A stretch of 63,005 bases of DNA, counting the filler, from Actinomycetota bacterium (lineage in GTDB: Bacteria; Actinomycetota; Acidimicrobiia; Spongiisociales; UBA4744), in NCBI GenBank assembly GCA_013152275.1. It is 6 parts of 5 records of this genome, joined end to end, with 100 filler letters (N's around TTAATTAATTAA, not from the genome) between each part and the next. Parts side by side here need not be neighbours in the genome. Positions count along the whole stretch, not along the records: positions 15,129 to 39,481 come from JAADGS010000016.1; 5 more parts are not named here. The stretch is one strand, 5' to 3'. How positions within the stretch are numbered: the stretch's first letter is position 1; every line of letters begins with the position of its first letter. The notes under the pieces were generated by a model. The model saw only the letters and a list, made by a program, of their open reading frames with translations, was not told where the DNA came from and ran no database searches. The position numbers and the translations under genes were made by a program. Positions 1-63,005 of the stretch are shown here, one piece after another.

Positions 1-10
1 CCGGCGGGTC

Positions 11-706
11 GTGTACGTGACCAACAAGCCACTCGAGCCGTCGGCTGCCTATGCCGCCAAGCTCACCCGGCTCGGGCTTCCCACCCAAGACAACGAGGTC
101 GTGTCTTCGCTTGACGCCCTCGTCGAGTACCTCTCGGTCCGGCACAATGGTGCCTCCCTCCTCTGCCTGTCGGAGCCCCTGGTGTCCGACACCCTGCGGG
201 CGGCCGGTTTCTCCATCGTCTCCCTCGACGATGCCGAGCGGGCGGCCGTCGTGGTGGTGTCATTCGACCGGACCTTTGACTACGCCAAGCTCCACGCCGC
301 CTATCGGGCTGTGGGATCGGGGGCTGTCTTGGTTGCCACCAACCCGGATCGCTACTGCCCCACTCCTGAAGGCGGCCTCCCCGACTGCGCCGCGATGCTG
401 GCAGCGGTGGAGGCATGCACCGGCGCTACAGCCGAGGTTGTGGTGGGTAAGCCCTCACCCCAGATGGCGGCGGCTGTACTTGCCCGGATCGGCGTCCCCG
501 GCAACAGGGTGCTGTTGGTGGGGGACCGGGCGGAGACCGATGTGGCGATGGCGAGACGCGCCGGCATGGACGCCGCGCTCGTACTCACCGGAGCTACGAC
601 GCGGCAGCAGGCGGTTACCGCCGATCCTGCACCGACCTACCTAATAGACGGCATCGGCGATTTGCTTACGCTGTCGCGCGACGAGCCCCGAGTTCCCACG
701 AGGTGA
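11..706 (+). CDS. HAD-superfamily subfamily IIA hydrolase (NagD-like), probably 5'-truncated by the window edge
   Basis: YVTN motif, ATNPD, VGKP and LVGDR..TD motifs; motif I (DxDG) is missing, so the true start lies upstream. Confidence 0.85.
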   Translation: MYVTNKPLEPSAAYAAKLTRLGLPTQDNEVVSSLDALVEYLSVRHNGASLLCLSEPLVSDTLRAAGFSIVSLDDAERAAVVVVSFDRTFDYAKLHAAYRAVGSGAVLVATNPDRYCPTPEGGLPDCAAMLAAVEACTGATAEVVVGKPSPQMAAAVLARIGVPGNRVLLVGDRAETDVAMARRAGMDAALVLTGATTRQQAVTADPAPTYLIDGIGDLLTLSRDEPRVPTR

Positions 707-1380
707 CCATGCAATTCATCTTCATGCTGACCCACAACGACCGTACCGTTGAGAACGTTCTCGACGTGTACCGAGAGGTTCGTGACACACCGTTGCAGTT
801 GCTGGGGTTCAAGGACGTAGGCGTTACGCGTGACACCATGCGGTCCTTGGCCGATCTGATGCACGAGGACGGTCGATCCGTGTTTCTCGAGGTGGTGTCC
901 ATCTCCCAAGAAGACGAACTGGCGTCAATCGAGGCGGCGCTGGAGGCGGGCGTCGACTACATCCTTGGCGGGACCCACTACAGCGATGTCCTTGCGATGA
1001 TCGACGGTGCTCCCGTTCGCTATTACCCCTTTCCAGGGACGATTGTGGGCCACCCCTCCGAGCTGCAGGGGTCGATCGAGGACATTGCCGCCCACGCCAA
1101 AGCGCTGACCGCCCGTCCCGGAGTCCATGGGCTCGACTTGTTGGCGTACCGGCACCGCACGGTGGATCCCGTCGAACTCACTCGGGCGGTGGTGGCTTCG
1201 TCGTCGGGGCCGGTGATCGCTGCCGGAAGTGTCGATCGGGCCGAGCGCATCCGGGCGCTGCGAGACGCCGGAGCATGGGCGTTCACGATCGGAGGAGCCA
1301 TCTTCGACGGCCTGCTGCCGGGGGCGCCGTCGCTCGCTGCCCAGATCGAATGGACGCTGGAGGTCGCAACTCAACCATGA
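703..1380 (+). CDS. Uncharacterised TIM-barrel (ribulose-phosphate-binding-like) protein
   Basis: 225-aa ORF overlapping both neighbours by 4 nt; C-terminal IAAGSV...FTIGGA resembles the phosphate-binding end of such barrels. Confidence 0.55.
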   Translation: MTMQFIFMLTHNDRTVENVLDVYREVRDTPLQLLGFKDVGVTRDTMRSLADLMHEDGRSVFLEVVSISQEDELASIEAALEAGVDYILGGTHYSDVLAMIDGAPVRYYPFPGTIVGHPSELQGSIEDIAAHAKALTARPGVHGLDLLAYRHRTVDPVELTRAVVASSSGPVIAAGSVDRAERIRALRDAGAWAFTIGGAIFDGLLPGAPSLAAQIEWTLEVATQP

Positions 1381-3005
1381 AGTCTCCGCTCGACGCCCGC
1401 GCCGCCAGCCTCGAGAGGGCTGTCTCCTCCCCTGCCGACTTGGTGGTGGTGGGCGGTGGCATCAACGGGGTAGGCATTGCTCTCGATGCCGCGGCCCGAG
1501 GGTTGCGCACGGTGTTGGTGGAACGCGACGACCTGGCTGTGGGGACGTCGAGCCGGTCGTCCAAGCTCATCCATGGCGGATTGCGTTATCTGGAACACCA
1601 CCAGTTTCACTTGGTACGGGAGGCGCTGGGGGAGCGGCATCTGCTCCGCACAACCCTCGCTCCTCACCTGGTTCATATCGAGCGGTTTTTGTTCCCGGTC
1701 GATGGGAACCGCTGGTTGGCTCCGTACATCGCCACCGGTCTCACACTGTACGACCTCTTGGGCGGACGTCGCAGCGGTCGGTTCCGGCTGGTGTCCCGAG
1801 CCGAGGCCTGCAGGCGAGTACCGGGTCTGCGTGAAGAGCGTCTGCGCGTTGCCTTCGAGTACAGCGACGGCGTGGTGGACGATGCCCGCTACGTCGTAGC
1901 GGTGGCCCGTACCGCCGCTCGTCTGGGTGCCACGTTGCTGACTCGTTGCGAGGTGGTGGAGTGGACCCGATCGGAGGGTCGTGTCACGGGGGTTGTGGCG
2001 AGGGATCGTCTCGATGGCTCAGAGCACACGATCGCAGGGCGTGTGGTGATCGACGCAACGGGCGCCTTCGAGGCTGACGACTGGAGCGACGACGGACACC
2101 GGCTGCGACCCTCGCGAGGGATTCACCTGGTGGTGCCTCGTTCCCGGGTGCCCTCCGACACCGGCCTCACCATCCGAGTCCCGGGCCGTGTGGTGTTCCT
2201 CATCCCGTGGGGATCGCATTGGCTGATCGGCACCACCGACGTCCCCCATGAGGGACCGGTGGACCGGCCCACCGCCACGGGCGAGGAGGTCTCGTATCTG
2301 ATCGACACCCTTTCCAGGGTGCTCGACGTTCACCTGACGGCGGCCGACATCGTTGCTACGTTCGCCGGGGTTCGACCACTGGTGGGAGCGGGTGACGACA
2401 CTTCGAGCATCAGCCGGGAGGAGGTCATTGATGAGCCGGAACCGGGACGGATCACTGTGAGGGGTGGCAAGTTCACAACGTATCGACGAGTGGCGGGACG
2501 GACACTTGACCGGGCCTCCGGCGCGTTGGGCAGGATATGTCCGTCGTCGACAGCCCGCCTTCCTCTGGTGGGTGCCGCCCCTTCCTCCGCGCTCGCCGGA
2601 GTCACAGGCGAGGTGTCGTCGCGGTTCGGTCTCGACCGGCCGTCCGCGCAACACTTGGTGTCCCGGTACGGCACCGAGGCCCTCGACGTGGCCCGGATTG
2701 CGATCGACGAAGGGCTCGGCCGACCGCTCGTGTCCGGGCTCCCTTACCTGCAAGCGGAGGCGTGGTGGGCTGTTCATCACGAGCAGGCCCTCTCCGTCGA
2801 TGACGTGTTGTCCCGACGAACTCGCATCGCCATCGAGGACCCTCACCACGGAGAAGTTGCCGCCGAAACGGTGGCGGGGCTTCTGGGGGAAGCTCTCGGC
2901 TGGGATTCGGGGCAACGGTCGGCAGCGGTCGACGAATACGTCGAATCGGTCTGCACCGAGTACGGGGTTCCCGGGAAAGCGGAGACGCCGGAGGTGGCGG
3001 CATGA
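1377..3005 (+). CDS. glpD: FAD-dependent glycerol-3-phosphate dehydrogenase/oxidase family protein
   Basis: VVGGGING, GTSSRSSKLIHGGLRYLE, GGKFTTYR, LSRRTR; ATG at 1377 overlaps the upstream stop. Confidence 0.85.
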   Translation: MKSPLDARAASLERAVSSPADLVVVGGGINGVGIALDAAARGLRTVLVERDDLAVGTSSRSSKLIHGGLRYLEHHQFHLVREALGERHLLRTTLAPHLVHIERFLFPVDGNRWLAPYIATGLTLYDLLGGRRSGRFRLVSRAEACRRVPGLREERLRVAFEYSDGVVDDARYVVAVARTAARLGATLLTRCEVVEWTRSEGRVTGVVARDRLDGSEHTIAGRVVIDATGAFEADDWSDDGHRLRPSRGIHLVVPRSRVPSDTGLTIRVPGRVVFLIPWGSHWLIGTTDVPHEGPVDRPTATGEEVSYLIDTLSRVLDVHLTAADIVATFAGVRPLVGAGDDTSSISREEVIDEPEPGRITVRGGKFTTYRRVAGRTLDRASGALGRICPSSTARLPLVGAAPSSALAGVTGEVSSRFGLDRPSAQHLVSRYGTEALDVARIAIDEGLGRPLVSGLPYLQAEAWWAVHHEQALSVDDVLSRRTRIAIEDPHHGEVAAETVAGLLGEALGWDSGQRSAAVDEYVESVCTEYGVPGKAETPEVAA

Positions 3006-4210
3006 GCGCCGCAGGCAGCGGATCGGTGGAAGTCAGGGAGGTCTCGAAGCTGTTCGACTCGCTCGTGGCGGTCGACGGAGTGTCGTTCTCGCTCGAACCC
3101 GGCATCTTCTTCGCACTGCTCGGTCCGTCGGGATGTGGCAAGACCACCTTGCTTCGGATGATCGGTGGGTTCGAACAGCCTGACTCCGGGTTGATTCTCA
3201 TTGGCGGTGAGGCGATGGAGGGAGTGCCGCCATATCGGAGACCGGTCAACACCGTGTTTCAGGACTACGCGCTTTTTCCTCACATGGACGTCGCCACCAA
3301 CGTGGGCTACGCCCTCCGCCAGCAACGACCTCGGTTGGACAAGGCCGAAATCGCCAGGCGCGTCGAGGAGACGCTCGAGCTGGTGAGATTGACCGGTTAC
3401 GAGCGCCGCCGGAGTTGGCAGCTATCCGGTGGCCAGCGGCAGAGGGTGGCGTTGGCTCGGGCGTTGATATCGCAACCCCAGACGTTGCTACTGGACGAGC
3501 CTCTGTCGGCGCTCGACGCCAAGTTGCGGGCGGAAATGCGGACAGAGTTGAAGTCATTGCAGCGCAAAGTCGGCATCACGTTCGTGTTCGTCACCCATGA
3601 TCAGCAGGAGGCCATGTCCATGGCCGACCGGGTAGCGGTCATGCGGGATGGCCGCATCCTGCAGGACGCCAGCCCGGAGGCGATCTACGACGACCCGGTC
3701 GATACCTTCGTAGCCGATTTCGTCGGGACCACGAATCTCATCCACGGTCATCTTGGGGCGACAGAGGGGGTGGGGGTCGAGGTTCTCTGCGACTGTGGGA
3801 TTCGCCTGGTCGGGTCGCCTCCTCGGCAGTGGCCGGCACACGGAGCCCGAGTGGCGCTGGCGATACGACCCGAGCGAATTGGGATACGACCCAGGCACTC
3901 CACCGAGGTCGGATCGGCCTCAGGGATCGAGGGAACCCACATCTCGGGACGGGTGGCGCACCGTACCTTCTTGGGCGACCACCTTTCATACAGGGTAACG
4001 ATTCAAGGGGTTGGGACTCTGGACGTGGTCGCGACCCGATCGGTGCCGACGGCAACGGAGCTGTTCACCGTCGGCGACGAAGTGACCTTGGAGTGGACAC
4101 TCGATGCAACCCGGGTCATCCCCGACGTTGGCCGTACGACCAGCAGAAGCCCAGGGGGCTCGGCCCCCGCGGACGAAGGAGCAGGACAATGGGAAGGAGC
4201 AGAAGAATGA
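3002..4210 (+). CDS. PotA-type ABC transporter ATP-binding protein
   Basis: GPSGCGKTT, LSGGQRQRVALARA, FVTHDQQEA, TOBE-like C-terminus. Confidence 0.9.
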   Translation: MSAAGSGSVEVREVSKLFDSLVAVDGVSFSLEPGIFFALLGPSGCGKTTLLRMIGGFEQPDSGLILIGGEAMEGVPPYRRPVNTVFQDYALFPHMDVATNVGYALRQQRPRLDKAEIARRVEETLELVRLTGYERRRSWQLSGGQRQRVALARALISQPQTLLLDEPLSALDAKLRAEMRTELKSLQRKVGITFVFVTHDQQEAMSMADRVAVMRDGRILQDASPEAIYDDPVDTFVADFVGTTNLIHGHLGATEGVGVEVLCDCGIRLVGSPPRQWPAHGARVALAIRPERIGIRPRHSTEVGSASGIEGTHISGRVAHRTFLGDHLSYRVTIQGVGTLDVVATRSVPTATELFTVGDEVTLEWTLDATRVIPDVGRTTSRSPGGSAPADEGAGQWEGAEE

Positions 4211-5331
4211 GACAACGAACCACACGAGCCCGATGGAACATCTGGTCCGCGCTGCTGCTCGTGGTTGCGCTGGCTGTGGCGGCATGTGCCCCGCAGTCCG
4301 CGGATACCACCGGCAGCACCAATACTACGGCAGCCGTTGATGCCGGCACCAACCTGGGTGACACACTCAATATCGCCACCTGGCCCAACTACCACGACCC
4401 GGAGACAATCAAGCGGTTCACGGCCGAGACGGGCGTGAACGTCAACATCAGCGTCTTCGGATCCACCGAAGAGATGGAAGCCCTGCTGAGGGCGGGTAAC
4501 TCAGGGATGGACATTGTGGTTCCCACCCACTACGCCGTTCCCGGATGGATCGCGGACGGGCTTATCGAACCGCTCGATTATGCGAAGATGGGGAACCCTG
4601 ATCTGTCCGGCTGGAACCCGCTCTTCATCGATCAACCGTTCGACCCGGGCAACCGCTACTCGATCCCCAAGAACTGGGGCACGACTGGCATCATCTATTC
4701 ACCCGCCGTGGGTGATCCGGTGACGAGCTGGTCGGAGTTCTTCGATCGCGCCAAGACCGACCTTGATGGCCGGGCAGTGATCGTCGATCACCAGATCTCC
4801 ACTATCGGGTCGGCGGCCGTGGCCATGGGCTATGACCTCAACACCACCGATCCCGACGAACTGGCCAAGATCGAGGCGATGCTGGTGGAGTTGAAGCCGC
4901 ACCTGTGGGCCATCACGTCCGACGTTCAGCCGGCGATTCGCAACGGGGACTCGTGGGTATCGATGGCCTGGACCGGCGACGGAGTCCAAGTGGTGAGGGA
5001 CAACCCCGACTTCGTCTACGTCATCCCCGATGACGGCGGCGAGCTGTGGGTGGACAACTGGACGGTGGCGGCCGATGCCCCCCACCGGGATGCGGCCTAC
5101 GCCTTCTTGGAGTTCATCTTGCGCCCCGAGAACTCGGCGGCAGATACCGCGTTCATCCTGTTTCCACATGCCAATCCTGCCGTGCTGCCTTTCTTGCCCG
5201 CAGATGTCGCCAACAACCCGGTGATCTATCCGGACCAGGAAGCCATCAGTCGGATGACATTGTCCTCGGCGGAGGCATACAACAGCGAGGCTCGAGCCGA
5301 GATGTGGGCTCGGGTGAAGTCCTCTTCGTGA
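4207..5331 (+). CDS. PotD/PotF-type ABC substrate-binding lipoprotein
   Basis: Lipobox-like AVAAC; LNIATWPNY, WGTTGI, WVDNW motifs. Confidence 0.85.
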   Translation: MRQRTTRARWNIWSALLLVVALAVAACAPQSADTTGSTNTTAAVDAGTNLGDTLNIATWPNYHDPETIKRFTAETGVNVNISVFGSTEEMEALLRAGNSGMDIVVPTHYAVPGWIADGLIEPLDYAKMGNPDLSGWNPLFIDQPFDPGNRYSIPKNWGTTGIIYSPAVGDPVTSWSEFFDRAKTDLDGRAVIVDHQISTIGSAAVAMGYDLNTTDPDELAKIEAMLVELKPHLWAITSDVQPAIRNGDSWVSMAWTGDGVQVVRDNPDFVYVIPDDGGELWVDNWTVAADAPHRDAAYAFLEFILRPENSAADTAFILFPHANPAVLPFLPADVANNPVIYPDQEAISRMTLSSAEAYNSEARAEMWARVKSSS

Positions 5332-5335
5332 GCAG

Positions 5336-6262
5336 ATGAGCACGCCGACCGAGGGGACAGTCGTCACCAACAAAGAGGAGCGGCCGGGCTTGCCGGCCGC
5401 TCACTCCCTCGAACACCGAATGCGGCGTTTGTCCCTGGCGCTGTTGGCTCCGGGGATGGTGTGGTACCTCGTGTTCCTCGCCGCCCCGATGGTGGTGTTG
5501 GTGATCTACTCCCTCGGTCGGCGCGCTCCCAATGGCGGATACGAAGCCGCCTTGAGCCTTCAGCAGTATGGGCTGCTCGATACCCGCTGGGTACCCTTTC
5601 TGAACACCGTACGGCTCGGCCTGGCAGGAACGCTGCTGGCCCTACTGGTCGCGTATCCGCTGGCCTACTTCATGGCCACGCGGGGTGGTCGCCACAAGAT
5701 GGTGCTGTTGGCCCTGGTCGTGATCCCGTTCTGGACCAGCTTCCTGATCCGCACCTACGCGTGGGTCTTTCTTCTCGGCAACCGGGGTATCCCCCAGATT
5801 CTCGAACGGTTGGGTTATCCCAACGTCCGGCTGCTCAATACCTCTTTCGCCGTGCTGTTGGGTATCGTCTACAACTACCTCCCGCTCATGGTGCTGCCGA
5901 TCTATGTGTCGCTCGAGCGCGTCGATGTCAACTTACGTCACGCGTCGAAGGACCTCGGGGCCGGGCGGTGGCGGACCTTTATCCAGGTTACGTTGCCCTT
6001 GTCTGCACCGGGAGTGGTGTCGGGGGTGTTGCTGGTGTTTGTCCCCGTATTGGGGGAGTATCTGATACCGGTGTTGCTGGGTGGTGGGCAGACCTACTTC
6101 CTGGGCAACGCGCTGTACGACCTGTTCTTCCAGTCTCGCAACTGGCCGTTCGGCGCCGCCGTGGCCGTGACGTTCATAATCTTGATCATGCTGCTCATCG
6201 CCGCCTACATGTGGTTCACCCGCAAAGTCGTAGCTGAGGGACGAGAGGCTCCACTGCTATGA
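5336..6262 (+). CDS. PotB-type ABC permease
   Basis: IPFWTSFLIRTYAW, ASKDLGA EAA-like loop. Confidence 0.9.
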   Translation: MSTPTEGTVVTNKEERPGLPAAHSLEHRMRRLSLALLAPGMVWYLVFLAAPMVVLVIYSLGRRAPNGGYEAALSLQQYGLLDTRWVPFLNTVRLGLAGTLLALLVAYPLAYFMATRGGRHKMVLLALVVIPFWTSFLIRTYAWVFLLGNRGIPQILERLGYPNVRLLNTSFAVLLGIVYNYLPLMVLPIYVSLERVDVNLRHASKDLGAGRWRTFIQVTLPLSAPGVVSGVLLVFVPVLGEYLIPVLLGGGQTYFLGNALYDLFFQSRNWPFGAAVAVTFIILIMLLIAAYMWFTRKVVAEGREAPLL

Positions 6263-7122
6263 ACAGTTCCAACACTTCGGGGTGGATCGATCGTGGGATC
6301 CGGGCGTACGGGATCCTGGTCTACGCGTTCCTGTTTCTCCCGATCGTGGTGGTCGTCGTGTTCTCGTTCAATGCCGGCCGCCATGTCGCCGAGCTGACCG
6401 GGTTCTCGCTCCAGTGGTACGTCACCGCCTGGACGGACCCCTTCGTGCTGCGGGCCGTCCGCACGTCGATCAGCATTGCCGTCACTGCATCCGTCATCTC
6501 CGCGGTGCTGGGTACAACCATCGCGATCGCCCTCCCCGCAGCGCCGCGTTGGGCACGGCGGGCCGTGGATGTGTTCGTCAACGCCGCCATCGTCGTGCCT
6601 GCGATCGTATTGGGTTTGTCGCTCCTCATCTTCGTGGTGACAACCACGACGTGGCTCAACGATTGGGTCGCCTATCTGGTACCGGGAAGCAACTTTCGGC
6701 TGGGCCTGGGGTTCTATTCGGTCGTGGCAGGCCACTCCGTGTTTGGAATCGCCATCGTCATCGTGTTGGTTCGTACCAGATGGGCGTCACTGGACGCCAA
6801 TCTGGTGGAGGCCTCGGCAGATCTCTACGCCCCACCCAAACGCACGTTCTTCCAAGTGATGCTGCCTCTGCTGGTTCCTGCTATCCTCGCTGGATCCCTC
6901 TTGGCCTTCACGTTCAGCTTCGATGATTTCATCATCGCTCTTTTTACCCGTGGGCAGGAGACGACCATACCGATCTTTCTGTTCTCCTCGATCCGGCGCG
7001 GGGTGTCGCCGGTGATCAACGCCATCGCCACGATCCTCCTTGCCATCTCGCTGACACTGTTGGGTATTGCCACGTTGGTGTACAAGAGGCGATCAACTCA
7101 CGAGATGGACGCCGGGCCATGA
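6259..7122 (+). CDS. PotC-type ABC permease
   Basis: EASADLYA, AFTFSFDDF. Confidence 0.9.
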   Translation: MNSSNTSGWIDRGIRAYGILVYAFLFLPIVVVVVFSFNAGRHVAELTGFSLQWYVTAWTDPFVLRAVRTSISIAVTASVISAVLGTTIAIALPAAPRWARRAVDVFVNAAIVVPAIVLGLSLLIFVVTTTTWLNDWVAYLVPGSNFRLGLGFYSVVAGHSVFGIAIVIVLVRTRWASLDANLVEASADLYAPPKRTFFQVMLPLLVPAILAGSLLAFTFSFDDFIIALFTRGQETTIPIFLFSSIRRGVSPVINAIATILLAISLTLLGIATLVYKRRSTHEMDAGP

Positions 7123-7838
7123 CGGCACACCCACGCCGGTTGCTGGCCGACCAGGTTCGGGATGACCTGTTGGCGCGCATTCACGATGGTGGCCTGACGG
7201 TTGGAGCCAAGCTCCCCGCGGAACCCAAGCTGTGTGAGGAGTTCGGAGTCTCGCGCGCCACGATCCGTGAAGCTGTGCGGTCATTGGCGGAGGCAGGCTA
7301 CCTACACCGTGTCCACGGATCGGGGACGTACGTGGCCTTCCGGCCTCGGCTTCGTCACAGCTTGGGGCACAACCTCAGCTATACGCGGCTCATCCAGCAG
7401 GCGGGATTGCGCCCCACCCGCCGGGTCCTGGGGTTGGAACGGACCGAGGCCGGCCAGGAGGAGGCAACGGCACTCGGGATCGGTGAGGCCCAAGTGGTGC
7501 GCGTCGAGCGGATCAGATCCGCCGATGACCGACCCGCCATCTATTCTGTCGACACGATCCCCGAGACCTTCGTGCCCGGTGTCACCGACGAGGGCTTCGG
7601 TGGCTCGCTATATGAGCTGTTCGAGAAGATGGGCCACAAAGTGGCCTACGGTGAAGCGACTCTGGCTCCGGTCCTTGCAGACGAGCGGCTGGCAGAGCAC
7701 CTCCAGGTCGACGTCGGGTCACCGCTGCTTCGGATCGTCCAGGTGGACTACACCACAGTGGGCGAGGCCATCATGTTCAGTCGAGAGTGGCACGTCCCCG
7801 GCGTCTTCGAGCTGTCACTGCTCCGCCGCGCCACCTGA
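7119..7838 (+). CDS. GntR-family regulator, HutC/UTRA subfamily
   Basis: LPAEPKLCEEFGVSRATIREAV wHTH, GSGTYV, UTRA-like C-terminal domain. Confidence 0.9.
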   Translation: MTAHPRRLLADQVRDDLLARIHDGGLTVGAKLPAEPKLCEEFGVSRATIREAVRSLAEAGYLHRVHGSGTYVAFRPRLRHSLGHNLSYTRLIQQAGLRPTRRVLGLERTEAGQEEATALGIGEAQVVRVERIRSADDRPAIYSVDTIPETFVPGVTDEGFGGSLYELFEKMGHKVAYGEATLAPVLADERLAEHLQVDVGSPLLRIVQVDYTTVGEAIMFSREWHVPGVFELSLLRRAT

Positions 7839-8122
7839 GGGATCTTCCTCTTCTGCGAATGCGGGCCGGCCGCGGTGGGATGACGTGGATCCTGCTCGTG
7901 AGCCGTGCCAGGTCCTGTCGGAGGCTCTGGTGTGGCCGTGGTTTCGTGGACCGCCAGACCCCGTTCCTCTCAATCCGTTGATGCCGTTGCTCAGATTGGC
8001 GGTGGCGCGCGCCAATCGTCAAGACAAGACTTCGCCACTCGTCGAGGGGGAGTGGCCGAGCCGAGATGCCGCGAGTCGTGACAGGGTCGTCGAGCCGGGG
8101 GACATGCCGGCCCGGCACACAC

Positions 8123-8824
8123 CTACAACGCGGCGGCAGCCGAACGGTCCGCGAACACCGTCGCGTTCGGATGCCGGCGCAGGTAGCCGGCGGGCAGATC
8201 CGGGCCGATGGGTCCGTTCAGGGCCCGTTCGAGCGTCGCGGCCTTGTGGGAACCGGTGACGAGCAGCCAGATCTCGCGCGAGTCGAGGATCGGTCGAAGG
8301 CCGAGCGTCATACCTCGGGTCGGTTTCGCGTTCGGATCGTATCTGGCGGCTGCGATCGTCGTGGCGGTATCCAGACGGACCACCCTGGTGGGGGCGTCCG
8401 GCGTCGTGCCAGGCTCGTTGAGACCGAGGTGTCCGTTGATACCGAGGCCGAGCAGCGTAAGGCTCAGACCGCCGTCGTCGACGAGTGCCTCGAATCGGCG
8501 GCATTCGGCCTCGGGATCCGGAGCATCCACGTCGAGGGCATGGATCTCGGCGGGTGGGCGGGCCAGCGCTCCCAGGAAGTCGCGCCGCAGCATCGCAACG
8601 CATCGTGCGGGGCTCTCCGGTGGCAGGTCGTACTCGTCGAGCACGAAGACGACGGCGGCGGACAGGTCGAGGACCGGAGCGCATCGCGCATAGACCGGCC
8701 TCGGCGTCTCACCCGTGGGCAGGCACAGCCGCGCCGTCGGATGCTCCTGCATGTAGGCAATCCATCGCTGGGCGACACGATCCGCCCACTGGTCGTCTTC
8801 GAAGACCTCGAGCTGCAGACTCAT
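8123..8824 (-). CDS. nagB: Glucosamine-6-phosphate deaminase
   Basis: [29 protein letters not shown] at 8824 overlaps the upstream stop. Confidence 0.85.
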
Positions 8825-10023
8825 GCTTCGGTGACGATGTCGAACACCGATCCGGTGTCCTTGTCGCTGAGGATCAGCTTGCGCCGGCCGTCGGGGAGGA
8901 TCTCCTCCTTCACGATCGCGTGGCCATCGTGGCGTTGGAACTCCTTGGTGATCCTCGGAGTCGTCCCGCCGCGCCACTCGAGCGTGATCGGCTCCCACTG
9001 CCGGTTGGCGGCGGAGCGATACGCGGCATCCATGATGGCGTTGACGACGTACCCGTCGTAGAACGTCTCTCGCGGTGTGCCTGCGCCATCGATGGAATCA
9101 AACATGTCGGTGAACATGTGGACGTATCCGAGTTCCGTCACCTCATCGCCGACCGGGAACAGCCACCCCTCGTTGGATTCGAGCTTCTCGGCGACGTAGC
9201 CGCCCTTGCCGCCGGACGAGTACATCTCGAAGCCGGTACGCAGGAAGTTGTTCGTCCAGATCGTGCCTTCGGTTCCGGCGACCTCGTCGCGCAGATCCAT
9301 GCCGCCGCGGAAGGTCCAGCTGACCTCGAACTGTCCGAGCGCCCCGGATTCGAAGCGGATGAGCGCGACCGCGTTGTCTTCCGCCTCGATCGGGTGCACG
9401 AGCGTGTCGGCCCACGCCAGGATCTCGACGGGCTTGTTGTCCTTGCCCACGTAGTTGCGGATGATCTCGATGCAGTGACAGCCGAGATCCACGATCGCCC
9501 CGCCGCCTGCTTTCTCCTTGTCCCAGAACCATGCACTGTGGGGGCCGGGATGGGTCTCTCTCGAACGGACCCATGTGACATCTCCGATCGCGCCGGCACG
9601 AACGGAGTCGAGCGCCTTCAGCGTCTTGGGCGTGTACACGAGATCCTCGAGATACCCGGCGAAGATGCCTGCCGACTCGACCTTGTCGAGAATCCGCCTG
9701 GCTTCGTCTGCGTTGCGGGCCAGCGGCTTGGTGCACAGCACGGCCTTCCCGGCGTCGGCAACGAGTCCGATGACGTCTTCGTGGAGGAAGTTCGGCAAGG
9801 CGACGACGACGACGTCCGTGTCGGGATGGTTGATCGCGTCCTCCAGTGAGGTCGTCGATTCCGGGATGTCCCACTGATCCGCGAACGCCCGGCCTCGATC
9901 CTCCGATCGCGAGTAGGCAACGCGCACACGGTCACGGCCGCGCCGACCGTGCATCGTCATCGTGTAGAAGCCGCCGATGAGGCCGGTGCCGAGCATGGTG
10001 ATCGAATGTCCGGTCATGACCAT
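8821..10023 (-). CDS. Gfo/Idh/MocA family oxidoreductase
   Basis: GTGLIG Rossmann motif, [17 protein letters not shown]. Confidence 0.9.
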
Positions 10024-10040
10024 CTCCTCCTGAGATCGTG

Positions 10041-10058
10041 AAGTTGTATATGCAACTT
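10041..10058. promoter_or_regulatory. Palindromic operator AAGTTGTATATGCAACTT, HutC/GntR-like
   Basis: Near-perfect 18-bp AT-rich inverted repeat 17 nt upstream of the Gfo/Idh/MocA start. Confidence 0.55.
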
Positions 10059-10080
10059 AGTCGATCGAGGAGATGTCGTC

Positions 10081-11175
10081 TCAGAGGGCGAAAGACTCTT
10101 CTCCGCCGACGATCGTTCGGATGACATGATACGAATCGTCGAGAACGCACACATCGGCCGCCGTGCCCGGTTCGAGGCTTCCGAGGTCCGGCCGCCGCAC
10201 CAATTCGGCCGGCGCCGAGGTCGCCGCAGCGACGGCGCGCAGGGGGTCGAAGCCGAGGTCGATCATGTTTCTGACCGCCTGGTCCATCGTGAGGACACTG
10301 CCGGCCAGGGTGCCGTTGTCGAGCCTGCAGGCCCCGTGGTCGAGGATCACCGTTCGGTCACCGAGGAGGTAGCGGCCATCCGGGCGCCCCGCGGCCGAGA
10401 TGGCGTCCGTGATCAGCACGAAGCGTTCGCCCGCGGCGTTGGCTGCGAGCTTCACCGCCTCCGGAGCGAGGTGAACCCCGTCGACGATGGCAGTGATGAA
10501 CACGTCGTCCCGTACCAGGGCGGCGCCGCTGATGCCCGGGTCGCGGTGTCTCCAGGGTCGCTGGGCGCCGAAGATGTGGGTCACCGAGCGGGCGCCGCGA
10601 TCGAACGCGGCGTTGGCGGTCGCGGCGTCGGCATCGGTGTGGCCCAGTGCGACGGTGACGCCCGCGGCGACCAGCAGCTCGATCAGGTCGAGTGCCCCGG
10701 GAAGCTCCGGAGCGATCGTCATGTATGTCACGGGTCCGGCGTCGAGGAGGCGTCGGGTGAGCTCCGGGTCGGGATCGAGGGTGTTGCGGGGATCGTGGGC
10801 GCCGCACCGTACGGGTGACAGGAAGGGGCCCTCGAGATGCATGCCCAGAATCCGGGCGTTGGCGATCGACGTTGAACGCAGCCGTCCGAGCGCACCGAAG
10901 TAATCGGGGACGGGGAGCGTGATGAGTGTCGGCTGGAAGGCGGTGACTCCCGTGGCTGCGAGGCGGCCGGCGACACGGGCGTAGTCGCCGGCGTCGGCGG
11001 TCGTGAAGTCCACTCCATCGAATCCATTGATCTGCACGTCGATGAACCCGGGTGTGGCAAGGCCGGTCCGGCCGGCGGGGGACAGGCCGACACGGTCGAT
11101 GAGCCCGCCTTCGACGGCCACGTCACCTTCGACGATCCGACCGTGAACGAGTGCGGCGTTCACCCCGAGTCTCAT
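10081..11175 (-). CDS. nagA: N-acetylglucosamine-6-phosphate deacetylase
   Basis: PGFIDVQING, HLEGPFL, GAH, DGVH, LITDA, LAGSVLTM. Confidence 0.9.
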   Translation of the reverse strand: MRLGVNAALVHGRIVEGDVAVEGGLIDRVGLSPAGRTGLATPGFIDVQINGFDGVDFTTADAGDYARVAGRLAATGVTAFQPTLITLPVPDYFGALGRLRSTSIANARILGMHLEGPFLSPVRCGAHDPRNTLDPDPELTRRLLDAGPVTYMTIAPELPGALDLIELLVAAGVTVALGHTDADAATANAAFDRGARSVTHIFGAQRPWRHRDPGISGAALVRDDVFITAIVDGVHLAPEAVKLAANAAGERFVLITDAISAAGRPDGRYLLGDRTVILDHGACRLDNGTLAGSVLTMDQAVRNMIDLGFDPLRAVAAATSAPAELVRRPDLGSLEPGTAADVCVLDDSYHVIRTIVGGEESFAL

Positions 11176-11695
11176 GTGCGCCTCCTGGAGTCGATGCGGG
11201 AGTGCTCCGGCGTGGGTCAGCGTAGTTGTCCTCCTCGGAGCCGGCCGCTCTCATCACCGTCGGTTGCGGCTACGGGCCGAGCTCCGAGATCACTTCGAGT
11301 TCCTTGGTCTCGCAGAAGATCCTGGCGCGTGTGACGAAGGGCACACCGATCTTGTCCACCGTCACCTCGTTCACCCGACCCGCGGATCGAGCGCCGCGTC
11401 ACGCGCGACGACGGTGAGGAGACTTTTCGCCGGCTGAAGCCGATATGCCGGCTGAAACCGATATGGGGAACGTCCGGTCATCGTTGTGTTCGAACCGGTC
11501 GACGGCGAGGACGGCTCCTCAGACTTCGAGTCCTTTGAAGCGGCGGATCGTCTCGAGGGTGACGTCGTCGGCCCCTTGGGGCACGAGGCCGCGCCCGCCG
11601 ACGGCCGTGCGGTCGATGCACCAAAACCCTGGCGACACCGGCATCCTCCACGCCGGGAGAGGGTCGGTACGGTGAGCAGATTCCGGCCATTCCGC

Positions 11696-11724
11696 TTGAC
11701 ACGCCGCGTCCCGGCACATACGAT
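11696..11724 (+). promoter_or_regulatory. Sigma70-type promoter TTGACA-N17-TACGAT, probably leaderless
   Basis: Consensus -35, 17-nt spacer, -10 ending 7 nt before ATG 11732. Confidence 0.65.
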
Positions 11725-11731
11725 CGAACAA

Positions 11732-12736
11732 ATGAACGAGCCGCGTACAGATGTTCGCATTGAGCGGACCACCATCCCGCCAAGGATCTCCGAGGCCGAT
11801 TATCGGCTCTGCGTTCGGGCGGCGATGCTGCATTACCAGGAAGGTCTGACCCAAAGCGAGATCGGTGCCCAGCTCGGGTATTCGCGTATCAAGATCAACC
11901 GAGTGCTCGGTATGGCGCGATCCCACGGCATCTTGGAGATTCGCGTCAAGGTTCCCGCCGACTGGCATCTCGAACTGGAAGCCGATCTGATCCGCTCGTT
12001 TGGGCTGCGGGACGCAGTCGTCGTTGCCGCCGACCAGTCGGGACGGCCGCTCGAGGCGGTTCTTGCCGAAGGTGCGGCCACATGGCTGGCCCGGCACATT
12101 CGGCCCGCCATGCGTGTGGGGCTCGGCATTGGGAGAACGGTCGCGCACCTGCCCGACAGGTTCCGGCTGGACCAGCCCATCGACTGCACGTTCATCGAGG
12201 TGGTCGGGTCCATCTACACCCAGGACTGGGCAAAGTACGACGTCACCTCGAGGATGGCCGAGCTCGCCGGCGGGACCCGGGAGGTCCTGCAGGCGCCAGG
12301 CTTTGTCACGGATCCTGATCTCGGGGTGTTACTGACCAAAGAGCCTTCCGTCGCGGACGCGCTCAACCGGGCGCGGGAATCTGACATCACCATCCAAAGC
12401 GTGGGTCCCGTGGACACGAGCGCGATCCTGTTCGAGTACGGGGTCCTCACCACGGACGATCTCGAAGATCTCCACGAGCGCGGGGCGGTGGGCGACGCGC
12501 TGGGCTACTACTACGACCTCGAGGGGAATCCCGTTCCGTTTCACACCGATTCCAATGTGATCGGCGTCGGGCTCGACGATCTTCGGCGGGTTCCATGGAG
12601 CATGGTCGTGGCCGGCGGTCCGCAGAAGGTCGAGCCCATCATCGGTGGCCTTCGCGGTGGATACTTCAATGTGCTGATCACCGACGATGTCACCGCCAAG
12701 GCGTTGATCGAAGCGAGTGCGGGTGATGGCCCTTGA
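11732..12736 (+). CDS. SorC/DeoR-type sugar-binding transcriptional regulator
   Basis: YQEGLTQSEIGAQLGYSRIKINRVL HTH; GAVGD and AGG..K..I.GGLRGG sugar-binding domain. Confidence 0.88.
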   Translation: MNEPRTDVRIERTTIPPRISEADYRLCVRAAMLHYQEGLTQSEIGAQLGYSRIKINRVLGMARSHGILEIRVKVPADWHLELEADLIRSFGLRDAVVVAADQSGRPLEAVLAEGAATWLARHIRPAMRVGLGIGRTVAHLPDRFRLDQPIDCTFIEVVGSIYTQDWAKYDVTSRMAELAGGTREVLQAPGFVTDPDLGVLLTKEPSVADALNRARESDITIQSVGPVDTSAILFEYGVLTTDDLEDLHERGAVGDALGYYYDLEGNPVPFHTDSNVIGVGLDDLRRVPWSMVVAGGPQKVEPIIGGLRGGYFNVLITDDVTAKALIEASAGDGP

Positions 12737-13692
12737 CCACCCCTGGGACACGAGTTCGCAACGCCGCAGTTTCGGAAAACGACCACGGGATCCGTCGTCT
12801 CGTGGGAATCGAGATCTTCTACTTCATGGACCGATGGTCGGACGACCAGGCGGCCCATTTTCATTTGGCCCGCCGGTGCGGGTACGACGGTGTCGAGATC
12901 TCGCTGATGTCCGGCAGTCACCTCGACCCGGCGCGTGTCCGTTCCAGGCTGGACGAGCACGGCCTCTCCATCGTGTGCAGCACCGGGCTGGATGAATCCA
13001 CCGACATCTCCCATCCCGATCCCGCGGTGCGGCGGTCCGGTGTGGAGTATCTGAAACGCTGTCTGGAGACGGCCGGGGCCCTCGGCAGTCCGATCCTGGG
13101 TGGCGTCGTCTATGCACCGTGGTTCGCGTTCCCGGACGCCGGCGACCTGGAGCCGTACCGCCGGCGCTCGGCCGAATCTCTGCGCGAGGTCGCCGTGGCG
13201 GCGGACGCCGTCGGTGTGGACCTGTGCGTCGAGCTTCTGAACCGTTTCGAGACGTACATGCTCAACACGGTCGATCAGGGCAACGCGTTCCTCGATCTGA
13301 TCGGGCATCCATCGGTGAAGATCGAACTCGACACGTTCCACATGAACATGGAGGAGGCGGATCTCGCCGACGCCATACGTGAAACGGGCGATCGGTTGGG
13401 CCACTTTCAGTGTGCTGCAAACAATCGTGCCATGCCGGGCAGGGGCCATATCGACTGGGATGCAATCGCAACGGCGCTCGACGACGTCTCATACTCCGGA
13501 TGGGTCGTCGTCGAGACCTTTCCCGATCCGTCGGTGGAGACCGGGCGATCGACCCATGCATGGCGTCCACTCGTCGAGGATCTCATCGGTGAGGCGACGG
13601 AGGCGTCGGCGTTTGTCCGCACACACCTGGGCGGGACGCCCCTCGTTTCGTCACGGCCGCCGGCCACAGCCCCTGCGAAGGCTCCGGTATGA
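12733..13692 (+). CDS. Sugar phosphate isomerase/epimerase (D-tagatose/D-psicose 3-epimerase family); start uncertain
   Basis: ELLNRFE, LDTFHMNMEE, NNRAMPGRGHIDW. Confidence 0.8.
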   Translation: MTTPGTRVRNAAVSENDHGIRRLVGIEIFYFMDRWSDDQAAHFHLARRCGYDGVEISLMSGSHLDPARVRSRLDEHGLSIVCSTGLDESTDISHPDPAVRRSGVEYLKRCLETAGALGSPILGGVVYAPWFAFPDAGDLEPYRRRSAESLREVAVAADAVGVDLCVELLNRFETYMLNTVDQGNAFLDLIGHPSVKIELDTFHMNMEEADLADAIRETGDRLGHFQCAANNRAMPGRGHIDWDAIATALDDVSYSGWVVVETFPDPSVETGRSTHAWRPLVEDLIGEATEASAFVRTHLGGTPLVSSRPPATAPAKAPV

Positions 13693-14723
13693 GCGTGCGC
13701 ACCACCAAGCTGATCAACGATCCGAGCGACATCGTGGCAGAGATGCTCGAGGGCTACGCCGGCGCGTACCCGGACATCATTCGTTTCGAGGACGGGCTCA
13801 TCGTTCGCGCCACACCAAAGGCCGGTGGCAAGGTCGGCCTCGTCATCGGGAACGGATCCGGGCACGAGCCGGCGATGATCGGCTGGGTAGGCGAGGGGCT
13901 TTTCGATGTCAACGTCCCCGGTCCGATCTTCACCGCCCCGGGACCGTCGAAGCTCCTCGCGGGGATCGTCGCCGCGAGTCGGGGCGCCGGCGTGCTCGTG
14001 TGCGTGTCCAACCACGCAGGCGATGTCCTCAACGCCGAAATGGCGCTGGAGCAGGCCGCGGATGCGGGAATCGATGACGTGGACATGGTTGTGCTGTATG
14101 ACGATGTCGGTTCGGCGCCCAGAGGTTCCGAACCCGACCGGAGGGGATCGGCCGGCCTGTTCTTCGTCTGGAAGATCGTCGGCGCCCATGCAGAGGCGGG
14201 AGCCACCCTGTCGGCCTGCAAGGCGATGGCCGAGAGGGTACGAGACAACACCAGAACCCTGTCGGCGACGCTGCAGAGCTGCGCCCACCCCGTCACCAAG
14301 GTGCCGCTCGCCGACATCCCCGACGGCGAAATGGTGATCGGTGTCGGCGTCCATGGAGAGAGCCGGGGCGATGCGCGCCCGGTGCCCACCGCGAACGAGA
14401 CGATCGACATCATGGTGCCGCAGATCCTCGACGATCTGCCGTACGAGCCGGACGACGAGGTCTGTGTCCTCGTGAACGATGCCGGAGCGCTCACCGTGAT
14501 GGAGCTGGCGATCCTCTACCGCCGGGTGGGCCAGGTCCTTGCCGATCGCGGCATTCGAGTCCACAGGGCATGGCTCGGGCCGTATGCCACCACGCAGGAC
14601 ACTGCCGGCTTCGCCATCTCGGTGTGTCGCGTCGATGCCGACATGAAACGACTGTACGACGCGCCGGCGCGTGGCGCCGGCGTGCAATTCACGACCCCTG
14701 CAGCAACCGGGGAGGCCTCGTGA
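13689..14723 (+). CDS. dhaK: Dihydroxyacetone kinase-family K subunit
   Basis: GNGSGHEPA, IFTAP, GVGVHGE. Confidence 0.8.
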   Translation: MSVRTTKLINDPSDIVAEMLEGYAGAYPDIIRFEDGLIVRATPKAGGKVGLVIGNGSGHEPAMIGWVGEGLFDVNVPGPIFTAPGPSKLLAGIVAASRGAGVLVCVSNHAGDVLNAEMALEQAADAGIDDVDMVVLYDDVGSAPRGSEPDRRGSAGLFFVWKIVGAHAEAGATLSACKAMAERVRDNTRTLSATLQSCAHPVTKVPLADIPDGEMVIGVGVHGESRGDARPVPTANETIDIMVPQILDDLPYEPDDEVCVLVNDAGALTVMELAILYRRVGQVLADRGIRVHRAWLGPYATTQDTAGFAISVCRVDADMKRLYDAPARGAGVQFTTPAATGEAS

Positions 14724-15028
14724 AACTTGCCACCGACAGGCTGACCGGCACCGACTGGCAGCGGCTCGTCGTCGCCGCAGCCGATGTGATCGACGACCAT
14801 GTGGAGGAGCTCTCGCGGCTCGACGCGGCCGTGGGCGATGGCGATCACGGAATCAACGTGGCAACGGCGCTTCGGCATGCCCGACGTGCGGTGGCTCGAC
14901 TCGAAGATCCCACGCCTTCCAACGTCCTGTCGGTGGTTGCGGGCTCGTTCTTCGAGGAGATGGGCGGTGCCGCAGGGGCGCTGTTCGGAAGCTTCTTCCG
15001 GTCTGCCGCTCTCAGTTGTGCCGGTCAT
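14720..15028 (+). CDS. dhaL: Dihydroxyacetone kinase-family L subunit (3'-truncated by the gap)
   Basis: LSRLDAAVGDGDHG, MGGAAGALFG. Confidence 0.8.
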
Positions 15029-15128
15029 NNNNNNNNNNNNNNNNNNNNNNNNNNNNNNNNNNNNNNNNNNNNTTAATTAATTAANNNNNNNNNNNNNNNN
15101 NNNNNNNNNNNNNNNNNNNNNNNNNNNN
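15029..15128. other. Artificial contig spacer
   Basis: N-run with central TTAATTAATTAA, 100 bp. Confidence 0.98.
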
Positions 15129-15192
15129 GGCGATCAACGTCGCAACGTTGATCGCCGGCCCGTAATCCGATAAGCGCGTTGCAGCCGCCGTC

Positions 15193-15639
15193 TCAGCCGG
15201 CGACGTGCAGGAGGCCGTCCTGAACGGTTCCAAGCAACTGCACCCGCCGGTCCGACCAGGTGATCCCCTGCACGGTGGTGAGCCCGTCGATGAGATCCAT
15301 ATCGAGGTTGTCCACGACGAGGCGGGCCCCTCCGGGTTGGGGTGGGTACGACTCGGCCAGGGCTTCGGCCAGGTAGACGCCGTCGGCGGTCGTGACGAGG
15401 AACCCGTTGACGAGCAGCGGACCGGCGAGGTCCGATTCCAGCGCCTCCGTCACCGAGATGCCCGGGCCGGCGACTGCCGCGACGTTGTGATCGGTTGCCG
15501 TCGAATCGTCCACCGACCCATCTGCAGGTGGCGGCAGATCGGAGACGGCCGCCGCGTTTGCGGCGTACGGTTCGGCGTCCTGGATCGAGCACGCGGTGCC
15601 GGCGAGTGTCAAAAGCAGTACCAGGCCGACGATCTTCAT
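15193..15639 (-). CDS. Hypothetical lipoprotein
   Basis: GAGGAGG RBS; MKIVGLVLLLTLAGTAC lipobox. Confidence 0.7.
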   Translation of the reverse strand: MKIVGLVLLLTLAGTACSIQDAEPYAANAAAVSDLPPPADGSVDDSTATDHNVAAVAGPGISVTEALESDLAGPLLVNGFLVTTADGVYLAEALAESYPPQPGGARLVVDNLDMDLIDGLTTVQGITWSDRRVQLLGTVQDGLLHVAG

Positions 15640-15840
15640 GGGACCTCCTCGAGGGTTGATTGGTGATTGGACGCAGGGGCCGACCGCGCGGTTCCCGACG
15701 GCGGTGCCGGCCGGCCGGAGCGACCGCTTCGCGGATGTCCCACAATTCCTCGGGTGGCGTAAGGTACGTCCCTGCGCCACGTTGCAGCGGTCCCGGTTCG
15801 GGATCCCGACGCACGGCCCGTCACATCCCCGGAGATACCC

Positions 15841-16614
15841 ATGAAACGTTCAGTCACGTACGCCCACGCTCTCTTGCGCGTGGCGGCGGTCGTCGGAATC
15901 ACCCTGACGGTTGCGATCTCGTCTGTCCCGGCTGCCCGGGCCGTAACCGAGTCGCCGTCCCGAACCGAGATCGTCCGGATCCAGCAGACACTTCAGCACC
16001 TGGGCTTGTACCGGGGCCAGATCGATGGCAGTCACAACAAGGCGACGGCCGACGCGATCATGGCCTTCCACAAGGTGGTGAGCGCCGACCGCACGAGTGA
16101 ATGGACCCACGAGGATTGGCAGAACGTGCGGGCGCTGGCCGCTGTCGGCTACGACATTCCCGAGCGACCCGACGAGCCGGATCGTATCGAGGTGGACCTG
16201 TATCGACAGGTGATGTATCTCGTCGAAGGCGGCGACGTCGCCGGCATCTTCCCGATCGTATCCGGTAGGGGAGACACCTATGAACGGCTGGGTCGACGCA
16301 CGGGCGGGGCGCACACTCCGGTCGGTGACTACACCCTGATCCGGCACGTGGCGGGTTGGCGATACGGGTCATACGGCCCGATCTATCGGCCCTGGTACTT
16401 CATCGGCGGCTACGCCATCCACGGCAGCAAGGTCGCGCGTCCCCAGCCTGCGTCGAACGGGTGCGTGCGAATACCGATGCAGGACATCGACTGGCTCGAG
16501 GGGCGCCTCGAGTTGGGGATGCCGGTCCATGTGTGGGTCGGGCGTCCGTCGAGTGCGGTTGCCGCATTCCACCTCGAGCATCTCGCCGCGTCCCTGCAAT
16601 ACGATATCGTGTAA
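15841..16614 (+). CDS. L,D-transpeptidase (YkuD) with a peptidoglycan-binding domain
   Basis: Signal peptide; IQQTLQHLGLYRGQIDG; AIHG...SNGCVR catalytic motif. Confidence 0.88.
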   Translation: MKRSVTYAHALLRVAAVVGITLTVAISSVPAARAVTESPSRTEIVRIQQTLQHLGLYRGQIDGSHNKATADAIMAFHKVVSADRTSEWTHEDWQNVRALAAVGYDIPERPDEPDRIEVDLYRQVMYLVEGGDVAGIFPIVSGRGDTYERLGRRTGGAHTPVGDYTLIRHVAGWRYGSYGPIYRPWYFIGGYAIHGSKVARPQPASNGCVRIPMQDIDWLEGRLELGMPVHVWVGRPSSAVAAFHLEHLAASLQYDIV

Positions 16615-16637
16615 GGCCCCGACAGCGCCCAATCTGA

Positions 16638-16690
16638 GCGTTCTCGTCAATGCCGGCGTCGAATAGAGCCGCCGGCATTGACGAGAACGC
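16638..16690. repeat. Palindromic repeat, family A (divergent copy)
   Basis: GCGTTCTCGTCAATGCCGGCG...CGCCGGCATTGACGAGAACGC. Confidence 0.7.
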
Positions 16691-16732
16691 GTTGTTGGAT
16701 GCCATCGGGCGCATTGCTAGTCTGTTGGTCGG

Positions 16733-17332
16733 ATGGTTAAACCAGGTGACCAAGATACATCTCGCAAGGACCGGATCCTGCGAGCGGCGGGGGAGTTGAT
16801 CGCCGAGGTCGGATGGGCCAACGTCACCACCCGGCTCATCTCCAAGCGGGCCGGCGTCAACAACGCGCTGATCCACTACTACTTCGGCACCAAAGACGAT
16901 CTGCTCCTCGAAGCGGCCTCTGCGGTGTTCGCCGCCGAGATCGAAGGGTCGCTGGCCGTGATCGAGGAGGCGGAGAGTTTCGCCGAGGTCCTCGAGGGTG
17001 TGTTCACATGGCTTCGCACGGTAGATGTGCACTCACCACTGATGGTGATCTCGATGGAAGCGATCCACCAGGCAGTCCGCGACGAACGTGTTGGAGCGTG
17101 GATCAGAGGAGTGTGGGGCGAGTACTTCGACGTGCTCGCCGGCGCCGTCGCCGCCGGCCAGGAGCGAGGAGAGATCCCGTCGTACGTCGATCCGAACGGC
17201 TTCGCCGTGATGCTCGGAGCACTGATCGACGGGCTCTCCCTCTACCGACTCGTCGAACTGGATTTCGACATCGAAAAGACGGCGGGTGTGATCGACGCAC
17301 TCGTCGAGGCTTTGACGAAAGGAACGCAGTGA
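16733..17332 (+). CDS. TetR-family transcriptional regulator
   Basis: ISKRAGVNNALIHYYFGTKDDL HTH. Confidence 0.9.
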   Translation: MVKPGDQDTSRKDRILRAAGELIAEVGWANVTTRLISKRAGVNNALIHYYFGTKDDLLLEAASAVFAAEIEGSLAVIEEAESFAEVLEGVFTWLRTVDVHSPLMVISMEAIHQAVRDERVGAWIRGVWGEYFDVLAGAVAAGQERGEIPSYVDPNGFAVMLGALIDGLSLYRLVELDFDIEKTAGVIDALVEALTKGTQ

Positions 17333-18033
17333 ACGTCATCGACCTGAAGAGCGTGACGAAAACCTTCGGCGAGGGACCGACGGCAGTCCATGCGCTCAAG
17401 AACATCGACCTCGACTTCCAGCAGGGAGAGTTCGTCGTAGTGCTCGGACCGAGTGGATCGGGGAAGACCACCCTGCTCAACGTGATCGGCGGCATCGAAG
17501 AGGTGACGTCCGGTGCACTGACCGTCGACGGGGTGAATCTCGTCGGGATGGATGAGGAGGAACGGACCGAGTTCCGGCGATCCCACGTCGGGTTCGTGTT
17601 CCAGTTCTTCAACCTCATCCCGACGCTTACCGCCCTGGAGAACGTGCAGCTCATGGCCGAACTCGTCGGGAGGAACCACGACGACAGCCTGGCTGCCCTC
17701 GAGGCCGTCAATCTGAGAGATCGTGCCGATCATTTCCCCGGCATGCTCTCGGGCGGCGAACAGCAGCGTGTCGCCATCGCACGTGCGCTCGTCAAACAAC
17801 CCCCGATTCTGCTGGTGGACGAGCCGACCGGTTCGCTGGACCTCGAGACGGGCCGCCAGGTCCTCGGACAGCTTCGGGCCGTCAGCGACAACGACCATCG
17901 GACCGTTCTGCTGGTTACCCACAACGCCGCCATCGGCGGGATGGGAGATCGGATCGTCCGACTGCATTCCGGCGAGCTGGCTTCGATCGAAGTCAACGCC
18001 AGGCCGCTGCTGCCCGACGAGGTGGAATGGTGA
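17329..18033 (+). CDS. ABC ATP-binding protein (LolD/MacB-like)
   Basis: GPSGSGKTT, FQFFNLIP, LSGGEQQRV, DEPTG; GTG start overlaps the TetR stop. Confidence 0.9.
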   Translation: MNVIDLKSVTKTFGEGPTAVHALKNIDLDFQQGEFVVVLGPSGSGKTTLLNVIGGIEEVTSGALTVDGVNLVGMDEEERTEFRRSHVGFVFQFFNLIPTLTALENVQLMAELVGRNHDDSLAALEAVNLRDRADHFPGMLSGGEQQRVAIARALVKQPPILLVDEPTGSLDLETGRQVLGQLRAVSDNDHRTVLLVTHNAAIGGMGDRIVRLHSGELASIEVNARPLLPDEVEW

Positions 18034-20384
18034 GCATTCTCGACCGCAAGCTGCGGAGAGACCTGAAGGCGAGACGAAGCCAGTTCATTGCCGTGGTGAT
18101 CACGATCGTGCTGGGGATCGTTCTCTTCGGCGGTTCGTACGACGCGTACCTGAACCTCACCGAATCGTACGACCAGATGTTTGTGATCCAAAACACGGCC
18201 GACATGACCATTTCCGGAGGCGATACGGAGGCCATCGTCGCCGCCGCGCGAAAGGTCGACGGTGTCGAGGACGTAGCCACACGATCCGTCGCGGAGGTTC
18301 CCCTCAGGATCGACGGCCACCACAAGATGCTGGGGCGACTCGTCGGGCTTCCTGGCGGAGCGCAGCCATCCATCGACAAGGTCACGGTGCTCTCCGGCAC
18401 ATACCTGAGTGGGATCGACTCCGTTTTGGTGGAACAACACATGGCCGACCACTTCAAGCTCAAAGCCGGCGACACGATCGAGGTGCTCGGCCCGCAGGGG
18501 TGGGTGAACGCTCGGGTTGCGGGTGTGGCGGCATCCGCCGAGTATCTGTGGCCTGCCCCCAGTCGCCAGCAGATCTTCCCATCGTTCGACGACTTCGGAG
18601 TCCTCTTCGTCGACCAGAACGTCTTCGCGGGGGTTCCGTCGTCCGTGGTCCGTCGAGAGGTGCTGGTCACCTACGCGTCGGGGACCGACACGGCCACCAT
18701 CGACCAGGCGCTGAAGGACGTGGCGCTCGCTCATGGTGCGACCGACGCGACACCGTTGGCGGATATTCCCTCCAACGCGGCGTTGAGCGAAGATCTGGCC
18801 GGGTTCCAGGAGATGTCGCTGATGTTCCCGCTGCTGTTCCTGGCGGCTGCCGGGATGGCGACATACGTGCTGCTCACCCGCCTCGTACTGTCCCAACGCG
18901 GCCAGATCGGTCTGTTGATGGCAAGTGGGTTCAGCAAGCGGACCATCTTCGGTCACTACCTGCGTTTCGGCCTGCTCGCCGGAGCGATCGGAGCCATCAT
19001 CGGAGCACCTCTCGGCGGGTTGCTGGGGCGTGAGATATCCAAGCTGTATACGGCGGCCATCTCGATACCAGTCACGGTGACGACCGCCCGTGTGTCGACG
19101 GCGGCGATAGGGGTCATCTTTGCCCTCGTTGCGGGTGCGCTGTCTGCGCTTGCCCCGGCGATGCGTGCCGCGAGGATCGCTCCTGCCCAGGCCATGCGGG
19201 GTCTGATTCCCTCCGGGAAGGGGGGAGCGACGTGGATCGAACGTCTGGTTCCGCCGTTGCGACGCCTCCCCGCGCGCTGGAAGTCGGTGCTACGCGGAAT
19301 CGGTCGGAATCGCAACCGGACGATATCGACGGTTGTGGGCGTCGTGCTCGCGGTGACCCTCATCCTGTCGTTCTGGGGCATGCTCGACTCGATCCAGGTG
19401 CTGATCGACCGTGAGTTCAACCAGGTCAACCGTCAAGACGCTCAGCTCTATCTGACCGCTCCGGTCACCCCGGACGTGCTTGCGCGAGTGGAGGCCGTCG
19501 GCGGTGTGGCACACGCAGAGCCGGTCACAGACGTGTCCGCCACGATTCGCGCCGGCTCAAAGCAATATCGCACGGACCTGCTGGGATTCAAACCGACGAC
19601 GAAACTCCACGGTTTCGTCGTCGACGGAAAGAATGTCGACCTGCCTTCGGACGGCGTCTTCCTCGGCTCATCGCTGAAGAGTCTGCTTGGCGTGGACGTT
19701 GGAGACGAGGTGACGATCGACGTTCCCGACCTCGGGATCACCGTGGCGGAGACGGTCGCCGGCTTCGTGAGGGAGCCGCTCGGAACCTTCGCGTACATCG
19801 CCGAGCCTCGCCTGGCCCAACTCGCCGGCACCAGTGACGTTGCGAACACGCTCTATCTGACGTTCGATCCGGGTGTCGACAGGGAAGCGTTGCGAGATCA
19901 ACTGAGTGAGCTGCCTTCGGTGGCGGCGTTCGTCGATTCGCAGGCGCTCAGGTCGATGGTGGACCAATTCATGGGACTGTTCTACGTGTTCGTCGGCATC
20001 ATGCTCGCTCTGGGCGGGATCATGGCGTTCGCGCTGATCTACAACACGATCTCGGCGAACATAGCGGAACGGGCATCCGAAGTGGCGATGATGCGCGCCG
20101 GCGGAGTGGGCCGCCGGACCATCTCGCGCATGCTCACCGCCGAGAATGTTCTGCTCACCCTCATCGGGGTGATCCCCGGGCTGATCGTCGGGTACATATT
20201 CGCCTACTACGGCGTGTCGATGTATTCGAGCGACATGTTCAAGTGGGATCTGTATATCCGGCCGACGACGTATGTGTTCACGGTGCTCGCCATCTTGCTG
20301 GCGGCGCTGCTGTCGCAACGACCGATCCTGCGGGAGGTGCAGCGTATCGATGTGGCGACCGTGGTGCGGGAACGATCGCTCTAA
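18027..20384 (+). CDS. FtsX-like ABC permease (duplicated domain)
   Basis: 785 aa with two periplasmic plus transmembrane repeats; coupled to the ATPase. Confidence 0.85.
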   Translation: MVSILDRKLRRDLKARRSQFIAVVITIVLGIVLFGGSYDAYLNLTESYDQMFVIQNTADMTISGGDTEAIVAAARKVDGVEDVATRSVAEVPLRIDGHHKMLGRLVGLPGGAQPSIDKVTVLSGTYLSGIDSVLVEQHMADHFKLKAGDTIEVLGPQGWVNARVAGVAASAEYLWPAPSRQQIFPSFDDFGVLFVDQNVFAGVPSSVVRREVLVTYASGTDTATIDQALKDVALAHGATDATPLADIPSNAALSEDLAGFQEMSLMFPLLFLAAAGMATYVLLTRLVLSQRGQIGLLMASGFSKRTIFGHYLRFGLLAGAIGAIIGAPLGGLLGREISKLYTAAISIPVTVTTARVSTAAIGVIFALVAGALSALAPAMRAARIAPAQAMRGLIPSGKGGATWIERLVPPLRRLPARWKSVLRGIGRNRNRTISTVVGVVLAVTLILSFWGMLDSIQVLIDREFNQVNRQDAQLYLTAPVTPDVLARVEAVGGVAHAEPVTDVSATIRAGSKQYRTDLLGFKPTTKLHGFVVDGKNVDLPSDGVFLGSSLKSLLGVDVGDEVTIDVPDLGITVAETVAGFVREPLGTFAYIAEPRLAQLAGTSDVANTLYLTFDPGVDREALRDQLSELPSVAAFVDSQALRSMVDQFMGLFYVFVGIMLALGGIMAFALIYNTISANIAERASEVAMMRAGGVGRRTISRMLTAENVLLTLIGVIPGLIVGYIFAYYGVSMYSSDMFKWDLYIRPTTYVFTVLAILLAALLSQRPILREVQRIDVATVVRERSL

Positions 20385-20385
20385 A

Positions 20386-20440
20386 CCCGTTCTCGTGACG
20401 CTTCGGTGGAACTATCCGGCCCAACCGTCACGAGAACGGG
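20386..20440. repeat. Palindromic repeat, family A
   Basis: CCCGTTCTCGTGACG-N25-CGTCACGAGAACGGG. Confidence 0.85.
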
Positions 20441-20484
20441 GGAGACTCTGCCACTTCCCCGCGCGGGATCAGTCGCGTTGGCGC

Positions 20485-21669
20485 TCATGTATGGCGGTGT
20501 CTCCATGCGCGCGTCTCGACATCGGACGGAGGCCCTGGCATCGCCGGCGGTTCGCGGTGCACGATCTCTGATCGGGCCCTGCGATTTCGCATGAGTTGCC
20601 GTACCCGGGAGGTGAGGATTCGTACCGGGTAGGGGCCTCCGGTGTCCGGGTGGCGGAAATCGAGATGGGACCTGGGCGGGAACAGGTTCGTGGCTATCCA
20701 GCGGAGCGCTTCCACTGTCCGGTCGGTGGTAAGAGCCGGCATCAGCAGGTAGCCGCGTCGCGCATACTCCGCAGTACTCGTCTCACCGAGAAGACGCGTC
20801 TTGGGACGCCACAGATAATCCCAGGCCCGCGCTCGCCATCCTTGCGGTCGAGGTATGTCCTCGGTGGGCAATCCCAGGGTGGAGAGCACAGCCGCGAGCG
20901 ACTTGTTGACGATGACCTCGAGGCCTTCGACCCGGGCCAGATCCTGAACGGCGTGCAGATCGGGCTCGGAGGAAACGATCCGAGCGATTTCCGCGTACGC
21001 AAGGAGGTAACGGAACCGGTCTCTGTTGATGTTGACGAGTCGATGAACGAGAGCGGTCTCGGAGTCGAGCACTCTGACGGATCCCCCAGAAGGGGTGTCG
21101 AGTTGCTGCGTCCGCTCCCACACCAGCCTGCTGGTGCGGGACGGGATGCCGAGCTTGAAGAGATCGAAGTGGACATCGATGCTCATGTCGTCCACCTCGA
21201 GTCCAAGCGCCTGAACCAGGCCGTAACGAAACAGTTCCTGGAAATGCCCGATGAGGGGGTGGTCCGGTGCGATGCAGGCCGCAATGTCGTCGGCTCGATC
21301 GAGTTCTGCAGGATCGATGAGAATATCGACGTCATGGCAGGGTCGCTCTCCGATCCGGTCGAACCAGCGAGCCTCGGCGGTGACCCCTTTGAACGCCGCG
21401 ATCTGAACACCGATTCCGGCGAGCCTGTCCGTCACATCCTCGAGAGCCTCCCAAAGATGCCGGTGGTGAGCTTCGTTCCGCAGAGTCAGCATTGCCAGAG
21501 TCCGTTCCCACTGCTCGTCGCCCTTCAGCTCCCCTGCTTCGGCCCGAGCCCAGAGCAGTCCGGTCATTCGATGCTCCACCGCCGACTCGAGGAGGCGGTC
21601 CGGATCTTCAACAACCGGCAGCGGTCGTCCGGCTGCGAGTTCGATGAGAGCAGGATGGGGGCGGGCCAT
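20485..21669 (-). CDS. Nucleotidyltransferase family protein (NTP_transf_5-like)
   Basis: FKG...R..HDVDIL and IDVH motifs; lies downstream of the PqqD gene. Confidence 0.8.
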   Translation of the reverse strand: MARPHPALIELAAGRPLPVVEDPDRLLESAVEHRMTGLLWARAEAGELKGDEQWERTLAMLTLRNEAHHRHLWEALEDVTDRLAGIGVQIAAFKGVTAEARWFDRIGERPCHDVDILIDPAELDRADDIAACIAPDHPLIGHFQELFRYGLVQALGLEVDDMSIDVHFDLFKLGIPSRTSRLVWERTQQLDTPSGGSVRVLDSETALVHRLVNINRDRFRYLLAYAEIARIVSSEPDLHAVQDLARVEGLEVIVNKSLAAVLSTLGLPTEDIPRPQGWRARAWDYLWRPKTRLLGETSTAEYARRGYLLMPALTTDRTVEALRWIATNLFPPRSHLDFRHPDTGGPYPVRILTSRVRQLMRNRRARSEIVHREPPAMPGPPSDVETRAWRHRHT

Positions 21670-21682
21670 GTGGGGTACGTCG

Positions 21683-21967
21683 CTATTCGGCTGTCGTGTC
21701 GATCTCGATGAGATCTCGTGTCGCCAGGTCCTCCAGGAACGAAGAGACATCATCTCCGAGGTCGGCGGGGGCGTCGCTCACGGCGGCGCGTGTTGCATCG
21801 GTCAGCTCGCCCACCGTCTGGCCATCGATGAGAGACCAGATCAGCGCTCCTATCGAATTGAACCCGTGGTAGCTGCCGGTCTCCAGGTTGAGGAGGACAC
21901 CTCCCTCCTGGGTGTCGCGATATGCAGCGTGGGGGGATTGCCGCACAATTGCCGTTTCAGGGATCAT
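21683..21967 (-). CDS. PqqD-family RiPP recognition element (lasso B1-like)
   Basis: 94 aa; VLLNLETGSYHGFNSIGALIWSLIDG...DVSSFLEDL. Confidence 0.9.
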   Translation of the reverse strand: MIPETAIVRQSPHAAYRDTQEGGVLLNLETGSYHGFNSIGALIWSLIDGQTVGELTDATRAAVSDAPADLGDDVSSFLEDLATRDLIEIDTTAE

Positions 21968-21988
21968 CAGGTCTCCTTCCGAAGATCG

Positions 21989-22843
21989 TCAGTACTGTCC
22001 AAAGGTCCCACGCCTGCGCTCACGTCGCAGAGCCAGATTCAGTGCGATGGCCCCGATGGTCAGGGAAAGCGCCGCGGCTCCGACGAAGATCCCGACATGA
22101 GGGGTGACTGCCCCCCATCCGGCACCGCCGAGGAGCGCCTGTCGCGTACCGTCGAACGCGAGAGCGATCGGATTCGCCCGGGCCAGGTCCTGTATCCAGC
22201 CAGGGAGCAGATCGACGGGGAAGTACGCGCCCGAGGAGAAGTTCAACGCAAGAGCGCCAAGGTTGAGAATCGTTGCACCTCTCCGGAACGTCATCACGCC
22301 TGCGGCGCTCACCATTCCGAGCCCCCACACGAACGGGATGAACAGGAGCAGGATGGCCAGTGAGGGCAGGATGCCCGATGGTGCGATTCCGATGTTGAAC
22401 AAGATCGACACGATGCCGATGAACAGGGCGGTACGTATCGGGACATACACGAGGTCGTAGACGGCAAGCCCGAATTGGAGGGTCATCGGATGTGTCGGAG
22501 TCATGAACAGTGAATCGAGGGTGCCCATCAGCTGCTCGGAGCGCATGGCCGTTGCAACCCGATCGAGCCCGAGCGTGAGAAACGCGCCCAGAGCGATACC
22601 GATCGTCACGAAAGCCAGATAGCTTGCACGCTGGCCGCCGTACTCGGGGATCTTGCTCGGATCGACCATCAACCCGATGAAGTAGAACATCACGATCTGC
22701 ACCGCAAGCCCCACTGCGTCGCCGAAGAAGGCCATCCGGTAGCTCCACGCGGTGAGAAAATCTCGCCGTATGAACGCAGGGAGCTTTCTCACTTCGAGGA
22801 GGAATCTGGCTCCCACCGCAGGGACCGTGTCAGGAGAGGTCAT
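21989..22843 (-). CDS. ABC-2 type exporter permease
   Basis: RDFLTAWSYR, SGAYFPVDLLPGW, multiple transmembrane segments. Confidence 0.85.
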   Translation of the reverse strand: MTSPDTVPAVGARFLLEVRKLPAFIRRDFLTAWSYRMAFFGDAVGLAVQIVMFYFIGLMVDPSKIPEYGGQRASYLAFVTIGIALGAFLTLGLDRVATAMRSEQLMGTLDSLFMTPTHPMTLQFGLAVYDLVYVPIRTALFIGIVSILFNIGIAPSGILPSLAILLLFIPFVWGLGMVSAAGVMTFRRGATILNLGALALNFSSGAYFPVDLLPGWIQDLARANPIALAFDGTRQALLGGAGWGAVTPHVGIFVGAAALSLTIGAIALNLALRRERRRGTFGQY

Positions 22844-23789
22844 CGGTACTCTCAGCGGTGAGTGTGAGGAACGCTTCTTCGATCTCGGGTCGGGCCTCGC
22901 GGCAGGCCAACACGGGGAGCCCGGCGGACGCCAGCGAGCCGATGACGTCACCAAGTACCGTTCCGTTCCTGAGTCGAAGGAGATACTCCTCTCTTGCGGC
23001 CCCTTCGAGAGGGACGAGTGTCCCAAACGAAGCGATCATCTGCTCGAGATCATCCGCAGAAGAGGTGTGCTCGCCGAGACGAATGACGTACGAACGTTCG
23101 TTCGCCAACGCCATCAACTGATCGACTGATCCCTGGAAGCGCACTCCGGTCGTGCCGAGCACGGTCACCGTGTCGGCGAGGCCGGGAAGCTCGTCGAGGC
23201 GGTGTGTAGCCCAGATGACACCGGCTCCTCGCCCGGCGGCGTCCTTCGCCACCTGGTGGATCTTCGCGGCACCACTCGGATCGAGTTCGTGGGTCGGTTC
23301 ATCGAACAGGAGGAGTTGTGGATCGGTGAGAAGAGCTCTGGCAATGGCGACACGCTTCTGCATGCCGTGCGAGTACAAGCCCGAGCGAATATGCATGGCA
23401 TCGTCGAGCCCGACTTCCCGCATGAGCTCGCCGGCTCGCCGGGTGGCATCACGCCGGTTCATGCCGTGCAGACGGGCGAAGAATACGAGGTTCTCGTAGC
23501 CGGAGATGCGCAGATAGAGTGACCTGTCTCCGGAGGGTACCCACCCGATACGCTCGCGCACCCATGCGGAACGTGGGCTCCCACCGAGGATACTCACGGT
23601 TCCTCTGCTTGGCTCGATCAGACCTGCGATCGTTCGCAGCAGTGTGGTCTTGCCGACCCCGTTGGGCCCGATCAGGGCATGGATCTCTCCGGGTGCCGTG
23701 TCGAAACTGACGTCACGGAGAATGGTCCTGGACTTGAACCTACGCCATATAGATCGAACCTCGACCACTGGAGTCGAGGTTCGAAACAT
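22830..23789 (-). CDS. ABC exporter ATP-binding protein
   Basis: GPNGVGKTT, YSHGMQKRV, DEPT. Confidence 0.9.
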   Translation of the reverse strand: MFRTSTPVVEVRSIWRRFKSRTILRDVSFDTAPGEIHALIGPNGVGKTTLLRTIAGLIEPSRGTVSILGGSPRSAWVRERIGWVPSGDRSLYLRISGYENLVFFARLHGMNRRDATRRAGELMREVGLDDAMHIRSGLYSHGMQKRVAIARALLTDPQLLLFDEPTHELDPSGAAKIHQVAKDAAGRGAGVIWATHRLDELPGLADTVTVLGTTGVRFQGSVDQLMALANERSYVIRLGEHTSSADDLEQMIASFGTLVPLEGAAREEYLLRLRNGTVLGDVIGSLASAGLPVLACREARPEIEEAFLTLTAESTDDLS

Positions 23790-23831
23790 TGCAGCACACT
23801 CTCCTGAGGGAAAGGTTTCTATTCCGTTTCC

Positions 23832-23954
23832 TTAGGAGTGGTGGCAACCGTCGTACTGTTGGAACGTAAGCAGTCTCGGCTTACAGTCCCCTGGCATGAA
23901 CGTGTGTTCCGCGATCGAACCGAAGTCCTTGATCTGAGGGGTCTCGTACTTCAC
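23832..23954 (-). CDS. RiPP precursor peptide with a lasso-type leader, 40 aa: MKYETPQIKDFGSIAEHTFMPGDCKPRLLTFQQYDGCHHS
   Basis: Hand-translated and absent from the ORF track; GGGAGG RBS 7 nt before GTG; YxxPx(I)xxxGxxxxxT leader motif; first gene of the ABC-RRE-NTase operon. Confidence 0.88.
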   Translation of the reverse strand: MKYETPQIKDFGSIAEHTFMPGDCKPRLLTFQQYDGCHHS

Positions 23955-23997
23955 CTTGCAGCCTCCCATTGCCCGCATAGCTTCCCTCTGCCCGGGC

Positions 23998-24027
23998 AGG
24001 CTATCATTGCCACTGTGGGTGCGTCAA
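23998..24027 (-). promoter_or_regulatory. Putative promoter of the precursor operon: TTGACG-N18-TAGCCT with extended TG
   Basis: Read on the minus strand, ending 43 nt upstream of the precursor start. Confidence 0.45.
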
Positions 24028-24447
24028 GGACCACCATCATGTCACGCAGAGTGTTTAGCCCGGTTCGTCGGTGAGACGCAAAGGCTGCCGATCGGGATCA
24101 CCGGGAGGTCACGGTGGGCGCGATTGCCGTGTCGTCGGGAGTCGGCGGCCCGATCGTGATTCTCCAGGTGGCCGTTGACTTGTCGCCGGCTCCCTGTCTG
24201 GGAGAGGTAGTGCAAACCGTCACTGTGAGGTGTTGTCGGTGCGTAGCGAATGACGTCCCTTCGTCGATGCGCCAGGGAGGGCCAACTACCCTGGACTCCG
24301 GAAATGGATTCTCGATACCGACTTCCGGAGGAAAGGGGTCGACCGTGATCTCGTGGCGCAGCAGCTCGAGAGTGAGGAGTCCTCTGTGAAGGGTCGGCAC
24401 ACGCTCAACTTTCTGGTATCTGTTCCCGCATTCCTCGACTTGTGGCG

Positions 24448-25380
24448 ATGACCGACACGCAAACATCAGCGCCTTCGAGCGGGACGTGTTTCGGGTACGA
24501 GGCTCACTCCGATATCCCCTTTCGGTTCCTTCGCGACGGCGTGGGTGAGCCGCTTGAGGTCATGTTCCACTCCGAAGAAGGCCCGGAACCGGGCGAGCGG
24601 CTCGTTGTGGACTGGAAACGGCGGCCGGACAAGTCCTTCTACGGTCGGGTCTATCAGAACGATCAGGGACGGTATCGGCTGTGGACGAGTGACGCCGGCT
24701 GGTTCCTGGTCGATCCCCGGAAGAGGACGATAGCCATTTCCGAACATGGCGACTCGTTGAGGCGAGAGGTCCGGCTCTGGACGACGCCGATGCTGCTGCT
24801 GATGGTCGGTCGGGGCGACCTGCCGTTGCACGCCTCCGCCGTGGAGGTGGACGGTGGGGCGGTCCTGTTCGGCGGGCCGAGCCAGTTCGGTAAGACGACA
24901 CTCGCGGCGGCATTCCATACCGCAGGTTTCCGAGTGCTGGCCGAGGACATCACCTGCGCGCAGGTTGGGGATGATGTGGCAGTGATACCTGGCCCGGCGC
25001 TCCTCAGGGTTCGCCATGATGTCGCAGATCGCTTCGCGACTTCGAGTGTCGCCGATGCGGGTCAGGACGATGAACGCAGATTCCTGGCCCTCTCCGAGGA
25101 ATCTCGTGGCACTTGTGATCCGTTGCCCCTCAAAGGGATCGTGCTGCTCAAGAGCGATGCCCCGGCCATCCGCCTGGATCGGCGCGTGGGGACTCGATCC
25201 ATCAGCGATCTCTGGGAGCTTGCCTTTCGACTGCCGGGCGATGAGGAGATCGAGCGGGTCTTCAACGGCATCACCGATCTCGCGGATCGGGTGCCCGTGT
25301 GGGATCTCGTGCGTCCTTTGGATGTCGAGCAGCTCCTGCCGACGGTGGAGCGAGTCGTCGAGAAGGTGAGAGGGTCGTGA
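24448..25380 (+). CDS. HPr-kinase-like P-loop kinase (lasso-cluster kinase type)
   Basis: [17 protein letters not shown] Walker A, VLAEDI. Confidence 0.8.
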
Positions 25381-25793
25381 GTTCGAACGAATCCCCCGGA
25401 TTGCCCATGGCAGAGAAGGTGAGGCTGTTCGTTCGAATATGGGTGTTGGCCGGGCTGTCCGCGACCGCATCGAAACGGCGCGCCCTTCCCGACCTCATGG
25501 AGAGCTATCGGATCGCGGGCACGGTCGGAAGCCATTCGACCTACGCTCCCCGCAAGCTGAGCAGAGCGGTCACCCGCAGTCTCCGTGTTGGTCGTTGGCA
25601 GCCGCGGTGCCTGATCAAGGCGATGGTGCTCTACCGGCTGATGCGAGAACAGGGCGAAGAAGTCGAACTCGTGATCGGCCTTCCACAGAATCCGAAGGAT
25701 CACATCGCCCATGCCTGGGTCGAGCTGCATGGTGTCGACATCGGTCCCGCACCCGGTCGTGGAGGCCACGAGGAGATCGCGCGCTACGGCTGA
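25377..25793 (+). CDS. Lasso B2-type transglutaminase-like leader peptidase
   Basis: [10 protein letters not shown]...LVIG...AHAWVE (catalytic Cys and His). Confidence 0.88.
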
Positions 25794-25804
25794 TCCCCCC
25801 TCAA

Positions 25805-25859
25805 CCCGTTTTCGTGACGGTTCGGCGGGATTATCCGGCTCCAGCGTCACGAGAACGGG
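25805..25859. repeat. Palindromic repeat, family A
   Basis: CCCGTTTTCGTGACG...CGTCACGAGAACGGG. Confidence 0.85.
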
Positions 25860-25882
25860 GGGATTGGGCCTACGATGCCCCG

Positions 25883-27844
25883 ATGCCTTTGCCAGAGGAC
25901 CCAGCCGATCGTGCCCAGACCGCCCTGGAGCGGGCGGTTGCCGAGAAGCCCGGTGGTCACCGGCGAGCCGGTCAGGTCGAGATGGCTCGTGCCGTCGCCG
26001 AGGCGATCGAGCAAGGTTCCCATCTCATCTGTGAGGCCGGTCCGGGTACCGGCAAGTCGTTCGGCTACATGATTCCGGCGATCGTGTCCGGACAGAAGGT
26101 GATCGTCGCCACCGCCACCAAGAGCCTCCAGGACCAACTCGCCAAGAAGGACCTGCCGTTCCTCGCCGAGGTCATGGCCGGCCTCGATATCACGTTCAGC
26201 TGGGCCGTCGTGAAGGGCCGCCAGAACTACCTCTGCAAGTCCCGGCTCGTGGAACGTCTCGAGAAAGAGGGTGTTGTCGCGCAGCAGATCTCCCTCGAAG
26301 GACTCGACTACGAGCTTCCCGAGGGCTTGCGCATGCTGGCCGAATGGGCCGACACGCATCCGACGGGGGACCGAGACGATCTTCCCGCCCAGCCGGCGGA
26401 GGGCCTTTGGGAGAGCGTCTCGGTGACCGGCATGGAGTGCCCCGGCCGCGACGAATGCCCGCAGGCGGGCGACTGCTTCGCCATGGCCGCCCTCGACGCC
26501 GCCGCAGACGCCGACATCGTCATCGTCAACCATCACCTGTACGGCAACGACCTCGCCCTCGGCGGCGGTGTCGTGCTGCCCGAACACGATGTGCTGATCG
26601 TGGACGAGGCCCATCGCCTCGAGGACACGATGGCCTCGGCGCTGGGGATCGAGCTCGCCGAAGGACGTTTCTGGCAGGTGCAACGCTCTGCAGGCTCGTA
26701 CCTGCGGGCCCAGTCATCGCGCTCCAAGGCAGACAAGATCCTCCGACCGCTCGCCGACCAGACCAAACGGGTGCAGCAGTCTCTCGATCGCACCGACGTC
26801 GGTCGGGTCGAGGAAGCCGGCGCCCTCGGCGCCGCGTTCTCCGCAGCCGCTTCCAGCTTGGCCGCGGTGACGAAGGCGATTCGTTCCTCGGAACCGACCT
26901 CACCTGGCGCGCTCGGAGCTCGCGCACGGGTACTGCGGTTGGCGGCACACCTTGCCGGCGACGTCGGGATGGCCGTCGAACCGCCTGACGGATATGTCTC
27001 CTGGATCGAGCGTGACTCGGACCGCACCGCCTACCGGATTGCGCCGGTCGAGGTCGGGCCGCTACTCGCCGAGCAGCTCCTCGGCCGTGTTCCGGTGATC
27101 CTGACGAGCGCCACGCTGTCGGTCGGAGGATCACTCTTGCCGCTCGCCGAAAGGCTCGGCTTCGAAACGGCAGACCAATCCGGCCCGCTGCGGTACAGGG
27201 CGTTGCAGGTCGAGTCGCCGTTCGACTACCGGGCACAGGGGCGCGTGTACGTCGCGGCCAGACTTCCCGAGCCTCGCTCTCCCGACTACCAGGCCCGAGC
27301 GCTGACGGAACTCGAGGAGCTGCTGCTGGCGTCCGGGGGCCGAGCGCTGATTCTGACGACCAGCTACCGGATGCTGACGATCATCAGCGAACATCTCGCT
27401 GACGAGGTTCCCTTCGAGATCCTCACGCAGGGCGATCTGCCGAAGCTGCGGCTCATCGAGCGTTTCGAGGAGGAGGAGACGTCCGTCCTCGTCGCCACGA
27501 TGGGATTCTGGGAGGGGTTGGACATTCCCGGCCGGGCCCTCGAACTGGTCGTCTTGGACAAGCTCCCGTTTCCTCGTCCCGACGAACCGCTCTGGCAGGC
27601 CCGGCGCGAAGCAGCGGAGGCGGCGGGTCGGTCCGCGTTCATGACCGTCGACCTGCCCCGCGCGGCGATGTTGCTGGCCCAGGGGGCGGGGCGTCTGATC
27701 CGCACGACCAGCGACCATGGGGTCGTGGCGATCCTCGACTCGCGGCTGTTCAAGCGCCGTTACGGGAGGGTGTTGCTGCGCTCGCTGCCACCGATGCCGC
27801 AGACGACGTCATTGAAGACGGTCGAGGCGTTTCTTCGTCGGTGA
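25883..27844 (+). CDS. dinG: DinG/YoaA-family ATP-dependent helicase
   Basis: EAGPGTGKS, KGRQNYLC, VNHHL, DEAH, QGAGRLIR. Confidence 0.88.
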   Translation: MPLPEDPADRAQTALERAVAEKPGGHRRAGQVEMARAVAEAIEQGSHLICEAGPGTGKSFGYMIPAIVSGQKVIVATATKSLQDQLAKKDLPFLAEVMAGLDITFSWAVVKGRQNYLCKSRLVERLEKEGVVAQQISLEGLDYELPEGLRMLAEWADTHPTGDRDDLPAQPAEGLWESVSVTGMECPGRDECPQAGDCFAMAALDAAADADIVIVNHHLYGNDLALGGGVVLPEHDVLIVDEAHRLEDTMASALGIELAEGRFWQVQRSAGSYLRAQSSRSKADKILRPLADQTKRVQQSLDRTDVGRVEEAGALGAAFSAAASSLAAVTKAIRSSEPTSPGALGARARVLRLAAHLAGDVGMAVEPPDGYVSWIERDSDRTAYRIAPVEVGPLLAEQLLGRVPVILTSATLSVGGSLLPLAERLGFETADQSGPLRYRALQVESPFDYRAQGRVYVAARLPEPRSPDYQARALTELEELLLASGGRALILTTSYRMLTIISEHLADEVPFEILTQGDLPKLRLIERFEEEETSVLVATMGFWEGLDIPGRALELVVLDKLPFPRPDEPLWQARREAAEAAGRSAFMTVDLPRAAMLLAQGAGRLIRTTSDHGVVAILDSRLFKRRYGRVLLRSLPPMPQTTSLKTVEAFLRR

Positions 27845-27848
27845 GCGG

Positions 27849-28874
27849 TCAACCTTCGGCGAGGACACCTGCCAGCTCATCGAGCTCTGCCATGTTCTGC
27901 TCGACATAGTCGTCCGTGAGGTGTCGGAGTGCCACCAACGACGCCTCGGAGGCATCGTCCATGGCGATCTCGGTCGGCAGCGTCGGTTCGAACCGGTGAT
28001 AGTGGTCTCCGAGAAGGTTCTTCAGCAGCTCATCGTGCAGGGAGCTCTGGCCCCGATTGGCAGCCACGAACATGTCCTCGGCCAGACGCAGCCAGGAGTG
28101 ACCGGTGAACTCTTCGTAGCTGGTCATCCCGGCTTTGGGAACCCCGGTCCCGAGTGAGACGAGTCGGATCGTTCTGACGCGAATGCCGCGCCAACCGGCC
28201 AACTCCATCGCTTCCGTGTATCCGATCATCGACGGGTTGTTCGCGAAGACGCCACCGTCGATGAGGATGTGGTCGGAACCGTCCGGCGAGGTCAGGCGAA
28301 ACGGCGGGAATATCGTGGGCGCGGCCGACGTCGCCCGGGCGACGTCCCTCATGAGATGATTCTCGCTCGGCTCGGTCCGTGCCTCCCGGGAACGGAACAG
28401 CTTGGGGCCGGCCCTGTTGACGTCGTACGAAGTGACGATCACATCGCGAATGGCGTCGGACAGTCGGGCATCACCGAACTGTTCTTCCAGTGCCTGCTCG
28501 AGCGGCGCGGGGGAGTACCGGGCGTTTCCCACTTCGGGATTCGAACCGAACATCGCGGCCTGCATTCCCACTCGGGCGATCAAGTCTCGTAGATCCTCCC
28601 GACTGCGGGGAAAGCTCAACGCAGACTGAGGGAAGATGATCTTGCCGTGCCGTTCGTAGAAGGCTCCGATGTCCTCCGCGGGGGCCGGTCTGCCGTTCTC
28701 ACCGGGAAGGGCGAGGGCCATCGCGGCGATGCCACCGATGGACGTGCCGACGATGATGTCGAACAGCTCGGCCGTTGGCCGGCCGGAGGCTCCCTCCAGA
28801 GCGGAGAGGATACGAGCCGGGATGATCCCCCGGATCCCACCGCCGTCGATGCTGAGCACCCGAATCGATCTCAC
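27849..28874 (-). CDS. Patatin-like phospholipase
   Basis: DGGGIRG, GTSIGG, ATSAAPT, DGGVFANNP; start approximate. Confidence 0.88.
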   Translation of the reverse strand: MRSIRVLSIDGGGIRGIIPARILSALEGASGRPTAELFDIIVGTSIGGIAAMALALPGENGRPAPAEDIGAFYERHGKIIFPQSALSFPRSREDLRDLIARVGMQAAMFGSNPEVGNARYSPAPLEQALEEQFGDARLSDAIRDVIVTSYDVNRAGPKLFRSREARTEPSENHLMRDVARATSAAPTIFPPFRLTSPDGSDHILIDGGVFANNPSMIGYTEAMELAGWRGIRVRTIRLVSLGTGVPKAGMTSYEEFTGHSWLRLAEDMFVAANRGQSSLHDELLKNLLGDHYHRFEPTLPTEIAMDDASEASLVALRHLTDDYVEQNMAELDELAGVLAEG

Positions 28875-28985
28875 GATGCCCAGGCTACTTCCGTCGCGCA
28901 TTGTCGGTCGAGCGGCCAATCGGGGAAGGTGTGCACGGGTACGCTTGTTGTTCGAACCGATGAAGAACCTTCGAACCTCGGCGAC

Positions 28986-29390
28986 ATGATGCGCGTGCCC
29001 GGCCAGATCCGCGACGCCGTCCTCGCGCACGCGGCGTTCTGTGCGCCAGAGGAGGCGTGCGGACTGCTGGCGGGCGACAACGAGGGGAACCTGAGGATGG
29101 TGTATTGCCTGACGAACGCTCAACACTCTCGCGTTGCCTACACGGTTGAGCCCGAGGAGCACTTCCGGGCATTGCGGCACGCGGAGGCCAACGGCTGGGA
29201 GCTCGTCGGGGCGTTCCACTCGCACCCGTACTCGGAGGCGTATCCGTCCGCCACCGACCGGCGGCTCGCGGCGGAACCCGATTGGATCTATCTGATAGCG
29301 TCTCTCGTCGGGCCGGTTGATTCGCGCCTGAGGGGATACTTCCTCCGAGGCGGCACCGTGGTGGAAGAAGCACTCGAGATCGGGGAATGA
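28986..29390 (+). CDS. JAB/MPN (M67) metallopeptidase, Mec-like
   Basis: PEEACGLL; FHSHP...PSATD JAMM motif. Confidence 0.88.
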   Translation: MMRVPGQIRDAVLAHAAFCAPEEACGLLAGDNEGNLRMVYCLTNAQHSRVAYTVEPEEHFRALRHAEANGWELVGAFHSHPYSEAYPSATDRRLAAEPDWIYLIASLVGPVDSRLRGYFLRGGTVVEEALEIGE

Positions 29391-29391
29391 G

Positions 29392-29691
29392 ATGGCCGTA
29401 GTGGTGAGGATTCCGACCATTCTGCGCATGTATACCGACGGTGAGGGCGCGGTCGAGGCGACCGGTGCCACGATCAAGGACGTCTTCATCGATCTGGAGG
29501 CTCGCCATCCGGGCATCGGTGAGCGACTCATCGACATCGATGGCGGCTTGCACCGGTTCGTCAACGTGTTTCTGGGCGACGACGACGTCCGCTATCTGGA
29601 GGGTCTCGAGACAGCGGTGCCCGACGGCGCGGAGATCACGATCATCCCCGCCGTCTCCGGTGGGTGGCGCCCAGACCACCACGAACATTGA
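29392..29691 (+). CDS. MoaD/ThiS/CysO-family ubiquitin-like sulfur carrier with a C-terminal extension
   Basis: VRIPTILR...RFVNVF...IIPAVSGG followed by WRPDHHEH. Confidence 0.85.
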   Translation: MAVVVRIPTILRMYTDGEGAVEATGATIKDVFIDLEARHPGIGERLIDIDGGLHRFVNVFLGDDDVRYLEGLETAVPDGAEITIIPAVSGGWRPDHHEH

Positions 29692-29740
29692 ACCCTGGGC
29701 TCGTAGGGGTCGTCACGACCCCTACGAGCCCAGGGTTCAG
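29688..29740. repeat. Palindromic repeat, family B
   Basis: TGAACCCTGGGCTCGTAGGGGTCG-TCA-CGACCCCTACGAGCCCAGGGTTCA. Confidence 0.88.
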
Positions 29741-29784
29741 TTGAGGGCCGTCAGTCCACGCATACCCCCTACACTTGCCTCCGT

Positions 29785-30525
29785 TTGACCGTTCTTGGAT
29801 CCAACGGCACGTTCTCAACGCCTGGCCGCCCCACATCGGGCTACCTGATCACGCATGCCGATACCCGGATCTGGGTCGATACGGGTTCGGGGACCTTTGC
29901 GGCGCTCCAGGCCGTGATCGACTATCGGACCGTCGATGCGGTGGTGGTGACCCACGTCCACGCCGACCACAGCGTCGACCTGTTCGGGTTTCACTACGCG
30001 ATCAAATACGGGCCCGGCGGAAAGGCCGGGATTCCGGTGTTCTGTCCGGAAGGGCTGCACGAGCAGGTGACCTGCTATCTGGGAGGTCCGAAGCACGATC
30101 CCGCGGGATCGTTCGACTTTCGGATCTGTGACGATGGAGCCACGGCAACGATCGGATCGATCGGTCTGGCGTTCGCCCTGACCGACCACGGCGTTCCCAC
30201 GCTTGCCGTTCGAGCCGAGGCGGACGGGAGAGTGCTCACGTACTCATCGGACACGGGTCCCGCCGGTGGCTGGTCAAGGCTGGCCGACGGCGCCGACCTG
30301 TTCGTATGTGAGGCAACGTACCAGGGTGCCGCGGAGGACAAGCCGTGGCATCAGCACTTGACGGCGTCGGAGGCAGGGAAGATCGCGAGGAGTCGGGGCG
30401 CCGACAAGCTGATGCTCACCCACGTGTGGCCGTTCCTCGACCCCAGCCGATCCGTGACGGAAGCAGAAGCGACATTCGGCAGACCGGTGAGCCTCGCGGT
30501 CCCCGGGATGACCGTGAAAGTCTGA
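29785..30525 (+). CDS. MBL-fold metallo-hydrolase (Rv1339/RNase Z-like)
   Basis: THVHADH, YSSDTG, LTHVWP; lies upstream of rph. Confidence 0.85.
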   Translation: MTVLGSNGTFSTPGRPTSGYLITHADTRIWVDTGSGTFAALQAVIDYRTVDAVVVTHVHADHSVDLFGFHYAIKYGPGGKAGIPVFCPEGLHEQVTCYLGGPKHDPAGSFDFRICDDGATATIGSIGLAFALTDHGVPTLAVRAEADGRVLTYSSDTGPAGGWSRLADGADLFVCEATYQGAAEDKPWHQHLTASEAGKIARSRGADKLMLTHVWPFLDPSRSVTEAEATFGRPVSLAVPGMTVKV

Positions 30526-30534
30526 GGAGGACCC

Positions 30535-31242
30535 GTGGCATCGAGAGAACGTCCCGTCGACGAATTGCGCCCGGTACGGATCACCCAGGGGTATACGGAG
30601 ATGACCCCGGGTTCGGTCCTGATCGAGATGGGTCGGACTCGCGTTCTCTGCACCGCGTCGATCGCAGACGAGGTGCCTCGCTGGCTGCGAGGCACCAAGA
30701 AAGGCTGGGTCACGGCCGAGTACGGGATGCTGCCGGGGTCCAGCAGTGAGCGCATCAGGCGAGACAACTACTCGGGTGGACGATCGAAGGAGATCTCGCG
30801 GCTCATCGGCCGCTCGATGCGCTCGGTGGTTCGCCTCGAAGCCATGTCCGAGCTGATGGTGCGCATCGATTGCGACGTACTCCAGGCCGACGGGGGAACC
30901 CGGTGTGCCGCGATCACCGGGGCGTGGATTGCCATGCACGACGCCTTCGAAGATGCGATCGCCAAGGGAACGTTGCGGGAGAGCCCGATCATCGATCGGG
31001 TTGCCGCCGTCTCCGTGGGCATCGTCGATGGGGAATCCCGGCTCGATCTCGAGTACACCGACGATGTCGCCGCCGACGTGGACATGAACGTCGTGATGAC
31101 CGGCAGGGGTCTGCTCGTCGAGGTCCAAGGCACTGCCGAGCGGGCGCCGTTCTCTCGCGCCGACTTGAACGACCTGCTCGACCTCGCAGATGGCGGGATC
31201 GCCGAACTGCTCGACCTGCAGCGTCAGGCGGCGGAGGCGTGA
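30535..31242 (+). CDS. rph: Ribonuclease PH
   Basis: GWVTAEYGMLP, DCDVLQADGGTR, VEVQGTAE. Confidence 0.95.
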   Translation: MASRERPVDELRPVRITQGYTEMTPGSVLIEMGRTRVLCTASIADEVPRWLRGTKKGWVTAEYGMLPGSSSERIRRDNYSGGRSKEISRLIGRSMRSVVRLEAMSELMVRIDCDVLQADGGTRCAAITGAWIAMHDAFEDAIAKGTLRESPIIDRVAAVSVGIVDGESRLDLEYTDDVAADVDMNVVMTGRGLLVEVQGTAERAPFSRADLNDLLDLADGGIAELLDLQRQAAEA

Positions 31243-31823
31243 AGATCGAGCGGCTCGTCGTCGCCTCGAAGAACCCGGACAAGATCGGTGAGATCGAGGC
31301 CGTCTTGCGGGAATTGGGGCTCGTCGATGCGGTGGTCCGCGGGCTCGAGTGGCCGGACGTCGAGGAGACGGGAGGCACGCTGGAGGAGAACGCGTTGCTG
31401 AAGGCCCGGGCGGTCGCGGCGGCGGTGGGACTGCCCGCTCTCGCCGACGACACCGGTCTGGAGGTCGACGCCCTCGGAGGGGCGCCGGGGGTGCGGTCCG
31501 CACGATACGCCGGGCCGGACGCGACGTATGAGGACAACGTGCAACACCTCCTGGCCGCGATCGCAGACGCACACGACCGGTCTGCCCGGTTCAGAACGGT
31601 CATGGTGCTGGTCTTTCCGGACGGGAGGGAGATCGTCGGAGAAGGCGTGTTGGAGGGACAGATCATCGACGAGCGCAGAGGCTCGTCCGGGTTCGGCTAC
31701 GACCCCGTGTTTCTCGTGGACGGGAGAACGCTTGCCGAGATCGACCCTGCGGAGAAGAACGCGATCAGTCACCGGGGGCGTGCGCTTCGCGCGCTCGCAG
31801 CCCGGCTTGCAGCGGACGCATGA
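31239..31823 (+). CDS. rdgB: Non-canonical purine NTP pyrophosphatase
   Basis: ASKNPDK, ADDTGLEVDAL, GFGYDPVF, SHRGRA. Confidence 0.93.
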   Translation: MKIERLVVASKNPDKIGEIEAVLRELGLVDAVVRGLEWPDVEETGGTLEENALLKARAVAAAVGLPALADDTGLEVDALGGAPGVRSARYAGPDATYEDNVQHLLAAIADAHDRSARFRTVMVLVFPDGREIVGEGVLEGQIIDERRGSSGFGYDPVFLVDGRTLAEIDPAEKNAISHRGRALRALAARLAADA

Positions 31824-32767
31824 CCTCCGAGCAGAACGCCGGGGGCCGCCGAGCGCTCCTGAATGTCGTGCTTGCCCTGGGAGCGCTGGCGTTTGCCGTC
31901 CATCTGCTGATGCCACGGGTCAGCGAACTGCCCAAGGCCGTTGAGCATGTCAAGAGCGGTTCTCCATGGTGGCTGCTCGCCGCAGCGGTCGTCGCGGTGT
32001 TCACCCGCCTCGGAGGCACGATCTCGCTGATGGGCTCACTCGAAGAGGATTTGCCGTTCTGGCCGACCTTCGAGGTGCAGGTCGCCGCGTCATTCACGGG
32101 ATTGTTCGCACCCCAGGGTGTGGGATTGGCGGCGATCAATGCCCAGTATCTCGAGAAGCGGGGTCACGACCGGACGGTCGCCATCACGGCATCGGGGTTG
32201 AACTCCGTCGCGGGGTTTGCAGCGCATGTACTGAGCATCCTGGCCGCGGTGGCGCTGGTCGGACCGTCGATCGTCTCGCATCTGAGAACCCCGCCTCGGT
32301 GGTGGCTGCTTGCCGGAGGTGCGCTGTTTGCTCTCGTGCTGGGGTTGGCGGTGTGGACGCCCCTGGGACGCAGATGGCTCTGGAAGCCTGCCTTGCGAGC
32401 GGGGGCCGCCTTGTGGTCGACGGTGAAGCGGCCGGTCAGGACCGTTCAGTTGCTCGGCGGGTCGGTGGTCGTCACGATCGCCAACGCGCTCACGTTGGCA
32501 CTCGCCATGAACGCGTTCGGGGAGTCCGTGTCGATGATCGATGTCGTTGCCGTGTATCTTGCAGCGGCGGCCGTCGCGGCCCTCGCTCCGACACCGGGGG
32601 CTCTCGGCGCGCTGGAAGCGGCGTTGATTGCAGGGCTCACCGCGGTGGGTGTCGATGCCGGCATCGCCGTCGGCGGTGTGCTGGTCTTTCGGCTGTTTAC
32701 GTTCTGGCTGCCGATCGCACCGGGTGTGTGGGCCGTGCGTGACCTGCGCCGGCGGGGCGTGATCTGA
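31820..32767 (+). CDS. Lysylphosphatidylglycerol synthase TM / flippase-like membrane protein
   Basis: Hydrophobic; PTPGALGALEAAL...FRLFTFWLP. Confidence 0.8.
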   Translation: MTSEQNAGGRRALLNVVLALGALAFAVHLLMPRVSELPKAVEHVKSGSPWWLLAAAVVAVFTRLGGTISLMGSLEEDLPFWPTFEVQVAASFTGLFAPQGVGLAAINAQYLEKRGHDRTVAITASGLNSVAGFAAHVLSILAAVALVGPSIVSHLRTPPRWWLLAGGALFALVLGLAVWTPLGRRWLWKPALRAGAALWSTVKRPVRTVQLLGGSVVVTIANALTLALAMNAFGESVSMIDVVAVYLAAAAVAALAPTPGALGALEAALIAGLTAVGVDAGIAVGGVLVFRLFTFWLPIAPGVWAVRDLRRRGVI

Positions 32768-32834
32768 TTTCTTCCCGTTCTCGTGACGGTTGAGCGGGAC
32801 TATCCGGGCGAAGCGTCACGAGAACGGGAAGAAA
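32768..32834. repeat. Palindromic repeat, family A (extended arms)
   Basis: TTTCTTCCCGTTCTCGTGACG...CGTCACGAGAACGGGAAGAAA. Confidence 0.85.
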
Positions 32835-32897
32835 CGGGGATGTGTGGAGTTTGATGAGCCTGCTGACTACTCTCCGTGGCAGATCCTCAGGGGGACC

Positions 32898-34730
32898 GTG
32901 AGCGAAAACACACTGACCGAGCCGACGCTGTTCAGCGCCGCCTGGCGCTATCGGTGGCTGGTGGTTGCCACGACGGTGTTGGCGCTGGCGCTGGGCATTG
33001 TGTTCGTGACGCTCAATCCTGCGAAAACCGTCTACACGGCGCGGGCGTCGATGGTCGTCCAGGCCACGGCCGGGGGCCTGGATCTCGGAACATCGGGAAG
33101 TCCGCAGCGGTTCGTTGCAAACCAGGTGGAGATCCTCAGGTCGGCGGCGGTCTCCGATCTCGCGAGTCGGATCGCCGAGCAGGAGGATCCGCCGATCGCT
33201 CTGGCGCCGGAGGACATCGCCGGCGGCCTGCAGGTCGAGAGCTCTTCGAGCAGCGACCTGATCGATGTCGTCTTCAGCGCAGTGGACGATCCTGCCGTGG
33301 CCGTCGGGGGTGCCAACGCGGTGGTCGCGGCCTACAAGCAACTCGTGACTTCGGAGAAGACCGCAGTGACGAGCGCCGCCCTCCAACGGATCGACGCTCA
33401 ACTGGCGACGCTCGATGAACGGGCGCAGACGATCGCAGGTCAGATCGCGGAGAAACTGGACGAGGACACGGCGCTGATAGATCTGCGGAAGCAGTATGAA
33501 GATGCGGTCGTCGAGATCGTATCGCTCCAAGGCGAAGCCCAGACGGCCGACGCCACTCGACTCGCCGAGATCCGTGCTCGCCTCGGCGACCTGCGCAACC
33601 TGATCGCAACCTACCGGAGCATCCGGAGTATCGGCCGAGATGATCCCGTGCTCGATGAGCTCCAGGCCGAACAGGAGCAGATCCTCGCGCGCAGAGACGC
33701 CTTGTTGGAGCGTCGCGACACGATATCGATCGACGTCGAGTTGTCTCCCGACGTCGTCGCGTTCTCTTCACCCGCACAAGTGGCGATGCCGTCGCCCGAC
33801 TCGGGACCGGGGCGTGTACTGGCGGTCGCAATCATGATGGGTCTGCTCGGTGGAGTTGGTCTCGCCTACTTGTTCGCTTCCCGGCTGCACGTGTTTCATG
33901 ATCGCATGGAGCCGCAGATGATTCTCGGCGCGCCGCTGCTTGCCGACATACCCGATTTCACGCAGGAAGGCCTCAGGACGCTCCTGCCCGTTCGGGACGA
34001 GCCACGTTCGGCATCGGCGGAGGCGTTCCGATTTGCTGCAGCCTCGTTGGAATTGAAGATGACAAGGCAGAATGCGAAGTCGCTCGTGATCATCTCCCCG
34101 ACACTCGGTGCGGGCAAGAGCACGGTGCTGGCGAATGCGGCACTTGCGGCGGCCAGGCAAGGAAACCGAGTGCTCCTCATCGATGCGGATTTCGGAAACC
34201 AGGCACTTACGGAGCTCTTGGCCGGTGATGAAGGCACGCTGGAACCCGGTTTGACGGAGGTCGTGGGCGAGGGCCTTTCCCTCGATCGGGCCATCCGCAA
34301 GATCGAGGTTGGGCCTGATCTGTTGCTCTCACTTCTGAGCAGGGGCCGACAGCCGGTCGCTGCGGCGGATCTGCTCAGGTCCAGCGCGGCTCGATCACTT
34401 TTCGACACCGCCAAGGAGGAGTACGACCTGGTGCTCGTCGACGCTCCGCCACTGCTCCAGGTCGCCTACGCGAGCACGCTGGCCGGCCTCGTCGATACCG
34501 CTCTGGTACTCGTGGCTCACGGGGGCTCGACCTCCCAGCTCGAAGAGGCGAGGAGTCGTCTGAGCCTCATCGGAGTGCCGATCCTCGGCTATGTCTACAA
34601 CGGGTCGCCGCTCCGGAGAGAGATGACGGTTTCGGAAGGCTCGACCGCCGACGTGCTCGGAGATATGGCTGGGCCGAGAAGCAGGGGCGAGAAGAGCAAG
34701 TCCGGTTTCGGCAAGAGGCGGCAGCGCTGA
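32898..34730 (+). CDS. Polysaccharide co-polymerase / BY-kinase (Wzc-like)
   Basis: Two transmembrane segments flanking a coiled coil; GAGKS, LLIDAD, VDAPP. Confidence 0.8.
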   Translation: MSENTLTEPTLFSAAWRYRWLVVATTVLALALGIVFVTLNPAKTVYTARASMVVQATAGGLDLGTSGSPQRFVANQVEILRSAAVSDLASRIAEQEDPPIALAPEDIAGGLQVESSSSSDLIDVVFSAVDDPAVAVGGANAVVAAYKQLVTSEKTAVTSAALQRIDAQLATLDERAQTIAGQIAEKLDEDTALIDLRKQYEDAVVEIVSLQGEAQTADATRLAEIRARLGDLRNLIATYRSIRSIGRDDPVLDELQAEQEQILARRDALLERRDTISIDVELSPDVVAFSSPAQVAMPSPDSGPGRVLAVAIMMGLLGGVGLAYLFASRLHVFHDRMEPQMILGAPLLADIPDFTQEGLRTLLPVRDEPRSASAEAFRFAAASLELKMTRQNAKSLVIISPTLGAGKSTVLANAALAAARQGNRVLLIDADFGNQALTELLAGDEGTLEPGLTEVVGEGLSLDRAIRKIEVGPDLLLSLLSRGRQPVAAADLLRSSAARSLFDTAKEEYDLVLVDAPPLLQVAYASTLAGLVDTALVLVAHGGSTSQLEEARSRLSLIGVPILGYVYNGSPLRREMTVSEGSTADVLGDMAGPRSRGEKSKSGFGKRRQR

Positions 34731-34749
34731 AACTCCTCGTTGTCATGGA

Positions 34750-35928
34750 GTGGCTGTGGATCCGTTGACGGTGCTGCAAATCCACAATCGCTACCGGGAA
34801 GCCGGGGGCGAAGACGTGGTCACATCGAAGGAACGCGCTCTCCTCAGAGAGGCCGGCCACGAAGTGATCGACTACCAGGTCGAGAATCCGCGCGGCCCTG
34901 TCGCTGCAACCGCGAGCTTGCTCGTATCGCCGTGGAATCCGATGTCGGCCCGGCGTGTCGGTGACGCCGTCAGACGGCATCGTCCCGACGTAGCCCACAT
35001 TCACAACACGTGGTGGGCGCTGTCTCCTTCGATCGTGCGCTCCCTCTCGAAGGCCGGGGTTCCGACCGTCATGACGTTGCACAACTACCGGCTCGTTTGT
35101 GCCAACGGGAAGCTGTTTCGCGACGGTGAGCCGTGTGAGGACTGTGTGGGCACGCATCCATGGCGGGCGGTCGGTCACGGGTGTTATCGGGGTTCGGTGC
35201 CGGCGTCGATCATGGCTGCGGCCGCCATCGAGCTGCCCCGGAGGCTGCATGCGTGGCAGGGGGTGGATCTCTTTCTGCCACTCACCGACTTTGCTCGCGA
35301 GCGGTTCATCGCAGGTGGGCTGTCGTCCGACAAGCTGTGGGTCAAGCCGAACTTCGTGGACGATCCCGGACCGCGCCGCGTGCGTCCGTCCGAGAGCGGC
35401 GTGGTGCTGTTCGTCGGGAGACTGAGCGCCGAGAAGGGGATCGAGGTCCTGCTCGACGCCTGGCGAAACGCTGCGCCGCGGCGTCTCGAGCTTGTCGTTG
35501 TGGGCGATGGTCCGCTCCGGCAGGCCCTCGAAGCCTCTCCGCCTGCGGGTGTGCGGTTCCTCGGCCGGCAGCCCGTCGACCAGGTCCGCGAACTCATGCT
35601 CGGTGCACGCGCCATGGCGTTCCCTTCTCTCTGGTTCGAGGGTCAGCCGATGGTGTTGCTCGAGGCACTGGCCGCGGGCGTGCCGCTCGTTGTGTCGGCG
35701 CTAGGCGGGATTCCCGACACGGTCGCCGATGGGAGGGCGGCTCTCGCAGTGCCGGCGGGTGATCGATCTGCTTGGGCCGCGGCGTTGGGTCGGCTGGCCG
35801 GCGACGATTGGCTCGATGCGGCGAGCGGGTATGCGCGACGCGTGTTCGAGTCCCGCTACAGCCCGCACCTTGCCCTGGATGCGCTCGAGGAGGCGTACAG
35901 GAGGGCGATGGGGGATCGGGGACACTGA
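34750..35928 (+). CDS. Glycosyltransferase family 4
   Basis: HNRYREAGGED, FVGRLSAEKG, EGQPMVLLEA. Confidence 0.88.
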   Translation: MAVDPLTVLQIHNRYREAGGEDVVTSKERALLREAGHEVIDYQVENPRGPVAATASLLVSPWNPMSARRVGDAVRRHRPDVAHIHNTWWALSPSIVRSLSKAGVPTVMTLHNYRLVCANGKLFRDGEPCEDCVGTHPWRAVGHGCYRGSVPASIMAAAAIELPRRLHAWQGVDLFLPLTDFARERFIAGGLSSDKLWVKPNFVDDPGPRRVRPSESGVVLFVGRLSAEKGIEVLLDAWRNAAPRRLELVVVGDGPLRQALEASPPAGVRFLGRQPVDQVRELMLGARAMAFPSLWFEGQPMVLLEALAAGVPLVVSALGGIPDTVADGRAALAVPAGDRSAWAAALGRLAGDDWLDAASGYARRVFESRYSPHLALDALEEAYRRAMGDRGH

Positions 35929-35929
35929 G

Positions 35930-36730
35930 TCAGGTCGTCGTGTCGCGTGCCAATCTGGCGCGCACGATGTCTCTGGCGAGGAGTGCCAGGTACGCCGGGT
36001 TGTTGAACAGATATCGGCGCCAAAGCCTGCGGGGGTGCAGGGAGAGGCGGTGAAGCCACTCCAGACCGGCCGACTGCATCCAGGCAGGAGAGCGCGGCGT
36101 CGTTCCGGCGATGAAGTCGAACGCCGCTCCGACACCGAGGAGCGCGACGCCGGGCACCAGGTGGCGGATGCCGCGCATCCACAGTTCCTGTTTCGGCATA
36201 CCCAAGCCCACCCAGACGAGGTCGGCCCCGGATTCCTTGATCTGCTCTGCGGCGATCCGGACGTCGTCATCGGTGGGGGTTCGAAACGGTGGTGAAAAGC
36301 TTCCGGCGATGCTCACTCCGGGAGCAATTCTCCGGGTGGCCTCGACCAGCTTGCCGAGGGTCTCCTCGGTGCTTCCGTAGAAGAAGTGACTCCACCCGTG
36401 CACGACACCGTGCTGGAGGGCGCGCTGCATGAACGATGGTCCGTCGACTCTGTCTTGCCCGGTACGCCCGGCCGCGCGGAGCCCCCACACGACAGGCATC
36501 CCGTCGGGGGTCGCTATGTCTGCGTCGAGCAGTGCGGAGGCGACCGACGGATCGCTGCGAGCCGTCATTACCGAATGTACGTTGCAGAAGGCGACGACCG
36601 TTGCCTTGTCCGTTGGGCGGTTCTGCAGCAGGTCGAGGACTTCGTCGCCGGAGGTGGCCGAGATCGGTGTCCCGACCACGCTGATCCGATCGGGCCAGAC
36701 GGTGCTCACGGGCGCCGGTGCTCCTGCCAC
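35930..36730 (-). CDS. WecB/TagA/CpsF-family glycosyltransferase
   Basis: [25 protein letters not shown]. Confidence 0.9.
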
Positions 36731-37644
36731 CAGGCGATGGTCTTGCGCAGCCCCTCCTCGAGGTCGACCTGAGCTTCGAATCCGAAGTACTCCTTGGCGC
36801 GCGTGGTATCCAACATCCGTCGGGGCTGACCGTCCGGCTTGGTGGCGTCCCAGTGGACCTCTCCCTCGTAGCCTGTCAGGTTGGCGATCAGAGCCACGAG
36901 ATCGCGAATGATGATCTCACGGCCGCTACCGATGTTGACCGGCTCGGCGCCGTCGTACGCCTCGGTGGCAAGGACGATCGCGCGCGCCGCGTCTTCCACG
37001 TAGAGGAACTCCCGGCCGGCAGATCCGGTTCCCCACACGTCGACATGCGGCGCTCCGGTTTCGCGGGCGTCGACGAACTTGCGGATGAGTGCCGGAATGA
37101 CATGGCTGGTCTCCGGATCGAAGTTGTCTCCGGGTCCGTAGAGGTTCACGGGAAGCAGGTAGACGCCGTTGAAGCCGTACTGATCTCTGTATGCCTGCAA
37201 CATGACGAGGAGTGATTTCTTGGCGACGCCATACGGAGCGTTGGTCTCCTCCGGGTAGCCGTTCCACAGGTCCTCCTCTTTGAACGGCACCGGTGTGTAT
37301 TTCGGATAGGCGCAGACGGTCCCGAGCTGCACGAGTTTCTCGACGCCGACCCGGCGGCTCTCCTCGATCACGTTGATGCCCATGGCCGCGTTGGCGTAGA
37401 AGTAGCGTCCCGGGTTGGCCCGGTTGGCACCGATGCCACCCACTTCTGCCGCAAGATGCAACACGACGTCGGGTCGAACGTCGGTCATGAGATCCCGAAC
37501 GGTCTGTTGATCGGTCAGGTCATGGTCGGCGTGGCGGGGAACCATCAGGTCGATGGGGCGGCGGCGGAGAAGGTCACAGATGTACGAGCCCAGGAAACCG
37601 GCACCGCCGGTCACCATGACCCGCTTGCCTTTCAGTTCGGTCAC
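36706..37644 (-). CDS. fcl: GDP-L-fucose synthase
   Basis: [40 protein letters not shown]. Confidence 0.92.
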
Positions 37645-38684
37645 TCGGGTCTCCCGTTGCGCCACTCGATCTGCTTGAGGCCCGCGTCGACCAGGGTCCG
37701 CTCCTGCTTGGCCAACTCGAGGTCCGAGTCGATCATCATGCGCACCAGGTCCGGGAATTCCACCTTCGGTTCCCAACCGAGAACTCGGCGAGCTTTGGAG
37801 GCGTCGCCCTGGAGGATGTCGACTTCGGCCGGTCGCAGGTATCGCTCGTCGATACGCACGTGATCACGAAAATCGAGGTCGAGCAGCCCGAATGCCGCCT
37901 CGCAGAATTCACGTACCGAATGCCGTTCGCCCGTGGCGATCACATAGTCGTCGGGAAGATCCTGCTGGAGCATCAGCCACATGGCCTCCACGAAGTCCCC
38001 GGCGAATCCCCAGTCGCGCTCTGCGTCGAGATTGCCGAGGAAGACGTAGTCCTGAAGCCCGAGCTTGATGCGGGTCGCCGCCCGGGTGATCTTGCGGGTC
38101 ACGAACGTCTCGCCCCTTCTGGGCGACTCGTGATTGAAGAGAATCCCGTTGCCGGCGAAGAGGCCGTACGCCTCGCGGTAGTTGACCGTCTGCCAGAACG
38201 AGTACACCTTCGCGACGCCGTACGGGCTCCGCGGATGAAACGGCGTTCGTTCTGTCTGCGGGGTTTCCGCAACCTTCCCGAACATCTCGGATGAGGACGC
38301 CTGGTAGAAGCGCACCGGTGATCCGAGCTGCCGGATGGCTTCCAGCAGCCGCAGTGTGCCTATCGCATCGATGTCTGCCGTGTAGATGGGGTTCTTGAAG
38401 GAGACGCCCACGTGGGACTGGGCGCCGAGGTTGTAGATTTCGGTCGGTTCGATGTGCTGAAGGAGATGGACGAGGCTGTTGCCGTCGGCCAGGTCGCCGT
38501 AATGCAGGAACAGGTTCGCCGATTCGCTGTGAGGGTCGATGTAGAGATGGTCGATCCGTTCGGTTGCGAATGTGCTCGAACGGCGGATCAGCCCGTGTAC
38601 TTCGTACCCGCGACCAAGCAGGAACTCGGTGAGGTACGATCCGTCCTGTCCGGTGATTCCGGTGATGAGCGCACGCCCCAGCAA
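37641..38684 (-). CDS. gmd: GDP-mannose 4,6-dehydratase
   Basis: [43 protein letters not shown] before TTG. Confidence 0.95.
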
Positions 38685-39093
38685 AACATACCTCCCACCA
38701 CGCGTCGTTTTCAACCACTTAGCGTAGTTCGTGGTGGGGGAGGGCGCAACGGTTGATCAGTCGATCCGAGTTGGGCTCTGCTCCACGGTTCTTGTAGAGC
38801 TCGATCGGCACGCCTCGTCGTGGGAGAAGCACTCTCCGTCGATCGTCTGTCTCCTCGATCTCGGCTCCGACAGGCACATGTTTCCGATTCCGACGAGACC
38901 GGCCTATGGTGAGCCTGCGCACATCATCACTGGGAAGGGGCGGCTGTGCGGCTCAAGCGAGGGGGCACGCATGGTGCCGGTTCCCGTCACTACAAACCCA
39001 AGCATCGATCCAACACCGGAATCGGGTTCGATGCTCTGCGTCTGAAGATCGTTGGAGGTCGACGACGGATCGGCTTGTGGCCGGTTCACAGAT

Positions 39094-39481
39094 GGATGAT
39101 GGCGCTCACCGTGGTAGTCCTACTCGGCACCTCCGGCGCCGCCATGGCCGGTGTCGGCGTGGCACCAGAGAATCCTTCCGGAGCAGACACGCCCGAGTTC
39201 ATCGAGGCCATCCCGCCCGACTCCCTCGGAGCGACGTTGGACACGAGCGTCCTTGTCTCTCCTGATTCACCCGATGGGACCGGTCTGCCAAGCCGCCTCG
39301 ATCCGATCGATGGCGATGATGGTTTCTCGTCGTGGAAGTCTGTGAAGTCCGCGGAGGCGGCCGTTCTATCGCCGTCATCGTCGTCGACGACGTCGACGAC
39401 GTCGACGACGGAGGGTGTGTCGGTTACGTCGACGTCGGTTGCGGTGGTTGGTTCGGGGTATTCGTTGTCGTGGTCGACGCA
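39094..39481 (+). CDS. Secreted protein with a Ser/Thr-rich linker (3'-truncated; start uncertain)
   Basis: Signal-like MMALTVVVLLGTSGAAMA; SSSSTTSTTSTT; runs into the gap. Confidence 0.5.
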
Positions 39482-39581
39482 NNNNNNNNNNNNNNNNNNN
39501 NNNNNNNNNNNNNNNNNNNNNNNNNTTAATTAATTAANNNNNNNNNNNNNNNNNNNNNNNNNNNNNNNNNNNNNNNNNNNN
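39482..39581. other. Artificial contig spacer
   Basis: N-run with TTAATTAATTAA. Confidence 0.98.
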
Positions 39582-39912
39582 GGTCGTGCATCGCAAAACC
39601 CGACTGCTACCCATCCAGAGAGGAGCCGGGTTCGCTTCCTCCGGCTACTGCCTCGAAACCCACGGTGTCACCTTTGCTTGCGTAGGTTTCAAGGGGAATC
39701 TCTTTTCCCGAGAAACACCACTCTGTCGGTGACGTCATCGCAGTGCCAGTGCTGTCAACCCCGTCGTAGTCGACCGAGAATCTCAGCGCGGTTGACGCCA
39801 ACCCTGCATCTGTTGTGGGGTGGCCCGTGTCCGAGTTGACAGTGCCGTTTCGCGTCGCGTGGCCGTCGGTGCCTCCCATGATTTTGGTGGATCGACTGTT
39901 ACGATCATTCGC

Positions 39913-40401
39913 GTGACCGACGTCGCACCTCACATCGGGACTCTTCGCGAAAAGCCACTGCACGCCTCGCCAAAGCGTTGGTACGGGCAGCCTGGTGACC
40001 GTTTCGAAGTGCCCGTCGACGGGTTTGTTATCAACATTGTGCGGGGTGACCTGTTGATCGAGGTGCAGACGCCTGGTTTCTCCTCCATGAGGTGGACGGT
40101 CACGACGCCGCTCGACTTGTGGCGCCGTGTCCTCATCATTCACCCAGTCACAACCGATGAGTGGATTGTCAAGATAGATGCCGACGGCGAGATTCTCAGT
40201 CGGCGGTGCTCACCAAAACATGGCAGCGAAATCGGCATCTTCGCCGAACCGGTGAGTTTCACCGGCTTGCTTACCGACTCTCACCTGCAAACCGAGCTGG
40301 TTCTGGTGAACGAAGAGGAGTACCGGTCATACGCACCCGGCAGCGCGCGTCGAAATCGGCGCATTTGGGTCGAAGGCTCAGTGTTTTGGCAATTCGACTA
40401 A
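39913..40401 (+). pseudogene. Degraded PD-(D/E)XK-like hypothetical protein
   Basis: IGTLREKPLH...EVPVDGFVINIVRGDLLIEVQT; N where a catalytic D is expected; appears truncated (from my recollection of the family). Confidence 0.45.
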
Positions 40402-40431
40402 ACCGATCCGCGTCCTGGAGCGTTCTATTGA

Positions 40432-40995
40432 GTGACAGGGAGGAACCGAATCAGTATTGGAGGAAACGGGATATTGGAAACCCACGGCACTGAGGTTCGG
40501 GCTCCGGCACAGTACGGAGAGTTCTATCACCACTTTTACCGATCCGTGGTTGCGCTTGCGTATGGCCTTTCAGGCAGTTCCTGGGCCGCCGAGGACCTGG
40601 CGCAGGAAGCTTTTCTCCGTGCCTACCGAGACTGGGCCAGTGTTAGTCAGATGGCTGCACCGGGTGCCTGGGTCAAGAAGGTTGCCGTCAACCTCGCTCT
40701 CTCACGGTTCCGCCGCCTTCGCGCCGAGGGAATGGCTGTGATCCGGCTGTCGGCAGCGGCACCTCCTGTTGTTCCCATGTCCTTGGCGCACGATTCCTTT
40801 TGGATGGAAGTGCGACGGCTTCCCAAGCGCCAGGCGCAAGCCATCGCACTCCGCTACATCGACGACCTCTCGATTGCTGACATTGCAGTAACCCTCGGCG
40901 TGGCCCAAGGCACCGTCAAGGCGCTGCTGCATCAGGGGCGAGCCGGCATCTCGCGAAAGCTGGGGGCGAAAGGATGGTTCGACGATGAAATTTGA
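40432..40995 (+). CDS. ECF RNA polymerase sigma factor
   Basis: AEDLAQEAFLRAY, LPKRQAQAIALRY, GTVKALLHQGR. Confidence 0.88.
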   Translation: MTGRNRISIGGNGILETHGTEVRAPAQYGEFYHHFYRSVVALAYGLSGSSWAAEDLAQEAFLRAYRDWASVSQMAAPGAWVKKVAVNLALSRFRRLRAEGMAVIRLSAAAPPVVPMSLAHDSFWMEVRRLPKRQAQAIALRYIDDLSIADIAVTLGVAQGTVKALLHQGRAGISRKLGAKGWFDDEI

Positions 40996-41599
40996 AGAAT
41001 TCGCGGCTGACGCCGGTAAGGCCGTCCGAGACGCCATGGCGCACGTCCGACCTGCCGAGGCGCCTGTCGCGCGATATCGTGGCGAGGGCCGTGGCCGAGC
41101 CGCGGTCGCTGTCGGTGCCTTCGCTGCGACCCTAGTGATTATTGGTTCTGTGGCTGTCTTGTCGGGTGTCATCAACACGGCCGAGGTCGTCCCTCAGACC
41201 AGTCCAGCGGTCACCCTCCAGACCAGTCCAGCGGTCGACGAGCCTTTGACCACCTATGCAGTAGGCGACACCGTGCGGATCAGAACGGACTGTTCAATCG
41301 CCGATCAGATATTGCGGTCCGAATTTGGCGACAGCCTGCCCAAGAAGGGCCAGACTGCTAAGGAGCGTGTCGATGGGCTCTTGGCTGACGCCGTGGTGGT
41401 GTTCGTTGATGCGTTCGGGGCACTCGACGTTCGCGTCATTCCTCGCAACGGCCAAGTTTGGGACGGCCCCGGCAGAGGTGTCTACACCGTTGAAGATGCC
41501 GTCGATTACCAATTCAAAGTGACGCTTGGACCCGATTCGCCGTGCCCCGCAGCACCGTACTCATGGAACGGGATCCCCGTCGTGTTCTTCCGCGAGTAG
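40985..41599 (+). CDS. Single-pass membrane protein, probable anti-sigma partner
   Basis: Overlaps the sigma stop; one transmembrane segment; internal QTSPAV duplication. Confidence 0.6.
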   Translation: MKFEEFAADAGKAVRDAMAHVRPAEAPVARYRGEGRGRAAVAVGAFAATLVIIGSVAVLSGVINTAEVVPQTSPAVTLQTSPAVDEPLTTYAVGDTVRIRTDCSIADQILRSEFGDSLPKKGQTAKERVDGLLADAVVVFVDAFGALDVRVIPRNGQVWDGPGRGVYTVEDAVDYQFKVTLGPDSPCPAAPYSWNGIPVVFFRE

Positions 41600-41619
41600 T
41601 GGAACGCTAAAAGCTTGGC

Positions 41620-41860
41620 GGGAGGGTCCGATCATCTCGTGACCATTCTCGGAGACCCAGCCTGTGAGCGTGTGATAGGCGGGTGCGATCTCTTCGTGGC
41701 ATCCATGGTGGACTGTCGTGGCGATCGTCCCCTTCGAGTTGGTGTGAATACACTTTCGCGTCGCCGGTGAACGCGCCCGAAATCGGCATGCAAATCTCGA
41801 TGTCGCCTTCGGTTTCTTCGTCGATCACATCGTGGTGGACAATCAGAGGGGGTGCCCGAT
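41620..41860 (-). pseudogene. Frameshifted GyrI-like effector-binding domain fragment
   Basis: HHDVIDEETEGDIEICMPI continues in another frame as TIATTVHHGCHEEIAPAYHTLTGWV. Confidence 0.55.
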
Positions 41861-41954
41861 GTTGGAACTCCTTCTCGACCGATAGTGTGTACGAGCGACC
41901 CGAATCCGGCACCGATGTCACTGGCGATCTTGGTGAGGTTGGTCCGTATCCCGA

Positions 41955-42401
41955 TTGCAGCGTCTCGTCCGTGGGCTCGTCGGACGGTCAGTTGCCGAAA
42001 ACGTCACACCACTTGCGACTCCGGTGGGGTCGTTGGTTGATCGGTACGCGACGAGGCCCTCTCGATTTGTGTGGATCGGGAGCGTGTTTCTCGGTGTCGC
42101 GGTCTACTGGCTCTTGGATTGGTTCCGGAGAAGCGAATCTGCCCTGTACCGCGCCGCAGGTGTGCGCAGGGCACATCTCCTGGCTGTGCGCGCATGGGAA
42201 CGGCTGATCGTCGGTGCCAGCTCCTTCGGCACAGCGATCGGCTGCAGTCTCGTTCTCACGAACTCCCCAACCAGCTACAACCTTGCCTCACTCGTTTGGG
42301 CCGATGCTGCCGCGGTCAGCCTCAGCATTCTGGCGGTGTCCATCGCCACGACTCGAACTCTGTCATCCAAACGCCTCGCCGAACTGCTGAAGGACCGATG
42401 A
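41955..42401 (+). pseudogene. C-terminal fragment of a membrane/permease protein
   Basis: Hydrophobic segments, ALYRAAGV, ends LAELLKDR; no convincing start. Confidence 0.35.
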
Positions 42402-42841
42402 ATGCTGCTATCGAGCCGCATTCGCACGGGGGTTTTTGGCCGAAGACATCCTGCAACTCCTTCCCTGCCTCCGAGCATGTCGGCCACGGTGCCGGCACCG
42501 GCCTGACGAAAAGTCAGGCGATGACCTGGCCGCCATGCCGCAGCAAACGCCCAGTTCCTGATAGGCCTGCGACGTTTCGTCCAATCCGGACACATAAACC
42601 TCAATGGTTACGGCCACCAGGGAGAGTTGGCCCCATGTTGCATCTTGCACGGTCGCCCAACCGCCTCTTAAGGGCGCGGTCGTTTCTTCTGTTGGACTCT
42701 TGTGGACCCGAACCGGCCGCTCTCCGATTGAGCTTCCCCCGTTCCCTCGGTTTCCCGGAGGAACGGGGGAAGATCACTTATCTATTTGTCGTAGGTGTCG
42801 ACGTTTATGGTGGGGGAGTGTGATATTGAGTGGGAGTTCTG

Positions 42842-42918
42842 ATGGTCCGGTCGAGGCGTTTTGTTGTGTATTTGGTGGTTGTGGGCATGATGTTGTCTGC
42901 GTTCACTGTCGTGGCGTT
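42842..42918 (+). CDS. 5' end (signal peptide) of a secreted protein, truncated by the gap
   Basis: GGGAG RBS; MVRSRRFVVYLVVVGMMLSAFTVVA. Confidence 0.45.
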
Positions 42919-43018
42919 NNNNNNNNNNNNNNNNNNNNNNNNNNNNNNNNNNNNNNNNNNNNTTAATTAATTAANNNNNNNNNNNNNNNNNNNNNNNNNN
43001 NNNNNNNNNNNNNNNNNN
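42919..43018. other. Artificial contig spacer
   Basis: N-run with TTAATTAATTAA. Confidence 0.98.
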
Positions 43019-43068
43019 CGCGCCTGGCACCTTGACCGGACGTCGGATCGAACAACAAAGGAGTGGCC

Positions 43069-43324
43069 ATGCAACACGTCGTTCCCGTCGATCAGCTCGA
43101 GGACTACATCGGGCGTGATATCGGTGTCTCCGACTGGGTGACGATCGATCAGGCGCGCGTCGACGCGTTCGCCGACACGACCCTCGACCATCAGTTCATC
43201 CACGTGGACCCGGAACGGGCCAAGGCGACACCCTGGGGTACGACGATCGCCCAGGGGTTCCTGACGCTGTCGCCGGTTCCGAACCTTCTGTCCTCGACCG
43301 GCATCGTTCCCGAGGGGACCGTGA
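43069..43324 (+). pseudogene. MaoC-family dehydratase, N-terminal half only
   Basis: [31 protein letters not shown]; similarity stops where the family-B repeat begins. Confidence 0.75.
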
Positions 43325-43377
43325 TTGAACCCAGGGCTCAGGGGGGTCGCCACGACCCCCCTGAGCCCTGGGTTCAA
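43325..43377. repeat. Palindromic repeat, family B
   Basis: TTGAACCCAGGGCTCAGGGGGGTCG-CCA-CGACCCCCCTGAGCCCTGGGTTCAA. Confidence 0.88.
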
Positions 43378-43490
43378 CGGAGAGGGCGTGTCGCGGGCCC
43401 CCGATCGGTACCATGTCGCAGACCCTCGCCAAACGGGACGGCGCCCAGTCTGGCGTCTGAACTCCCGGCAACGTCTACCCGGGTGGGCCA

Positions 43491-44075
43491 ATGGGAACTT
43501 GTAGCGTCCTCGTCATCGACAACTACGACTCGTTCACCTTCAACCTGGTGCAGATCTTCGGATCGCTGGGATGCGCACCCATCGTGGTCAGAAACGACGC
43601 CGTGACACTGCGGGACGTGGAAGCGGCCAAACCGGATCGCATCGTCATCTCCCCGGGTCCGGGCACGCCCGACCAGGCGGGCATCAGCATCGCCACCATC
43701 GTCGAGTTCGGACCCAAGATCCCCACGCTTGGAGTCTGCCTCGGCCACCAGTGCATCGCGGAGGCCTACGGAGGCACCGTCACACGCGCCCGCCGGGTGG
43801 TACACGGCAAGACGTCGCACATCGTTCACGACGGTGCGGGCATCTTCGCCGGGCTTCCTTCGCCGTTCGAAGCGGCCCGCTACCACTCGCTCGTCATCGA
43901 AGAGGCCGACGTGCCGTCGTGCCTGGCCGTGTCGAGCCGCAGCGACGACGGCACGGTGATGGGTGTGCGACACCGCGAGTTTCCGATCGAGGGCATCCAG
44001 TTCCATCCCGAGTCGTTCATGACCGACCAGGGCCGTCGGCTCCTGGCCAACTTCGTGAGAACGTCCGGCCGATGA
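43491..44075 (+). CDS. pabA: Aminodeoxychorismate/anthranilate synthase glutamine amidotransferase component
   Basis: [31 protein letters not shown]. Confidence 0.8.
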
Positions 44076-45481
44076 GACCCACCGAGCTGTCTGTCACCGT
44101 CGTCCCTCTTCCCGGCAGTCGCCCACTGGTGGAGTACTTCGAGACCGAAGCCGGACGCGGGCCCACATGCCTGCTGGATTCCAGTCGCCAGGACGCGGGA
44201 CAAGGCCGCTACTCGTTCCTGGGCCTCGACCCGTACCTCGTGCTGACCGCCAAGGGCACGGCCGGACGCATCGCTCATCGCGGCGGTAGCGTCGAGGAGA
44301 TCGACGGAGATCCCTTCGCCGTCCTCGGGGCGCTGCTCGCCGACAGGACGATCCGGCCGACCGAGCTGCCAACCGGCGCACCCCCGTTCCTCGGTGGAGC
44401 GATCGGTTTCCTCGGCTACGAGCTCAACCGGCGCCTCGAAGAACTGCCTTCGACCGTCCTCGACGACCTCGGCCTCCCTGATCTGGCCTTCTGCTTCTTC
44501 GACACGGTCGTGGCGCAGGACCACGCGACCGGCGTGACGAACCTGATCGTCACGCTTCCTCGGAGCGTCGACCCCGCACCGGTGATCGAGACGGCGCTGA
44601 GCCGTCTTGGCTCCGTGCGATCTTCCCGTGTCGGCGAGCGCGCCACGGACCGTGACTTCACCGCAAGTTTCACCCGGGCCGGCTACATCGACGCGGTGCG
44701 CCGGGTCAAGGAGTACATCTACGCGGGCGACATCTACCAGGCGAACCTGTCGCAACGGTTTCGCGCGCCCGTCGATGCGCCCTGGCAGCTGTACCGGCGC
44801 CTCCGATCTCTCAACCCGGCCCCGTTCGGCGCGTTCCTCGACTTCGCCGACTTCCAGGTGGCTTCCTCTTCCCCTGAACGATTCCTGCGGGTCGACGGAC
44901 GCCACGTCGAGACGCGGCCGATCAAGGGAACCCGGCGCCGGTCGCAGGATCCGGCGGTGGACGAGCGGTTGCGAGAAGAGCTGGGAGCCAGCCCCAAGGA
45001 TCATGCGGAGCTGTCGATGATCGTCGACGTGGAACGCAACGACCTGGGACGAGTCTGCGAGTACGGCAGTGTGCAGGTGGTCGAACATGCCGTCCTGGAA
45101 TCGTATGCGACGGTGCACCACCTCGTCTCGACGGTGCGGGGCCGTCTCCGCCCGGGACTCGACGTCATCGATCTGCTGCGGGCATCGTTCCCGAGCGGAT
45201 CGGTGACCGGAGCACCCAAGATCCGGGCGATGGAGATCATCGACGAGCTCGAACCGACGGCGCGCAGTGTCTACACGGGCGCCGTCGGCTATCTCGGTTT
45301 CAACGGAACCCATGAGCTGAACGTCGCGATCCGAACCATGATCATCCGTGACGGCTGGGGGTACGCGCAGGTCGGCGGAGGCATCGTCGCCGACAGTGAC
45401 CCGCAAGCCGAGTACCAGGAGACGCTCGACAAGGGCGAGGCGATGTTCGAGGCGCTGCTGACGAGCGGGCGGCGATCATGA
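44072..45481 (+). CDS. pabB: Aminodeoxychorismate synthase component I
   Basis: SSSPERFL, TRPIKGT, GSVTGAPKIRAM. Confidence 0.85.
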   Translation: MRPTELSVTVVPLPGSRPLVEYFETEAGRGPTCLLDSSRQDAGQGRYSFLGLDPYLVLTAKGTAGRIAHRGGSVEEIDGDPFAVLGALLADRTIRPTELPTGAPPFLGGAIGFLGYELNRRLEELPSTVLDDLGLPDLAFCFFDTVVAQDHATGVTNLIVTLPRSVDPAPVIETALSRLGSVRSSRVGERATDRDFTASFTRAGYIDAVRRVKEYIYAGDIYQANLSQRFRAPVDAPWQLYRRLRSLNPAPFGAFLDFADFQVASSSPERFLRVDGRHVETRPIKGTRRRSQDPAVDERLREELGASPKDHAELSMIVDVERNDLGRVCEYGSVQVVEHAVLESYATVHHLVSTVRGRLRPGLDVIDLLRASFPSGSVTGAPKIRAMEIIDELEPTARSVYTGAVGYLGFNGTHELNVAIRTMIIRDGWGYAQVGGGIVADSDPQAEYQETLDKGEAMFEALLTSGRRS

Positions 45482-46341
45482 CCGGCGAGCTGGTGTTCTT
45501 CGACGGGCAACTGGTGCCCCGCGACGAGGCCCGGGTACCGATCGATGACCGGACCGTGCTGTACGGCGACGGGGTGTTCGAGACGATCCGGGCGTATCGG
45601 GGCGTACCGTTCCGCCTCCACCGCCATCTGAAACGCCTCGAGACCGGGTGCCGGACGCTGCGTCTCGACTGCCCTGTACAGACCGGAGACATCGTCGCAG
45701 CCGTCGACGAGCTGCTTCGCGTCAACCGGCTCGAAGCGGTCGATGCCGTCGTGCGGATCACGGTCACCGGCGGTCGATCGTGCGGCCCCACCGGGCTCGA
45801 GCGCGCCGGCCCCTCGTCGCTCCTGATCACCGCGACGGACTATCACCGTCGCTCGCAACGTTCCGGAGGCGGGGTCTCCCTGGACATCTCGCCGATCCGG
45901 CGAGATCCTTCGTCACCACTGACGGGAATCAAGTCGACGAGTTTCATGAGCTCTCTGCTCGCCAAGCAGGCGGCTCGGGACGCCGGGGCGGACGACGCCG
46001 TGATGCTCACACCGACAGGGCATGTCTCGGAGGCGACTGCGGCCAACATATTCTGGGTGGCCGCCGGGGTGCTGTTCACCCCCGACGTCGGCTGCGGGCT
46101 GCTGCCGGGTATCACCCGCGAGGCCGTCATCGAGATCGCCACCGGTAAGGGTGTCGAATGCCGGTTCGTGACGAGCGGCATCGAGGAGCTACTCGGCGCG
46201 GACGAGGTGTTCCTGACCAACAGTCTCGTGGAGGTCGCGCCGGTGTCGGCGATCGCCGGGCGAACTTTCGCCGTTCCCGGACCGGTCACGACTTTGCTTG
46301 GGAAACGCTACGGAGACCTCGTACGCACCGCATCTCATTGA
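45478..46341 (+). CDS. Aminotransferase class IV (aminodeoxychorismate lyase-like)
   Basis: YGDGVFETIR, HLKRL, LLPGITRE, EVFLTNS. Confidence 0.8.
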   Translation: MTGELVFFDGQLVPRDEARVPIDDRTVLYGDGVFETIRAYRGVPFRLHRHLKRLETGCRTLRLDCPVQTGDIVAAVDELLRVNRLEAVDAVVRITVTGGRSCGPTGLERAGPSSLLITATDYHRRSQRSGGGVSLDISPIRRDPSSPLTGIKSTSFMSSLLAKQAARDAGADDAVMLTPTGHVSEATAANIFWVAAGVLFTPDVGCGLLPGITREAVIEIATGKGVECRFVTSGIEELLGADEVFLTNSLVEVAPVSAIAGRTFAVPGPVTTLLGKRYGDLVRTASH

Positions 46342-46390
46342 ACCCAGGGCTCGTAGGGGTCGCCACGACCCCCCTGAGCCCTGGGTTCAA
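46338..46390. repeat. Palindromic repeat, family B, between convergent genes
   Basis: TTGAACCCAGGGCTCGTAGGGGTCG...CCCTGAGCCCTGGGTTCAA. Confidence 0.88.
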
Positions 46391-49300
46391 CGTTCAGGGG
46401 GTGTCCGTTGGTGGTAGTGCTGCAGCGACTCGACGTCGGTCACGGCGTCATACCCCGATTGGAGACTCTGCGCGACTGCCAGGCCACCCTTGATGGTGGT
46501 GATGCACGGCACCTTGTTGCGGGTGGCGGCCCGCCGGATCAGGCCACCGTCCCCGCGGGCTCGCCGACCCCGTGGCGTGTTGATCACGAGGGAGATCAGG
46601 CCTTCCTCGACGAGGCGAACCGGATCCCACGGCCCGTCGCCGACCTTGTCGACGTGGGAGGCGGCGACCCCGTTGTGGATCAGGTACTCGCTGGTCCCGT
46701 GGGTCGCCAGGATGCGGAACCCGAGGTCGGCGAAGATACGGCCGACCTGCAAACCGGCCGGCTTGTCGCGGTCGGCGAGCGAAATGAACAGGGTGCCGTC
46801 GGTCGGTATCGCGTGACCGCTTCCCAGGAGCGCCTTCGCGTAGGCGGCACCAACGGAGCCGGCCAGCCCCATCACCTCTCCGGTCGCCCGCATCTCCGGT
46901 CCGAGAATCGTGTCTTCTGCGGGGAAACGAGGCCACGGCAGCACCGCCTCCTTCACCGCCACGAACGTGGGCGCCACGCCGTCTCGATCAGGGAGGAGAC
47001 CGATGCCGCGAAGGTCGGCGAGGGTCTCGCCGAGCATGACCCTCGATGCCACCTTCGCCAGCGGTACGCCGGTCGCCTTGGACACGAACGGGATGGTTCT
47101 CGAAGCCCGCGGGTTGGCTTCGAGGACAAACACGTCCTCACCCTTGACCGCGAACTGGATGTTGAGCAGACCGCACACGTCGAGGCCTCTGGCCAGTTTC
47201 TCCGTGTAGTCGAGGATGCGTTCGCGAGCCTCGGGCGGCAGCGTCATCGGAGGCAAGACACATGCCGAGTCGCCCGAATGCACGCCGGCCTCCTCGACGT
47301 GCTCCATCACGCCGCCAACGTAGAGCTCATGACCGTCGAACACCGCGTCGAGATCCACTTCGGTGGCACCTTCGAGGAACCGGTCGATCAGCAGTGGCGC
47401 CTCGTTGAAGCCCGTCTCGTCGCCCAGCGAGTTACCGGCGAACTCGTCGAGGTACGTCGACAACTCGTCGCCCGTGTAGACGATGCGCATGGCCCGTCCC
47501 CCAAGGACATACGATGGCCGGACCAGAACCGGGAAACCGACGGTGTCTGCGATGTCCTGCGCCTGGGCGCGTGACATCGCCGTGCCGTGTGGTGGCTGGG
47601 GGATCTCGAGCCTGCCGCACAGGGCGGAGAATCGTTCCCTGTCCTCGGCGACGTCGATGGCGTCGGGCGATGTGCCGGCGATCGGGACGCCTGCCGCCTG
47701 AAGTGGACGGGCGAGGCGCAGCGGTGTCTGACCACCGAGCTGGACGACCACCGCGTGGGGCTTCTCCTTGTCGATCACGGCAAGGACGTCCTCGACGGTG
47801 AGCGGCTCGAAGTAGAGACGGTCGGAGGTGTCATAGTCGGTCGAGACGGTCTCCGGGTTGCAGTTGATCATGACGGTCTCGTAACCGGCGTCCTTGAGAG
47901 CGAGTGAAGCGTGGACGCAGCAGTAGTCGAACTCGATCCCCTGACCGATCCGGTTGGGACCCGACCCCAGCACGATGACGGTCCGGTCGCCGGGGGGAGG
48001 TGTCTCATCCTCCTCTTCGTACGTGCCGTAGAAGTACGGTGTCTGGGCCGCGAACTCGGCCGCACACGTGTCGACCGTCTTGAACGTGGGGGCGATGCCC
48101 CAATCTCTGAGCCTGGCCCGAACCGTCTGCTCGTCGTCGCCCCACAGGTAGGCGAGCTGCGCGTCGCTGAACCCCGCACGCTTGGCCGCCCGGGCGATCG
48201 CCGGCGCAGCCTCGGAGGCCTCGAGCTCGAGACGAAGCTCGACGATGCCGGCGATCTCGTCGATGAACCAGGGGTCGATCGACGTGAGGTCCGCCAGCCG
48301 GTCGACTTCGACGCCGCGCCGTAACAGCTCTGCGACCACGAAGAGCCGCCCGGGGGAGGGCACCGTCAGGCGGTCGAGAAGCACTTGGGTCTCGGCAGCC
48401 AACAGTTGCGTCTCGGCCGGATCGGCGTTCAATCCGACGTGGCCCGTCTCGAGGCTTCGTAACGCCTTCTGGAGCGCTTCGGGAAACGTGCGGCCGATGG
48501 CCATCGCCTCACCGACGCTCTGCATCGACGTGCCCAGCGCCGGTGGCACCGACGGGAACTTGGCGAAATCGAAGCGGGGAGCCTTGACGACCACGTAGTC
48601 GAGCACCGGCTCGAACGAGGCGGGCGTGACCCCGGTGATGTCGTTACGAATCTCGTCGAGGGTGTAGCCGACAGCGAGCAAGGTGGCGATCTTGGCGATG
48701 GGGAACCCGGTCGCCTTCGACGCCAACGCCGACGAGCGAGACACCCGCGGGTTCATCTCCACGATGATGCGGCGGCCCGTGGCCGGATCGACGGCGAACT
48801 GCACGTTGGAGCCGCCCGTCTCGACACCGATCGCTCGCAGGCAGGCGATCGCGTCGTCGCGCATCTCCTGGTACTCGCGGTCGGACAGGGTCATCGCCGG
48901 AGCCACGGTGACCGAGTCGCCGGTGTGCACACCCATCGGGTCGAGATTCTCGATCGAGCACACGACGACGGCGTTGTCGTTGGCGTCGCGCATCACCTCG
49001 AGTTCGTACTCCTTCCAACCGATGATCGCCTCTTCGACGATCGCCTCACGGACCGGTGAGGCGTCGAGGCCGGCCGTGACGATGGCGCGAAACTCGGCCT
49101 CGTCGTGGGCGATGCCGGTACCGCCACCCCCGAGGATGAAACTCGGACGGATCATGGCCGGATACCCGAGTTCGGCGACGGCCTCCAGCGCCTCGTCCAG
49201 CGTCTTCACATATGCGGATTTGGCGGTGCTCATCCCGATCGAGTTCATGATCGTCTTGAACCGTCCACGGTCCTCTGCCGCTTCGATCGCGTCGAGCCCG

Positions 49301-49653
49301 GCGCCGATCAGCTGAACGGAGTACTTTGTCAGCACGCCGAGACGGGCGAGTTCCATCGTGATGTTGAGAGCCGTCTGGCCGCCGAGGGTCGGCAGGAGGG
49401 CGTCCGGCCGTTCCCGGGCGATGATCATTTCGAGGACGTCGGCGGTGATCGGCTCGACATAGGTGGCATCGGCGAACTCGGGATCGGTCATGATCGTTGC
49501 CGGATTCGAGTTGACGAGCACGGTCCGATAGCCCTGCTCGCGCAGCACCTTCACGGCCTGGGTGCCCGAGTAGTCGAACTCGCATCCCTGTCCGATCACG
49601 ATCGGGCCGGATCCGATGACCAGGACCGACCGCAGATCGTCGCGCCGGGGCAT
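46387..49653 (-). CDS. carB: Carbamoyl-phosphate synthase large subunit
   Basis: [33 protein letters not shown]-terminal MGS domain. Confidence 0.97.
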
Positions 49654-50804
49654 TACCTCACTCCCAGCATCGAGACGAAATCGTCGAAGAGGTGCTGTGC
49701 GTCGTTGGGGCCCGGGGCGGCCTCGGGGTGGTATTGGACCGAGAACGCGGCGATGTCCCGGCATGCCAGACCTTCGAGCGTTCCATCGTTCAGGTTCTGA
49801 TGGGTCGCCACGACCGACCCGAAGGCGGATTCGACATCTCGCGGAAGGAGGTGAGGGCCGGGAAGACCTTCGCGGGTCGGCGGGTCCTGGTCGGTGAGCG
49901 ACCAGAGGTCGACGGCGAACCCATGGTTCTGGGCGGTGATCTCAACCCGTCCACGGTCGAGAAGCCGCACCGGATGGTTGCCTCCGTGGTGGCCGAACGG
50001 CAGCTTGTACGTCGTCGCGCCGAGCGCAAGCCCGAGCACCTGGTGGCCGAGGCAGATGCCGAACACCGGGGTCTTGCCGAGGAGGCCGCGTACCGTTTCC
50101 GTCGTTGCGACAAGCGGCTCCGGGTCGCCGGGACCATTGGAGAGGAATACCCCTGAAGGATCCAACGCGAGCACATCCGCGGCCGGCGTCGTGGCGGGCA
50201 CAACGTGAACTTCAAGCCCGTGGCCTGCCAGCGACGTGAGGATGTCCTTCTTGATGCCGAGGTCGATCGCGACCACCCGGCCGATCGGATCGCCGGTGGG
50301 GTCGATCCGGTACGGCTCGGCGGTCGTGACATCGTCACAGAGGTTACGGTTCGCCATCGACGGCGCCTCTCGCGCCGCCTGTGCGAGGTCGCCGATCGAA
50401 ACGTCGGTACCTATCGCCGCCGGCATGGCGCCGCGATCCCGGACGTGTCGGGCGAGCCGCCTCGTGTCGACGTCGGTGAGGGAGACGACCCCCCGGCTCC
50501 GGAGCCACTCACGAAACGAGCCGGTCGACCTCCAATTCGAGTCTCTGCGGGCCATCGACCGGGTCACCAGCCCCGTGCAGTAGGGGCGGGGTGCCTGGTC
50601 GTCCTCCGGGCTGACGCCGTAGTTGCCGATGTGAGGCGCCGTCATCGCGACGATTTGGCCCGCGTATGACGGATCGGTCATGATTTCCTGATACCCGGTC
50701 ATCGCGGTGTTGAACACGATCTCACCGGTGGCGACCCCGTCGGCGCCCACGGCGATGCCGGAAAAAACGGTGCCGTCGGCGAGCACGAGTGCGCCGGCGG
50801 TCAT
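49653..50804 (-). CDS. carA: Carbamoyl-phosphate synthase small subunit
   Basis: [30 protein letters not shown]. Confidence 0.97.
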
Positions 50805-51046
50805 CGGAGAGTCTCGAACATGCTGCCCATCCTTTCCGGCCTCACGGGACCGGACTTAAAGACTGGTTGCACCGAGTATAGGGATCGCCATCATCGATCC
50901 CGCGCCACGGTGCGCTCGGGTGCCATCGGAGGCCGTGCACCTGCGGGCACTTTGTCTTCGGTTCTCGCCCCGGCGCGGACCTTGCCCACGATGTCGAACC
51001 TGCTGCTCGTGTTCACGCCTGTCGGCCGCGGCGTACGCTCCCGGGT

Positions 51047-51553
51047 CTACGAATCTCGATCGGCGCATGTCCCCTGGGTGTCCGGGTTGATGAACAGGCT
51101 GGTCGTGATCGAGATCGAGTCGCGGATCGAACGCGCGACCGGGCACTTGTCGGCGTGGAAGCCAAGCACCCGCTCCACCGTCTCGCGCTGTGCCTCTCGC
51201 ACACCGGTGAGGGTGTAGGTGACGTGGATGCGTCGTACGACGAGTACGCCACCGTCGTCCTCGATCTCACCGACCACGTCGGCGGTGAGCACTCCGCCAC
51301 TTGTGTTGATGCCACGCGCCTCCAGCGCGCCCCCGAAGGTCCCGGTCAGTCACCCGCCTGCGGCGGCGACCAGGTAGTCGATCGTGGTGGTCGCCTGCGG
51401 GTAGTCGTGCGGTCCCACTCCATAGTGGTGCGCGACCTCGGAGTGCAGACCGAACGTGGTCGGTTCTTCGCTGCCTGGCAGCCAGGCCCGCCGAATCGGG
51501 CCATGGAGCTTCTCGATACGGCTCTTCGAGCGATAGACGACGTTGTCACTCAT
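51047..51553 (-). CDS. OsmC-family protein with an in-frame UGA (probable selenocysteine) at 51350-51352
   Basis: DYLVAAAGG-UGA-LTGTFGGALEARG in one frame, continuing to KCPVARS. Confidence 0.75.
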
Positions 51554-51697
51554 GTGCTCACCTCTGGCGGCGAGCGTAGCGTGATGCGGATCGTTGGTCA
51601 CGTGCCAGGGTGCAGAACCGTCGCGCCGCGTCGAGACGGCTTCAAGATCCGACCAGGCCTGTGCGAGCGTTACCAGATGAACGCGGCGGGCGGGTGA

Positions 51698-52207
51698 TTA
51701 CACGAAGAGTTGGATGTCTGCATCCGCTGCGAAGTCGAGGAAGGCGGCCGCTCCGGCGACATTGCACCCGTCGATGAGGTCCGACTCCTGCACGCCCATG
51801 ATGCCCATCGATGTGGAGCAGGCGAAGAAGGTCACGTTCAGTGCCTGGTTCATCTCGATGAACTCGGCGATGGTCGGCATGTTGGCGTTCTTCATCCACT
51901 TTTTCAGCATGGTCGTGGCAGCCGTCGTCGCACCCGGAATCACACCGACCAGACTGGGTACCTGAAACGGACCGGACGGATTGGCGAGCGGTGCCACCTT
52001 GAGCTTGTCGAAGCGGTCCTTGTGCAGGATGTCGAGTCCGTAGAAGGTGAAGTAGATTCCGACTTCCCATCCGAGACTCGCTGCGGTCGCCGCCAGAATG
52101 AGTGGCGGGTACGCCTGGTCGAGGGTTCCTTTGGACGCGATCAGGGCCAGCCGTTTGCGGCGAGCCGTCTCCTCGGCGGTCTCGTGCTCGTGGGGGAGAT
52201 CGGTCAT
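51698..52207 (-). CDS. DsrE/DsrF/DrsH-like protein (DsrE2 type)
   Basis: SKGTLDQAYPPLILA, FTFYGL, FFACSTSM. Confidence 0.85.
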   Translation of the reverse strand: MTDLPHEHETAEETARRKRLALIASKGTLDQAYPPLILAATAASLGWEVGIYFTFYGLDILHKDRFDKLKVAPLANPSGPFQVPSLVGVIPGATTAATTMLKKWMKNANMPTIAEFIEMNQALNVTFFACSTSMGIMGVQESDLIDGCNVAGAAAFLDFAADADIQLFV

Positions 52208-52449
52208 GATGCAAGGCCCTTCTTGATGAGGAACACTTGGGTGTCGCCCAGATCGCTGGCCGAGATGAGCTCGTCGCCGCGTTGGCGGGCGAACGCAGGA
52301 ATGTCGGCGAGGGAGCCGGGATCGGTGCAGACCAGTTTCAGCACCTGGCCCGGCTTGAGATACTTCAAGGCGACGGCCGCCTTGTAGACGGGAAGTGGGC
52401 AGAGCAACCCGTGCGTGTTGAGCGTCTCTGCAACTGGCAGTTGTGTCAT
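52204..52449 (-). CDS. TusA-family sulfurtransferase
   Basis: GLLCPLP, TDPGSLADIPAF. Confidence 0.88.
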   Translation of the reverse strand: MTQLPVAETLNTHGLLCPLPVYKAAVALKYLKPGQVLKLVCTDPGSLADIPAFARQRGDELISASDLGDTQVFLIKKGLAS

Positions 52450-52917
52450 GTCCTTAGTCCTTTGAAATCCGTGGCAGACCCTCGTCGCCGAGGGTGTCCG
52501 CGAAGTGATTTGTGTATGTGAAACCGGAGTCGAGAGATCCAGACGGTCGGGCCGAGGTCGTCGCGATGGCGGGCGCCGGCGCCGGCCGGTGCGATCCGGT
52601 TGAACCGTGCGAGCGGTGTCGGTCGCCCGGTCGGGGGAGTGGTGCTCGGACGCCTTCGTGGCGGTGCACGGTCCGACCGTTCGCGACATATATCAGTTGT
52701 ACGGTCATGGATACCCCCTGGAGATGTGGTGCAACGAAAAGAACCCGCCCGACGTTCCGGCGCGAGATCTCCTGAACTACGTGAAGTGGATCGTTATGTC
52801 AGGTTCTGTCCGCATGCGCAGCGAAAGCTGCAACAACACTCGCATCTGGATTCATGACGACTCATCGACAATAAGTGTAAGACATCTCGTGGGTAATCGG
52901 GAGACATCGGAAGCGCC

Positions 52918-52969
52918 CCCGTTCTCGTGACGCTTGAGCCGGATAGTTCCAACGAAGCGTCACGAGAAC
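52918..52969. repeat. Palindromic repeat, family A
   Basis: GTTCTCGTGACGCTT...AAGCGTCACGAGAAC. Confidence 0.85.
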
Positions 52970-53343
52970 TCAGAGAGGTGGAGGAAGTCCTTGACCTCGA
53001 GCCTCGGTAAGACCAGGTGGAAGAAGGTCGGCATGGATCGCAGCCCCTCGTCGGTTGGGATGAACCGCGGGTCGGTCATCTCCATGATCCGACCACGAGT
53101 CTCCAACCGGCAACCGCCTGCGGCGATGACGTTTTTCACCCAGTCGGTATCGCGTCCGTAGGTGAGGGCGATGATGAAGCCGTCGCCGTGGGGGATCACA
53201 CCGACCGGCGTCGTGTATTGGCGTGCCGATTTCCGGCCGACGTGGTGCACGACACCGAGGAGAGGCGCCACCTTGGCGACTGGTCCGACCACTTTGTTCG
53301 TGAAACGGCGGTTGAACTTCGCAAGGGATTTCGAGAGCGGCAC
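52960..53343 (-). CDS. Deazaflavin-dependent nitroreductase-family oxidoreductase
   Basis: HVGRKSARQYTTPV, LTYGRDTDWVKNV. Confidence 0.8.
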   Translation of the reverse strand: MPLSKSLAKFNRRFTNKVVGPVAKVAPLLGVVHHVGRKSARQYTTPVGVIPHGDGFIIALTYGRDTDWVKNVIAAGGCRLETRGRIMEMTDPRFIPTDEGLRSMPTFFHLVLPRLEVKDFLHLSEFS

Positions 53344-53437
53344 GGCGCGAGTTTACCGCTGAGGCTCGGAAGACGAGGGCGGCGGCTCAAGGTCCATCGC
53401 CCTGAGGCCGAAGCATCATGATCGACAAAGGGGCAAG

Positions 53438-53962
53438 GTGACACCATCCTGGCAGGAGCTCGTTCGAGCCCGCATGCAGAAGGAAATCGCCGAATGGCGA
53501 GAGGAAGGTCGGCGTGCCGACCAGCCCAGCCTCCCACTGGTTCTGCTGGGCGTCGACGGAGTGATCACCGATCTCTCGGCGCGTAGATCTGAGCAAGATC
53601 CTGACGTGGAGCTGCCGGATCCGCCGATTCCGGAGTACATGTCCGGTCTGGTCGGGCATATTGCCGATGTCGCCGAGGTCTGGTGGTGCAGCACCGACGA
53701 TCAAGACTCGCTCGACGATCTCTGCAACTTCCTCGGACTCCGAACGCTGCCCGCCGTGGCCCTGGGTAGCGAGGAGATGTCGGATGCGAGCGTGCGCCGT
53801 CTGCTCTGGAGCGCCGATGCCGGTGGGCGTGCCACGTATTTCATCGATGACTTCGCCGGCGTGGTGCCGGCGCGTCTGCCCGACGGCACGGTCGTGATCG
53901 ATACGGCCGCCGACATGGTGTTGCGGCCCGAACGGGTCCCTTCGGAGCTGCGCGCCGGATAG
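53438..53962 (+). CDS. Hypothetical protein, degenerate HAD-like
   Basis: LLGVDGV, WWCST, FIDD. Confidence 0.45.
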   Translation: MTPSWQELVRARMQKEIAEWREEGRRADQPSLPLVLLGVDGVITDLSARRSEQDPDVELPDPPIPEYMSGLVGHIADVAEVWWCSTDDQDSLDDLCNFLGLRTLPAVALGSEEMSDASVRRLLWSADAGGRATYFIDDFAGVVPARLPDGTVVIDTAADMVLRPERVPSELRAG

Positions 53963-54002
53963 GGCTTCGGGCCAGAGTTCGCGCGAGGCGACCTGAATAT
54001 CA

Positions 54003-54055
54003 CTGAACCCAGGGCTCAGGGGGGTCGTGACGACGCATACGAGCCCTGGGTTCAA
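54003..54055. repeat. Palindromic repeat, family B
   Basis: TGAACCCAGGGCTC...GAGCCCTGGGTTCAA. Confidence 0.85.
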
Positions 54056-54126
54056 CGAGACTCCGCCGTCGAGGACTCACAGCGGCCTCTGTTCAAGGAT
54101 CTTGGGGAACTGCCGATGGCTGAGTG

Positions 54127-54909
54127 ATGGCATCTCGAACCATGAAACTCCGCTACTCGGGCACATGCAGCAACTGTGGACGGTCACTCGACAAAGGCAG
54201 TGAGGCGCGGTGGGACGCGACGACCCGGATGGTCACATGTCTGGACTGCGTGGGCGGGATGTTGCCTCCAGATCCGTTCGCGCTGCCGGTGACGGAGCAC
54301 GCTCCGGGCACCTCGGCGCAGGCCGAGCACGACCGGAGACAGGAGAAACGGGAAGCAAAGGTCCGCGCTGCGCATCCAAAACTGGGCGGCCTGCTCTTGG
54401 CAGTCGCCGGTGAACCTCAATCCGAGGCGGCATGGGCCAAGGGGGCTACGGGCGAGCGTCGAATCGGTGCGTTTCTCGACTCGGTCGAAGGTGTGTGGAC
54501 GCTGCATGATCGAAGGGTGAGAGGTTCGAAAGCGAACATCGATCATCTGGTCGTCGCGGCGTCGGGCGTGTGGATCGTCGACGCCAAGAACTACAAGGGG
54601 AGACTGCAGCGCCGCAACGCCCACAAGTTCACCGTCAACGGTCGAGACCGGACGAAGCTCGTCCCTCCGGTCCTCAAGTACATGCGACAAGTGCGAGAGA
54701 TCGTCGGGGAGGATGTTCCGGTGCGGGGAGCACTGTGCTTCATTGGTGTCGACGTGGGGATCGTCAGCCGGCCGTTCGAGATCGATACCGTCCACGTGCT
54801 GTGGCCACGCGCTCTCAAGCGGGCTCTCGGGCAGGAAGGCCCGATCGATCGTCGTCGCCGGTCGGAGCTGGCAGGACTGCTCGACCGGTCCCTCGTGTTG
54901 GCGACCTGA
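54127..54909 (+). CDS. NERD-domain nuclease with an N-terminal Cys4 zinc ribbon
   Basis: CSNC...CLDC; GATGE, LHD, NIDHLVV, DAKNYKG. Confidence 0.85.
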   Translation: MASRTMKLRYSGTCSNCGRSLDKGSEARWDATTRMVTCLDCVGGMLPPDPFALPVTEHAPGTSAQAEHDRRQEKREAKVRAAHPKLGGLLLAVAGEPQSEAAWAKGATGERRIGAFLDSVEGVWTLHDRRVRGSKANIDHLVVAASGVWIVDAKNYKGRLQRRNAHKFTVNGRDRTKLVPPVLKYMRQVREIVGEDVPVRGALCFIGVDVGIVSRPFEIDTVHVLWPRALKRALGQEGPIDRRRRSELAGLLDRSLVLAT

Positions 54910-54913
54910 ATAT

Positions 54914-55013
54914 NNNNNNNNNNNNNNNNNNNNNNNNNNNNNNNNNNNNNNNNNNNNTTAATTAATTAANNNNNNNNNNNNNNNNNNNNNNNNNNNNNNN
55001 NNNNNNNNNNNNN
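54914..55013. other. Artificial contig spacer
   Basis: N-run with TTAATTAATTAA. Confidence 0.98.
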
Positions 55014-56014
55014 CGGCCGTCGGCTATCGAACGGGCCTCGCCGTGCACGCGGCCAACCCGGACACCGCTCAGGTCCTGGGCGCGATCCTGGGTGCGGGCA
55101 CGGGGTATGTGCTGGGGGGTGTGCTCGGCAGACGGTTTCATTCCTCGCTGGAGGACATGCCGAAGGTCGTGGTTCCTCGCTCGAGTGGCCCGGAGCTCTT
55201 CGCCGGAGCGTTTGGACTGGTGGTCGGCATGTTCGTCGGACTGGTCGTCGGGCTTCCCCTCATCATCTTCCTCCCACCGGAGATCTGGCTGCCTCTCGCG
55301 GTTCTCGTCGTTGTCGTCTTTTCGATTGCCGGGGCACGGCTGTTTTCGGGACGCGCCGATGAGATTCTTGCCGCGACCGGCCTCAGAAGGCGCGGTGGTC
55401 TCGTCACCAGGTCTCTGGATGCATCCGGCTACCTGTTGGACTCCTCGGCGGCCATCGATGGGCGGGTGCTGAACCTCGCGCGTCTCGGCCTTCTGCGTGG
55501 ACGGCTGTGGATTCCCGAATTCGTGATCGACGAGTTGCAGGGCCTCGCAGACGCGAAGGATCAGGATCGCAGGCGGCGAGGACGGCGTGGTCTCGATGTT
55601 CTCGAGGCATTGCGCGACGTGCAGGGTTCTGACGTGGCCGTACTCGAAGAGACCGTTCCCGAGTTCGAAGATGTCGATGCCAAGCTGATCGTCGTTGCCG
55701 GCAGGGCCGAAGCTTCGTTGGTGACGACGGATCACAATCTCGCGAAGGCTGCCGCGGCGAGAGGCATCAACGTGGTGAACCCGCAGGTGCTCGCCGATGC
55801 GCTGAAGGTACCGGTGGCCACGGGTGACCACCTTCATGTGAGGGTGAGCCGAGCCGGCAGCGAGCCGGGTCAGGGTGTGGCGTTTCTGGATGACGGAACG
55901 ATGGTGGTGGTCGAGGATGCGGCCGAGCTCGTCGGCTCCGAGATCGATGTGGAGATCACGGCGACAACTCGTACCGCCGTCGGACGGATGCTGTTCGGGC
56001 GGCAGGTCTCGTAG
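55014..56014 (+). CDS. PIN/TRAM-domain membrane protein (YacL-like), 5'-truncated
   Basis: LDSSAAIDGR, RGRRGLD, QGVAFLDDGTMVVVE. Confidence 0.88.
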
Positions 56015-56024
56015 GCGTGCGCCC

Positions 56025-56510
56025 ATGAGCACGATCGGTTGGGGATTCGACGCTCACCGGTTCGGAGGCGAGGCGCCGGTGGTGCTGGGTGGAGTCGTCG
56101 CCGACGGCCTGCGTGGGCTGGTCGGGACATCCGATGCCGATGTTGTCGCCCACGCGGCTGCCGATGCGTTGCTGGGGGCCGCAGCCCTTGGAGATCTTGG
56201 AACATTCTTTCCGTCCGGTGATGTTCGATGGCAGGGGGCGGACAGCATGGAACTGCTCGAGTCGGTGGTGTCGCGGTGCCGGGCCGTGGGGCTGACCGTC
56301 GACCACATCGATGTGACGGTGGTCGCCGAGACGGTCCGCATCTCCCCGATCCGCGAGGAGATCCGCCGTCGTCTCGCAGACGCGCTGGGTGTCGACCTGG
56401 TGGCGGTCTCGGTCAAGGCAACTTCGACCGACGGTATGGGATTCACCGGTCGAGATGAAGGGATCGCCGCGGTCGCCGTCGTCATCGGCGAACTGGCGCC
56501 CGTCGTCTGA
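56025..56510 (+). CDS. ispF: 2-C-methyl-D-erythritol 2,4-cyclodiphosphate synthase
   Basis: GFDAH, SDADVVAHA, GDLGTFFP, SVKATST. Confidence 0.9.
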   Translation: MSTIGWGFDAHRFGGEAPVVLGGVVADGLRGLVGTSDADVVAHAAADALLGAAALGDLGTFFPSGDVRWQGADSMELLESVVSRCRAVGLTVDHIDVTVVAETVRISPIREEIRRRLADALGVDLVAVSVKATSTDGMGFTGRDEGIAAVAVVIGELAPVV

Positions 56511-56531
56511 CGCTCGGTACCATCGGCGGTA

Positions 56532-57938
56532 ATGAAGGTCTTCAACACGCTCGGTCGTCGGTACGAGGAGTTCACGACACGGGATCCCGGCAAGGTGGCC
56601 ATCTACCTGTGTGGCCCGACCGTGCAGTCCGATCCACACGTGGGGCACGGCAGGGCGGCCGTCGCGTTCGATGTCATTCGCCGGTACCTGCAATGGCGAG
56701 GCTACGAGGTGACCTTCGTGCAGAACGTCACCGATGTGGAAGACAAGATCATCGCCGCCGCGCAGGAGCGCAACGTGCCGGTCGAGGAGCTCGCGAAAGA
56801 GATGACCGATCGTTTCCGGGCCGCATACCGGGCTCTCGGTGCGCTCGTTCCCGACGTGGAACCGCGAGCAACCGATCACATCTCCGAGATGCAGAACCTG
56901 ATCACGATCCTGATCGAGCGTGACCACGCCTACGAGTCGGGTGGGGATGTCTACTTCGTCGTTCGCTCGTTCCCCAAATACGGGGAGCTGTCCGGTCACC
57001 GAATCGACGAGCTCATCTCGGGAGCCCGTGTCGAACCCGGGGAGCACAAGCGCGATCCGCTCGATTTCGCTCTGTGGAAGGCAGCAAAGCCCGGAGAGCC
57101 GCAATGGGACTCTCCGTGGGGCCCCGGCCGGCCTGGCTGGCACATCGAATGCTCTGCGATGTCGATGAAGTACCTCGGAAACGGTTTCGACATTCATGGT
57201 GGGGGTACAGATCTGATCTTTCCTCACCACGAAAACGAGATCGCCCAATCTGAAGGTGCGACCGGCCGGCGGTTCGCTCGCTACTGGCTGCACAACGGGA
57301 TGGTGAATCTCGGTGGCGAGAAGATGGCAAAGTCGACGGGCCAGGTGATCGGCCTGGAGGAGGCCATCGATCGCTTCACGCCGATGGCGATTCGACTGTT
57401 CTATCTTCGCGCCCACTACCGAACCCCTCAGGAGTACTCGGAGGCTCTGCTGGCGGACGCGAAGGCATCCGTCGAGAGGCTGTGGACGTTTCGTCGCCGC
57501 GGACCGGGCGAGCTGTCGACGGAACCCGACGAAGCGGCGATCGCACGATTCGAAGAAGCGATGGACGACGACTTCAATACGCCGGAGGCGGTGGGGATCC
57601 TCTTCGATGTGGTGCGAGAGGGAAACCGGAGAATCGACGCCGGGGAAGACGCGGGGCCGATCTTCTCGGCGTTCGATGTGATCGCAGGTGTGTTGGGCCT
57701 GATTCCCCCGTCCGAGAGCCTCGACGAGTTGAGAATGGAATTGGCTGCACTGGCCGAAGAACTCGGCATCGGTCCCGGTGCGACGGCCGAAGAAACGGTG
57801 GAACGGTTGATCGCCGCCCGACGCGTTGCACGCGATGAGCGTGACTGGGCCACTGCCGATTCCGTGCGGAAACGACTCGATGATCTCGGAGTCGTCCTCG
57901 AGGACACTGCTGATGGCGCGCGCTGGCATCGGCGCTGA
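56532..57938 (+). CDS. cysS: Cysteine--tRNA ligase
   Basis: CGPTV, HVGH, GRPGWHIECS, KMAKS. Confidence 0.97.
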   Translation: MKVFNTLGRRYEEFTTRDPGKVAIYLCGPTVQSDPHVGHGRAAVAFDVIRRYLQWRGYEVTFVQNVTDVEDKIIAAAQERNVPVEELAKEMTDRFRAAYRALGALVPDVEPRATDHISEMQNLITILIERDHAYESGGDVYFVVRSFPKYGELSGHRIDELISGARVEPGEHKRDPLDFALWKAAKPGEPQWDSPWGPGRPGWHIECSAMSMKYLGNGFDIHGGGTDLIFPHHENEIAQSEGATGRRFARYWLHNGMVNLGGEKMAKSTGQVIGLEEAIDRFTPMAIRLFYLRAHYRTPQEYSEALLADAKASVERLWTFRRRGPGELSTEPDEAAIARFEEAMDDDFNTPEAVGILFDVVREGNRRIDAGEDAGPIFSAFDVIAGVLGLIPPSESLDELRMELAALAEELGIGPGATAEETVERLIAARRVARDERDWATADSVRKRLDDLGVVLEDTADGARWHRR

Positions 57939-58638
57939 ACTCGAAGGCGTTCATGCCGTCGAGGCGGCACTCGATCGTGGCAGGGTCGAGACCCTGATCG
58001 TCGAACGCGCCAGGCTTCCGAAACTCGAAGACCTGATGTCTCACGCTCGCGAGCAGGGCGTGGGTGTCAAAGTCGTCGACGAGCTCGAGGCGGTGACGGC
58101 GGTCCCGCAGGGGGTGAGAGCACTTGCCCGGCCCATCCGAACGGTTGCTCTCGACGAGCTCATCGATCCGGCGCCCGCAGCGGTTGTGGTGCTCGACCAT
58201 CTTCAGGATCCGCACAACGTCGGGGCGGTCGTCAGATCCGCGGTTGCCGCAGGCATGACCGGTCTGGTCGTTTCCGATCGGAGATCGGCGCCGCTCGGTC
58301 CGACCGCGTTCAAGGCTGCAGCCGGCGCGTTCGAGCGACTGCGGGTATGTGTGCATCCATCCAGTGCAGACGCAGTCGCGAGGCTCAAGCAGTTGGGACT
58401 GTGGACCATCGGGTTGAGTGCCGACGGTGACACCTCCATCTTCGACTTCGACCTGCTGACCGAACCGATGGCCGTCGTCGTCGGAGGGGAGGGACAGGGG
58501 CTCGGTCGACTCGTGGCGAAGCGCTGCGACGTCCTGGCCCACATTCCGATGGCAGGCGCGGTCGAGAGTCTGAACGCCTCGGTGGCGGCGGCATTGGCGA
58601 TGTTCGAGGTGGCCCGGGTTCGCTCTTCCTTCCCCTAG
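57913..58638 (+). CDS. rlmB: 23S rRNA 2'-O-methyltransferase (RlmB/TrmH family)
   Basis: QDPHNVGAVVRS, GGEGQG, ESLNASVA. Confidence 0.88.
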   Translation: MARAGIGAELEGVHAVEAALDRGRVETLIVERARLPKLEDLMSHAREQGVGVKVVDELEAVTAVPQGVRALARPIRTVALDELIDPAPAAVVVLDHLQDPHNVGAVVRSAVAAGMTGLVVSDRRSAPLGPTAFKAAAGAFERLRVCVHPSSADAVARLKQLGLWTIGLSADGDTSIFDFDLLTEPMAVVVGGEGQGLGRLVAKRCDVLAHIPMAGAVESLNASVAAALAMFEVARVRSSFP

Positions 58639-58827
58639 CAGGGGAGGTACCCGAGCGAAGCGAGGGGGATGGGGTGGAGCCACTGAGCGACCGGCGCCAC
58701 GCGGGTACACCCCCATCGCCTCGAAGACTCGGCCACTTCCCCCTGAGGGGGAAGGAAAGAGACCCCCATCGACGTCGGCTCGTTCCTCGCCTCGGCCACT
58801 TCCCCCTGAGGGGGGAGGAAAGAGACC
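58627..58827. repeat. Cluster of hairpin repeats, family C
   Basis: CTCGGCCACTTCCCCCTGAGGGGG(A/G)AGGAAAGAGACC at 58728 and 58791, plus the related TTCCCCTAGCAGGGGA. Confidence 0.75.
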
Positions 58828-58880
58828 GAGGAGTGTCTATCCTCCTTTCCCAGCCACCGGATGCTTGCCGGGGGCCGATC

Positions 58881-58953
58881 GCTGGCGTAGCTCAGTCGGC
58901 AGAGCAGCCGCCTTGTAAGCGGCAGGTCGTGGGTTCGATTCCCTCCGCCAGCT
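58881..58953 (+). tRNA. tRNA-Thr(TGT)
   Basis: GCTGGCG/CGCCAGC acceptor stem, TAGCTCAG D-arm, GCCGC-CTTGTAA-GCGGC anticodon arm, GTTCGATT; no encoded CCA. Confidence 0.95.
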
Positions 58954-59010
58954 CCGGAAATCCGCCGGTCCGCGGGTGAAGGCAGATACGCTTTCGCTCG
59001 GAGGTTGGTG

Positions 59011-59253
59011 ATGCTCTCCCAGCGAGACAAGATGGTGCTCGATTTCGAACGTTCGTGGTGGATGCTGCCCGGTCCGAAAGACCGTGCAATTCGTGAGCAT
59101 CTCGGGGTGAGCGCCGGAAGCTACTACGGGATCCTTCGGCGGCTCATCGATGCACCCGAAGCCTTGGACTACGACCCGTTGACCATACGTCGTCTTCAAC
59201 GCATGAAGGCGACGAGGGCCCGATCGGCGTCACTTCGAGCCGATTCGGCGAAG
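59011..59253 (+). CDS. DUF3263-like protein (3'-truncated)
   Basis: LDFERSWW..PGPKDRAIRE...YDPLTIRRL. Confidence 0.75.
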
Positions 59254-59353
59254 NNNNNNNNNNNNNNNNNNNNNNNNNNNNNNNNNNNNNNNNNNNNTTA
59301 ATTAATTAANNNNNNNNNNNNNNNNNNNNNNNNNNNNNNNNNNNNNNNNNNNN
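59254..59353. other. Artificial contig spacer
   Basis: N-run with TTAATTAATTAA. Confidence 0.98.
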
Positions 59354-59561
59354 GGGCCAGCAGGCTCACCTCATTCACGGTGAACTGCCGATCCCGGCCG
59401 GCCCGCCCGGCAGTCTCGGCGTCGGACACCATCGAGAACGTCCAGAGCTTGTCGTCCCGCTCGCTCATCCGTTCGGCGAGTTCCGCCTGCGTCCAGCCTC
59501 GCTCGCGTCGGAGCCTGCGCATGTTCCAGGCGATGACCGCATTCGGCGTGAGACCGTCCAT
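59354..59561 (-). CDS. XRE-family HTH regulator (3'-truncated)
   Basis: NMRRLRRERGWTQAELAERM. Confidence 0.75.
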
Positions 59562-59660
59562 GGCTCCGAACGTATCACCGGACAGTGACAGATTCTGCAG
59601 GATGACCAATACGGCGGCTCAGGGGTGGACCCCGTCGTCGGGCCGTCGTACGGTCGAAGC

Positions 59661-59890
59661 CATGACCAGCAACACAACTCCGAGAAAACGACCGAGCATG
59701 CTCGTGGCGTGCGGTCAGGGAGAGCGGCTCCTCACGGTCGAGGAGGTCGCCGAATGGCTCGGCGGCACGATCTACGCCTGGCGGTACCGCAGCACCGGGC
59801 CGGCCAGCTACAAGGTCGGCCGCCACGTCCGGTTCCGCCAAGCCGACGTCGAGCAGTGGCTCGAGGCTCAGCGCACCGAACCGGTACAGC
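59661..59890 (+). pseudogene. Excisionase/AlpA-like HTH protein, apparently damaged
   Basis: LLTVEEVAEWLGGTIYAWRY...GRHVRFRQADVEQWLE; short between LG and TIY; no stop at the expected position. Confidence 0.55.
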
Positions 59891-60125
59891 CGTCAATGCT
59901 TCGTCAACTCCTGGGCGTGTCGCCGGTCCGGAAGGTGGCCCGAACCGTGGTCCCACCGCATGCCGGACTTCGGTCCACAACCGACTCCCCATTGAGCTTG
60001 CCACGCCGGGGTTCCGCCACCCCTGGTGCGCAAGGCGCAAATCCCCGACCCCGCCCCCGCATCGTGCGTCGCCGGGGTCGGGGATTGGGGGTGTCGGAGA
60101 TGAAGGTCAGAGGGAGGGGGAGACG

Positions 60126-60836
60126 GTGGTGAGTATGAGGTTGGTGGGGGTCGGTCAAGGTGTGGTTCGGGGGAAACGGAGAGATGCGGGGGAGATCCGG
60201 CTGACGGATCGGGACCTGTGGGCAATGCGGTGGATTGGAGAGCAGTATGCGATCCGGATGGATCAGCTCGGTGGTCTCCTTGGCTCGCAGGCGGGCGGTC
60301 AGACGAGTATCGAGGGTGTGCTCTCCGAACGGCGGACCCGACGGATCGTCGAACGATGGCGGCAGGCCGGATTCGTCGAGACGCGGAAGATCCTCTACGC
60401 CGAGCCTGGCTGGGTATGGCTGTCGCGTACCGGCCTGCGGGCTGTCGGCCTCCAGGTGAAGTACCTGATTCCCAGACCGATGTGGCTCTCGCACGTCTTC
60501 TGGTGTGCCGAGGTCCGCAGGCGCCTGGAAGCCGAGCACGGAGACATCGAGTGGAGATCCGATCGGCTACTGCACAACGGCGGTTCGACGGTGGAGCCGC
60601 ATCACCTCCCCGACGCCGAGATCGTGCTTGACGGTGTGACCGTTGCGATCGAGGTGGAACTGACGCAGAAGCATCTGAAGCGTCTGGTGGACATCGTGGC
60701 CTGGCACCCCGAGGACTATCAGCGGATCCGCTACTACGTGTCGCCTGCAGCCGAGCGAGGTGTCGGGCGAGCGATCGAGAAGCTCACGCCGGAACGACAG
60801 CAGCGCTTCGACCTAATCCGTTTGGACGGCGCCTGA
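60126..60836 (+). CDS. Replication-relaxation family protein (wHTH plus PD-(D/E)XK)
   Basis: LTDRD, LSHVF, HLPDAEI...AIEVELTQK. Confidence 0.7.
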   Translation: MVSMRLVGVGQGVVRGKRRDAGEIRLTDRDLWAMRWIGEQYAIRMDQLGGLLGSQAGGQTSIEGVLSERRTRRIVERWRQAGFVETRKILYAEPGWVWLSRTGLRAVGLQVKYLIPRPMWLSHVFWCAEVRRRLEAEHGDIEWRSDRLLHNGGSTVEPHHLPDAEIVLDGVTVAIEVELTQKHLKRLVDIVAWHPEDYQRIRYYVSPAAERGVGRAIEKLTPERQQRFDLIRLDGA

Positions 60837-61999
60837 TGCGGCTCCGCCGGCGACGGAGACCGCCGACGCCGCGACCGCCATCGATCCTGCTCGGCGAAGC
60901 GCAAGGCGGCGACCTGGCCGACTGGATTCACGACTGTTCCGTCTTCTACCCGGCCCCAGTCCTGGGGCGGCACCTCGTGGTGGTGGGAGGAACCGGCTCC
61001 GGGAAGACCGAGACACTACTCCGTCTCGCCTACGGCGCAGCAGCCGATCTGGGGTGGCAGGTCCTCTACCTCGACGCCAAGGGAGACCCCGCCAACGTCT
61101 CCCGATTCGTCAAGGCCATGGAGCACGCCGGAGTGGGACGAGTGAAGGTCTTCCCAGACGAGGCGTACGACGGCTGGCGGGGCGAACCTCTGGCGCTGCT
61201 CAACCGGCTGATGGCGGTCGAGGACTTCTCCGAGCCCTACTACCGGGCGACCACCAAGCTGCTGCTCGCCGAAGCGGTCAAACACCCGATCGGTCCACCT
61301 CGCTCGGCAGCCGACCTCGTCGACCGCCTGCGGGCAGGCAACCAGAGTCGGGAAGCGCAAGGAGCCGTCGCCCGCTACCGCGCGTTCTTCGAGGTGCTCG
61401 ACGGGAAGCTCGACGGGGACTGGGCGTTCGAGGACGTCGGCGCGGCCTACCTGCTGCTCGACGGTCTCGCCCTCAAGGAGGAGGCGACGGGCTTAGGCCG
61501 GTTCCTGGTGGAGGACTTCTCCCACTACGTGGCTCGCCGCAAACCGATCGACCGCCGAGTGCTGCTCGTCGTCGACGAGTTCTCAGCCCTATCGATGGAC
61601 GCCGACGCAGCCAACCTGTTCGAACGGGTCCGCAGCCTGGGAGCGGCGGTGATCGTCTCCAGCCAGTCGTACGCCGGCCTCGGCCACGGCGCCGACCGGA
61701 TCCTCGACGCCGCGGCGGGACTGATCTGCCACCAGAGCGCCGACCCGGAACGCCTGGCGGCCCGTGCCGGCACCCGGCCCAGCATCGAACGGACGATCCA
61801 GGTCTCGACCGAGGACGGCCCCACCGGGTTGGGGAGCCTCCGCCAGCAGGACGCCTTCCGTGTCCATCCGGACAAGGTCCGCCAGCTCGACGTCGGGGAG
61901 TGCTTCGTGATCGCCCAAGGTCGGGCGGCACGCGTTTCTGTCACACCGCTGCGATTCGATAGGGGAGTGGAACCGACGACGGCGAGGAGGACACGATGA
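60836..61999 (+). CDS. TraD/VirD4-like coupling ATPase
   Basis: HLVVVGGTGSGKT, LDAKGD, VVDEF, RSLG...SSQS. Confidence 0.75.
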   Translation: MRLRRRRRPPTPRPPSILLGEAQGGDLADWIHDCSVFYPAPVLGRHLVVVGGTGSGKTETLLRLAYGAAADLGWQVLYLDAKGDPANVSRFVKAMEHAGVGRVKVFPDEAYDGWRGEPLALLNRLMAVEDFSEPYYRATTKLLLAEAVKHPIGPPRSAADLVDRLRAGNQSREAQGAVARYRAFFEVLDGKLDGDWAFEDVGAAYLLLDGLALKEEATGLGRFLVEDFSHYVARRKPIDRRVLLVVDEFSALSMDADAANLFERVRSLGAAVIVSSQSYAGLGHGADRILDAAAGLICHQSADPERLAARAGTRPSIERTIQVSTEDGPTGLGSLRQQDAFRVHPDKVRQLDVGECFVIAQGRAARVSVTPLRFDRGVEPTTARRTR

Positions 62000-62048
62000 T
62001 CACGACACCGCTCTACCTGCTCTGATACTCGAGCTTCCGAATGTCCTT

Positions 62049-62768
62049 GTGCGCTTCCTGATCGCCTACGGGATCGTCAGTCTTCTCGGTGCATCCGACG
62101 ATCTTGCAATGGCCCTTGCCGGCGGGGTCGCGTTCCTTCCGCTGCTGCTGTCACTGGCGACCTTCTTGTTCGGTTTGCCCGGCGGATGGGGCCTCTACGG
62201 GGAGCTCGGTGCCCGGCGGCCGAGCCTGCGTGAGAAGGCGGTCTTCGAGCCAGTGCTGGCCAAGCTGCGCCGACGCGGTGGAAGGATGCCGAAGGCCTGG
62301 TTCGTCATCGACGACCCGGTGCCCAACGCTCAGACGTTGGGCAGGACCGTCTACGTCAACAGTGGGATGATCGGCCACCCGTCGCTCGAAGCAGCTCTCG
62401 CCCACGAATGTGGACACATCGAGACTCGAATCGGCGACAGGCTGCTCGCGCTCGTGCGTCTCGAGTTCCCCGGCCTGCGGGTTGTCCGCGTCTATATCGA
62501 CAGTATCGGCTGGACGATTACAGCCAAGATCGTGAGGGTCGTCTCAGGCGGCGTCTCGTGGGAGCTTCCGATCCTTCGGTCCCTGTGGGCCGCGTACTTC
62601 CGTCGTGGCGAACACGCGGCCGACCGATACGCCAAGAGGCTCGGCCACTCGTTTGAGCTCGCTGAGTACCTCGACGTCTACGAACGGCCCCTCGACGGTG
62701 CGACGCCGTTCCGACGTGGCCGGTCACATCCCTACGCTGAGCAGCGGATCGGACGGCTTCTCAAGTGA
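62049..62768 (+). CDS. M48-family zinc metallopeptidase, membrane-associated
   Basis: PNAQT, LAHECGH, EHAADRYA, SHP...RI. Confidence 0.75.
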   Translation: MRFLIAYGIVSLLGASDDLAMALAGGVAFLPLLLSLATFLFGLPGGWGLYGELGARRPSLREKAVFEPVLAKLRRRGGRMPKAWFVIDDPVPNAQTLGRTVYVNSGMIGHPSLEAALAHECGHIETRIGDRLLALVRLEFPGLRVVRVYIDSIGWTITAKIVRVVSGGVSWELPILRSLWAAYFRRGEHAADRYAKRLGHSFELAEYLDVYERPLDGATPFRRGRSHPYAEQRIGRLLK

Positions 62769-62868
62769 TGCCGCTTGGCGGGCTGATACCCCGACAGTCC
62801 CAGGGAGATCCTACGGAGTCCGACGACCCAGGAGGCGCCCTTCGGATTGGTTGCCGTCTGGCGTCTGG

Positions 62869-63005
62869 TCAGACGGTGTCGCGGGCGACCACGGTGTCGT
62901 AAAGGCCGTAGTGGGTGAGGCCAGGGTGCGAGTCGATGCCGGTGTAGGCGAGGCTGGAGTCTTCGTAGCGGCGGAACGCGAAGACAGCCTGGTTCATCTG
63001 CTCGG
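62869..63005 (-). CDS. 3' end of an unknown gene
   Basis: Open frame EQMNQAVFAFRRYEDSSLAYTGIDSHPGLTHYGLYDTVVARDTV* with GC3-rich codons. Confidence 0.45.
   Translation of the reverse strand, partial: EQMNQAVFAFRRYEDSSLAYTGIDSHPGLTHYGLYDTVVARDTV

Follow-up and report, generated by a model that had tools for sequence, protein, structure and literature searches.

Genes and boundaries of the locus

Within the window, meaning the whole 63,005-nucleotide stretch of DNA that was analysed, a peptide biosynthesis cluster lies between two palindromic repeats. The first-pass annotation had placed seven genes on two divergent operons here, and profile matches confirmed all of them. Three starts were corrected, namely those of the nucleotidyltransferase (21669, chosen because the congener ORF starts there), the precursor (GTG at 23954) and the kinase (ATG at 24448), giving the following features.

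20384..20442, no strand: palindromic (REP-like) repeat, left copy; long hairpin fold
20485..21669, minus: nucleotidyltransferase (PsmN/LppN-like), 394 aa; PF14907 E 2e-21; DxD motif (HDVD) intact
21683..21967, minus: discrete RRE / B1 (PqqD family), 94 aa; PF05402 E 2e-15
21989..22843, minus: ABC-2 type permease, 284 aa; PF01061
22830..23789, minus: ABC ATPase (DrrA-like), 319 aa; PF00005; TIGR01188 under cut-off
23832..23954, minus: precursor, 40 aa, GTG start; weak match to NF033528 (lasso precursor), E 0.037
24114..24227, plus: cyclase 5' stub, residues 1-38, GTG start with GGAGG; alignment to P0121
24278..24451, plus: cyclase 3' stub, last 57 codons; family cyclase HMM and alignment to P0121
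24448..25380, plus: HprK-related kinase, 310 aa; TIGR04352 E 1e-7, under its cut-off
25377..25793, plus: B2 leader peptidase (transglutaminase-like), 138 aa; NF033537 over cut-off; PF13471
25801..25862, no strand: palindromic repeat, right copy; 86% identical to the left copy, in direct orientation

The motifs of the kinase are intact (His in HASAV, Walker A GPSQFGKTT, AED) and fall in invariant columns of the family alignment, and B2, matched over its full length by the family HMM, retains its catalytic Cys (PRC) and His (HAWVE). The RRE is the single PqqD (PF05402) match in the whole genome. A sequence search of the nucleotidyltransferase against the PDB returned no significant match, the precursor hit only unnamed clusters in the ESM Atlas, all under 0.9, and a scan of the locus for sigma-70 promoters and terminators found none. 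The REP-like repeat has about 100 BLAST matches genome-wide, both arms counted, and its left copy is probably a terminator or boundary. Unrelated genes had been reported on both sides of the locus; this holds for the DinG-like helicase downstream, whereas the TetR-LolD-FtsX transporter upstream has a homologue that also adjoins the related cluster L021.

Cyclase remnants and selection on the remaining genes

The locus had further been described as uninterrupted and devoid of any asparagine-synthetase-like ORF. No intact Asn-synthase ORF is present in the locus, but the stretch separating precursor and kinase retains both ends of the gene for a 602-aa asparagine-synthetase-like cyclase (24114-24227 and 24278-24451), with about 1,471 nt missing between them. 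An HMM made from the cyclases of related loci matches 24278-24445 with its positions 537-592 of 592 (genome-wide E 1.6e-7), and the 3' stub aligns with the intact 602-aa cyclase P0121 over 60 aa at 68% (genome-wide E 4.5e-18). The match of the 5' stub to residues 1-38 of P0121 is weak (45%), with an E-value of 2e-4 in the 500-nt gap only, 0.02 over the window and 0.98, not significant, genome-wide; it comes from this close relative only, as the family cyclase HMM search did not detect the 5' stub. Judged by eye, the 5' stub may run on to about residue 54. The corresponding stub of the congener G001 matches P0121 at 53% (E 5e-6). In this genome the two stubs lie in different reading frames, and the TGA of the 3' stub overlaps the kinase ATG. 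G001, at 86% nucleotide identity, has the same right-hand junction with all other cluster genes intact, and its stubs are retained as an in-frame fused mini-ORF. An assembly artefact at the junction was ruled out by the congener and by spanning contigs from two other runs, both of one study (X2 record 7, X3 record 13).

Whole-genome searches found no full cognate cyclase in this genome (100% complete) and none in G001 (99% complete). The PF00733 matches comprise one AsnB-like ORF on contig C70 and others that, with the sequence judged by eye, resemble MnmA and GMP synthase. The C70 ORF encodes a 597-aa protein (PF00733 E 5e-6; weak match to the lasso-cyclase HMM NF033535, 28.6 bits) that might close a ring on this peptide in trans. 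We regard this as very improbable: it shares 25-28% identity with the family cyclases over the N-terminal half only, its 3.4-kb contig carries no precursor, RRE or B2, no match to it exists in G001, where the cluster is also present, and the core has neither the canonical nor the family acceptor.

The same remnants leave hardly any room for the earlier reading of an independent cyclase-free class with no deletion origin. Two related loci, L100 and L187, do encode A, ABC, RRE, kinase, B2 and nucleotidyltransferase with no cyclase trace within ~20 kb, and remnant-free versions therefore occur elsewhere. At this locus, however, the presence of both cyclase ends refutes this reading, and P0003 (74%), the nearest kinase outside this genome and G001, is most likely linked to the intact cyclase P0121 (the kinase tree being a quick version rather than a careful one). 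A count of homologous neighbourhoods likewise went against the earlier claim, as the cyclase is kept in 53 of 59 well-flanked related loci; L153, scored cyclase-free by the script with its cyclase cut by a contig end, was reassigned.

Substitution rates were compared with G001. In this single genome pair, dN/dS was 0.28 for the nucleotidyltransferase, 0.09 for the RRE, 0.09 for the permease, 0.21 for the ATPase, 0.22 for the kinase and 0.26 for B2, compared to 0.88 for the 3' stub and 0.96 for the 5' stub, which contribute 57 and 37 codons only (stubs versus cluster genes, pooled Fisher p 2e-6). When intact clusters were compared in 102 pairs, the corresponding 57 codons at the end of the cyclase gene had a median dN/dS of 0.235 and a maximum of 0.53. 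By these rates, the loss of the cyclase is old, being common to G001, and the stubs are drifting neutrally (dN ~0.2-0.4), while the other genes, ~1,540 codons together, are open and constrained in both genomes. The same values indicate that the remaining cluster genes are under purifying selection after cyclase loss.

These rates also bear on the possibility that the cluster is dying, with no useful product since the cyclase was lost and the other genes lagging in decay. The visible deletion would fit such a course, as would the out-of-frame stubs preceding a kinase without a clear RBS, the dN/dS of the nucleotidyltransferase and B2, in the upper range when set against the flanking genes DinG (0.09) and FtsX (0.16), and the congener G002, which has no kinase match. 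In addition, one contig of run X6 lacks 20530-25605, nearly the whole cluster, indicating that some strains lose it altogether. We nevertheless consider decay unlikely, given that the stubs have become neutral while the other codons stay open and constrained, that the kinase value equals the median across intact-cluster pairs (0.22), and that Cys and Ser positions are fixed in the cores. The first-pass annotation had argued for a coherent cyclase-free pathway over a simple deletion; judging from purifying selection the cluster most likely does work without a cyclase, but it carries both ends of the deleted gene.

Core peptides, the parent cyclase family and the proposed pathway

The precursor comprises a 19-aa leader (YxxPxI...G...T-F; here YETPQI...G...HTF) and a 21-aa core, MPGDCKPRLLTFQQYDGCHHS (23897-23835), with Cys5, Cys18, a C-terminal Ser and a calculated monoisotopic mass of 2432.08 Da, and a GGAGG lies upstream of the precursor GTG. 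From the lasso Thr(-2) rule we infer leader cleavage after Thr-Phe; YxxPx[LIV] and Thr at -2 are both present, and the T-[FY] motif recurs among the family precursors. The precursor HMM has one match in the whole genome, with four further homologues at genus level. Four of the five genus precursors keep Cys5 and a terminal Cys-x-x-Ser, whose Cys is at -1 relative to the family Glu position, with a hypervariable loop between, the cyclase status of P0124-P0126 being assumed. Both here and in G001 the last four core residues are C-H-H-S, and in this genome the core has no Ser other than the C-terminal one. The Glu of the family E-x-S motif has become His in these two genomes, Gly in P0124 and Gln in P0125, and is kept only in P0126.

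As first annotated, the core lacks an Asp/Glu ring acceptor (P, R and L occupy positions 7-9 here; in G001 the residues are N, H and S). The argument that this absence speaks against a deletion fails because cyclase-bearing relatives mostly lack Asp/Glu at positions 7-9 too, with 19 of 81 cyclase-linked cores having one. What these cores do share is Lys-x9-15-Glu-x-Ser, found in 73/81 cyclase-linked cores compared to 0/16 in cyclase-free loci; these motif counts leave out L158 (misparsed) and one 63-aa L192 ORF, and an L106 read-through ORF fell under the cyclase-length filter. This distribution suggests that the intact relatives may be an apparently undescribed family of Lys-Glu side-chain lactams rather than ordinary lassos. 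Exactly two or four Cys occur in 67 of the 81 cores and an odd number in none, while other cyclase-free lineages have 0-1 Cys in the core.

The parent clusters number >100 loci, mostly in uncultured Actinomycetota and also in Chloroflexota and Gemmatimonadota. Their cyclases conserve the SGGxDS PP-loop and, with no Cys near the N-terminus in 89 of 95 full-length members, are probably not glutamine-dependent; P0121 scores 122 bits against the NCBIfam lasso-cyclase model, whose cut-off is 525. We tentatively propose, at somewhat below even odds, that these clusters represent a RiPP class in which a lasso-cyclase homologue would link the side chain of an internal Lys to that of a Glu lying 12-14 residues downstream, giving a lactam whose N- and C-terminal tails are free, and the kinase would phosphorylate the Ser at the second position past this Glu. 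The present locus would then have turned class, with the cyclase deleted, the Glu lost and a disulfide of similar span gained, and L094 would be a second such event. A literature search that covered few subscription journals and no supplements found no report of B2-retaining cyclase-deleted clusters or K...E-x-S cores, and neither is mentioned in the excerpts of PMC7470986, PMC12710340, PMC8692599 and PMC13352647.

Two candidate cases from related loci were rejected. L094 was set aside as proof of long survival without a cyclase, since its stub has a dN/dS of 0.2 over 42 codons against its sister L104 and the deletion may therefore be recent; its genome also holds other strong PF00733 matches. 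The mini-clusters of genus g3 and L100 were dropped as genome-wide cyclase-free examples, as a complete cyclase cluster sits elsewhere in G007. B2 is found elsewhere in the genomes G009 and G016, and AsnB-like genes in G009 and G693.

Taken together, we favour, with a probability of roughly 0.6, a deletion-born cyclase-free pathway derived from a parent cluster of seven enzyme genes, whose product would be a disulfide-looped, Ser-phosphorylated and perhaps hexosylated peptide. By analogy with homologues, the RRE would bind the YxxPxI leader and the kinase would act on the linear precursor, (poly)phosphorylating its C-terminal Ser21, as PadeK-type kinases do with the C-terminal Ser of theirs in the excerpts of PMC9266682. 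The nucleotidyltransferase would be needed to add one or more hexoses to the Ser phosphate, PsmN being required for hexose on the phosphate (PMC6993621, excerpts); B2 would cut after Thr-Phe and the ABC-2 pump would export the core. Once the core is exported, oxidation of Cys5 and Cys18 would close a disulfide loop of 14 residues, whose span approximates that of the parent Lys(-13)...Glu(0) pair, suggesting that the disulfide takes over ring closure. A hypervariable loop behind a near-identical leader might, at a guess, mark a strain-specific signal or antagonist.

That a kinase pathway works without a cyclase is known from the LPPs (PMC13381572, excerpts). Counting against the proposed pathway, no visible product of LppN is described in the same excerpts, and the locus has no gene for a disulfide oxidoreductase. 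With the stubs out of frame and no obvious Shine-Dalgarno of its own, the kinase may have lost translational coupling. A working pathway might also make a different product, with free or metal-binding thiols, or with a nucleotide added by the nucleotidyltransferase instead of hexosylation being enabled. Such an outcome would accord with the C-H-H-S end shared with G001, the unsettled chemistry of NTP_transf_5 and the low Cys counts of other cyclase-free lineages, but P0124 and P0125 keep both Cys and the Ser without the His residues, and the even Cys counts of the cyclase-linked cores fit disulfides. We therefore judge it rather improbable.

Relation to known peptide systems

For the cyclase-free part, the claim of a new peptide class was overstated because peptides with kinase, nucleotidyltransferase and RRE but no cyclase have already been described as LPPs (lppA-K-B-S-D-N, Bacillota; Popov et al. 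2026, PMC13381572). According to the excerpts of that paper, gene turnover has erased the origin of such phosphopeptide pathways. Here the origin is still readable, in the ends of the deleted gene, in a sister lineage that most likely has the whole gene and in selection measured on either side of the loss. The contrast between cores that have a cyclase and those that do not also names Lys and Glu as likely substrate residues for the lasso-cyclase homologues of a large, uncharacterised clade and points to Ser as the likely kinase target. If Lys-Glu side-chain lactams are indeed made, this would be a chemistry that we did not find described for the lasso-cyclase family and a possible peptide-stapling tool. 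Should the parent-class reading hold, the locus would capture a visible change of one RiPP class into another.

In the excerpted description, LPP clusters share with this locus a YxxP leader, a discrete RRE, a kinase of HprK-like type, an NTP transferase and an ABC exporter, and neither has a macrolactam cyclase. They differ in the peptidase (B2 here, SpI/SipW in LPP; no locus protein gave a signal-peptidase match), the exporter (an ABC-2 pair here, MsbA in LPP) and the core, where Ser is C-terminal here and at position 3 in LPP, and two Cys are conserved here. Only YxxP is common to this leader and the LPP consensus YxxPxVLxHQxIxFETxxS, the host here is probably a member of the Acidimicrobiia rather than the Bacillota, and here the cyclase deletion that gave rise to the pathway can be seen directly. 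As far as the excerpts of PMC6993621 and PMC9266682 go, paeninodin and pseudomycoidin clusters share A, B1, B2, an HprK-like kinase, NTP_transf_5, an ABC exporter and a C-terminal core Ser with this locus, which in contrast has no intact cyclase and whose parent cores are not lasso-type. Compared to lasso peptides in general, the leader motif, RRE and B2 are present, whereas the intact AsnB-like cyclase and the acceptor at positions 7-9 are missing; without a cyclase and with no Asp/Glu at 7-9, a threaded macrolactam is not expected. The parent cyclases appear to belong with the AsnB-fold amide synthetases, as a predicted model of the L104 enzyme (pLDDT 94.9) aligns with TsnB9, beta-lactam synthetase and AsnB (TM 0.56-0.70). 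Where the substrates of lasso cyclases have an acceptor at 7-9, the cores of the parent family have Lys-x9-15-Glu-x-Ser, located at core positions 19-36, and from this parent K...E-x-S family the present locus differs in missing both the full cyclase and the Glu.

Gene content and deletion of the cyclase

All seven genes that the first-pass annotation assigned to the lasso-like cluster (20485..25793) were found in place on the single contig C86 (window 15129-39481), beyond which neighbouring genes are no true synteny, as the window joins several contigs (N-runs at 15029-15128, 39482-39581, 42919-43018, 54914-55013 and 59254-59353). Family scans matched NTP_transf_5, PqqD, ABC-2 permease and ABC ATPase; the lasso B2 match lay above cut-off and the HprK-related match of the kinase gene below it. 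The 40-aa precursor, with leader YETPQI...G...HTF and core MPGDCKPRLLTFQQYDGCHHS, is the one match to the family precursor HMM in the genome (completeness rating 100%), where RRE and B2 are each single copy. The locus DNA is present in hydrothermal-vent metagenomes, the best-matching of which may be its source.

The annotation had preferred a coherent cyclase-free pathway to a simple deletion, but the ends of a cyclase gene remain in the precursor-kinase gap. This gap was matched by cyclases of related clusters (model positions 537-592 of 592, family cyclase HMM), and its 3' stub, searched against longer proteins, returned only P0121, an intact cyclase (602 aa, PF00733, 70% identity).

24114-24227, plus strand: 5' stub, starting with GTG preceded by GGAGG; aligns to P0121 residues 1-38 at 45%, a weak match
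24278-24451, plus strand: 3' stub, its stop codon overlapping the kinase ATG; P0121 residues 542-601 align to 24266-24445 at 68%

The cyclase was lost by deletion: about 1,471 nt are missing, and contigs from two other runs (both of one study) span the junction. P0121 and P0003, a kinase 74% identical to that of the locus, are both listed on a 19,816-nt contig; because the contigs match in size and source, we infer that their genes are neighbours. Locus L056 has identical gene order with the cyclase intact, and it is extremely improbable that our locus never had one.

Genome-wide lack of a cognate cyclase was demonstrated for two genomes only, the source genome (G000) and its congener G001. 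A search of G000 for PF00733 gave three weak N-terminal matches. A cyclase acting in trans is very unlikely, since the candidate among these three, a real AsnB-like protein, is only 25-28% identical to family cyclases, lies on a short contig without RiPP neighbours and went unmatched in two congeners, of which G001 carries the same cluster.

C70 (L029), 433-2226: orphan 597-aa AsnB-like protein with an SGGYDS motif

Selection since the loss and surroundings of the cluster

The G001 cluster is 86% identical to the locus and shares its right-hand junction. For this one genome pair, counting-method dN/dS was 0.28 for the NTase, 0.09 for the RRE and the permease, 0.21 for the ATPase, 0.22 for the kinase, 0.26 for B2, 0.23 for the leader and 0.09-0.28 for neighbour genes, compared with 0.88 for the 3' and 0.96 for the 5' stub, both short (Fisher p 2e-6 pooled; 3' stub versus kinase, p 0.002). 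In 102 close control pairs, intact cyclases gave a median of 0.235 and a maximum of 0.53 over their final 57 codons, and the kinases of these clusters a median of 0.22. Because the stubs depart so far both from the other genes and from this control, the cyclase has been dead through most of the time since the split (dS about 0.25-0.45), with the remaining genes as constrained as in intact clusters. Counting against maintenance, the stubs are mutually out of frame in G000, the kinase has no obvious RBS, one contig of metagenome run X6 is without 20530-25605, and G002, another congener, gave no kinase match; beside the constraint measured, slow decay of the cluster appears unlikely but not negligible.

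Further features surround or lie within the cluster:

16733-20384: TetR, LolD-like ATPase and double-FtsX permease genes, immediately upstream of the cluster, with synteny kept in G001
20384-20442 and 25801-25862: a palindromic repeat of high copy number, in direct orientation at either side of the cluster
23780-23835: hairpin between precursor stop and ATPase start (z -2.2; 9/200 shuffles as good)
32790-38714: polysaccharide genes (Wzz/AAA_31, GT4, WecG, GDP-mannose dehydratase), 7 kb downstream, same contig

The upstream transporter may be linked to the cluster, in export or immunity, because a permease 46% identical to its double-FtsX permease adjoins related cluster L021. The repeat, abundant in G001 and G002 too, could mediate excision; run X6 contains joints between bracketing copies, which may simply be other copies. 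The hairpin is weakly suggestive of a possible attenuator favouring precursor mRNA. Capsule loci have been reported in the vicinity of LPP (linear polyphosphorylated peptide) and paeninodin clusters.

Related loci and their core peptides

After removal of three duplicates, 165 related loci had a kinase match of 250 aa or longer. A cyclase of at least 400 aa is present in 107 of them and a partial match (70-399 aa), usually at the end of a contig, in 20; 28, mostly on short contigs, have neither precursor nor cyclase, and 10 scored cyclase-free, including a contig-end case, L153. With more than 6 kb on each side, 53 of 59 loci, which are non-independent kin, have the cyclase. Setting L153 aside, the cyclase-free loci fall in four separate places on a quick tree.

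L094, 1308-1511: cyclase shortened by an in-frame internal deletion, located at a short repeat common to its N- and C-terminal regions
L100, 7637-12337: complete A-ABC-RRE-kinase-B2-NTase, no cyclase trace; core with two Cys
L187, 6160-11093: the same gene set, complete, no cyclase trace; core a poly-Arg/Lys stretch
L022 (8158-10263), L023, L024, L025, L027: mini-clusters of genus g3, which belongs to the same family; two precursors, RRE and kinase beside leuS
L025, 3091-5101: 381-aa AsnB-like protein without N-terminal domain, beside two further precursors with Gly/Asp-rich cores
L086, 13452-13735: canonical Gly1-Asp8 lasso cores beside a same-family cyclase

L094, sister of intact L104 on the kinase tree, is an independent repeat of the cyclase-loss pattern: its right junction (model position 537-541) is about that of the window, and its core has lost Lys and replaced Glu with Gln, keeping Ser and two Cys. 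This loss may be recent, because the stub dN/dS is still 0.2. The g3 mini-clusters, several of which have C-x-x-G-G-S-G in their cores, lack B2, NTase and cyclase at the locus; some of the genomes have B2 or cyclase genes elsewhere.

The missing ring acceptor, previously taken to favour a cyclase-free pathway, does not separate the locus from intact relatives, as Asp or Glu occurs at positions 7-9 in only 19 of 81 distinct cores from cyclase-bearing loci, against a mean of 27 for shuffled cores. By comparison, 73 of the 81 contain K-x9-15-E-x-S (shuffled mean 2.2, maximum 8), with Lys mostly 12-14 residues ahead of Glu. Of the eight cores that do not match, five show a variant (D-x-S, D-E-S or E-x-T) and another places Lys and Glu further apart. 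The remaining two are the L086 lasso cores, so the cyclase clade includes probable true lasso cyclases. The motif occurs in 0 of 16 cores from nine cyclase-free loci. In the alignment, the window core reads Cys(-1)-His(0)-His-Ser(+2) and has a Lys at -13, so the family Glu is gone and the Ser kept; at -1 the family has Cys more often than any other residue (31/73). Five genus-level precursors, their loci seen for the window and G001 only, have nearly identical leaders; in four, Cys5 and a terminal Cys-x-x-Ser flank an unalignable loop, and P0126 has no Cys, ends E-P-S and has Lys at -13.

Proposed pathway and known systems

Gene set, deletion and selection are shown by the data above. For the chemistry, which we infer throughout, our working pathway has a probability of roughly 60%. 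The RRE would bind the leader and the kinase would phosphorylate Ser21 on the linear precursor, like PadeK, which reportedly acts before cyclisation (PMC9266682). The NTase would enable hexosylation of the phosphate, as is reported for PsmN (PMC6993621), B2 would cleave after Thr-Phe, the ABC-2 pump would export the core, and Cys5-Cys18 would close a 14-residue loop replacing the parent family's putative lactam. A different product chemistry seems quite improbable.

The parent family comprises A/RRE/B2/kinase/AsnB-like clusters, with or without NTase and ABC (L021, L026, L036-L039, L053-L056 and most of L058-L207). Its enzymes have an AsnB/beta-lactam-synthetase fold, keep the PP-loop, mostly lack the N-terminal Cys and score far below the lasso-cyclase cut-off. 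The family, with cores carrying K-x9-15-E-x-S instead of a lasso acceptor, is apparently undescribed; searches of open-access text found nothing on such cores. Their conserved Lys and Glu hint, tentatively, at a product closed by a side-chain lactam, not at a lasso.

With neither cyclase nor acceptor, the locus is no lasso-peptide cluster. Its pathway would resemble that of the LPPs found in Bacillota, but the locus is not a member: it has B2 in place of SpI, a Ser at the end of the core, a pair of Cys and a different exporter (PMC13381572). The cyclase-free idea thus has precedent; unusual here are a birth by deletion that is still readable, selection seen on both sides, and the large parent family with conserved Lys and Glu to which the locus points.

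Follow-up and report, generated by a model that had tools for sequence, protein, structure and literature searches.

The described systems closest to the present locus are the phosphorylated or phosphoglycosylated lasso peptides, such as paeninodin (PadeK), pseudomycoidin (PsmK/PsmN) and Bsf, whose A, B1, B2, D, K and N gene set and C-terminal Ser it shares, as far as the relevant parts of these papers describe them (PMC8498205; PMC9266682; PMC10368454). In these pathways, linear precursors are reported to be phosphorylated on their C-terminal Ser by PadeK, ThcoK and PsmK, and the resulting phosphate to receive a hexose from PsmN (PMC8498205; PMC9266682). The other close system is the clusters for linear polyphosphorylated peptides (LPPs) of Bacillota (lppA-K-B-S-D-N; Popov et al., 2026, PMC13381572), which, according to the sections of that paper used here, have in common with our locus a discrete RRE, a YxxP leader, an HprK-like kinase, an NTP transferase, an exporter and the lack of a cyclase. 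There, a linear phosphopeptide is produced without a cyclase, and deletion of the nucleotidyltransferase gene is reported to give no detectable change (PMC13381572).

Could a lasso-type pathway drop its class-defining enzyme and remain under selection? The actinobacterial locus described here provides sequence evidence that it can. By analogy with the pathways above, we consider it fairly likely that a lasso-descended RiPP pathway lost its macrolactam cyclase and kept working, and that its product would be a disulfide-looped, Ser21-phosphorylated non-lasso peptide.

The precursor gene and its neighbourhood

The window is a 63,005-nt stretch of DNA in which contigs are joined, with N runs near 15085 and 56020. 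The locus is located on contig C86 of the genome (G000), which occupies positions 15129-39481, and genes outside 15129-39481 are not cluster neighbours. Among the latter is a block at 59380-62768 that we take to be mobile-element-like, presumably encoding an excisionase-like HTH protein, a replication-relaxation-type protein, a VirD4/TraD-like ATPase and a metallopeptidase. The precursor gene is located between a minus-strand operon with the RRE, ABC and nucleotidyltransferase genes and a divergent plus-strand operon with the kinase and B2 genes. The features are as follows, where dN/dS refers to G000 versus its sister species, G001.

20485..21669, minus: NTP_transf_5 nucleotidyltransferase-like protein, start MARPHP (PF14907, E 2e-21; KG..R..DxD motif; dN/dS 0.29)
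21683..21967, minus: stand-alone RRE (B1, PqqD fold; PF05402 above cut-off; dN/dS 0.09)
21989..22843, minus: ABC-2 exporter permease (PF01061; dN/dS 0.09)
22830..23789, minus: ABC-2 exporter ATPase (PF00005; dN/dS 0.22)
23832..23954, minus: precursor peptide gene, 40 aa (translation; orthologue in G001)
23954-23898, minus: precursor leader, codons 1-19
23897-23835, minus: precursor core, codons 20-40
23885-23883, minus: codon of core Cys5
23846-23844, minus: codon of core Cys18
23837-23835, minus: codon of the terminal core residue, Ser21
23962..23967 (23967-23962), minus: Shine-Dalgarno GGGAGG, 7 nt ahead of the GTG start, same in G001
24442..25380, plus: HprK/PEPCK-like peptide kinase, probable ATG at 24448 (TIGR04352, E 1e-7, under cut-off; dN/dS 0.22)
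25377..25793, plus: lasso-type B2 leader cysteine peptidase (PF13471 above cut-off; NF033537, 52 bits against a cut-off of 33; dN/dS 0.27)

The preliminary description had placed a short ORF with GGGAGG-N7-GTG here without stating its strand. This was borne out: the minus strand, read from 23954 to 23832, encodes (M)KYETPQIKDFGSIAEHTF|MPGDCKPRLLTFQQYDGCHHS*, and the plus strand of 23832..23954 gives an unrelated translation. The gene had also been called unannotated, which holds in that it is nameless, but a public gene call (P0003) does cover the same precursor as a nameless 48-aa protein starting from an upstream ATG. With the leader YETPQIKDFGSIAEHTF cut after F19, the residues Y3/P6/I8/G12/T18 fall at -17/-14/-12/-8/-2, and this register matches that of Y, P, L and T in lasso leaders as reported in the relevant part of PMC10368454. 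Consequently, the RRE-binding lasso-type leader YxxPxL..G.....T(-2) and the cleavage after T-x (here T-F), leaving a 21-aa core, are both supported as first proposed.

The six frames of the 3.07-Mb genome contain only two instances of the leader pattern with a stop codon no more than 45 aa further on, of which only the one at 23832..23954 is gene-like; therefore, the precursor is not a chance ORF. A sequencing artefact is ruled out by the orthologue in a second species. The lasso precursor family NF033528 (NCBIfam) gave a weak match to residues 2-22 (E 0.07, under cut-off), and a single-sequence search with the precursor returned only itself and the protein P0004. The precursor gene is thus confirmed as real, with a canonical lasso leader. 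The predicted complex of RRE, B2 and precursor scored 0.80, and 0.64 with B2 replaced, and these values are given no weight here.

The core has Cys at positions 5 and 18 and Gly at position 3. Ser21 is terminal and is its sole Ser, while Thr11 and Tyr15 are further hydroxyls. Positions 7-9, where a lasso core has Asp/Glu, are P7-R8-L9 in G000 and P-N-H in G001, which supports the lack of a canonical lasso ring, as had been stated. An alternative cleavage restoring an Asp at 7-9, which had been named as a possible refutation, needs a cut after core residue 7, 8 or 9; it clashes with the leader register and is unconserved in G001.

Kinase, B2 and the NTP_transf_5 protein all retain their catalytic motifs. 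The kinase has the His, the GKT P-loop and E-D, the last of which is common across the family, and the B2 motifs PRC, AHAW and the downstream Asp (catalytic Cys/His/Asp) are intact, as is the NTP_transf_5 gene in G001. A kinase scan of genome contigs gave one locus. No match to a signal peptidase family was found among the 16 proteins scanned around the cluster, and the promoter and terminator scans of 20200-26000 predicted 0 and 0. The region 32790-38714, which begins about 7 kb from B2, encodes surface-polysaccharide functions: Wzz/Wzc-like, GT4 and WecG proteins and, judging by sequence, a GDP-mannose dehydratase and GDP-fucose synthase pair.

A family with Lys...Asp-x-Glu-x-Ser cores

The G000 precursor conforms to the leader Y-E-x-P-x-[IV]-x-D-[FYLH]-G-S-I-x-[DE]-H-T-[FY] of a larger family, here termed the parent family, whose precursor profile matches it with E 6e-16 (note that the sequence itself is in the alignment). 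The profile, built from 28 sequences, returned 497 protein clusters, and the profile-positive genomes are 10 of 20 in the taxonomic family, 22 of 401 in the order and 4 of 401 in the phylum, G000 being counted each time. A leader-only DNA pattern gave 77 metagenome stretches and 4 of 401 class genomes, and the latter count indicates a lower sensitivity than that of the profile. In the loci L035-L111, L125, L126 and L165-L175, the family leader, YExPx[IV]xD[FY]GSIx[DE]HT[FY], is joined to a Lys...Asp-x3/4-Glu-(x)-Ser core and occurs beside genes for a full-length AsnB-like cyclase, kinase, B2, RRE and ABC-2, making this a candidate class of Lys-Asp side-chain macrolactams.

The conserved features were summarized from 37 distinct cores with an intact full-length cyclase, a set that mixes leader-selected and profile-selected loci. 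Among them, 35 show Lys...Asp/Glu(+6 to +10)-x3/4-Glu-(x)-Ser, the misses being one core with an offset of 11 and one apparently frameshifted. The Cys number is even in all 37; 13 have Asp/Glu at 7-9, and none of the 37 has this together with a G/S/A/C start. The motif is also present in 17 of 18 cores at partial-cyclase loci (the miss is G578, L166) and in 12 of 41 without a visible cyclase, where contig ends may hide the gene. The best 120 profile matches, which are biased towards the Lys...Asp-Glu-Ser motif, have Asp/Glu at 7-9 in only 6 cases, and most of them begin the core with Thr or Gln.

The parent cyclases are about 590 aa long and carry the ATP motif (L)S-x-G-x-DS (SGGxDS-type) in 25 of 25 aligned sequences; an N-terminal catalytic Cys is absent in the starts seen. 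By fold, an AlphaFold model (pLDDT 91.5) resembles TsnB9, beta-lactam synthetase and AsnB, and the scores against the lasso cyclase family NF033535 are 72-110 bits, where the cut-off is 525. It is slightly favoured that the Lys side chain would serve as the nucleophile in this family, so that a lasso-cyclase homolog would form a Lys-to-Asp macrolactam.

A second cut after the Lys, which would free a Gly or Ser N-terminus and so allow a conventional lasso ring to form (G1-D9 or S1-D8), is a rather unlikely alternative that concerns the parent family only. The best 120 matches do look compatible with it: in 97 of them the Lys is followed by Gly and in 11 by Ser, 109 show a Lys-Asp offset of 9 and 7 an offset of 8, and Val or Thr precedes Lys in 75. 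In addition, leaders with Ile/Val(-2) exist according to the relevant part of PMC10368454. However, H-T-F already places T(-2) in the leader register; the Lys of these matches occupies core positions 7-15; some offsets are 6 or 10, outside the 7-9 ring rule; and no second protease was seen in the related loci, which were screened for known components. The 160 cores with Asp...Glu-Ser all have the Lys, with no Lys-less or Arg-substituted case. Their Cys count is 0 in 28, 2 in 117 and 4 in 15, and the 21 that have a Cys before the Lys would all become odd if that Cys were dropped. E-C-S is found in 20 of these 21 and in none of the other 139, although the 21 amount to about five related sequence types and are not independent, so that a p-value overstates the association. 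In P0124, both Cys of the linker-tail pair are lost together. The Cys pairing indicates retention of the residues ahead of the Lys and therefore favours the Lys-nucleophile model over a second cut; it is also possible that this stretch is cut off yet held by the disulfide.

Compared with the parent core, the G000 core keeps Lys6...Asp16, at an offset of 10 that is within the family range, while Glu-x-Ser and the cyclase are absent. As judged from these features, the G000 peptide is a derived offshoot of the parent family. The preliminary description had suggested that a 14-residue Cys5-Cys18 disulfide could substitute for the lasso ring. The Cys pair itself is conserved in G001 and P0004, but the notion of replacement is unsupported, since the pair pre-exists in cyclase-bearing relatives, as the E-C-S of the linker-Cys cores shows. 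As the descendant of the parent linker-to-tail disulfide, Cys5-Cys18 would not have arisen to replace a ring.

The parent family is apparently undescribed. Our literature search found no description of the Lys...Asp-x-Glu-x-Ser family or of a B2-type cyclase-less kinase cluster, though the same search also overlooked the LPP paper. In the available part of a 2026 review of interlocked peptides (PMC13352647), ‘lysine’ and ‘N-terminal extension’ are absent. Searching the ESM Atlas with a parent precursor returned nameless nearest clusters with scores below 0.9.

The cyclase remnant and selection on the other genes

Between the precursor and the kinase of G000, traces of a cyclase gene could be recognized. 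These, together with the only other candidate in the genome, are as follows.

24284..24451, plus: fossil of an AsnB-like cyclase, last ~54 codons (24284-24445), whose TGA overlaps the kinase ATG (ATGA); dN/dS 0.90
24108..24260, plus: tentative 5' cyclase remnant, in a frame other than that of the 3' remnant (tblastn match with E 0.16 to the first 60 residues of the L028 cyclase)
L122:433-2223 (G000 contig C70, 3.4 kb): distant AsnB-like protein, 597 aa, outside the cyclase family

The fossil is 41% identical to residues 540-593 of the L023 cyclase by tblastn (E 3e-6 genome-wide), and positions 536-591 of a cyclase profile built from 25 family cyclases (A3) match the remnant in both G000 and G001. 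The tentative 5' remnant gave no significant match with this profile. A full ~590-aa cyclase occupies the same place, between precursor and kinase in the same gene order, in L030/L168 and L170, and the gene order with the cyclase is partly matched in L080, L126 and L169. G001 shares the deletion and lacks a further 53 nt; two independent recent deletions in G000 and G001 are also possible. Based on profile A3, no family cyclase was found in G000 beyond the remnant and the distant C70 gene (48 bits), and only the remnant was found in G001; PF00733 gave only short N-terminal matches in the two genomes, three of them in G000. It should be noted that the assemblies are 100% (G000) and 99% (G001) complete.

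The dN/dS of the tentative 5' remnant is 0.99 over 35 codons, and the C-terminal remnant has a dN of 0.22 (95% CI 0.13-0.33) against 0.06-0.11 for the kinase. For comparison, dN/dS is 0.12 in the precursor leader and 0.17 in the flanking FtsX permease gene. These estimates come from one genome pair, with remnants of 53 and 35 codons, and part of the 53-codon remnant may serve as the ribosome-binding region of the kinase. As the remnants appear neutral and the other genes under purifying selection, the cyclase would have been non-functional for about the whole G000/G001 divergence while the rest stayed functional. In both genomes, the cyclase is lost by internal deletion, with the remaining genes staying intact. 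The kinase, B2 and nucleotidyltransferase values (0.22-0.29) are somewhat higher than that of the flanking gene, so partial relaxation is possible.

The syntenic precursor orthologue of G001 keeps the leader (54 of 57 nt identical), both Cys and the terminal Ser, which is the short-ORF conservation that had been called for. The last 6 core codons are identical at 17 of 18 nt, and both Cys are kept via synonymous codon changes. In contrast, core codons 1-13 reach at best 14 of 39 identical nt, versus 128 of 159 in the neutral remnant (p 1.6e-7), which indicates that the middle of the core diverges faster than neutral DNA. The G001 core retains Cys5, Pro7 and the terminal DGCHHS, and has no Lys. 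P0004, compared as a protein, has a near-identical leader, Cys5 and a terminal C-Q-S-S (C-x-x-S). The fixed elements of the three are thus two Cys plus a terminal Ser, and the loop of 12-15 residues that they enclose changes fast.

Then, could the pathway be dead or dying, with the remaining genes drifting towards loss after the cyclase? The cyclase is indeed a pseudogene, the core lacks the family E-x-S (and in G001 also the Lys), and G002, the third genome of the genus (95% complete), has no kinase or precursor match. We regard this as improbable, because the other six genes are intact in G000 and G001 alike, with dN/dS of 0.09-0.29 against 0.9-1.0 for the remnants, and because the leader and, by synonymous change, the two Cys are conserved as described above.

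Still more doubtful is that the peptide is lactamised, between Asp16 and either Lys6 or the N-terminus, by an enzyme whose gene lies outside the cluster. The retained Lys6...Asp16 and the ~597-aa AsnB-like protein encoded on C70 would suit it, but this protein scores 48 bits where true family members score 319-784, it has no match in G001, whose core lacks the Lys, and in a Cys-anchored alignment the family ring Asp would correspond to Gln13 of G000. The C70 gene is therefore rejected as the missing cyclase.

Besides loss by deletion in G000/G001, cyclase-less lineages include the genus g3 and possibly G578, where the cyclase appears frameshifted. In g3, the kinase, the RRE and one or two precursors are found beside leuS, without B2 or cyclase at the locus (L024:8233-10239, L025, L026, L027:9321-11304 and L029), and the cores are of a Gly-Gly-Ser-Gly type with no Lys...Asp motif. 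With the cyclase profile, G004, G015 and G016 (90-94% complete) had no match, G009 had one that was short and weak, and G007 carries a full cyclase at a different locus; B2 is present in two of these five, with RRE and nucleotidyltransferase genes in polysaccharide loci. In the kinase tree, G000/G001 stand apart from the g3 cyclase-less clade, each clade with 100/100 support, while the branches separating the two have weak support, and the tree does not fix which cyclase-bearing relative is nearest. At L166:1702-3711 (G578), the cyclase spans two frames and the adjoining core lacks the Lys and ends in Ser, which is possibly a third independent loss, but the split could be an assembly error.

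Several further arrangements were observed in related loci. A B2-RRE-nucleotidyltransferase triplet occurs in g3 polysaccharide biosynthesis loci (L123:6525-8476, L124:5447-7295) in which no precursor was found, the L124 nucleotidyltransferase being seemingly broken into several frames. In L027:3094-5101, L179, L180 and L182, ~380-aa AsnB-like genes with the synthetase domain only, resembling N-terminally truncated cyclases, adjoin family-leader precursors with G-x-S-type cores and no Lys. Three family-leader precursor copies are found at L177:7705-8795 (G015), with no matching maturation gene in the 16 kb covered. A kinase labelled as from a Gammaproteobacteria MAG (P0143, 84% identical) has actinobacterial relatives and probably comes from a mislabelled bin.

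Tentatively, and a little short of an even chance, G000 would be the offshoot of a large RiPP class with a Lys-Asp (+6-10) macrolactam and a free N-terminal arm, often stapled by a disulfide to a phosphorylated tail and possibly threaded, in which a lasso-cyclase homolog would link the Lys epsilon-amine to the Asp and cyclase loss would lead to decay of the Lys...Asp...Glu motif, leaving a disulfide or phospho-Ser peptide. If so, the emergence of a new type of RiPP would have been caught together with its fossil.

A candidate pathway and its place among described systems

By analogy with the paeninodin, pseudomycoidin and LPP pathways, the steps in G000 would be as follows. The RRE would bind the YxxPxI leader, and the HprK-like kinase, assisted by the RRE, would (poly)phosphorylate Ser21; a nucleotide or sugar may then be attached to this phosphate by the NTP_transf_5 protein. 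B2 would then cut after Thr(-2)-Phe(-1), the ABC-2 transporter would export the 21-mer, and Cys5 and Cys18 would oxidise to close a 14-residue loop, giving a product without isopeptide ring or thread. The presence of both a kinase and a nucleotidyltransferase makes the phosphorylation of Ser21 the likely main modification. However, the Ser of the parent family is internal (E-x-S; only 27 of the best 120 end in Ser), and thus the kinase may act on a residue other than the terminal Ser. The fast-changing loop would fit a signal, recognition or antagonistic role, which is a guess.

That metal binding by the Cys and His of C-H-H-S is the main function, with the kinase as a bystander, is as improbable as lactamisation elsewhere: the identical DGCHHS of G000 and G001 speaks for it, but His-His is not constant, being replaced in the C-Q-S-S of P0004, kinase and nucleotidyltransferase are under purifying selection, and the even Cys count in 160 of 160 family cores is what disulfides predict. 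The metal-binding suggestion of the preliminary description is accordingly weak; its leader, cleavage site, missing ring and disulfide stand, while the cyclase deletion and the kinase and nucleotidyltransferase had been missed.

Comparison with lasso systems gives a divided picture. The YxxPx leader with Thr(-2), the RRE (B1) and the B2 cysteine peptidase are present, while only a 54-codon remnant of the macrolactam cyclase is left and Asp/Glu at core 7-9 is absent. With the kinases of the phosphorylated lasso peptides, as the relevant passages describe them, the G000 kinase shares a His-Lys-acid-acid motif, the acidic pair being E-D in G000. In contrast to those lassos, G000 has no cyclase, no Asp/Glu at 7-9, an N-terminal Met and no ring or thread. 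If the candidate pathway operates, what kinase and nucleotidyltransferase produce would be of use even where no knot is formed, a point relevant to the role of phosphorylated lasso peptides.

The parent family is probably of greater interest than the G000 locus itself. Its cyclases share length (~590 aa) and ATP motif with lasso cyclases (NF033535) and AsnB, but would act on substrates without the canonical acceptor and with an internal Lys...Asp. If the Lys side chain is used, this would be a new macrocyclase chemistry, breaking the rule that lasso cyclases need an N-terminal amine. A RiPP isopeptide via a Lys side chain is also reported, in the parts of the papers cited, for lariocidin B and gelatinamin A (PMC11451635; PMC12070363); there, the bond is associated with a clostripain-like peptidase and joins Lys to the C-terminal carboxyl atop a normal lasso ring, unlike a cyclase-made Lys-Asp link. 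Phospeptin (PMC9259500) is likewise a phosphorylated RiPP, di-phosphorylated and from an uncultured lineage, but the part of that paper cited here names one modifying enzyme, EmbM, and Dhb-forming (Thr) sites, and makes no mention of RRE, B2 or HprK lasso machinery.

The LPPs resemble the G000 locus in gene content. RRE, HprK-like kinase, NTP transferase and exporter (here ABC-2) occur without a cyclase in G000 too, and the LPP and paeninodin clusters, like that of G000, are near polysaccharide genes. The products are alike as non-lasso phosphopeptides, that of G000 as predicted from its genes. The LPPs have, as stated in the relevant part of PMC13381572, a SpI/SipW-like signal peptidase, an MsbA-like pump, phosphorylation at Ser3 and the leader YxxPxVLxHQxIxFETxxS; the G000 locus lacks the leader consensus, a core Ser3 and, among the 16 proteins scanned, such a peptidase, and instead has B2, an ABC-2 pump, a T(-2) leader, a terminal Ser, a Cys pair, an actinobacterial host and the cyclase fossil. 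The G000 peptide would therefore work like an LPP yet not be a member. With 6-7 genes, the cluster is testable in a laboratory host, and it exemplifies concretely how a lasso cluster can turn into one for linear phosphopeptides. The origin of the LPPs is described as effectively erased by gene transfer (PMC13381572); the G000 locus is probably a B2-type source of a disulfide-looped, phosphorylated non-lasso peptide whose origin is unusually clear.
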